Part shown: piece after piece, positions 1 to 64,000 of the stretch
How the letters are laid out: every line of letters begins with the position of its first letter
Numbering within the stretch: position 1 is the stretch's first letter
Origin: Macrostomum lignano
Taxonomy: Eukaryota
Reading direction: 5' to 3'
Length of the DNA: 64,000 nucleotides
Assembly: GCA_002269645.1 (NCBI GenBank)
Contig: NIVC01001574.1
Location: forward strand, 124,001-188,000
The notes under the pieces: generated by a model
What the model saw: the letters and a program-made list of their open reading frames with translations, nothing else
What the model was told of the DNA's origin: nothing
Databases searched by the model: none
Position numbers and translations under genes: made by a program

Positions 1-978
1 TCCAACACTCCAACACAGCCCTGACCGATCCTCACTGCACAGCTCCAATACAGTCCTGACCAATCCTCACTGCACAGCTCCAATACAGTCCTGACCGATC
101 CTCACTGCACAGCTCCAACACAGTCCTGACCAATCCTCACTGCACAGCTCCAATACACCAACACAGTCCTGACCAATCCTCACTGCACAGCTCCAACACA
201 GTCCTGACCAATCCTCACTGCACAGCTCCAACACGCCAACACAGTCCTGACCGATCCTCACTGCACAGCTCCAACACACCAACACAGTCCTGACAGATCC
301 TCACTGCACAGCTCCAACACAGCCCTGACCGATCCTCACTGCACAGCTGCAACACAGTCCTGACCGATCCTCACTGCACAGCTCCAACACAGTCCTGACC
401 AATCCTCACTGCACAGCTCCAACACAGTCCTGACCAATCCTCACTGCACAGCTCCAATACACCAACACAGTCCTGACCAATCCTCACTGCACAGCTCCAA
501 TACACCAACACAGTCCTGACCGATCCTCACTGCACAGCTCCAATACACCAACACAGTCCTGACCGATCCTCACTGCACAGCTCCAACACAGTCCTGACCG
601 ATCCTCACTGCACAGCTCCAACACAGTCCTGACCGATCCTCACTGCACAGCTCCAACACAGTCCTGACCGATCCTCACTGCACAGCTCCAATACACCAAC
701 ACAGTCCTGACCGATCCTCACTGCACAGCTCCAATACACCAACACAGTCCTGACCGATCCTCACTGCACAGCTCCAACACACCAACACAGTCCTGACCGA
801 TCCTCACTGCACAGCTCCAATACACCAACACAGTCCTGACCGATCCTCACTGCACAGCTCCAACACAGCCCTGACCGATCCTCACTGCACAGCTCCAACA
901 CAGCCCTGACCAATCCTCACTGCACAGCTCCAACACAGCCCTGACCAATCCTCACTGCACAGCTCCAACACGCCAACA
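1..978. repeat. Minisatellite of alternating 35-bp and 43-bp units
   Basis: Unit ACAGTCCTGACCGATCCTCACTGCACAGCTCCAAC has period 35 (ATCCTCACTG at 601 and 636). A variant carries an 8-bp TACACCAA insert. The array runs off the window start. Confidence 0.97.
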
Positions 979-1854
979 TAACCCATCAGCGCATCATTAT
1001 AACACGCAAAATCTGCAGGGCAGAAGCGAAGCTGACTCGGCAAGAAATCATTAATAAAAAATTCACCTTCAACAGGACTGTCTGACAAAGATCAGCAACA
1101 AGGATGCCTTTTACGATTTAATGATCTCGCTATGGGCCGTCTTCACATCCCTTTGCCAGGTAACATCCGCAATGCTGCCTTTGCAGGCATTCCAACAGCT
1201 TGTTCCATGCCATGCAGACCTGATTCTTCTGTCTCCGTCTCTTTGAAAACTGACTTGTTGCATTTCAGGCCATGTGCGTCGCCTCCACAATGGTGAGCAT
1301 CATGGGCCCGGCTGAGTAAGTTTTGAATTTTCCAAAGGTCGTGGAAAAGGTCCTACTGGTGAATCCACAAAGTTGAGCAGCGCTTCAAAGTTAAAGAACA
1401 ATAACTTGAGTGCTTAAGTATGGAATAAAAATAATTTCAGGCGCGCAGCAATTTTTTTAGTTGCTTTTAACAAGACATGCTTGCAGAAACCAGGACACTA
1501 TTTTGAATTATTATATTTGCTGCTGGTGCTACAGCAATACAAGTATATTCGTTACCTTCAAAGTATTGCTTTATTTTTTACCAGATGAGGCGCCAGTTTA
1601 AGCATTGATGAGGCGCCAGTTTGGTATTGATCCCCCCCAAGTCCTTGCACTGAACAGCCGTACGCAGCCTTCAGATAGCTACGACCGAGCGGTGGGATGC
1701 ACATCTGACCATTAGTAATTAGTCATATTAATCTTATTTACTCCGCCACCGAAGATGTCGACACCAGGAGCGACTCTGCCGCTGTACAACTATAAATAAC
1801 GCAGATGTGGATAATATGTATAAATAATATGTATCAAACTGACTGTATACAAAC

Positions 1855-2088
1855 CACAGATAATAAATACCCTAGATGGTTCACTCAGCATTATCTTTAT
1901 GCGTCAGTTTGATTTGCTACTCTCTGTCCAGTGGCATAAGCGCATATTTGCTCTATTTTTTGTCTTGACATAAAATATTTGGAGAGAATGATGGTCTAGA
2001 TGCCCGCGTCACACACGCACAACCTTGGCGCTTTCAATTCTTTTATCTATGGCCAAGCTTGGCAGTGGATCGGTATTTAGTATCTGTG
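1855..2088. mobile_element. hAT-type MITE (234 bp)
   Basis: 17-bp TIRs CACAGATA(A/C)TAAATACC and an 8-bp TSD ATACAAAC (1847-1854, 2089-2096). The mirrored arm near 24555 shows the empty site. Confidence 0.85.
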
Positions 2089-2418
2089 ATACAAACTATA
2101 AATATGAGCAATCACTGCGTTTACGCCTTATACCTATTTAAATTCACCCAGTTTTCCCACCCTAGTTCACCCACCCAGTACTTTGTTGGTATTTGGGCGC
2201 GACTGGATCAGCTTAATGCAACTTGGATGTCGGCCACAGACAACAACTTTTAACACCAAGATGGCTTCTTTTCTCTGCATATGTGTAGCATTGAGTAAAA
2301 ACCCTCCATGATGTGTAGCGTTTAGCTGACGACAGACTTTGCAGACGACAGAAGCCAGTGATTTTCCCAACAACTTTCACAACTGCAGAGACTTTACCAG
2401 CCGTCAAAACTGCAGCAA

Positions 2419-3501
2419 ATGCTGGCGCAACACCTTTGGCCGATGGCTGTTCTCGTTTTGGCTGGCGCACTGCTCGGTGAGTTCGAGTTCGCTGTTGAGC
2501 ATGGCTCTTATCTCTCTTTTGAAAAGTACCGTCAGACACTGTCGTGCGTTACTCGTTAGCTTTGGAGCCGCTCATTCGCACATTTCTCTTTTAGGCCGAG
2601 CTCAGGTCAATGCGAAGTCAAACGACACAATTAACTGCTACAGAGGCTGGGATGTTGACGTGACTCCCGAATTCCCCAAGGGCATTGAGATCTGTCCCAG
2701 CTCGACCGTCTGCTCCGAGTTTCAAACGTGGAAGAACTTGAGAGAGAGTTCCGGCCTTTATGTGAGCAGCTCATCATCTGATTTGCGCGATTTTACAGGC
2801 CCGGGTATCTCTCTCTTGAGCAGTGAATATTTGTTGGCTGCAAACAACAATAATATGCTATAATTTACGCTTCAGGATCTCAATATGCACTGCGGACCCT
2901 GCTCTGTTCACCAAATCCAAGAAGGCAACTTGACGCAATGCCGCGAGTGCACCACGGATTTGTGCAACGACAAATTCGCCAAGGAGCTGGTGCCGGAACT
3001 TCCGAATTTAATCATATGCTACAATTCACGAGACTTTGAAGAGGAAAAGATTATTCATCCGATTTGGAGGCTGTGTCCCAGAAAACAGGGCTGCGGCACA
3101 GGTTTTTCTTCAAACGGTGTAAGTTGTCCAGTTTACTCAACCTTTTGTGTCTGCTCTAAACTACTGTCAGATTCCCAGCTGTCTCATTGATCCCAGCAAA
3201 GCCCACTCTGCTAAAATTCCAGTTGACATTGGTCGACTGCGGGGACGACTGCGAGAAGTTAGGCTGGAAAATGTGCCGCCGCTGCTACAGCCACATGTGC
3301 AACGACAGGGGCGACTATTGGAATTACGGAGATCCAAATGCCAAACCGAGGCCTTTTATACAAGACAGGAAGCTTCTCAGCGATGAGGTAGTTTCTGTGA
3401 GCAGCCCGGTGACCCGACCGACCGGCCTGGTGTCCGTTCTCTCACTGGTGACAGCGCCGGCTCTGAGGCTGGTCTGGCATCAACAACTGCTCATGCCTTA
3501 G
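2419..3501 (+). CDS. Spliced gene for a two-domain Ly6/uPAR (three-finger)-like, probably GPI-anchored surface protein, about 248 aa (copy A)
   Basis: Exons 2419-2476, 2595-2761, 2876-3118, 3223-3501 with GT..AG introns and a consistent phase (747 nt). Signal peptide MLAQHLWPMAVLVLAGALLG; two 8-Cys repeats ending CRECTTDLCN and CRRCYSHMCN; hydrophobic C-terminal tail. Confidence 0.8.
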
Positions 3502-4836
3502 CTTGAATAGCTGCACTGTGTGCTCAGGACCCAAGTACTCAGCCAATTTACCTGCTTCAGTTTTCTGTAGGAGTAGCTCGGTCAGTAGATGGACTGGAAT
3601 ATTGCATGCGCAATTCAGAAATGCTACGTATTTAGTTTTTGCCAGCTCGACAAACGTAAAATGAGGAAGTGCTTTCCTGGTGCTCTTAGGCATTATAACG
3701 CTTTCCAATTTACACATATAATTATAGTTTACATAAACGCACCAAACATATAATACATTTACTGGCGTATCAGCTCCTGTTATCCTAAAAGAAAAGCTAC
3801 ACTTGCCAATAGCGGAAAACCACACGCATGCAAATAGGGCTGCGATCGATCTGCAGCGAATCTGTCCGACTGCTGCTTGGACCTGTGTGTACAGAGTTGA
3901 CTTTGTACAGAGCTGCGTGAATCATGGAGAATGGAAAATTTGTTATCCTTGCCACTTTGATGGAAGTAAGGCGGGGAGTTTGAAACTGCGGAGTGAGACT
4001 GTCAGTTTGGCTGTGGTGGTCGCATGTGAGGTTGGTGTATTGGCGCTGCTCGTCGCGGGTGCCATTTAGTCCTGTATCCGCTTGTGAGAGCCTACATATC
4101 CTGTCTGCTCAGATTATCTTCTCAGCCACAATGGATATGGCCACTGAAAGTCAACTGCAATCAGTCACCGATCCGAGTGTGCTTCAACTAAAGGCGGCAC
4201 TGCAAGCGCGCAAAGTGCCAACGAAAGCTAGGAAGGTCGCCTCACGTTCTCGTCTCGTCTGAGCGTCTAGCTGCCCATGCCATGAGCAGGAATTCCAACA
4301 GGTAGGCACTGACGACTTGTTTTATGGATGGAGCAGAAAGAGGAGGCAGAGCTTCGACGGTTGCTGGACAAAAGGCACCAGATCACGGTAAACTACCAGA
4401 AGTTTTAGTTAGTCTGCTTGTGCTGAGTCTGACAGGTGGTAAATTAAAGGCGGTGGCTGATTGCAGAGTAATTATTTTTATGGTTTTTACATTTCTGGAA
4501 GTCAGAATGTTTTACAAACAGATTGCACAGGAATTCAACTTACTATGTTCCTAATCACTGCAGCGATTCCCCGAAAACGAAGCTTTTAAAAATTGCGTCA
4601 ACCAGCAGTCTTCTTGACGTTTGATTTAGTAGTGACGATCCTCAGTGGGAAAGAGGGATGCTCGTCCGGTGGCTCAGAGAAACTTGACAAGCCGTGGGAT
4701 ATTCTGACATATTCTGATAGCCGTGAGATGGCTGACTTTTGTCGATTGACGGGTTGGGGCAGAAGGGCAGGTATAGTCTTCATCAAAGGTGCGCAATGGA
4801 ACCGGACGCATCGAGACCAGTGCGTCGATGAGATCC

Positions 4837-5058
4837 CGCAGGGTTGTGCTCAAGCAGGGTTGTGCTCAAGCAGGGTTGTGCTCAAGAAGGGTTGTGCACA
4901 AGCAGGGTTGTGCTCAAGAAGGGTTGTGCACAAGCAGGGTTGTGCTCAAGCAGGGTTGTGCTCAAGCAGTGTTGTGCTCAAGAAGGGTTGTGCTCCAGCA
5001 GGGTTGTGCTCAAGCAGGGTTGTGCTCAAGCAGGGTTGTGCTCAAGCAGCGTTGTGCT
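4837..5058 (+). repeat. 16-bp minisatellite GCAGGGTTGTGCTCAA (about 14 copies)
   Basis: Period 16. It produces the KQGCAQAGLCSSRVVL repeats in all three frames. Confidence 0.95.
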
Positions 5059-5194
5059 CAATCTCAGCGTTAAGTCGGGCAAACATCTGCTGCCACGTAT
5101 TGATGAGCCTTTTACTAAGCTGGCCAAAGCTTACAAAACTCAACTTTTCGCAGACCCACTCGATCTGCTCAATCTGCTTCCACTGCACAGCGCA

Positions 5195-5492
5195 TGTCGC
5201 GACTTTCCTAGTCATTTCTTAGTTTACCTTCACTTGTCTCTGTTTACTCTGTTTTCTCTCTCTCTGTCTAGCTCAATCTTGTTATTCTTATCTCTCTCTC
5301 TCCCTTGCTGCCTTCTGATTGGCTCTCCATTCTCGCCTCTCTGTTCAGTCGCGCACTTCACCCCTCTCCTTATTATCTGGAGTCAACCCCCCTCTAAATT
5401 AGTCATATAAATATACTTTTTTGGGCCCTGCGCCCACTTACTGGCTTATCTTAGATTCAATTTAACTCTAATTTAAATATCTCATAATTCAA
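5195..5492 (+). repeat. Left terminal direct repeat of the YR element
   Basis: Matches 9506-9803 with about 3 substitutions. Begins TGTCGCGAC; contains a reverse CCAAT box (CTGATTGGCT) and TATAAATA near 5407. Confidence 0.95.
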
Positions 5493-5942
5493 CTCAGGCC
5501 GTCGTCACGTCGTCAGAGTCGGTGTCGGCAGTCAATCTCACCGGTCTTTGTCAAACTTTCTTCACTCGGTCCCCTCCTCTCTTGTCAGTGTCTACAGTTG
5601 TCTCTAGTTGTCTCCAGTTGTCTCTAGTCGTCTCCAGTTGTTCTTTTCATCAACTTGATTCTCATCTCATCTCATCTCTCTCATCTCAGCTCTCGTACTC
5701 AACTGACAATGTTAATGTTTTCTCTAAACTATACCAGCCATTTACAATTAAAAATAGCTCATTTTTAGGGGGGAGGGTGGATATATTCAGTCTTTTCAGT
5801 CTTCTCATTGGTTCAAAAAGTGTGCTTTGTGGGCGGCCGTAGGCCGCGTACAAAGTGTGTTAGGGGTGGCGGGGTGGCGTCTGCGTTGGGGGGGTTGTCG
5901 CGGGGCGGCTAGCTTTTAACCCCCCCAACTGCTCTGCTCGCG

Positions 5943-6521
5943 GTGTCGCACATCAAGAGGGGCCCACTTCTCATACCTGACTTCGTCGAAGACTCCGGAA
6001 ATGTCAGCGCTGGCAATAAGAAAGGAACAAATACCAGACAGAAGCCTCTGGAGCAGATTAGCATCGGCGAGTTGATAAGTGCGAATGCGAGAATTCTCCA
6101 GTCCCTGATCGAATCTGGCGAGATGATTGACTGGGAAGCGCGCGCTGCTCCAAGGTTGCATGAGTACCTTGCCTACAACCGCCAGTTAGGCGAACTGCTG
6201 AATAGTGGATTTGACGTCAGTAATGCCCTGCTCTATGATGACAGCTTTCGGAGGCTCCAGCATGAAACCAGTCGTCACTGGGACAACGAGTCTTTCCAGT
6301 TGCTCTCACGACACCTGCTTGCTCCGAATCGGCTCAGCGCTATAGACAGCAGCTTGCAGCGTAGAAAGCAGCCACAGAATAGGAGGAATCGCCAAATCTG
6401 CCTGCTCTTCAACCGCGATACCGGCTGTAAGTTCGGCGAGGAATGCAAATTTCAGCATGCTTGCGTCATCTGCAGAAGGGACCATCCGGGTCATCTGCAC
6501 GCTTCAGCGTCAAAAAACTAG
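5943..6521 (+). CDS. Gag-like ORF1 of the YR retroelement
   Basis: C-terminal CLLFNRDTGCKFGEECKFQHACVICRRDH finger, typical of Ngaro/DIRS ORF1. The true start is uncertain. Confidence 0.75.
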   Translation: MSHIKRGPLLIPDFVEDSGNVSAGNKKGTNTRQKPLEQISIGELISANARILQSLIESGEMIDWEARAAPRLHEYLAYNRQLGELLNSGFDVSNALLYDDSFRRLQHETSRHWDNESFQLLSRHLLAPNRLSAIDSSLQRRKQPQNRRNRQICLLFNRDTGCKFGEECKFQHACVICRRDHPGHLHASASKN

Positions 6522-8240
6522 ATGACCGCCCGCCCGCCATTGTAAATAGTTCATCAATCCGCGATTTTATTCCTGATAATTTTCCTACATCCAGCTGTGG
6601 TGACATGCGCTTTTGTGAATGGTCGAAGTATCTTGATGAAGACAGAGATGCCGAGTTTCTCTTTAATGGTATTAGTGCCGGGTTTATGATCACTGATGAT
6701 ACCAAATTCTGCGAAAGCTTTAAGCCTAACTACAACTCTGCGCTCGCGCACCAGGAGCTCGTGGATAAGCAAATTAAAGAAGAGCTAAGAACAGGCCGCT
6801 ATGTGATGTCTTCCACAAAGCCTACGAAGGTCAGCCCGCTGGCAGCAATCCCTAAGGGCAGCTCATCAATCCGGCTGATTCACGACGCCAGCGCTCCGTA
6901 TGGAAATTCTATCAACAGTCACTACCATCAGCAAGAACGCATCCGCTTTCAGTCTATCGATGAATTTTATCGTCTGCTCCGTCCTGGCTGCTTTGTGGCA
7001 AAAGTCGACTTCAAGCATGCCTACCGCTCCGTTGGAATTCACCCTTTTTGCTACCCGGCAGCCGGTCTGCAATGGAAATTCAAAGGAGCCGACTCGCCGT
7101 GCTACCTGGTTGACACCCGGCTGATGTTTGGCGCAGCTGCCTCCGTGTCCATTTTTTCACAGAATCTCGCAGGCGATTGTCCGAATTATGCAGTGGTCTG
7201 GCTTTAGCAATGTCGTTGGTTATTTGGACGACTTTGGCCTTGCCTTTGACAGTAGAGCCAAGTGTGAAGAGGCCTTTGAGTTTTTAACTGGCCTTCTCCA
7301 ACGTCTCGGGTTCGACATCAACTGGGAGAAGAGCAGCGCCCCAGCCCAGACCGTCACCTACCTCGGTGTGAACATCGACACGAGTTCTGGTTTGCTTTGC
7401 CTGCCCGATGATAAGATCGATCTGACTGTCAACCTCGTCCAGCAGATGAAGCTGAAGTCTCGGTTGACTAAGCGGGAGCTTCAGAAGCTGTGTGGCAAGA
7501 TTAACTGGTGGTGCCAGGTCGCTCCTCCCGTGGGTAGAAGTTTCCTGCGCAACCTTATCTCCAGAGTTAACTCTCTAGCTCATCCTAGGCACTGCATCCG
7601 TATGGATGAGTCGCTGCGTGGCGAGCTGGAGTGGTGGACCCTGGCTATCCGAAAGCTGAATGGTCGCGAGCTCTGGCCCAAGTATCTCAACGAGTGGGTG
7701 CTGGAGAGTGACTCATCCGAGAAGGCGGGCGGCTGCATCGTCCGCAGCCACAATTTTTGTGACTGGATCTTCATCGACTGGGAGAAGGACTTCAATGGCC
7801 AGTTTGCCAAGTACCCGATCAACTACAAAGAAGCTCTCGTGCCGCTTCTCACTCTGATGGTGCTGCGCCCGCTGCTGAGCCAGTGCAAGGTCGTATGCTA
7901 CGTTGACAATGACCCAGCTGTCTTCATCCTCAACAAGGCTGCTTCTAAGGACCCTGAGCTGCTGCGCTTGCTTCAGACCATTGGTCTCTTCTGTTTCGCA
8001 AACAAAGTTGTGTTAAGCTTCTTTCATGTGACGGGCTGGTTTCAGACCTATGCTGACCCCATTTCGCGTCTTCATTCTCGGAGTGGCCTCATTAACTTTT
8101 GCATGCGTTTTTATGGCACTGTGCAAGTGTGCCCGCTTGAATTTGCCTCCCAAGCGCTGGCCTCTGCTGCCTCCCATTTTCTGCTTTTACAGGTCCTGAC
8201 CCTGCGGTGCGGCGGCTTCGGGGGCGGGCGGCTCGTCTGA
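6443..8240 (+). pseudogene. RT/RNase H ORF of the YR element with one frameshift near 7150
   Basis: RLIHDAS, KVDFKHAYR, LMFG | GYLDDF, TYLGVNID; RNase H residues ESDSS, INYKEA, YVDN, ADPISR. Confidence 0.9.
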
Positions 8241-9190
8241 TCGAGTTGTCTCTGGCGGAGTCGACACGGCTGACCTACGAGTCTGTCTGGCGAGCCTGGG
8301 TCGTTTCTGTCAAGGGCTAAATGAACGACCTGAGCAGCCCACGGTGGAGCTTCTCTAATTCGACATCTCTCTTCGCCTACTTTCGTTCAACAGTGTTCAA
8401 CTTCATCTGCAAGCGTTGAGCTGGTATTGCCGCTGCCTCGGTCTTGACGAAGTCGCGCGAGCTCCAATTCTGCCACTCATCCTAAAAGGAATCAGACGGG
8501 ACCTAAGCAAGTCGTGGACCCCAGCCACTAAGCAACCACTCCGGCCGGAGCATCTGATGCGCATTTGCCAGCACCTGCTGCTGTCAGATCCGGCAGATGC
8601 TGCTCTGTGGGCTCTCGTGCTCACGGGCTGGTTCGGCATGCTTCGCCTCGATAATCTGTGCGCCCGCAAGAAATCGGTTGACTCGGCGATCGCGATAAGG
8701 ATATCTGATGTCAAGTTCAGCCGCGCTGGTGTTACCATCTTTGTAGCCCGTTCAAAGACAGTGCAGTTCGGTGAGCGCATTCACACCATCCAGCTCCCGG
8801 TCATGGGCCCGAGCTCAGCAGCTGCTCTCAGATTGTGTCCTGTGGCTGCGCTCCGACATCACTGGCAGCTGAATCGCCTTTTTGATGCGTCTCACAGTCT
8901 GCCCATATTCTCAGTTTCATCAGCGCCGCGATCCTCAGGCCTCTGACTCAGCGGGGGGTTCGCCACCGCCTGCATCGCCTGTTCTGCAAGGCCGGACTGG
9001 AAGCTTCTAGCTTCTCGGCGCACTCGCTCCGGCGTGGTGGAGTGACGTTTGCTTTCAATGCTGGGCTGAGCGTGGACCGCATCAAGCTGCTGGGAGATTG
9101 GCGCAGCTCGGCGGTTTCGCGGTACATCTCTGATGGCAATGCCGGTAACCTAGCGGCCCGTCGATCTATGTCTGCTTGCCTTGGCTCCTA
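8193..9190 (+). pseudogene. Tyrosine recombinase ORF of the YR element (frameshifted)
   Basis: SLAESTRLTYESVW N-terminus, GWFGMLR, ARSKT, CPV, HSLRRGG, LGDWRSSAVSRY, spread over shifted frames. Confidence 0.88.
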
Positions 9191-9505
9191 CTGTTCATCA
9201 TTTGCCTCCTCTCCCCTCTGACTCGCCTGCTTTTTGGAGTTTGGGGTTGCTCCCCTGCTCGCTGCTTTGTGCCCACGTTCTGCGTTCGGTCTTCGTCACT
9301 CGCCTAACCCCTAACTGCTCATTAAAAATCTAAAGTTTAAAATTCGGTCTTAATATTTTGCATTCACTCTACTGTTTTTGTATTCAAATTCTTAGTCATA
9401 TTATGTATTTTTCAAATCGTTTTATACACCATTTATTGTGAATGTATTTATTTCAATTGGTAGTGGTAGTCACTTATTAAAAATTGTTCCCTTTTTTGGG
9501 GGGAG

Positions 9506-9803
9506 TGTTGCGACTTTCCTAGTCATTTCTTAGTTCACCTTCACTTGTCTCTGTTTACTCTGTTTTCTCTCTCTCTGTCTAGCTCAATCTTGTTATTCTT
9601 ATCTCTCTCTCTCCCTTGCTGCCTTCTGATTGGCTCTCCATTCTCGCCTCTCTGTTCAGTCGCGCACTTCACCCCTCTCCTTATTATCTGGAGTCAACCC
9701 CCCTCTAAATTAGTCATATAAATATACTTGTTTGGGCCCTGCGCCCACTTACTGGCTTATCTTAGATTCAATTTAACTCTAATTTAAATATCTCATAATT
9801 CAA
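9506..9803 (+). repeat. Right terminal direct repeat of the YR element
   Basis: Copy of 5195-5492. Begins TGTTGCGAC immediately after the purine run GGGGGGAG. Confidence 0.95.
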
Positions 9804-10845
9804 TCGTTAGTATTTTCTCTACAGCGCAGATCAACAATCCAAAGGGCCAGCTCCGCTACACCTGCCTGTACAGCAACAGAGGCGCTCCTGCTGTCGGCAT
9901 CTGCCATGGCAGTGTATATCCACCAGAGGGCCTTCGGCGTCAAGCCCCAGATGATTTCAATGGCCCTGTGCAGCCACTGGCAGAACAGCGCAGCCTTGTG
10001 ATCGGGTGGGACAGGAATACACTTAGTTTTTTCTTGCAGAAGGGAATGTCCGCTCCCTTGTGTTTTTGAAAGCGGATTGGCAATTTGATACCTGATCCTG
10101 CTAGTGAACTTGATCCTGAGGTCGCACCTAGCCCGCCCATTGTGCAGCAGAGTGAATAAAATTTAGGGAGGTAATCCCAAAAAGAGATTGTTTTGGCACC
10201 GCAGGCACTCAGCATTCTTGAGTTCCATAACGGATCACAAGGTTTGGCGGGGGACAAAGCATTGAACTGCTCCTTCTCAACTTCTGCTGGGGATTATGTC
10301 CTCTCTGTTCCCCGGTGGACACACCCCTGCCCTCCCGCTTTTATGATTATTGCTTTCAAGGCAAGGTGAGTGAGTGAGCGTAATTATTCCATGTTATTTG
10401 TTTGCTCATGGCAGTCCTTAAATTCAATCAACCAATAAAAGCTTTCTTTCAATTAAACTAGTTTTCCCCCGGCCCAGTAATTTTATTCATCGCGAAAAGT
10501 ACATTTCTCCATTTGTAAAGAGGAAAAACTATATACGAGCGTATTGAACTTGAAAGCTCAGCAGCTCAGATAAAAGTACACAGTCTAATCCTAACTTGAC
10601 TCGGCTTTACACGGAAGCAAATGCTTTACTGGGAGGGGGTTTTGGCCACAGACTATGAGACCAGACAGACAGATCTCGAGCTCGAGCTGAAGCTTGCAGA
10701 ACTGTCGAATTTTCGGGCCTGTCCGCCCTCGGAGATTTCAGCCACAGAGAGGCACTGAGCTTCCAGCACTATATAAGCGAGCGCCCTGAGCCAAGAGGAG
10801 CGGCAACACTTCATCGCGACAACTGACAAATCTACAGCTGTCATC

Positions 10846-23092: not shown

Positions 23093-24152
23093 CTAAGGCA
23101 TGAGCAGTTGTTGATGCCAGACCAGCCTCAGAGCCGGCGCTGTCACCAGTGAGAGAACGGACACCAGGCCGGTCGGTCGGGTCACCGGGCTGCTCACAGA
23201 AACTACCTCATCGCTGAGAAGCTTCCTGTCTTGTATAAAAGGCCTCGGTTTGGCATCTGGATCTCCGTAATTCCAATAGTCGCCCCTGTCGTTGCACATG
23301 TGGCTGTAGCAGCGGCGGCACATTTTCCAGCCTAACTTCTCGCAGTCGTCCCCGCAGTCGACCAATGTCAACTGGAATTTTAGCAGAGTGGGCTTTGCTG
23401 GGATCAATGAGACAGCTGGGAATCTGACAGTAGTTTAGAGCAGACACAAAAGGTTGAGTAAACTGGACAACTTACACCGTTTGAAGAAAAACCTGTGCCG
23501 CAGCCCTGTTTTCTGGGACACAGCCTCCCAGTCGGATGAATAATCTTTTCCTCTTCAAAGTCTCGTGAATTGTAGCACATGATTAAATTCGGAAGTTCCG
23601 GCACCAGCTCCTTGGCGAATTTGTCGTTGCACAAATCCGTGGTGCACTCGCGGCATTGCGTCAAGTTGCCTTCTTGGATTTGGTGAACAGAGCAGGGTCC
23701 GCAGTGCATATTGAGATCCTGAAGCGTAAATTATAGCATATTATTGTTGTTTGCAGCCAACAAATATTCACTGCTCAAGAGAGAGATACCCGGGCCTGTA
23801 AAATCGCGCAAATCAGATGATGAGCTGCTCACATAAAGGCCGGACTCTCTCAAGTTCTTCCACGTTTGAAACTCGGAGCAGACGGTCGAGCTGGGACAGA
23901 TCTCAATGCCCTTGGGAAATTCGGGAGTCACATCAACATCCCAGCCTCTGTAGCAGTTAATTGTCTTGTTTGACTGCGCATTGACCTGAGCTCGGCCTAA
24001 AAGAGAAATGTGCGAATGAGCGGCTCCAAAGCTAACGAGTAACGCACGAGTGTCTGACGATAAGAGCCATGCTTAACAGAGAACTCGAACTCACCGAGCA
24101 GTGCGCCAGCCAAAACGAGAGCAGCCATCGGCCAAAGGTGCTGCGCCAGCAT
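23093..24152 (-). CDS. Two-domain Ly6/three-finger-like surface protein (copy B)
   Basis: ATG at 24152, stop at 23093. All six splice sites and all 16 Cys are retained; about 7 substitutions and one codon deletion relative to copy A. Confidence 0.8.
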
Positions 24153-24927
24153 TTTCTGCAGTTTTGACAGCTGGTAAAGTCTCTGCAGTTGTGAAAGTCG
24201 TTGGGAAAATCACTGGCTTCTGTCGTCTGCAAAGTCTGTCGTCAGCTAAACGCTACACATCATGGAGGGTTTTTACTCAATGCTACACATATGCAGAGAA
24301 AAGAAGCCATCTGGGTGTTAAAAGTTGTTGTCTGTGGCCGACATCCAAGTTGCATTAAGCTGATCCAGTCGCGCCCAAATACCAACAAAGTACTGACAGC
24401 AGCTTAGTGCTCAAATTTAAATGGAAAGCACTGCGTCCGTGAGCTGCGTTGTAGAACTGGGGTGATCATGCTGGGTGGGTGAACTAGGGTGGGAAAACTG
24501 GGTGAATTTAAATAGGTATAAGGCGTAAAGGCAGTGATTGCTCATATTTATAGTTTTTTATACAGTATTTATACATATATCCACATCTGCGTTATTTATA
24601 GTTGTACAGCGGCAGAGTCGCTCCTGGTGTCGGCATCTTCGGTGGCGGAGTAAATAAGATTAATATTACTAATGGTCAGATGTGCATCCCACCGCTCAGC
24701 CGCAGCTATCTGAAGGCTGCATACGGCTGTTCAGTGCAAGGACTTGGGGGGGGGGGGCGCCACACCCCTCAATTACCCCAGCTAATGCTGGTACACATTT
24801 TACAGCTGCGTGAACTGAATTGCAATGCAGAGTTAGGTGTCTTGCTCAGGACACAAATGGTTCCGAGTAGGTTGTGAGTCCGACGCTCTAAACAAGGCTA
24901 CAACCCTTATGGTTTGGCAGTGTATAA

Positions 24928-25301
24928 CATCAATGCTTAAACTGGCGCCTCATCAATGCCCAAACTGGCGCCTCATCAATCCTCAAACTGGCGCCTCATC
25001 AATGCTTAAACTTAGGCCTCATCAATACCAAACTGGCGCCTCATCAATGCCCAAACTGGCGCCTCATCAATGCCCAAACTGGCGCCTCATCAATACCAAA
25101 CTGGCGCCTCATCAATGCTTAAACTGGCGCCTCATCAATCCTCAAACTGGCGCCTCATCAATGCTTAAACTGGCGCCTCATCAATCCTCAAACTGGCGCC
25201 TCATCAATCCTCAAACTGGCGCCTCATCAATGCTCAAACTGGCGCCTTATCAATCCTCAAATTGGCGCCTCATCAATATCAAACTGGCGCCTCATCAATG
25301 C
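24928..25301 (+). repeat. 22-23-bp minisatellite AAACTGGCGCCTCATCAATGCCC (about 16 copies)
   Basis: AAAC at 24939, 24962, 24985, 25008, 25030. Two inverted units also lie at about 1583-1630. Confidence 0.95.
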
Positions 25302-26189
25302 CAGTTGATGATGGTAATTTTCGAGAGGTAAAAATTCCAAAACGCAAATGAAATGAGTCACCTTCCCAAAATAACATGTTCACTCCAAAAATGTACTATA
25401 AATACAAGCCAAAATCCGAGTCAAAATCTCAGACTTGGAGCTGCCTCCAAAGATGTTAAAGCTTGCTGGAACAGCTAAGCGAGGCCACATCTCTGAGGAA
25501 ATAAATACCGTTCGGTAAGCCTTTGTTCGAGACTTTGTTATTTGGATTACTGAGAGCGATTTTATTGCCGGCCGTTATTGATCAGTTGATTTAACTGAGT
25601 TCATTGAATTTGAGGCCTCCCATTTTCCTAAGGGATTGGATAGGATCTGCGGACCGATTCCGATACCCTTATAGGATTATTGAGTGATTGATTTTGTTAC
25701 CCTAGAGTAACCGATAGGAGCACACCACTCCGATTCCGTTATTGCTAGAAGAAGACGCCCTTCTTGGAGGACCTCTTTATTATTACAGAAGTTGATCTTG
25801 TTATCAGGGCGCATTGTTGATATTGATTACTGAACCTAAGGCCTATATATTGATTTGCATTCGAGAAATACTGCGTCGTCGCCACATTTGATTGTTACGC
25901 TCTCACTTTCGGCCGATTCTAGACTTCAAGAAGATTCCTCCGAAGAAGAAGATTTGAAGAAACGAGCTCGGAGAACCTGCCCGACACAGAAGAGAAGCCC
26001 GCCACAGTAAGTGAACACCTTATTTTGTTCCCAGGCTTAAGTGTCTGGAAGTGGGAGTTTTCGGGAGACTGATCACCTCCCGAATCAACTCTTCAGTACA
26101 TGCGACCCAAGATGTACATTTATGATAGAATATAACTAACTCACCCAGTTAGAAGAAATCAATAAAAAATATTGCGAGGCAATTACAGG

Positions 26190-26475
26190 TGCTTGGTGGG
26201 TGAACTGCAATGGGTGCTGGGTGGGTGAACTGGGGTGGGTGCTGGGTGAGTTAACTGAGGTGGATGAACTGGGGTGGGTGCTGGGTGGGTGAACTGAGGT
26301 GGGTGCTGGTGGGTGAACTGAGGTGGGTGCTGGTGGGTGAACTGAGGTGGGTGCTGGTGGGTGAACTGAGGTGGGTGCTGGTGGGTGAACTGAGGTGGGT
26401 GCTGGTGGGTGAACTGAGGTGGGTGCTGGTGGGTGAACTGAGGTGGGTGCTGGTGGGTGAACTGAGGTGGGTGCA
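26190..26475 (-). repeat. G-rich 24-bp tandem array GGTGGGTGAACTGAGGTGGGTGCT (8 copies) plus degenerate flank
   Basis: GAACTGAGG every 24 bp from 26291 to 26459. Same family as the CCCAGTTCA satellite, on the opposite strand. Confidence 0.95.
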
Positions 26476-29400
26476 CATGAAGGGAAATCAATTGTAAAAG
26501 GCGTAAAGGCGGTGGCTGATTGCAGAGGTAAATATATTTATGGCTTTTACATTTCTTACAGTCAGAATGTTTTCAACAACAAACGACGACAACAAAATAC
26601 GCAACCCCGCATGCAAAGTCACAGTTAGAGCAGGGCGCGTTAGTAGTAGGGCGAATTATGATACTGCCGCACTAGCACTGGCGAGATAGGCGGCAATGCA
26701 AATGTATAGGGAAAAATACACTGCGGAGATATAAGCCGTATCTCTGTACATTGGGAACGGCTAAGCACTGCAGAGACAGGGGTGAATCATGATACTGCCG
26801 CATATAGGTGGCGGCAGAAAGGAAAAATACACTGCGGAGAGGGATCCTATCTCTGTGCATTGGGGACGGCTAAACATTGCAGAGATAAGAGATGAGTGGC
26901 CAATCTCTGTGCTTGAGTGAGATTATAAAGTTTTACAACTGCACAGAGGACGGCTGGTGCTGCTTACCTCACCTGGATAAGGGGACGGGGGGATACACTA
27001 ATTACAGCCAGTGGCCTCTATAACGGTAAAGTAATTATTACCTGGACATGTCTGGATGTTCATATACGATATGAAAAGGATAGGGCATGCATGTACAAAT
27101 ATTTACTATATAAGCAGCCACGCAAGTACAAATAAACAAATAGACATAAACAATCTGTATAAAGGGATTTTTTAAAAACCTTACTACTTCTAAAAAACAA
27201 CTCTTTATCTTTCAAAATGAAAACTTTTAAAAGTTATCATAGAGATCTCTATGAGGTCTGTATAAGCTGCGAAGTGTGCCTGCTTGGAGGCGTGTCCCCA
27301 AGACACCACGAGAATGAGAACTGCCTGGTCTCCTGCTGGTTGGCATGCGACCAGTGCGGCACCGTCGAAGCTCTGCAGGAGGGAAAAATTCCAGCCTATC
27401 ATCGAGGACACAGGATCGTCAGCGATGACAAGAAAAGCAAGAAAGTAACCCCTGGAAAGTAATCCGCGCCATCAAGAAGAGCAAAGAGAGGGAAAAGAAG
27501 AGCCAGCAGAAAAAGGGAGCCGGCAGGAGTCTGCTAACAGCTGACTTGAGTCAAGTCATTGACTCTACATTGAAGAGAACGAGGCCTACTACCGGGTCTT
27601 CAGCAGCTGCGGAATCTGAAGTTGAGTTGGCTGCTGGAGCTGAGGCCGTGTCGAGTCTGCTGCTGTGATAAACTTCATAGAGGAAGAGGATATGCCCTGG
27701 ATGAGTTCCTCAGGGAATTCAACGCTGGTCAAGAGCAGCAGCAGCAGCCTGTCTCTTCGGTTCCAGTGATTGCTGGAAAACAACTTCATCTAATTGAAGA
27801 CGACCACGAAATGGAAATCCTAGAGGAGGGCAGCGACAATGAGTCGCATAATGCAATTGTGCCACCTGCAGCTCCAGCCGCCCCAGCTACTCTGGCCGCC
27901 CCAGCTACTGTGGCCGCCCCAGCTACTCTAGTTTCCTTCTTTCTGCCTCCTGTCGGCGGGGCTGGGTACGATCGGTAACAATTTTCGAAAATCGTATTAG
28001 AATTGTGCCGCTGTGACTATAAGCAAACTATTTTACTTTTTTGCTTTCTGTTTGGAGTGAGAAACCTACTTATTTAATGTAATTGTGACGTTGCTAGTTA
28101 AGGTGGTCCCGCAAAAGGGCCGTTGGACTGTAGCTCCTCTACAATTTCTCCAATCGTTTATTCTAACGTTTACTTGTAGTAGCGCGCAACGAACCTGTAT
28201 TAATTGATAAATCACCGCGTACTTTGCTATCCTTTCATGCGACCGTAGAAAACTTGCACTATCGATAATTTCAAATTCTCCCGCCAGCCAATGATAACTC
28301 TCCGTGTTTTATGCTAACCCTTCTGCGCTTTTATTAACCCCCCGCCTGGCGGCGGGCTGGGGGCCTCCTCACTTCTTGGCTTCTTGTTTACTTGTTTGCG
28401 TGTCTGCCTTGTTCCCTGTCTAGACTGTCTGGCTGCCTCAAGCCTCCTTATCTCTCGCCACGGCTCCTCTGTCTGGGCCAGCCTGTTCACACTGTTACTT
28501 CACTGTGTTCCGCCACGGATAACGCCAACCTCGCCACTACTCATCTGCCTGCCTACTGCTACTCACTGCCTTCACTGTGCTCATCGCCATTGCTCATCGC
28601 CTTCGTCTGCCACTGACTTCATAGTCTAATTATCTTCAAAACCATTGTTGCAGCCGCCAGTGCCCAGAAAGCTATAGTTTGTGTATTGACAGTAATAGCC
28701 AATTCTAATATTGATCTCAACAATAAAAACAACTACGGCAGTTTCCTGCCTTTATCGCCAAGTGCTCCGCTACACAATCCGCTTTGCAAGAGTTGACTTC
28801 GATTTATTTTGGAACTACGACTTACTGCGACTCTCGTCAAAACGGCCCTTTTAAGGGTCATAGCCATAGCTAGCCACTACGCCAACAACGTGACAGTAAT
28901 TATTGCTAAAACTTTATTTCAATTAGCTCTTTTAAGTTTAAAGTAGGAGCATTAAATAACAATTTTATCATAACTCTGTATCCGCTTCTAGGAATCTTGC
29001 TTATAAGTTTTCAGTTTAAGTTTGAGAAGTTCCGCTCAAACACAATTCGTTTCACCTTGTTAACGATCAATTCTCTTTGAATACTGAGAATTCGCTCTCG
29101 TCGTTCGCTTTAGTTTGCTGGCAATTTTGTATCGTACTCAAAAAGCAACAAACACACACAAACACTCTAACCCGCCGCCCGCGCCGCAGGCGCGAAAGGG
29201 TCTGGAAGTTTTGGTAGAGAAAGAATAGAAGCTATTTTTAGAAAGCTCACCCACGCACTCAACATTCCATTAAGGCCAAATTTTTCGTTTTGGTTTTCAT
29301 TTTCAAAAATCTGGCCTTAATGGAATGCAGACAATCTCTTTTTCTGTTACTAAAAATAGACAAAAATGACACACGTTACACATATGCAAAATCTGAATGA

Positions 29401-29490
29401 ATTGCAGGTAGGAGACCCAGTTAAATACCGAGGTGAGGGTCTTTTTGATATGGTTGGTACAGCAGCAAATTTTGTTAAAGACAATATGGG

Positions 29491-29781
29491 TTGTTAAAGA
29501 CAAGCGGGCTCAGCAGCAGGTTCTATAACAAATGCTGTAAAGGGCAGGGCGGAATCGAAGCAGCGAGGGCAGCAGAGGAACTAAAGAAATTAAGAGAATT
29601 TAACGACACCCTCTCACAAATAAAAGCAATAAAATATTTAAAGCTAGCACAGGAAGCAACCCAAGCCGCACAACCAACAGAAACCCCCACGAAAAGCACA
29701 CCAATAAGTAATAAAGATATTCAGGATTTTAATAAAATGTTAACCACAATTAAAGGTGGAAAAGGATTAAAGAAATTTTAA
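29491..29781 (+). CDS. Small Polinton ORF ending TIKGGKGLKKF
   Basis: Lys-rich, AT-rich ORF directly upstream of the pX-like gene, with an adenain-type IxGG site. The start is uncertain. Confidence 0.45.
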   Translation: MLKTSGLSSRFYNKCCKGQGGIEAARAAEELKKLREFNDTLSQIKAIKYLKLAQEATQAAQPTETPTKSTPISNKDIQDFNKMLTTIKGGKGLKKF

Positions 29782-29791
29782 CAATATAAAA

Positions 29792-30807
29792 ATGGACTCA
29801 GATAATCGTGCTTTGCCCGCGTCCCATCGGGACGATCGCCTATATTTTATAGCAGAGGTTGTAGACACTTTAAGTTTGGATGATAACAAACATAGCCATA
29901 CAATGTTAAAAAGGCTTGATCGTTTAGGTAAAAAACTTGACTACGATATCAATAAATTTAAACTTGCTGCAAAAAATGCACAAGAAGGAAGACCAATATC
30001 CTTTAAGAATCATGGCAGAAACTATAGGCTAACAGATTCAGATGTGAAATTTTTAATGGAAACTCACATAAAAAAGGATGGTGGCTTACTACCCATTCTA
30101 CCAATTCTTTTAGGACTTGGGGCAGCAGGAGCAGCCGGTTTAGCAGGAAAAAGAATTCATGATAACATAAAACAGCTAGGAGAGTTAAAAGCTAAACAAG
30201 GGGGAATCTTGCCACTTGCAACTTTGTTACCCATAATTTTTGCAGGAATTGGAGCAGCCGGAGGAGTCGCTGGTGGAGCGGCTGGAATTGCAAAAGCAGT
30301 AAATGACAAAAAAGCTGCGGATGAAAAAGCCAAAAGAGAGGCCGAATTTCAAAGACAGCAGATAACACAGGATGCTCAATTTACACAAAAACTTATAGAT
30401 ACAATTAATAGTAGTTCAGCAACAGCAGAGCAAAAAAGAAATGCAGAAGCTAGTTTAGCAGCTGGAAAAGGTTTAATTTTAAAAGGAACAACTCAAGGAG
30501 AGGGTTTAATCTTGCAAGGAACGACCCACGGAAGCGGAGTTGTTGCAGATAAATTTCATGAATTCGGACAAACTTTAGAAAAAACCGGAGAAAAGGCTCA
30601 AAGGGTTTTTTGACAATATTGGAGCTAATTTTAGACCAGCAGTTCAGAAGATTTTTAATAAATTAGGAAAAGATTTTAACATAATTGAAAAACATGACGG
30701 AAGCGGATTATATCTCGAAATGCGACCAAAAGCAGGTTCAGGAATCTTCTTAAATGCAAATGTTATGGGCAGTAGTTTACTGTTACCAAAAGCGGAACTC
30801 GAATAAG
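29792..30807 (+). pseudogene. Putative virion core/membrane-active precursor with pX-like GG-ILPL segments and GxGLxL repeats
   Basis: KDGG|LLPILPILLGLGAAG and KQGG|ILPLATLLPIIFAGIGAAG; GKGLIL, GEGLIL, GSGLYL, GSGIFL. Removing one T from the T6 run near 30608 extends the frame to a TAA near 30807. Confidence 0.65.
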
Positions 30808-31693
30808 CTCCTGTGGGGAGGGTCAGGACGCCAAAAACATAAAATTAAAAAACCAATAATTCAAACATTATATAAATTTTATTCTATAAACTGGAACAAA
30901 GACTGACCCCAGATCAGATTCGACAACTTCTTGCAAATGAGCGCGAACAGTTCAATCGATTACAAAGACAGATTGAACAAATTGAACAGCGCCAAAGACA
31001 ACAACGTCGCCAAAGAGCAAGAGAAAGACAAAGAGAAAGAGAAAGACAAGAACAACAAATAAAAGAATTATCAAATAATATAAGGGCAGAATATGAAATA
31101 AGACGATTAATAGAAAAGGCTGAATATGAAAAAAGAATAGCAGAGCTAGAAAAAAATCAAAAGAAAACCCCCCGTCGGAAACCGCGTACCAAATCGCCTG
31201 AACAACCACTAGAAGAGTTTATTAGGGTTTATCGATTTGAACCAATGCAGAACGTATTAGATTTTATTGAAACCCAACTTTCAAACGCATATAGTGTTGA
31301 AATTACTAATGCGAGAGTACAATATTTTTATAACAAAACCGGAGATGATCGAGAAGACATTAATCAATACTTAGCGACATTTTATAATATAAGTCAGTTT
31401 CAAGCTTGGTTTAAACATTTGGTAGAAAACTATGACATGAATCTAAGTGTGTTTTCTGGAAGACTCAAAATGACACCAAACGTCATTACGATTAAACACG
31501 AAAGGTCAAAGCAAGGTATGGGCACAAACGTCATGTGTGAAATTGCAGAGTATCAAGATGAGTACTATTACATACCCAACGATGGAAATTGTTTCTATAA
31601 GTGTGTTAAATTTATTTATGGTGATAACGCTCCATCTAAAGAAGAATATGGAGGTTGGTTGTATGACTCAAGAACACAAAGAGGTTTAATGAC

Positions 31694-32114
31694 TGTAACG
31701 GTTTGGAAATTCTGTAATTCAAATCTTAGTTTATTTACATGGTGTATTTTAACTTTATTCAAATCCTTAGCTGTTTAGATTACGTGCGTAATTTATTCTA
31801 GGGTTTTAATATTACGTATTTCGTTAATTTGGTTTCCGTTTCCAAGAAATGCGACTCATAATTTTAACATGTAAGTTCTAGTCTTTTTCTGTAAGCGTGT
31901 GGCAGCCTGGGACGTAGATCAACCTAGCATGTACGTGAGATACAATAATTATAATCAGAGCCGATCACCAGTGTACGCATTCATACTAAGACAGTAAGAT
32001 TTCTTATGCTCCGAGTATAGTAAATCGTCCAGGACTGACAGACGTATCTGCTGAACCATATACGTTGCTAATACTCTCTTCGCTAGTAATATTAAATATA
32101 CCGGACTCGATACA
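31694..32114. mobile_element. Solo LTR (421 bp)
   Basis: TGTA...TACA termini and a 5-bp TSD ATGAC (31689-31693, 32115-32119). Removal restores the pPolB frame RGLMTNSRIGKF. Confidence 0.9.
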
Positions 32115-33613
32115 ATGACAAATTCAAGAATTGGAAAATTCAATGAATATTTTAACTTGAACATGGGTTTGTACAACCCGAATATTCGAGGAATTGAACC
32201 AAAGTCACAAAGAGGCATTCACCACGATTGGTTATTAATAAATTATTATCACACAGCTGATTATCATATTGGTCATTATTGCCTCATATCCAATAAACAA
32301 CGAGGAATTGGGCTTGATCGTACAAAAGATAATTATAAAGTAGTATTTAAAAACCCAACATCTGATAGTGTTAAAGAGATAAAAATGTTTAATACTCCGA
32401 CAAATCCAAATAAATCAAACGTATACATATTTGATTTTGAAACATATTTAAATGATAATCAACAAGCGTGTCCGTATGCAGTTGGTCTTTTAAACTATAA
32501 CTACTTTTCTAATAATTGTAATGAAAGCCCAGAGACAATAAAGAAACTAACTAAAATATTAATTTCAGATCGCGGGTGTGATTTTAAATCAAACGGAGAA
32601 AAAATCGACCGCCCCGAAGGGTCGCAACCAAAGGTTGATTGCGTTAGAAAAAATTTTAAATACCTTGGTTCAGTTTAGTCAAAAAAGATTGTTTTGATCG
32701 CACACAACTCATCCCGCTTCGATTCATACATACCACTATTTTGCAATATAAAACCAATTAAAATTCTTAAAACACCAAGAGGAATATTATAAATCACTTT
32801 TGTAAATGATTATATGTCAAAAGAGGTATCAGCGTTTATAAATAAAGATAAAAAGAAGAAATATAAGGATTCAAAACAAACAATTACAATGCTTTGTTCA
32901 TATCAACACGCCTCAATGAGTTTAAAAAAGTTTTGCTCGTCAATGACAATTAGAGAGGATTTGCGCAATACATCAAGTGTTCATGACATTACCGAGGACG
33001 ATTATCTAGAACGGATTTATGAGTGGTATGAATATTTACAATTTGATCTTATTTCTTTGTGTGCCTGTATTCATAAGTATAATGAAATCACATATGAAAT
33101 TGGAGGCATGACAATGTTTGATACTCTTACATGTTCAAGTTTAACATTAAAATGTTGGTTTAAAGATTTTGTTAGAGTCGAAGACAAAATGAAACAATAC
33201 CTAAACACAAAACAAAAAACCAACTACATTAAAAAAGTCGAACAAATAATATCCCCGTTGAAAATCGAAGATTATTTTGACTTTAGCAAACTTGAAAAAA
33301 CAAAATATCAAACATTGCTAAGAGAAGAATTTTCGGTTCACTCTCACACAGATCCCTATATAAGAAGGTTTATGCGGGATGCGGTCAAAGGAGGCAGAGT
33401 ATTTGCACTAATAAATAAATACGAGAGCGACTGTTTTCAAACGATAATCGACATTGTAAAAGACCATTTAAAAACACCAACAGCCGAACCATGCGAGGTT
33501 ATATCAACTTATCTCAAAAGCGATTGAGATCAAAAGAAAAAAAAAAGAAAAAAAGAAAAAAAGAAAATTGCAATTAAACTAAAAAACGAATTGGGTACTG
33601 TATCTGATTGCTT

Positions 33614-34062
33614 TGTAACGATGTTGATATTTATTTCTGAAAATATTATAGTGTTATTAATGCCTTTTTAGTATTATATTATTACTCTAGCTACTATTTA
33701 ATAAACGAATCTTAAATTTATTTTATATTTATACATAAAATTTGTTTTACTGTATCATTCATAGAAATACGTTTATTGTATTATTTAAAAGTGGGTTGTT
33801 TCGCATTTTTGTTCTCTAGTGTTTCTTGTCTCGCTGGGCTCGTGTGTGCTGTTGGTTTGTCCGCCGCGTTGTGCCTATTCGCCATACTTAGTACTTACTA
33901 CCAATAATTTAACAGCAACAGTTAACTCCTGTCTTCAAATAAATAATATAATACGGTCAAATACAATCAGTCGAAGTTAAAATTCTAAGCTTTCTTGCTA
34001 CGTGGACTCATTTATTGATAAGTGCATAGCCGTCAGCACCGAACAAGAAGGGTCGCGTCACA
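33614..34062 (+). repeat. 5-prime LTR
   Basis: Matches 47212-47660 with about 8 mismatches counted by eye. Confidence 0.96.
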
Positions 34063-34068
34063 TTATTT

Positions 34069-34085
34069 TGGAGGTCCCACCGAGA
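34069..34085 (+). promoter_or_regulatory. Primer binding site complementary to tRNA-Gln 3-prime end
   Basis: TGGAGGTCCCACCGAGA is the reverse complement of TCTCGGTGGGACCTCCA, the conserved metazoan tRNA-Gln 3-prime end (recalled, not searched). Confidence 0.8.
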
Positions 34086-34808
34086 CGGCTAAATTAAAAT
34101 TGACCCAGCCTGCAATCTACATCGCCGACAACCATTGCTAACCATCTGCATCGTATGCAATCTGCAATCGGCAACAGAAAGCCAACTTGCAACTGCCAGT
34201 GACATTGCCTGTACCTCAGTCAGCCGCCTATCTGCTAGCGCCACTGCAAAGTACTGAGCGTACTGTCTGCCGATCTAGAAAACCGGTCTGAACCAGTTTA
34301 CGCTTTGGCGGCCAACTCTGAACTGGACAACAACCCCCAAGTCACGCGATCAAAGCCAAGGCCATCCACCCGCAGCCAACCCATCCAGCCAATTAGTCAC
34401 GTGACAATCGTCAACACAAATTTGCTAGTCTGTCGGACCTAGAGGCTAATACAAGTCAAGAAATAACCCTAAGGCTTAAGTTGTTTACCAGTTTTGTACC
34501 AACCCAAGGCCAGCCTAATTCTGCAAAATCTGTCAACAAGTCTGCTGAGTCATCGGATCGTGTTTTTGTCTGTCTGCCTGCGAGTACTCCTCATTTTTAA
34601 TTGAGTTGAGAGCGCCGCACCGGTAAAGCGCCCGCTGCAGCTACAATTGGACACTGCCTGTGATTGCAACCTGCGCGAGGGCCTACTGCAGTCAACAGTG
34701 CAAGTGCAATCTGTCATCACTCATCAGCCTGCGACTTCAGCCTAAGCCTACAGCCAGCGGTGACCATCGATAACGCCGGCCAGTGCTGAGCAGCGTCAGC
34801 GACCGAGA

Positions 34809-34872
34809 CGAGTCGAGCTGAGTCGAGTCGAGTCGAGCTGAGTCTAGTCGAGTCGAGTCGAGCTGAGCTGCG
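34809..34872 (+). repeat. (GAGTC/GAGCT)n pentamer microsatellite in the Gypsy leader
   Basis: GAGTCGAGCTGAGTCGAGTC... run. Confidence 0.9.
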
Positions 34873-35171
34873 ACAGACCGAACCGAGCGGTGAACCGAGT
34901 GACCTGGCGAGCGGCGAGCTCCTTCAACGGCCGGACCCGCGGTCCAGCGTCGCAGTTAAGACTGAATTCATTAGTTTTGTCAAGTAGAATAGGGCCTATT
35001 GTGGCAGTAACTATAATAGGATTGCTTACAGATTGAGACTCAATAGCTAGGTTATTTTATAAACTGCCACTTTCTATTTTATTTTTAGCTCTTTTCTTGC
35101 TGGGTTCCTCTTTTTAATTGCCTGTCAGTGTGTCTGTACTCAGTAGTCTGTAATACTTAGCTGCCAAGGTC

Positions 35172-38100
35172 ATGGTAGAGTCCGAGTCGGTAGCCAAGCC
35201 AAGTACAGAGGAACCAGCAGCGAGTGGAGCTAGGACAGGTAGAAGTGGAGAGACAGAGCCAGGAGGCAGAAGTGGAGAGACAGAGCTAGGAGGTAGAAGC
35301 GAGACAGTTGGCAGTAAAATTAAATTGTCAGAGACAGCTGGTGATGACGAGGCGGAGACAGATGAAGGTGACCTGCAGGAGTCCGAGACTTCTTTGGGCG
35401 ATCTGGCCAGGACTTTGGCAGAGATCCGTGACAATGTTAAGTATTCAAAGTCGAGCCCTCGGCTCAGGCCCCCAGCCGCCTATTCGCCCAAAATGAAATT
35501 CGAAATTTGGTGGACCCAGTTCAGCCTGTACTTAGAAGCGAATAACATAGGACGCGAGCACTGGACAGCTGTACTGCTGTCATCGTTGTCGCCAGAGTGC
35601 CAAGAGTACTTCTATAACCAGAGACTGCACGAGAAAGTTTTCGAAACCGCTGTTAAGCAGCTTAAGGGTCGGTACGGCGAACCAACGCATGTGGACCAGT
35701 TTTATATAGAGCTTACATCCGCCCAGCAGCTGCAGTCTGAAAGTATTCAAGAATATTTCGATCGCCTCGTTAGCCTTGCTTACTCTGCGAACTTAAGCCG
35801 CAATGAGTACGAGCCTTTAGTTAGGACGCGATTTTGCTATGGGTTAACTGACAAGTCAATCGCAGAAAAGTTAATCAATTTGCTGCAAGAGAAGCCAAGG
35901 CCGTCTCTCGAAAGACTTTTAAACAGGGCCCGAGACGCCGCCCAAACTAGGCAATTACTCAAATTAGCAGAACCGCCGAAAGTCCGTAGTGTTGAGTCAG
36001 ACGAGATCCAAGCCCTGAAGGCAAGGATCAAGGAGCTTGAAAAGAAACAGTCAAGTCAACAGCAAACGACAGTAAACGACAATAGACACCCTGGAGCCCA
36101 GAGTTTTCAGCCACCGCAGCATGTCCTGAACTCCAGTAACTATAATCACAAGAACCGTAGGCCACCGAAGTGCTTTAGGTGTGGGGAGACAGACCATCTG
36201 ATCGCAGAGTGTCCCTATCCCAAAGAGCCGGGTGCCAGTGCGCCACCTTCGAAGTTCAGGGCTCCGCAGCCGTTCGTCGACCCAAAGGACAGAGGGAAGT
36301 CGAGCCCGAGACCGCCCAGAGAGAGGGGGGTAGTGACCCACTGGAAGGATTCCTACGGGTTCGTCCGGTCCTCCCAAATCGGAGATTCAGTTTTCGTGCA
36401 CCTGTCCCAGCTAGTGCAGCCCCTGATGGACCTGGCCTTAAACCACCAGCTAGTGGGCACCCATGTGACCTTCGGCCGAGTTGCTGACGCTGGAAAGACC
36501 AGGGACCGGGCCATCAGCGTGACTGCAGATTCGGTAGACCCCAAGTGTGCGGAGGCCTCTTCCGACCTGCCCCACTACAAGGCGGGATTCTATGTTCAGA
36601 TCGAGATCGGAGAGACGAAGACCGTGGCCCTCTTGGACCCTGGAGCCAATGCATCGCTGATTTGCCCCAAGATGAGAGACAGGCTAGTAGAGGCGGATCC
36701 CATCAATAATGTCTTCACCCCCGCCCAAATCCAGCGAACTGCGACTGGGTTCAACGGAGCCAGCTCAGAAATCCTGGGAAAGCTCGAGTGTGAGTTGAGC
36801 TTAGGCAAACTGAGGAAGCAGCATATTTTCCTAGTTATCGATGGCTCCCTGAGTGAGACGCTTTTAGGACTGGATTTCTGCAGCAGTTTCCAAATTGTCA
36901 TGGACATGGCCTGTGACCGTGTGACCTGTGCAGGGGAGCATGTCCCAACCCTGTGGGGATCTAGTGACATCTGTAGCGTGAACCGTGTGGTCGCCGCTTG
37001 CGACACGGTCCTGCCGCCGCGCTCAGAAGCCCTGGTCCCAGCTAGAGCCATAGACGCCGAGAGCAACGCCCATGGGGTTATCAGCGCGAGGCTGTTCAAT
37101 TCAGATTCGGCCATCGTGGTCGCTAATTCTCTAGACCAGGTCAGCCCCACCGGCCACGTGTTAGTTAGGGTCCTGAATAGCAATGAAGAAGAGATTACTG
37201 TTGCCAAGGGTGAGGAGGTAGCGTCATTTAAGAAGCTAGGGGACGACGAGAGCGTGGTGTGCACCCGGCTAAACGAAAGCGATTTCAGCTTCGACAAGGT
37301 AGATCTGCTTAACGACAAGCTGGCAAGACTACCCTACCCAGACCCAGGAACAGCCAAGTGGCTAATGAACCAGTTCAATTTGCTAGACTCTAACCTAACT
37401 AAGAAGCAGCTGGATACCACCGTCAAAATGTTAAATTATTTCCTTAGTCAAATTTCTCAGTCCGAAACAGATCTAGGCAAGACCACGCTGCATGAGATGA
37501 CGATCGAGCTCAAAGACCCGAGTTGCCGCCCGATTTCCCAACCGTCCAGGCGGACAACGCCGGCCCAGAAAGAGTTCTTAGACAAGCATATTGCCCAGCT
37601 TTTAGACCAGGGAGTGGTTGAGGAGTGTGACTCTGACTGGTCTTCGCCAATTGTGCTTGTGAAAAAGAAGGACGGTACGTATCGCCTGTGCGTAGACTAC
37701 CGCGCCCTAAACAAGCACATAAAGCCGTGCTCATTTCCTCTGCCGCTGATAGAAGAGTCATTCGATAGTTTGGCGGGCTCCAACGTATTCAGCAGCTTAG
37801 ACCTGACGAGCGCGTACTGGCAAGTAGGAATCAGGGAAGCTGACCGCGATCTCACCGCGTTTTCCTGCCCTCAGGGGACTTTCCGTTGGACCGTTGTTCC
37901 CTTCGGGATAAAGACCGCCCCAGCCAGTTTTGCTAAGCTTATGCATAAGGTTTTCAGACCACTGCTGTTGCGAGTCAGCCTGATTTACCTTGACGACATC
38001 ATCATCAAAGCTAGGAATAATGATGAGATGATATCCCACCTAGCGCTAGTTTTCTGGCAGCTTAGGAAAGCTAATTTGAAGATCAGGCCATCAAAATGTG

Positions 38101-38876
38101 AATTGTTCAAAGACAGGCTTAGGTTTCTGGGATTCGTGGTCTCCTCGAGAGGGATCGAAGCGGACCCCACCAAGACGGAAGCAGTGCGACAGTGGTGTAC
38201 TCCTAGGGATAAAAAAACAGCTGTTATCCTTTCTGGGGTTTGCTAATTATTACAGAAAGTTCGTCCCCAGGTTTTCTATCATAGCCACGCCCCTGTACGC
38301 CTTAGCCAAAAGTTCGGAGAAATTTGTCTGGCGCCAAGTTCACGAGAATGCGTTTCAGGAACTTTAAGGATAGCGGAGTACGATTTCCAAGTGAACCACA
38401 GAGCCGGTCTAGATCACGTTAACGCAGACATCTTCAGTCGAAATCCCAAGTTCAGAGCAGACCATTTCGATTGCCCAACCTGCAGCTTGATCCCAGATTT
38501 CAAAGCCAAGTTCCAGAAGGGTAAAAATGTAGCGCCATCGGAGCCTAGTGAAGTCAAAGCCAACCGCATCAGCGTCGATAGTAGCACCCAGACCCTCGCC
38601 TCCACGGGTAGCCAGACCCTGGAAACTGAGTCCCAATTTGCGGTCGCCGCGCAAAACAAGCCGGTAGTAGATTTAGCTATTCAGACTGAGCGTTTCACTG
38701 AAGTTAATGAGTTAGCCCACGGCAGCGAGCACTTAGCCGCCCCAACTCCTGTTGCGGGCACGGACACAGCTGGGAGTGAACCAGAGACCCGGTCCCCAGC
38801 TGCGGCTCATGCTGTTCAAGTGGAGGACCCGGGTAGATCCGATGTAGCCGCCATAGACTCTGGGTCGGATAGTTAG
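35172..38876 (+). pseudogene. Gypsy Gag-Pol: capsid, CCHC knuckle, cold-shock domain, aspartic protease, RT; RNase H core deleted
   Basis: CFRCGETDHLIAEC; GVVTHWKDSYGFV..VFVHLSQL; ALLDPGA; SSPIVLVKKKDGTYRLCVDYR; YLDD. Frameshift in the A7 run near 38216. AFQEL joins directly to IAEYDF..NADIFSR. Confidence 0.92.
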
Positions 38877-39982
38877 AGTGAAGATGAGGAAGAAGCTGAG
38901 CAGAAAGAAAGAGAATGGATTCGCAGCGCGCAGGAATCGAATATTGACGTGGTGTACCTTAGAGACGCGGTAGCGGGCAGAGAGGAAAGGTTATCCAAGC
39001 AGGAGCTTCAAGGCCATAGCCGGGAGCTGAGAGCCTTATGGGCCATGTTTGGTGAGCTGTCGGTGGAAGAAAATGTACTAGTTAGAAATAGACCAGCTAA
39101 GAAAAGGAAGCCTGCCGCTAAACTGACTGTCATTCCGGAGAGTGCAAACATAGACGAATTAGTGACCTCTTACCACAGATTGATCAACCATTCCGGAGTC
39201 AAGAAGACATTAGGTATCTTAAAGAAGAACTTCCAAATTTTCAACCTGGAAACAGTTGTCAAGAGTGTCGTTGCCAGTTGCGAGATTTGCGCCAGAACTA
39301 AGAAAAACAAACGCAAGAACAAAGCACCGATGCTGCCAACTCTAGCGGGATATCCGAATCAGGTTGTCCATGTAGACCATTGTGGGCCATTTCCGGAACA
39401 GGATGGATTCAGATATCTGCTTGTCATGGTAGACAGATTTTCTGGATTCTTAGAAATCATTCCTGTGAGAGACGTAACTGCTGAGACAACCGCAGCAGCG
39501 ATCCTGACGGAGTGGATTGCTCGCTACGGCACAATGGAGCAATTGGTCTCGGACAATGGGACAGCGTTTATCAATAGCATTGTAGCCGAGTTAACCCGCT
39601 TGTTAGAAATTGACACTGTTAGAATTACTGCCCGTCGCCCTCAGGCCAATGGCAAAGTGGAGCGTACGATTCAAACCATCAAAAGTCAAGTCCGTGCAGT
39701 CACTGCTGAAAGGCATGTGACCTGGCCTTTTGCCGCGAGATGCGCAGGGATGAGCATTAGGTCATTAGAATCCGAGTCCACCGGCATGACGCCTGCCAAG
39801 CTTTTCTTAGGCCGGGAATTCCAGATGCCGCTAGATTTGATGTACAACCCACCTAGGCAAGAGCGCTATGACCCAGCCAGTTATGCACACCTGCTCCACC
39901 GAACTCTAGTTGAAGCCTCTGCCACCGCCAGAGCTGTTAGGAAGAAGGCGCAGTCTAGACAGAAGAGGTACTACGATCGGTC

Positions 39983-42900
39983 TTGACTTAACTTGACTTA
40001 GCTGCAGGGGGCGTCCGGCGGATGCAGCGGGGAGGCGGAGGAGACCGCCCATTCCGCTAGCCCCTGGCGACCAACGACTTCCGTTGAAGTGGTGTCGCTC
40101 AGGGGGACCCGTCGGTCTCGCCTGCAGCGCGGTCCTCCTCACCGACGGTGGGGAAGAAATCAGCTCGTCCGGTGTCCCTGAGGTACCGGGCGAGCAGCGG
40201 GATGCTCTCGGGCCTGCAAACGTCGGAGAGAACCGGGTTTGGCCCGAGGTGAGTGAGCCTGGCCCTGGTGAAAACCGGGCAGTGGCAGATAAAATGCTCG
40301 GCGTTTTCACTGCCTGAGCGGCAGAAGGGGCACCGCTCCTCGGGTACTTGGCCCTGAAGGAAGCGGTGGCGAGAGAAGCAGCCATGCCCGGAGAGGGCCA
40401 TGCTAACTGCTCTGAGGTCTCTGCGGTTGAGCCTGAGGAGGGCTCTACGCAGGAGAGGAGAGGGGCAGGGGACGGCCGCACGGGATTGCCTACAATTCCG
40501 GGTGTCGTGCCACCTGCGGAGATGCTCGGCGTCAGCCCAGCGCTTAACGCGGGAATTGATCACCGAGGCGGGGATGGGGGCACCCGGGCCCGGCCCCAAT
40601 AGCGCGCCGGCGGAGCCAGCCTTGGCCAGCAGGTCAGCGCGCTCGTTGCCGAGGAAGCCGGCGTGGCCCGGGATCTATCTGAGCTCCACCTGGTTGCCTA
40701 GCGCAAGCCCGTTGAGCTGGGTGTTGCAGTCCAGGACGGACCTGGAGCTGGCGGTGCTGCGGCAGAGGGCCCGAAGGGCTGCTTGGCTGTCAGAGTGAAA
40801 AATAAATTTCCGGCCGCTAAGCTGCCTTCGGCGCAGCTCTGCCGCGCAGGAGCTGATGGCAAGCACCTCGCTCTGAAAAACACTGGAGTTGAGCCCAGTG
40901 TGCTGGGAGTAGTTCCACACCACTTCTCCCTTGAAGAAGACGCAAGCTCCGAAGCCTGAAAGACCATGCCTCATAGAGCCGCCAGTGTAACAGTGGACTT
41001 CAGAGTCGCTCCAGCTGTCACTCGCCTCGTGTCGAGGCTGAATGGTAACCTTATACCTTTGGCTCAGGAGAAGGGTGGCTGGGATCGAGTCCGTGAGGAT
41101 GTTGAGCCCGCCACACTCCTCGAGAGCCTTGAGGCAGAGGTCAGAGTGCGGGATAAGCGACCGCTTCTTAAAGGCCCGCACTTTCTTGAAGGCCACCCCA
41201 GCATCCAGAAGACGCCGGGTGCTCTTCGCCGCCTCTCCTTTGATATAAATATCCAAAGGAGGGGCACAGAGGAAGGCATTCATGCCTTCAAAAGGAGTAG
41301 AGGGTGGAGCGCCCATAGTCATGCGGCAGGCTCTGCCCTGGATTTTGTAGAGAGCGTCGAGGTTGCTCTTGACGCTCAGGCCGCTAGCCCACACGAGGCT
41401 GGCGTAACTGATCGAGGGGCGGATGATGGCAGTGTAAATCCACCACAGCTTCCTGGGGGTGAGCCCCCAGGTGGTGCCCACGGCGCGCCTGATCTGAGCC
41501 AGTACAGCCAGGGCTTTTTTGGCTTTAGTTTGAATGTGCGGAGTCCAGTTAAGCCTGTGGTCCAGAGTGAGGCCCAGGCAGCGGACCTGCTTCTCCATGG
41601 AAATATTCTTTCCATAGAGGGTGAGGGGCTTAATGGTCCAGAGCAGTTTGTTGGTAAACATGACTGCTGTGGTTTTCGACTCTGAGAGTCTAAGGCCACA
41701 TTGGTCTGCCCAACGCTCCGCTCGTCCCAGAAAGCCCTGCAGAAGGTCTCTGATGGTCACATCATCGGCATAGCCCACCTTGAGAATGGGGTCGTGGAGA
41801 TCACTGCAAAGCAACTCATCCATGACCATGTTCCAGAGAACGGGGGTGAGAACGCCGCCCTGGGGGCCCCCTTTCAGGACAGGCACCGAAAGAGAGCTGC
41901 CGCTCAGGTGGGCCACAACAGTGCGGTTTCGGATCATGAACATGATCCACCGGACAAGGTGAGGGTGCGTGGCCCTGGATTCCAGGGCTCTGCAAAAGGC
42001 CTCGAAGATGACGTTGTCGAAGGCCCCCTCAATGTCCAGGAAAAGCGAGAGGGCAAAGCCGCTGCCAAGAACGGCCCTCTCCAGGAAGTCAACAATGACA
42101 TGGAGAGCACTCTCGGTTGACCTGCCCGCGCGGAAGGCGTGCTGGTTCTGCGAGAGTGGGAAGCGCTTCAGCTCGACCGAAAGTAGGCGCCAAAGCACCA
42201 GTCTCTCGAGGAGCTTGAGGCAGAAAGAAGTGAGGCTGATAGGCCTGAAGGCCTTCACCGATTGGTAGTCGCTCTTTCCAGGCTTGGGGATAAAGACCAC
42301 CCGGGCCTCTCTCCATGCAACTGGTACATAGCCCAGCTCCACACAAGCTCGAAGGAGACGACAGAGCAGGTCCAGGAAGCGGTGGTTTTTCACCGCCTCG
42401 TGCAAGAACGCTGGGTAGATGCCGTCGGGCCCAGGCGCCTTGAACGGGTTAAAGGACCTTGCCGCTCTAATAATGCGGTCTTTGGTGATCATAGACTTTG
42501 CTAGGCCTTGCCCTCCCACTGTGTGGTCGGGCGGGCCCTGCTGAGTCGGAGATTTAGGGAAAAAACTGTTGAGCATGAGCTCTAGAGTCTCTTCCGAACT
42601 CTCTGTGACCGAGCCGTCAGGTCTCTTCACAACAGAGAGTTTAGAAAAACGGTCATTAGTGAGTGCCTTAACCACGCGGGCTACGGGGCGAGAGCCCTCA
42701 AGCCCTTCGCAATATTGGCGCCACTTGGCCGTCTTGGCCCTTCTGACTTGGCCCTTAAACTCGTGGATCGCACGGGTATAGGCCTCTCTGTCAGATGGGT
42801 CTTTGGTTTTGAGCGCTCGCCTTTGGAGGGTCCTGGCTCGGCGCCGAAGGGCCCCGAGCTCTGGGTTCCACCAGGGAGCAGATTTCTTGCCTTTATAGGC

Positions 42901-45519
42901 CTTTAGGGGCAGGCTGCTTCAAAGGCAGTGGTGATCGCCCCGCCCAGGGAGGAGGCGAGATCGTCCACCACCTGGCAGTCAGAGAGGTCACTGGGGGGTC
43001 AAGATCCCGAAGGCCGCGGCTCAGCTTCGAGCCAAAGGCGGCCCAATCGGTGTTCCTGACGTTCCGACTCCAAGTGACCTTAGGCTTTTGCTTGGTCGGC
43101 CCAATGCAAAAGCGGATAAAGCGGTGGTCCGAGAGCGAGTCCTCGTCCCACACTCGCCAGCCCGTAACTGCGGAAAGCAGTCCGGGTGAGGCGATGGTGG
43201 TGTAATTGACTTCGGCCCACCGCCCATTATTGAACGTTGGTGCATTGCCCACGTTACAGAAGTTGAGGTTAGTGCTGCTGACATAGGCCAGCAGCTCCTC
43301 GCCTCTGCTATTGATGTTCTTGCTGCCCCAATGCAGGTGGTGTGCGTTCACATCCCCTGCAATGAGCAGCTCGAACCGATGGGACGCAGCATAGTCAGTA
43401 AGGTTGACTAACGCGTCGCAGACAACTGGGGCATCGCCCGGGAAATAGGCAGAAGCTACCAGCACAGGTTTATTGGGAATGAGGTTATTGATTTGAACAA
43501 CACAGATGTCCCCAGTCGAGAGATCAGGTCTCATCCATGCCTCAAAAGCTTTTGCAGCAAAGACCAGAGATCTTGGGCGAGGCTGAGAGCCCGCCATGCA
43601 AAAACAGTGGTAGCCAGATGGCACATTATTTGGCTTACCTTTAGTCATCCAGGGCTCCTGTACGAAGACCAGGCCCGGAAGCTGTTGCTCTGCCGTGCGC
43701 ATCAGGTTGACCGACGCCGCCACGCAGTGCTGGGTGTTGATCTGCAGACACCAGGTACACCAGGTCGGCCCTGCCCCGAGGGGTTGGGCCCAGCTGGGAC
43801 GTCCCCACCCTCCCTGGACGAACTGGTGCGCCTAGGCGTCCCGGCGACCTCTCGCCTCAGCTGGGAGATTTTGGCGGTCCGGACTGCCTCAGCTGCACGC
43901 TGGTACAGGCCGCGCCGCTTGGTGCTGCGCGCCGGGCGTCGGTCGCCTCCGCCCTCAGCAGCGCGCTCAGCTTTGCCCGCGCGGCCGTGCTGCCGGGCAG
44001 GGCGGTTTGCTTTGGCAGTCTGAGCAGAGGCTTGCGCCTCGGCCCCGGCCGCCTCCGCATCCCGCCCGCCCTGCTCACTGCCACGGGGAGGGTCGGCCTC
44101 GTAGGAGCGGATGCGCAGCTTCCAAAGGCCGACGTTGATGAAGCTGCCGTGTGGATAACGCCTCATCCAGGCGTCCGACAGCCCACAGCCCCAGGATGGC
44201 TGTGAAGCCAGTGCCGTCGGTGCGCTTAAGGGTGTCATGCACCACTAGGCCCGCGGCGGGAAGCTCCCGGTTGACTGCTAGCAGTCCTTTCCGGAGCTCG
44301 TCAGCAGAGGTAACAACGCTCCTGGCCGGGACCCAGATTCGATGCCTCTTGGTCCGGGGGCGCTCGTCCTCTCTGCAGAAGGCTAGGTTGAGGTCCCAGC
44401 TCTGCTCGGGCAGCAGCTCAAGGAGCCGCCGACCCGAGTCAGCATCACTGGGCCAAATGAGAAGGCACTAGTCCCTCGTCGCATTCGAATGAATGTTCAG
44501 AGGCGTGCCCTTCAGAGTTTGCTTCCACAGGAGGCCATCAACGGCACTTCTCACCTGCTTCAGCTGATCGGGAGACAGGCGCGCGTCCTTTCCCAGGATG
44601 ACAACCGCCAGTTGCCTCTTTGCCGCATCAGCGTAGGAGGCCCGGGGGTCAGTGGAGCTTTCTTCAGGTGGGCTGTCCACCCTCCCGGCTGCATCGGCCT
44701 CCCTATCCTGGGCAGGGGCTTCCGTGGGCTCGAGGCCCTCTTCCGCCACCGCCCCAGACTGGGAAGCTTCCGCTGCCGCGGGCCGTTGGCCCCTGGCACC
44801 GGTTTGGCTTCCGCCCTCCTTGGCCCGCCTCGCCTTGTTAAGTCGACGGCGGGCAGCTCCAGAGGTGGTGCTGCGTTTCTTAGCAGCTGGAGTAGCAGGT
44901 GTCTTCTCGGAGGCACCGCTCAGAGTTGGCTCCACGGGTCTCGCCGAGGCGTCCCCGATGGTAGCAGGTGGTATGGCCGAGGAGTCCACGGCCCCAGCCG
45001 AGGCCGGAGGCACTGTGTCATCCACAGCCGGTTTGTTACTTCGGTTAGAAGCCATTGGCTGGAAGTAAAAAGGTGGGACTTCCTGCAGAACACAGGCAAA
45101 GAGCCGCAAGGCCGCAACCCCAAACCAAGCGGCAGGCCCCCAAAAAGCAAAATACTACCCTGCGGGGGGACCCAAAAGCGCAAGGGGAACCGTTAGCGAC
45201 CAGACTACTCCCTGGCCAAGCGTCCATCAGCACGGAGTTACACTGGGACATTAGAGGGTGCGTTTATGGTCACACCAGGACCCGGCGCCAACGAATCAGC
45301 TCGGCAGGGCCCAAGGGGGCCTGCCTTAACACCCACGGGACGAGTACCCTTCGAAGTGCGCCTTGCAAGGTGAAAATCAGGAGACAGAGTCTCTAGAGCT
45401 ATCAGCCCGCCAGGGGAGGCAGGTGTGAGCATCGCTGGCTGGGATTAAGGCCATACCAGTCTCATACTGCACAGATAGTTCACCACGCCATTGCGTGCAG
45501 GACCCGGGGTCCTGGAGGC
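39983..45519 (-). mobile_element. Full-length LOA/R1-like non-LTR retrotransposon 2 (APE-RT-RNase H-CCHC)
   Basis: 12-bp TSD CTACGATCGGTC (39971-39982, 45520-45531); tail CTAAGTCAAGTTAAGTCAA. ORF1 about 43702-45109. ORF2 about 43760-40099 with VQEPW, SDH, GPQGG, YADD, CPFC..EH..C; frameshifts. Confidence 0.94.
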
Positions 45520-46037
45520 CTACGATCGGTCAGTGTTTAAATCTAGTTTTGAGGTAGGAGAGCTCGTGTGGGTGTTAAACCCCGACCACAAGGGCCTCGA
45601 TCCTTCGGTCTGGCTTGGGCCGTACAAGGTCGCGCAGAAAATTTCAGAGAGAAATTATCGGTTAGTTCCTGAGTTAGCGTGTGAGAATCAGTTTAAAACT
45701 CCGAATCCGAGCCACAAGATTTACAATGTAGATCGTATGAAAAGGTGCATTCGCCAGTCTAGTTATCAGGATGTCGCCGACAGGTTTAGATTAGAATTGG
45801 TTGCGAGGATGCCTCATTCCTCGAGGTTAGGACAGGGTGATGAAGACTCTAGGCAGTTGAGCTGTAGTTCTGACTGCTCTGATTGGGTGTCAGGATTCGA
45901 TCTGGGTCCAGTCTGTCCGGGTGAGCAGCAGACCGTTCCTCCTCCGAGTCAGCACTCCATCCAGCATCAGAGTGCTCAGTCGGTATCTGAACCAGACACG
46001 GAGCCAGCCATAGGAACAGTAGCAGATTCGGCAACAG

Positions 46038-46222
46038 AGCCAATCACAGAACAGATCACTCAGCCAATCACAGAACAGATCACTCAGCCAATCACAGAAC
46101 AGATCACTCAGCCAATCACAGAACAGATCACTCAGCCAATCACAGAACATGTTGCTGAGCCAATCACAGAGCAAAGCACTGAGCCAATCACAGAGCAAGC
46201 CATTGAGCCAGTCACAGAACAC
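46038..46222 (+). repeat. In-frame 24-bp tandem repeat (QPITEQIT) in the integrase C-terminal tail
   Basis: Seven AGCCAATCAC-containing units plus one variant. Confidence 0.92.
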
Positions 46223-46930
46223 ACCGTGCAGCCACACACGGAACCTGCAGAAAATTTGCCAGATAAAGTCAGAACTGAAGCACAAGCGACAGAGCAACCA
46301 CAACCTGAGGCACCAGTAGCACAAGAACAGAAAGTTTCAGAACAGCACGAGCAAGCCACTCAAGAACAGCCAGCTGTCACAACCACAAGGTCTGGTCGCG
46401 CAATTAGACCGCCCATCAGGTTTCGTTCCTTGCTGGCTAATCTTTTTGGTAAAGGTAGCGAGGAGTAGGAATTTTGACGTGTCGTGTGCTGTGTGCCTGT
46501 GTTCTGCACGCCTGTTAGGGGTTCCATTATTCAATTGTCAAATGTCATCTTAAATTTATCGTAGGTTAGTCTATTTTATTGCCGCGATCATAGCCCTTAA
46601 TCCTCGGATTGGGTTTTTTGATCCTAGTTAGGTTTGTCTAGAAATGGCTTAGTTAGATAGGAGTTCAGTCTGACTGTGGCCGTTGGGCTGCAGTCTGTGT
46701 CGGCGAAGCTGTCGCCGCGCTGCCGAGACATTCGAATTTGCCGCCGGTCTTTTGAATTTGCCACCGTTGAATTACAGTTGCTGCCGTGTATTTAACTCTA
46801 TTGGCCATTTGCATTTTATATTTCCTTTTGACAGTTGTCACAAAATATTTTCAAAAATACAAAAAAATATTGATTATTGAATATTGTTACAGGTATACCA
46901 GCTATTGATCGTTCGTTGTTCGAATATTGC

Positions 46931-47048
46931 TTCGATTTTGCCAATGTGTTCGATTTTGCCAATGTGTTCGATTTTGCCAATGTGTTCGATTTTTGCCAAT
47001 GTGTTCGATTTTGCCAATGTGTTCGATTTTTGCCAATGTGTCGATTTT
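46931..47048 (+). repeat. 18-bp tandem repeat TTCGATTTTGCCAATGTG in the Gypsy 3-prime UTR
   Basis: TTCGAT at 46931, 46949, 46967, about 6 units. Confidence 0.9.
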
Positions 47049-47198
47049 TTCTAATGGTGTCGATTTGCTGTTGCCAACTTTCCGGGCCAATTGAGCCTAT
47101 AATTAAAATTCCGTCAATAGCCAATAGATAAGTTTATATCGTTATTAAATTTTGGTCATGTGCTTCGATATTACTGTAAGTAGCTGTATTGCTTTTTT

Positions 47199-47211
47199 GA
47201 GGAGAGGCGAG
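47199..47211 (+). promoter_or_regulatory. Polypurine tract
   Basis: GAGGAGAGGCGAG abutting the 3-prime LTR TG. Confidence 0.85.
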
Positions 47212-47660
47212 TGTAACGATGTTGATATTTATTTCTGAAAATATTATAGTGTTATTAATGCCTTTTTAGTATTATATTACTACTCTAGCTACTATTTATT
47301 AAACGAATCTTAAATTTATTCTATATTTATACATAAAATTTGTTTTACTGTATCATTCATAGAAATACGGGAATTGTATTATTTAAAAGTGGGTTGTTTC
47401 GCATTTTTGTTCTCTAGTGTTTCTTGTCTCGCTGGGCTCGTGTGTGCTGTTGGTTTGTCCGCCGCGTTGTGCCTATTCGCCATACTTAGTACTTACTACC
47501 AATAATTTAACAGCAACAGTTAACTCTTGTCTTCAAATAAATAATATAATACGGTCAAATACAATCAGTCGAAGTTAAAATTCTAAGCTTTCTTGCTACG
47601 TAGACTCATTTATTGATAAGTGCATAGCTGTCAGCACCGAACAAGAAGGGTCGCGTCACA
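47212..47660 (+). repeat. 3-prime LTR
   Basis: Copy of 33614-34062. Confidence 0.96.
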
Positions 47661-48998
47661 GCTTAATGAATTTTGATGGAGTCTCATTGTACCCATCAGC
47701 CATGTCTGATAAAGATAGTGAATACCCAAGAGCAAAAACCGCCAGAGTTTTTGATATAAGCGAGGAAAAATATTTTTTGACACAATTTAATTCACAAAGC
47801 TTTAGACCAAAAACAGCGATTTTAAAGATTATGTACGAGAATCCTAAGACTGTATTTCTCCAACATCTGCCATCTAAAGACAAAGAAAAATTTTATAATC
47901 CAGAAACAAAAGCAAATGAAACAAAAACATTGAATAGGTTTAGAAACGGAAAGGTAATCGACACCCTATGTTCGGTAGACATACAAGAAATTGTAAGAAT
48001 GGGTGGAAAAATATTAAAGATATATAGTGGAATTGTATATGAGAAAAATTACGATTTCTCTCCTTTTCAGAATTATATTACAAACCTTTTTGAAATGAGA
48101 AAAGTATTTAAAAAAGAAAATAACGAGGCGGGATCTGAATTGGTAAAAACATTACTAAATTCATTATATGGTAAAACAGTTCAAAGAGACATTACTTTCA
48201 CAACACATCTCTGGAATTTACAAACATAAAAAAAGAATACGACGACACAATTAAGTCGTATGAGAAAATATGTGACGACTTATATTATGTAGAAAAAAAA
48301 GAAAGACACACAAGAATATGTTGAAGAAGACGATAATCCTACAACAGGTCTTTGTCCGGCACAACTAGGCATATATTTATTTTAGCTCATTCAAGAAGGA
48401 CCATGAATAATTTTATCACATCAATCGACGGATCAAAGACTCCAGAAATTTATTAAGGAGATACCGATTCGTTATATATACATAAAAAACACTGGGATAC
48501 ATTAAATAAAAATGGACACGTCGGAAATAATTTAAGTCAAGGAAAAACCGATTATGGAGAGGGTGGAATTATATTCGGATATTTTATCGCTCCTAAAATT
48601 AAATATTGTCTTTTGTTGAAAGACGATTTTGTAATGGAAGAGAAAAAACATTTAAAGGGTGTGCAAACGATAGGGTTAATTTTGCATCGTTTAAAACTTT
48701 ATATGATGGTCAATCAATAAAAGTAGATAATAATGCACCTTGGAAACGATCGTTTGAGGGTGGTATAACAATTGGTCAAGGTGTCATATCAAAAACATAT
48801 ACACCATCAATTAACACATATAAAAGAGAAAAACCGGATAAAAACGGAGTTATGAAACCATTCTTTGAAAAACTATTTTGATGACAAACCAGAACACGAA
48901 CACACAATAGAATATTATAACAGTTTACTTTTTGATGTTGATTATAATTGTTTTGAGTTTGATATTGATGAACTAGCACTTATAAAAAATTAAAAAAA

Positions 48999-51201
48999 CT
49001 AAAGCATGTAATTCTTTAAGTAATATATGCATTTCCATTTCGTATTTTTTTTAAAACACCAATTGTCCTCACAGTCAGATGGAAAACTCAAACATTCTTT
49101 TACTTCTTTTCTAAGTATTTTTATTCGTCTAACAAGACGGTCGATTTTATTTTCAATAACCGTTTCAGCATAAGCAATTGCAGATCTAATAAAACGCTTT
49201 CTTTTATCCAACTCATATCGAACAGGAAACATATCGTCACCATAATCACTATATTTCTGATCGATAATAATATTTATTTTTTTATTAATATCATTCATTT
49301 CTTTGTTGTAAGCACAGAGAGAGATTTTTAGAGTCGCCCTTTTCTTATAAAAATTTAAACTTACTCGGAGTCATCCTCCCAAACAGAAGCTAATCTTACA
49401 GTCCTGTCGACCTTTTTAATTTTTTAATTTCTTAGTTTAAATTGCAAACCACTATCCAGACTGTATTTCATAATAAAATTTTTCGGTTTGTTAATAACTA
49501 ATACTGGAAAATTTTTAACATCATTGTCGCTTAGACATAAAACCCTATCCCTATCCAATTGTAAAAATATTGATTGAATTCCAATAAATTTAACCTGTCT
49601 CAAACAAATTATATCATACTCCTTTGGCTCCAACATATTGGGTGTGAGAAAATTAATCACATTAGAATCGGTTTTGAACCAACTTTCCATTTTTAATATA
49701 AAAAAATAATCATAAAAATGAAAGACATTTACGAATGTAAAAAAATGTAATGTGACTATGGCAAGAGGTCAAACAGCAAATGGGGATATATATCACATGT
49801 GTTATTCATGCTCTAAGATATATCAATTTGAAAAAAAACAAAAAAGATTGAAAACTCATATTACTATTTGAAAACTCAATTATAAAAAATCTTACACGAG
49901 ATATATCTCATCCAATTTTAATCCCCGGAAATAATGTTTATTTATATAAGAAATTTTTTCATTTAAATAAAGGTACCTAAGTTCGAAAGACGCTGAAAGG
50001 ATTTTACTTTTAGTTGGATATTATTTCAATTTTCTTATGCGAGAGAATACAAAGTTTATAAGAATAGGTAACATACCTAATGAAATTTTATTAAAAAAGT
50101 CGTTGGAATTTTTATGTATTGATAAAAAATTTAAACCTATAATTACAAGAGAATTGCCACTTTGGGAAGAATATATAACTCACACATTTAAAAAACTACA
50201 CGACATCGTTCCTCCGGAACGCGGACTCCGTCCGATGAAGTTCCACAGTACTACCTGACCGCGGGCTTTGTACCCCAGTACCTTAGGTATAACCTCAGGT
50301 TGGTATTCTAAAGTTTCTATAGGCGGAGGATTCAGTTTGTCGCCCCGAAAGCTCGCACTCATAGGTCTGTCAAGTCTTAATTCTTTCAACTCCATATCAG
50401 TAAAAGTTTCAACATCTAAAATTCGATTTCTATATTTAAGATATTTATCATATAACTCAACCGCGGTTGTTAACTCATGCATTGTAATCTCTCCATCATC
50501 TAATATTTTTTGCACATATAAATGTAAATGATTTTTGTATTGTTTAGCAACATCTCTTAGTGACTTATATTTATCCTTTCTTTTTTAAGATATAATTTAA
50601 CTGCCAAAAGAATTGATAAGTTTCTTATTAATTCAAAACCTGATATTGAACCAATTAAAATACCTAAAAACATTTGAGATAAATTAAGGGTTGGAACCGA
50701 TTGTAAAATACCCAAAACTATTACACATAACATCGATAAACTTCCAAAATCAATATTGAAAAAATCCATATTTCTGATATGGTTTGAAAGTCATAATCAT
50801 AATTTATTCTATCCACATTACTTAACATGCGTCATTTACGTTGGTTAAATAGGTCTCGCTCTTTTCTATCAGCCTCAGACACCGACATTTTCGTCTATTT
50901 TTAATAACACCAAAATGAATTCCCCGCGCTCTTTGGGAATCTGTCCGGAGCTCAATAAGTATTGGATTGGAGTTATCCTTTCTTTTTTCTCCCATTTAAA
51001 TCCAACCTACCAAAACTCTTGGAGTATAATATGATTTTTTAACAGTTTAATTAATTCTTGAAGTTTCTTATTATCCTGAACATTCACTCCACTAAATAAA
51101 ATCCTGGTATGAGATTTAAAAGTTTTTATATTTGATTCTTGTTTAGGAATTGGAATAATAACATTATTTTGTCTTATCGATGAGGTTCTACTAAAAGCCA
51201 T
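48999..51201 (-). CDS. Cluster of small Polinton hypothetical ORFs (48999-49298, 49424-49690, 50180-50515, 50557-50769, 51007-51201)
   Basis: Co-oriented, AT-rich ORFs; some start with AAAATG. No recognisable domain. Confidence 0.4.
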
Positions 51202-51242
51202 TTTATATATAAATATTTAGATCGTTCCGAAGGAACGCAGCC

Positions 51243-53118
51243 TTAGCTGATCGCAACAGGCGGTTTTTCTAAATAAGCCGTAGAAGGAAAATTATAACCA
51301 AATGATGTACTACCACACACAACCGCACCACGAATAAAATGTGCAGCATCTGCTCCTCTGGTTCGAGCACCAAAACCCATAAGAGTTCCAGATTTATCTA
51401 AAGTTCCCCAAGTTCCACTATCATAAGTAAAAACATTTTGCCCAATTATTGTATAAGAATCAGTTGAAACATTGTATGAACTTAATTGATACCAAACCCT
51501 TTGATTAAGAATATTGATTTCAAATAGATGCCAATCACCATTCTCAATGTTGGCATAGGTTACTGTTTGATCTGCATCATTAAGAACATCGTTACGAACC
51601 GTAGATCCGTCTGATTTTTTATTACTCCAAACCAAACCAAATCGATCATTCGACTCACTCGCAAATGCTATCAAACCAGCGTCAGTTGTTAATCCAGATC
51701 CAAATTCGCTTGTTGGACGTTGGTGGCAGTATGCATAAAACAAACAGCGTCCGCACCACTTCCTGTAGCATTAGCAACTCGGAAAAAGAAAGACGCAGAT
51801 ATATTTTGAAAATGTGTGAAATTGAATTGTAAAGCACCACTTACACCTGCGGTGTCACGAGTAATCCTTGCTCCATTTTGATAATCAATATAAGAAGCGT
51901 CACTAATTAAAGACCCAACTGGATATATATCGCCAGCGGTTGCTGGATTTTGATATCCAGTCCAATTGCATATTACTGGCTCGAATAATGCAGCATCAAT
52001 CGCGGGAATGTTATCTAATTTATTTTTATCACCAGCAGACATTCTACCATTTGAAGTTGGTGTTGCCAGTTGGTCTACGTATGCCCGCGGGGTTGCAGAA
52101 AGTATTTGATTCGGCCAATTAAGATCTTGAATTTCAACTCGGTGTTCAAATAATTGAATTAGACGAACCTCGATAGGTTGTGTAGCGGTGCCACCAGTTG
52201 GGAATAAAACGCTATAATGTTTCCAAAAATTAACTGTTAAATTAGTTAATGCTAATGAAGTTGCTTGAATTGGCGATCCCGACGTTCGTAATACAGTCCA
52301 CGCGTCTGTAGCAACATTTTTTGCGCGCACCGACCACCCAGATGGGATATCAATTGTTGGACTGCCTGTAATTCTTAATTCATTTATTCTTCTGTTATAA
52401 CCTAAAAATTCAAATTGAATTCCCATATTGGTTGTGGTTCCGGTATTTGGTGACAATTGGGTTGTTAGTGTTCCATCTGCTACCTAAAAAGCATTGTTGT
52501 TATTTCAGACGCCGTAAGAACAACATCAGGATTTGAAGTATTTGATGTAAGAGGTGTGGCAAAAATATCGGCGTCAGTTACATTAGCTCGAGCGTTGACT
52601 TGGCCTAGATGGACCGAGTCTGTGTCCTCTGTTCCAAATAATAAGTTTGTTAATTTAAAATTATTCATATTGATATTGCCATTACGACTACCAACTTGAT
52701 TATCGACATAGTTCTTATCAACTACCGAGTTATTTGTTGTAATTGCAACATTTATAATTAGATTGTTACTCATATCTAAGGTGCCGGTTGCGGTGGTTTG
52801 AACATAACGTGAATCAGAATCAGTTCGAGAATAAGAATCGGTTACATCTCTTTTCAAATTTAACCCATTATCAACTTCTGTTTTTGTATATGAATCACTA
52901 ATATCTCTTTTCAAATTTAGCGAGTTATCGATTTCTGTTTTGGTATAAGAATCTGCAACGTTTCTTTTTAAATTTAGTTTAGAATCAATTTCAGTTTTTT
53001 TATAACCTTCATCTTCATTAATATATCGGTTATCTCCGAATGTAACACTGATTCCGCCAGATCCTCCACCACCACTACTTGTTGTTCCGTTCCACGAGGG
53101 TGTTCCAGAAAATATCAT
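51243..53118 (-). pseudogene. Fibre/spike-like protein with YTKTEID..L..K repeats and a lectin-like C-terminal head (three frameshifted pieces)
   Basis: Three KTEID(S/N)xLNLKR repeats, NMNNFKLTNL shaft-like motifs, and C-terminal SASFFFRV..GSGADAVCF..WHLFEI. Confidence 0.6.
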
Positions 53119-53120
53119 TT

Positions 53121-53572
53121 TTAAGAGTCTATTTTTATAGACGTCAAAATCTGTTTAAATACTTCGGGGGTTACATTTTTAGTCTTTTCGAGTCGATATA
53201 AAAAATATAACGCCGCCTGTCCACAATAACTTTTATCAAAGGTTTGAAACTGTTCGTGATGATCTCCACATAATCGATTTTTGGTATGGTTAAATTTATC
53301 TTTTATTTCCTTCAATGGAGGTAATGCGTATGAATAAAAAAAAAATAAACAACTTTAGGTTTTGAATAAACTGCTGACCAATGTACACCATTTTCTTTTG
53401 TCGTTTCTATATTGACAATGTAATATCCATATTGCGGTAAATCTTTTATCTCATCTCGCAAAACACATCTGAATGGTTTCATTTTTAATTGCTTTGCCCA
53501 ATTTGTCAATTCAATATTGCTTGTTGTGTCTGTTCCATATCTTTGTTTAAACATATTCCAACTCATTGTCAT
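53121..53572 (-). pseudogene. Adenain-like (Ulp1/C5 family) cysteine maturation protease
   Basis: NIET..NGVHW, YFF[D]SY.LPP, QTFDKSYCG. The expected Asp falls in a T10 run (53336-53345) that causes the frameshift. Confidence 0.85.
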
Positions 53573-53757
53573 TTTATGTTACTGAAAAACTCTTGGTTTT
53601 GGTTAGTTTTGTAGCCGGGGGTTTTAGTAACTCCCGTCTGGTTTTTTCCGCTGGTAATTGTTTCAATTTTGTTAGTTCGACTTCATAGTTATCTTTTGCT
53701 TTTTGAACTTTTTCCAATTGTTTTTTTAAAACATTGTTATTACCCATTTTTACAGTG

Positions 53758-54465
53758 TTAAACCTGTTTTATACGTAAAATTACTGTTATTGATTGCCCA
53801 CCAAAACTTATTAACCTATCACTTTCATCTACGATCCTAATATAAATTGATTGAATATTATATTGATTTAAAGGATAATATATTGGGGTTTGGGGTGCAA
53901 CAATCATTTTCTCTCCAATTGGAATAGCAAGAAAGGGGATTGAATAAATGATTCCACGCTGAACCAAAAATCCGTTATCGTCTGTTATATAACCACCGTT
54001 TGAAACATCGGTTGTTATATTAATTGTATTTACTCCTCCCTCAATATTTCCCACGGTGTCGCCGGTGCTTGATGTGGTAACGATTCGGGAATTAAATCCT
54101 AAAATGGTTCTAAGTGAATTTGCAATTGTGAAATCAACTTGATATCCGCTGCCTAGTGATAGTGTGAATCTGCCTGATGGTAAATCAACCCCTATAACAA
54201 TCGCGCCCGCTACCCAATCACCATTAGCCGTTAATTCTCCTTCTATATATGCATTCAAATCAGTATAGCTATAAGCACCTGGATTAACACTAAATGTTGT
54301 TTAATTTGCTCCAGAATGTTTAGAATATCTAAACTGATTATTTGTTGAATTAATTAATTGAGCCATATTAAAAACCGAAAATAATATTAAGCCAACTTGA
54401 TAACTTAGGTTTTGATCGAGTTGTAACGGATCACGCAATTGAATCCTTTGCTCGCTGTTTGTCAT
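53758..54465 (-). pseudogene. Minor capsid (penton, single jelly-roll) protein
   Basis: PGAYSYTDLNAYI, ILGF, INITTDV, IYSIP..IVAP.TPIYYP. In-frame TAA at 54301-54303. Confidence 0.8.
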
Positions 54466-54660
54466 TATAATTGTAAGGTTGTGCTAAATTTCGAACTTGT
54501 TCTATCAATCAATTGTTTTATAGTATCCAGTTCTTTAACCATTTTTATAGTGGGAAAGGTGCTATTCCTCGTCCTCGTGATTATTTTCATTTATCAAATC
54601 TTTTAAGACGCGGTGTTTCCTTTCTAACCTAGGATTAATATATAGTGTTTGTATTGACTA

Positions 54661-55323
54661 TCATCCCAAATTTTTACACATGCTTTTGAATGGTTTTGGA
54701 TCTAAACCTGGGTTAAATCTCGCGCGTTTGTTGTGTAAATCGTAGTTATCTAAATCAAACATTACACAACAACTTGCATTCTTTTTTATAATTGCTTCTA
54801 ACTCTCTAAAGGACTGAGTTAGATAAAAAGCACCAATTCCATCTCCTCTACCACTAACAAAAATTTCCTTTTGCAATTCTTGATCGCCGTCATTAATACA
54901 ATCGTCAAAAATAATTAGTGTTTTATCATGCTTTGGAATTTGATCATGTGTTAATCGGGTTGATACTGTGACAGTTGGAGATTTGATGTCTATGTTATCT
55001 GGTTTTTCGGCGGTTGTTTTACGTAACTCCTCAATGTCATTAAGTGTGAATTTCGGTTCATCGTCGTCCTCGTATTGCTCATATGCTCTTAACATTCTAA
55101 ACAAAACATCTTTTTTTAATTTGTTTTTTAATCCATGTTTAAGAAATTCATAATATTTTATTCTAGGTTTGTTTGTATATATTAATAAATTATTATAGTC
55201 TAACATTCCATCTGTTGTTAATAAATCGTAAACAAAGTGTGTTTTTCCTTTACCTGATCCTCCAATAACTAAACAAAGAAAAGGATCATTTGGAAATATA
55301 GGATTGTGTTTTGCTTTTACCAT
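54661..55323 (-). CDS. A32/FtsK-like DNA packaging ATPase
   Basis: Walker A GGSGKGKT, Walker B IIFDD, SGR, LTQS. The C-terminus may be truncated. Confidence 0.9.
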   Translation of the reverse strand: MVKAKHNPIFPNDPFLCLVIGGSGKGKTHFVYDLLTTDGMLDYNNLLIYTNKPRIKYYEFLKHGLKNKLKKDVLFRMLRAYEQYEDDDEPKFTLNDIEELRKTTAEKPDNIDIKSPTVTVSTRLTHDQIPKHDKTLIIFDDCINDGDQELQKEIFVSGRGDGIGAFYLTQSFRELEAIIKKNASCCVMFDLDNYDLHNKRARFNPGLDPKPFKSMCKNLG

Positions 55324-55408
55324 TTTTAAGGAAATAATTTAAATAATGGCGCGACGTTCGGAGAACTGCGCCGCTTACAGCGGGGGCGACGGTCGGAGAC
55401 CTGCGACA

Positions 55409-56704
55409 CTAAAGTGGCGCGTCCTGAACAATGGTTCCGTCGGCTCGTGCAATTGCAGGATATTCCTCTAGAAACAAAACATGCGCATCAACCGCCTGAT
55501 TTCCGGTTTTATTAATCTCCAACATATAATTCAAACCGATATTTGCTACATTTTCTTTCTGTGCGGTTAGATCAAAAACAACCACCGGATGAATGTTTAG
55601 AAACTCGGTGGGAGTATACTGAGGAACTGCATATGCGTCGTTTTTAACATAATCTAGATAATATTTTATAAAATCATTAACATCATTATTACCTATATTT
55701 AGATTAAGGGCTTCTTTAACCGGATAATATTGATCATCAACCTGTAGGCGAATATTCTGGAGATTAAATGCGTTTATTGCAGAAGCTGCGGTATCTGTTG
55801 CCGTGGCTGCTTGGTTTGCTACAGCGCCAGATTGAATCCAATATAAATCCCTATTTGCTCGTTTGCTAATTCTGTTTGTTATTTTAAACCAAACAAGAAT
55901 ATATCTCACCCGACGTTTTGATGTTAGTATCTGCCACTGGAATGAATCCTGATTGTTATTAATTGTTCGCATAAAGTGCCGGCGATTCAAATAAAATATT
56001 TCCTGATCCTTCATTACCTGATCGTTTATATGGGTTAGAAGTGGAGCAGTTACCTCAAGTGTTGGAACAACTAATTGAATTGAAACTATACGAACTGCTA
56101 CATCGGTTGAGATTGGAGTTCCATAAAGTATCCTACCCTGATATCCGCCAGATATTTGCAACTGTACCCCAAATTTTAATCCCTTCCATACCCGATTTGG
56201 TGAGAAGAACTCAAAGAGTGGAAAGATTGAAAAGTCTTGCTCGTATGCGGTTGCATCTGTTAAAACCGCGACTGGGAATTTTTTCTGACGATCTATAAAT
56301 CCTGTGTTTATGTCTTTAGGGTTGGTTAATCTAATTACAGCCGGAACTATGTTTGTATTAAGATAATTAATTAAAGCGGGGGTATCCGCACCAGCTGCGT
56401 TTTGTACATTGGGGAAAATTACTGATTCACCATTACCCTTATCTGGCATCCATCCAACATTATCACCAACCTGTTTTGATAAATAAGTGTAATTTAAATG
56501 TTTAAGAACTCCATTAATCTCTGCAGGATTTGTAGCTGTCTCAACCTCGGCTCCGTTAATTCTTAGTTGCGCTTGGGAAAAACATTTATAAAACCAATCA
56601 TTCTCGATAACACACCCACTGCGGTCGGCGATATCGGGAGCTGTAAGTGGTGTTCCATCATTTCTTGTATATAACCATCTAACACGGAAAAATGGATTTT
56701 TCAT
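55409..56704 (-). CDS. Major capsid protein (double jelly-roll)
   Basis: 431 aa between the ATPase and the divergent ORF: FSQAQLRING..E, W.PD, RYILVWF, LQNIRLQVDDQYYP, VVFDLT. The N-terminus is not resolved. Confidence 0.8.
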   Translation of the reverse strand: MKNPFFRVRWLYTRNDGTPLTAPDIADRSGCVIENDWFYKCFSQAQLRINGAEVETATNPAEINGVLKHLNYTYLSKQVGDNVGWMPDKGNGESVIFPNVQNAAGADTPALINYLNTNIVPAVIRLTNPKDINTGFIDRQKKFPVAVLTDATAYEQDFSIFPLFEFFSPNRVWKGLKFGVQLQISGGYQGRILYGTPISTDVAVRIVSIQLVVPTLEVTAPLLTHINDQVMKDQEIFYLNRRHFMRTINNNQDSFQWQILTSKRRVRYILVWFKITNRISKRANRDLYWIQSGAVANQAATATDTAASAINAFNLQNIRLQVDDQYYPVKEALNLNIGNNDVNDFIKYYLDYVKNDAYAVPQYTPTEFLNIHPVVVFDLTAQKENVANIGLNYMLEINKTGNQAVDAHVLFLEEYPAIARADGTIVQDAPL

Positions 56705-56769
56705 ATCAAGTACAGTATTAGTTGCGCCAATATCAAATGTTACCGTTCCGGTAGTAAAATTGTTATAAA

Positions 56770-57465
56770 ATGGAAACTAAAAAGATTTGTACTAAGTGTG
56801 GTGTAGAAAAATTTTTGGTTGAGTTTAGATTTCGTAAAGATAGAATGTGTATGAGGCTAGATGTCATCAATGCTTAAAAGAAGATAAAAAAATATTATTA
56901 TAAAAATAAAGAAAAATGTAATGCTAAATCTAGAGAGTATAAAATAACTCATAGAGAAAAACTGAATAAATATCTTAAAGAATATGCGGCATCCCATAAA
57001 AACGAAAGAAAAAATTATTATCATATTAATAAAGAAAAAATAAATGAGAAGCGTAGGCTGCAGCGAGAAAATAATGAAAATGTTAAAGTTTTAGATAATT
57101 TTAGAAGAAGAATTAATTTTGAATTAACTAAAAATAATACAACAAGAGATATGTCATCTATTGTTTATTTGGGTTGCTCAATTGATTTCTTTATAGATTG
57201 GTTAAATTTCACAAAACATTATTACGTCCCAAAAGATTATAATGGCCTTTTGCATATTGATCGTTTTATACCGGCTTCTTCTTTTGATTATCATAATGAA
57301 GAACAAATTAAAAAGTCTGAGCATTGGACAAATAAAAGGTACTTAGTTGCTACAGATAATATTTCAAAAAAGGATAAACAACCATCTATAGAAGATTTCG
57401 CAAAACAATTAGTGCTAACTTGTATTTTTAAGGCCATTAAAAATGAGCAATCAACTCGTGCATGA
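56770..57465 (+). pseudogene. Zn-finger plus HNH-endonuclease-like ORF of giant-virus type (frameshifted)
   Basis: METKKICTKCGVEK..F...CHQC, then a K/E/Y-rich helix, then YLGCSIDFFIDWL, HIDRFIPASSF, HWTNKRYL.ATDN.SK. Confidence 0.6.
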
Positions 57466-59055
57466 AGGTGGGTTGTTAGATGTTCAAAAAGGATTAACAA
57501 GCTTGCCGAGTGTTTTTACAAGTGGGAAGTATACGAATGAACTACATATTCCAGGCTATTCATTTACAGGTTACTCGTGGCCTAAGTGAGGAAGTCAATG
57601 TCCTTGCTAGTCACTGTTTTAGTGGCGACACCTTCAAATTGCTTGAAACCCGTCATACAGCTTCAAGTACCACTTCAATTGAGAAATCTTTTGAAGGAAC
57701 AGAGGTAACTCCTCTTCCCAATCGGACTTTGTCCGCGAACCTATGGTTCGAAGGTAACAAGCTTGAAGACAAGGTGGCAATGCGCAGCCAAGCTCCTAAG
57801 TATTTAATATAAGGAGAGATATAAGGTTCAGAGAGCAGACGGAGGTGGGCGGTAATCATCACCGCTTAAGGTGTGCTCCAGCCTCTTTCGAAAGATTGAG
57901 GGTAAACTACCCGGGACTCGACTCGATCTCCGATTAAATCCAGATGACACTCCAAAGCCTGATTCGATTCCCATTAATGGTATAGATTGGTTAGCATATT
58001 ATCATGACTTAGCATACAGAGATGCCGACAAGAACTCACCCGAGGAAGCATTAAGATTAAAGCATGAAGCTGATAGAAAAATGATTGAAGGGTTGGATAA
58101 TCTACAGGGGTTATCAGTAAGCCAAAGATTAACTTGGTGGATGGTTAAAAAGATTCTGCAGTCTAAAGTTAAATTTGGTTTAGGAATTAATTACAACCAA
58201 CATGGAAATAATTGTGTTGAGTGTTTGTTATTAAGTGGTGGTGGGTTAAGTTCTGATGAGGCAAAAATTCTTCACAAAGAATACCGAAAGCCCAAATTTT
58301 ATAGAAAAATCATGAACTTCAAAAAGAATGAAATTTGGTATGCTGATTTAATGGCTATGCCGGCCGAAAGGGGATATAAATATATTTTAACTATATTAGA
58401 TGGTTTTACTCGGTATGCGTGGGCAGTTCCTTTGAAATCCAAAAAAAGGAGATGAGATTGCAAGTGCTTTTAGGAATCTTGGAGAAAAAAGCGAAAGGTT
58501 GTGTGTTGATGAGGGAAAAGAATTTTACAATCAACATATGTATAAATTATATCATTTTGAAAAAGGAAAAGAAAGGAAAAAGGACGCAAATGGTGAGTAT
58601 AATAATAAGATTTATTCTATTTATGGCGAGAGCAAAAACGCTTTAATTGAAAGATTTAATCGAACTTTAAGTAAGAAATTATGGTTTCAGTTTAGTCTGA
58701 ATGGTAACCAAAAGTGGGTACAAATATTACCAGACGTAGTGAAAGATTATAGTAATTCATATCATTCGGCGATTGAAATGAGCCCACAACAAGCTTATAA
58801 CAATCCTGAAAAAGTTAAAGTTACTTTTGGAGAGTTTGAAAAAAAGAAAACTAAACCTTTTAAAGTTGGTGACTCTGTTTATATCTATAAATGGAAAGAT
58901 AAGTTTGAAAAGGGAAGAAAAGGATATTGGAAAATAAGTGAAAAATTTACTATCAGTAAAGTTTTAAATACAAATCCTACAACCTATATCATTGCTGATA
59001 AAGATGGTGAAGAAATATTGGGCTCATTTTATGAGAATCAGATAATATCTGCGAA
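57443..59055 (+). pseudogene. Parvoviral-type phospholipase A2 fused in frame to the Polinton DDE integrase
   Basis: MSNQ..ELHIPGYSFTG|PGTRL (split by an insert) ..PINGIDWLAYYHDLAY, continuing without a stop to LHKEYRK..IWYADL..LDGFTRYAW. Frameshift near 58445, then DEGKEF, IERFNRTL, GSFYE. Confidence 0.85.
57571..57908. mobile_element. 338-bp insertion of unknown class in the PLA2 calcium-binding loop
   Basis: Higher GC than its flanks. Removal restores TTT ACA GGA CCC GGG ACT (FTGPGT). No clear TIR or TSD. Confidence 0.7.
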
Positions 59056-59151
59056 CTACTTACTTACTTACTTACTACTGACGGGGGGCGCAGGCGCCGC
59101 GAATAGGCCGCGAGGCCCCTATCGCAACCCCAAGGTAAAAGAGCACAAGGA

Positions 59152-64000
<4,849 letters not shown>

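Follow-up and report, generated by a model that had tools for sequence, protein, structure and literature searches.

According to the accessible passages of a 2013 review, nuclear group I introns occur only in the rRNA genes of eukaryotic microorganisms (PMC3679873), and a survey from 2025 reports, in the sections available, group I introns in Polinton-like viruses from just a few groups of protists (PMC12220804). A terminal G is described as nearly universal among group I introns in the same passages of the review and in a second publication (PMC3679873; PMC6545197). The latter also includes, in its section 8, a coral mitochondrial intron without terminal G, for which precise exon ligation was found in vivo, with low efficiency (PMC6545197). 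The phospholipase A2 (PLA2) of Polintons is treated as a gene of its own in excerpts of PMC8502044 and PMC5803895, and a figure label in PMC3671162 presents it likewise. For mavirus, the available part of PMC6048507 reports a protease which cleaves GG|X and GX|G, as well as virions that contain the integrase and a cleaved predicted hydrolase. Enzymes of the Eco47II type have been assigned the target GGNCC, as stated in the consulted part of PMC10305163. In the literature searched, which covers few subscription papers, no report of a group I intron in an animal Polinton was found.

The window analysed here, a stretch of 64,000 nucleotides from Macrostomum lignano (contig NIVC01001574.1), includes a gene with a 338-bp insert, which belongs to an AT-rich animal Polinton (adintovirus-like) element. 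That the host is an animal follows from 86 Wnt-family matches in the genome. Protein-primed DNA polymerase B (PolB), retroviral-type (rve) integrase, A32 ATPase, capsid and terminal repeats with AGT ends were found as hallmarks of a Polinton, with the ends seen in sister elements and the right end being lost in the window. On the minus strand of the window are located a putative adenain-like maturation protease gene, which is frameshifted (53200..53569; assigned from motifs noted by eye in a sister ORF), an A32-type packaging ATPase (54661..55338; Pfam Pox_A32) and a major-capsid-like gene (55409..56776; assigned by its position and its match to sister elements). A double-jelly-roll Pfam match was obtained only for the capsid gene of a second Polinton family, which is described below. 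In a sister element the protease ORF exhibits His-Trp, FDS, Gln and Cys-Gly motifs, which we take to be the adenain-like pattern; the protease gave no Pfam match, and a sequence search with the protein of the second family yielded no match in the PDB. The fragmented 3′ part of PolB is found on the plus strand (47579..48881; Pfam DNA_pol_B_2), and its 5′ part, located by blastn to sister elements, lies at about 30684-33613, beyond nested retroelements. Positions 29062-59058 represent one Polinton, split by about 14 kb of nested retroelements (around 34000-47500; an LTR-type element with a non-LTR element inside) and with a terminal-repeat match at 29062-29203. At the other side, a non-LTR retrotransposon (59058..64000, minus strand) sits at the stop codon of the integrase and truncates the right end of the element. 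Further upstream in the window, at 5913-8943 and 12341-12997, translations inspected by eye pointed to a DIRS-like retroelement, whose ORF resembles a tyrosine recombinase, and to a piggyBac-like remnant. In the second, nuclease-bearing family a Prim-Pol/D5 primase-helicase was observed beside a PolB with an endonuclease VII domain (L102:2449-4944).

The first-pass annotation had proposed that a single frame runs from a PLA2 into an integrase once the 338-bp insert is removed, and this is indeed how natural intron-free copies read. Exon 1 (57443..57571, plus strand), delimited with the help of the natural intron-free alleles L069-L071, starts with an ATG at 57443 and comprises 43 codons. It includes HEGG-LL (57461-57475) and GYSFTG (57554-57571) and ends with a Gly of the PLA2 calcium loop, its last base, U, being the group I 5′ splice site. 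Exon 2 begins at 57910 in phase 0 and is open for 181 codons in the window copy. Its first part (57910..58185, plus strand) encodes the remainder of the parvovirus-type PLA2, with the catalytic motif YYHDLAY (57997-58017) and the end of the domain at KxKFGLG, a conserved motif and candidate GX|G protease site (FGLG at 58174-58185). A linker that is predicted to be disordered follows (58186..58245, plus strand) and holds LSGGG (58231-58245) as a second, clade-specific candidate site, after which the frame reaches the first Asp motif of the rve integrase, WYADL (58336-58350). The integrase (58246..59058, plus strand) has its D, D and E motifs at 58336-58350, 58502-58516 and 58646-58666; in the window copy a one-base indel near 58440 disrupts it and, as a second lesion, the tail of the non-LTR retrotransposon begins at its stop codon near 59058. 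An internal Met in exon 2 gives rise to a 325-aa ORF with the whole integrase. The linker (58186-58230) also contains a His and a CxxC, kept in both Polinton families and in the closest public relatives, which possibly form a metal site.

Pfam searches of the window gave Phospholip_A2_4 with E=0.013 for exon 2 alone and rve with E=1.4e-5, and on a natural intron-free copy the PLA2 scored 33.4 bits against a cut-off of 23.9. The intron-free allele contains both the YxGPG-like calcium loop and the HDxxY catalytic motif of a parvovirus-type PLA2. The structure model of the intron-free protein includes a confident helical domain (about residues 21-131) and a confident integrase domain, which matches the foamy-virus intasome (E 7e-15), as well as two low-confidence stretches (1-15 and 133-153) holding the glycine motifs.

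Sister loci of the window family were collected by a DNA search (41 matches from 40 scored of 233 candidates), and 30 of them were fetched. In 17 of the 30 loci fetched, exon 2 forms an open frame of 381-396 codons, so the fusion is no artefact of the window copy, and the stop between the domains which the first-pass annotation had considered for intact sisters was not seen there. A protein search additionally revealed three uninterrupted alleles of the window family (L069-L071), which are 89-92% identical to the window exon 2 and contiguous at the site; a larger set of uninterrupted alleles belongs to the second Polinton family. Public data contained 457 matching proteins, and PF08398 and PF00665 occur together in 70 of the best 120. 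Whether the fusion is thereby already routine has two sides: it is common in public sequences, but the literature passages at hand show a separate Polinton PLA2 gene, and no description of the fusion was found in the literature searched, supplements aside. It might, nevertheless, already be shown in Fig. S2 of PMC8502044 (the Starrett genome maps) or in Repbase entries.

The linker was inspected for candidate protease sites in those 60 of the best 120 relatives whose two motifs could both be parsed. GG or GxG was present in 55 of these 60 linkers, compared with 1.5% of control windows of the same length taken from the integrase part. The consensus of adenain is [MIL]xGG|x or [MIL]xGx|G; strict [MIL]xGG was found in 3/60 linkers, and [MIL]xGG or [MIL]xGxG in 7/60. 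At the junction the strict consensus is conserved only in the window clade (30 of 30 loci), where LSGGG is found in 24 loci and LSGSG in six. The proposed protease site at the junction therefore holds as a general GG/GxG motif, but not as an adenain consensus shared by the relatives, and no conserved LxGG linker emerged among them: FGLG is conserved, with K128 and G132 of KxKFGLG being invariant in 66 aligned proteins, and LSGG is local to the clade. G[GS] precedes the PLA2 in 32 of 39 relatives, a count made without control. The HEGG reported near the start of the protein is present in the window, but its H is replaced by F in sister exons. In the model of the intron-free copy the linker had a pLDDT under 50. 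The conserved GG/GxG linker, together with the mavirus precedent, makes it likely that the fusion protein is processed by the viral protease, with FGLG as a putative general site and LSGGG as a putative second, local one.

The 338-bp insert had been regarded as a mere interruption to be removed. It is, however, a structured ribozyme, located at one fixed site in two Polinton families which are about 67% identical in DNA. In the window it represents an IC1-like group I intron of 338 nt without an ORF of its own and with A as its last base (57572..57909, plus strand; Rfam RF00028). The full RF00028 model gave 56.4 bits (E 2.5e-12), with a gathering score of 50, and the P3-P7 pseudoknot core with the conserved P, Q, R and S elements is thus present. 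The P1 guide is found at 57580-57584, and P3 (57629-57635 with 57841-57847), P7 (57831-57837 with 57874-57879, the G-binding G-C pair being intact) and P9.0 (57880-57881 with 57907-57908) could all be assigned. Lesions of the window intron comprise one unpaired position each in P1 and P4 and extra bases between P6a and P6; its fold has a z of -2.4. Across 16 aligned copies and 56 named pairs, 97.2% of 896 cells were paired, compared with 35-49% in slid controls, and in 11 of the 56 pairs both partners had changed (three P7 pairs, which differ between one family and the other, and further pairs in P2, P3, P4, P5a, P6a and P9). These counts come from related sequences, one of which also served to draw the structure. 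All 16 aligned copies have U-G at the 5′ splice site of P1, and 15, the window copy included, have the G-binding G-C pair of P7. The boundaries of the intron are set by natural intron-free copies (presence or absence compared with the contiguous L069-L071). A spliceosomal intron was rejected, as a 3′ AG is lacking and the empty alleles fix the boundary as U|U...A|C.

Within each of the two families some introns have and others lack a 30-nt module of two hairpins in the P5 region (window about 57730-57760; alignment A2, columns 742-771), a pattern suggestive of recombination between introns. At L007:1712, a position in the P2.1 loop that corresponds to that of the nuclease gene, three further kinds of insert were observed in public-run contigs, one of which matches L054. 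Rfam searches found no intron in 20 of 79 metagenome loci, nor in 12 of 31 viral loci; as the same search missed the A-ending intron of L099 at the gathering score, these blanks are weak. Among the sequencing runs listed as containing the sequence, none was recorded as RNA. When the A-ending sister L007:1400-3200 was compared with four contig sets guessed to be RNA, no joint spanning the intron was among the matches listed; as these contigs show presence only, the result speaks neither for nor against splicing. A 14-letter probe for the empty site gave 79 matches, compared with 38 for the control, and the PLA2 gene was found in none of the ten loci read.

The window copy ends in A and does not have the terminal G of group I introns; as an exception without terminal G is known, the A-ending intron is regarded as a variant and not as a non-member. 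At least 107 copies of the window-family intron were found by the exact motif of its 3′ end, 83 with A and 24 with G. Among the 30 fetched loci of this family the last base was A in 26 and G in four, and all 24 parsed copies of the nuclease-bearing second family exhibited a terminal G. A shift of the 3′ splice site to a nearby G was considered and rejected: it breaks the frame or the calcium loop, and the last intron base is set by the P9.0 pairing. For A-ending copies, 18 loci with a visible right end gave 16 different flanks; these copies occur in five intron length variants and show compensatory changes among themselves in P2, P3 and P9. Calculated over the 13 distinct copies of 21 usable A-ending ones, pN/pS was 0.07 for the PLA2 part and 0.33 for exon 1. 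From such sequence features we infer that the A-ending intron still splices.

A search of the genome with Rfam gave 28 scored matches, all of which belong to the second Polinton family and lie at the same insertion site (L031-L058). The introns of this family have a length of 836-894 nt and contain an ORF of about 228 codons, whose start lies in the P2.1 loop and whose frame extends into the ribozyme core. This ORF matches Pfam RE_Eco47II above cut-off; RE_Eco47II was likewise found in 14 of 14 aligned homologues (E under 0.1), in which D...ExK is invariant. The predicted structure of the nuclease (pLDDT 87) has its best fold match in EcoO109I, with a Z of 9.8, the sole Z above 8. The target of EcoO109I is RGGNCCY. 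The nuclease can thus be placed in the PD-(D/E)xK restriction family, but a cognate methyltransferase was not found: none of the 16 ORFs of at least 110 aa in the element read end to end (G000:C2696) and none of 14 window ORFs had a methyltransferase Pfam match. In 12 of the 30 loci of the window family the same nuclease, about 66% identical and free-standing, immediately precedes the gene. The window itself holds at this place a free-standing HNH-like ORF (56878..57465, plus strand), which overlaps the start of the fusion, and not the nuclease; a nuclease gene within or beside the intron, as is typical of mobile introns, is hence seen in sisters and not in the window copy. The slot upstream of the fusion is swappable, with HNH-like ORFs in 15 of the loci L001-L030 (the window included), Eco47II-like ones in 12 and no assignment in three. 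All 12 Eco47II-like loci have A-ending introns, and all four G-ending loci are HNH-like. Of 16 public homologues of the nuclease, with an identity of 49-63%, eight have a C-terminal end translated from the same ribozyme core; the intron-nuclease system therefore exists beyond the M. lignano genome. Distant homologues with 29-38% identity were observed in giant-virus contigs.

Five intron-bearing sisters, one of them covered over its full length and the other four in part, contained no GGNCC at all, with 19.2, 9.2, 9.7, 12.1 and 14.0 sites expected, and two intron-free elements contained one and two sites, the empty site among them, with 11.6 and 13.1 expected; as the elements tested are related, these are not seven independent events. 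The decayed window element contained two sites (11.7 expected). Ranked against all 256 gapped words in two pooled elements, GGNCC came last (0 vs 63), and in six host stretches it was not depleted. The dipeptide Gly-Pro was found in none of the long ORFs of the intron-bearing elements, and each intron-free element has it once. At the empty site, GGNCC was seen in 21 of 26 loci with a contiguous match (the remaining five were not parsed); GGNCC stands there because it encodes Gly-Pro and, as any Gly-Pro reads GGNCC, this match is not independent of the protein sequence. Among 77 public related loci of at least 3 kb, GGNCC amounted to 393.5 compared with 474.8 expected, with six loci being depleted, and loci of the distant giant-virus nuclease homologues were depleted in one of ten cases. 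A giant-virus-type contig with such a distant homologue (L264) had 30 GGNCC compared with 105.5 expected, and a public viral contig with a related integrase (L127) had none compared with 6.3. In the elements G000:C2858, C4175, C2506, C3967 and C3031 also CCNGG and CTNAG were under-represented about twofold, which is perhaps the trace of a second nuclease.

The reading which we favour, and which we regard as probable, is that the PLA2-integrase gene of an animal Polinton is split by a group I intron lying on GGNCC, and that this intron would both protect its element from the nuclease of sister copies and spread into intron-free copies, with splicing being predicted to restore a fusion that is likely cut by the viral protease. 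The nuclease would most likely cut GGNCC, judging from the target of its family and from the purge of this site. Once all other sites are purged, a five-base cutter would become specific for a single site in an 18-kb genome, with no need for a methyltransferase. The element would have lost every GGNCC that it could recode; the invariant Gly-Pro of the calcium loop is presumably not recodable, so that only an intron could break the word in the DNA and keep the protein. Such an intron would split GGNCC in the DNA, and its splicing would restore the protein. Intron-free copies would keep the target and be either converted or destroyed, which amounts to homing with a short-site enzyme; breaks at empty sites would be repaired from intron-bearing copies, and homing would be collaborative wherever the nuclease is free-standing. 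The fusion protein would be packaged, with cleavage at GG|X or GX|G sites before and after the PLA2. Several observations speak against this reading. The window copy is without the nuclease, has two GGNCC elsewhere and carries lesions in the intron and the integrase; distant giant-virus homologues come with depletion in only one of ten loci; the last-base A departs from a near-universal G, and the coral intron splices poorly. The A-ending copies could also be complemented in trans, and the divergence of their exons may predate the A. Moreover, a five-base cutter would hit host DNA as well, where GGNCC is not depleted. A long recognition site would spare host DNA, with GGNCC there at its expected frequency, and PD-(D/E)xK homing endonucleases with long sites do exist. 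It could hence be argued that the nuclease is an ordinary long-site homing enzyme and that GGNCC was purged for another cause, e.g., a restriction enzyme of a helper giant virus or of an older host, and the distant nuclease homologues in giant-virus contigs would fit with this. We consider it unlikely, as the word that was purged coincides exactly with the target given for the Pfam family of the nuclease, the loss covers the whole 5-mer although RGGNCCY would account for just about a quarter of such sites, and the exon flanks near the site vary strongly among the carriers.

A total purge of the sites, the lack of a detected methyltransferase and the free-standing nuclease of many copies would also suit a weapon directed mainly against the DNA of the host or of rival viruses in a lytic phase, with the intron as a fixed immunity device. 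This appears very improbable, given that intron-free alleles persist, that the same intron occurs in two divergent families with varied exon backgrounds and that in one family the nuclease lies inside the intron, which is the layout of a mobile intron. With regard to splicing, the A-ending intron might be dead and its carriers devoid of PLA2, i.e. non-autonomous passengers which use the protein of G-ending or intron-free copies (or an integrase started at the internal Met). The near universality of the terminal G in the accessible text of PMC3679873 and PMC6545197, the 325-aa ORF and the coexistence of 24 G-ending as well as intron-free copies in the genome are in line with this idea. The A-ending form is, however, the majority (83 of 107) and has five length variants, its compensatory pairs are kept and its PLA2 codons are under purifying selection, and the coral intron splices in vivo without terminal G, as the available section of PMC6545197 reports; a dead intron is thus quite unlikely in our opinion. 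That the fusion and its protease site are the whole story, with the insert being neutral and inactivating, can hardly be maintained. The fusion and its glycine motifs are real and conserved, and mavirus offers a precedent, but the insert, as a structured ribozyme, occupies a single fixed position in two families and in one of them contains a nuclease, and the covariation and the nuclease-bearing form already contradict such a view. The favoured homing reading can be taken further, albeit tentatively and with some doubt: the element could be an animal DNA virus with a methylation-free restriction system, which encodes a GGNCC cutter, has erased GGNCC and hence Gly-Pro genome-wide, and hides its one indispensable site in an active, mostly A-ending self-splicing intron that would work on nuclear mRNA of animal cells and gate a virion lipase-integrase polyprotein.

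The intron-nuclease-purge system is the notable finding of this analysis; the fusion is real but not rare, and its cleavage is plausible. To our knowledge, group I introns of animals are considered to be missing from the nuclear genome, organelles being the exception. Here, at least 107 copies are present in a protein gene of one element family in animal chromosomes, and empty, G-ending, A-ending and nuclease-bearing alleles coexist. This coexistence makes it possible to test the splicing of mRNA by a ribozyme in an animal nucleus, the second splicing step with a terminal A and the transition from a restriction enzyme to a homing endonuclease. The fusion, in turn, suggests a route by which Polintons could deliver an entry lipase and an integrase as one virion protein, and it is common enough for surveys.

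In comparison with described systems, the parvovirus-type PLA2 of the window family resembles adintovirus PLA2X and insect Maverick CAP, which likewise occur in animal Polintons and are thought, in the passages of PMC8502044 and PMC5803895 available, to aid entry; those are separate genes, whereas here the PLA2 is the N-terminal domain of the integrase. Mavirus packages an integrase and a predicted lipase-type hydrolase (MV02, MV13) and has a protease (MVP) with the rule GG|X and GX|G, according to the available part of PMC6048507. There, integrase and hydrolase are separate genes, whereas in the window family they form one ORF in which candidate motifs of this kind flank the PLA2. With Eco47II and EcoO109I the associated nuclease shares the Pfam family, D...ExK and the fold; unlike for these enzymes, no partner methyltransferase was found, and self-protection apparently consists of site loss plus the intron.

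Among introns, the nuclear IC1 rDNA introns of the Tetrahymena type share the P1-P9 core, P2.1, a large P5 extension, the 5′ U-G, the G-C pair of P7 and the occurrence of nuclease-bearing and nuclease-free forms, as far as described in the accessible passages of PMC3679873. They sit, however, in rRNA genes, and the window-family intron interrupts a protein gene, carried by an element in the chromosomes of an animal. The coral mitochondrial ND5-717 is likewise an animal group I intron without terminal G, and it is spliced (PMC6545197, in the section available). It is mitochondrial, vertically inherited and giant, whereas the window-family intron is nuclear-integrated, small, multicopy and polymorphic for A and G. 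Closer in setting are the Polinton-like viruses of the protists Paulinella, Desmodesmus and Rhodomonas, integrated elements as well, in which a protein gene is interrupted by RF00028 introns about 300-380 nt long; in the sections of PMC12220804 at hand this gene is short and unannotated, with no nuclease assigned. The system described here differs by its animal host, the PLA2-integrase gene, the Eco47II-like nuclease in or beside the intron and the mostly A-ending form. In the collaborative homing of phages, which relies on free-standing endonucleases, as presented in the excerpt of PMC11296320, a nuclease gene likewise adjoins an ORF-less intron that interrupts the presumed target. The Polinton system departs from it in having a nuclease of a type II restriction family, a predicted site of five bases and a genome-wide purge of this site.
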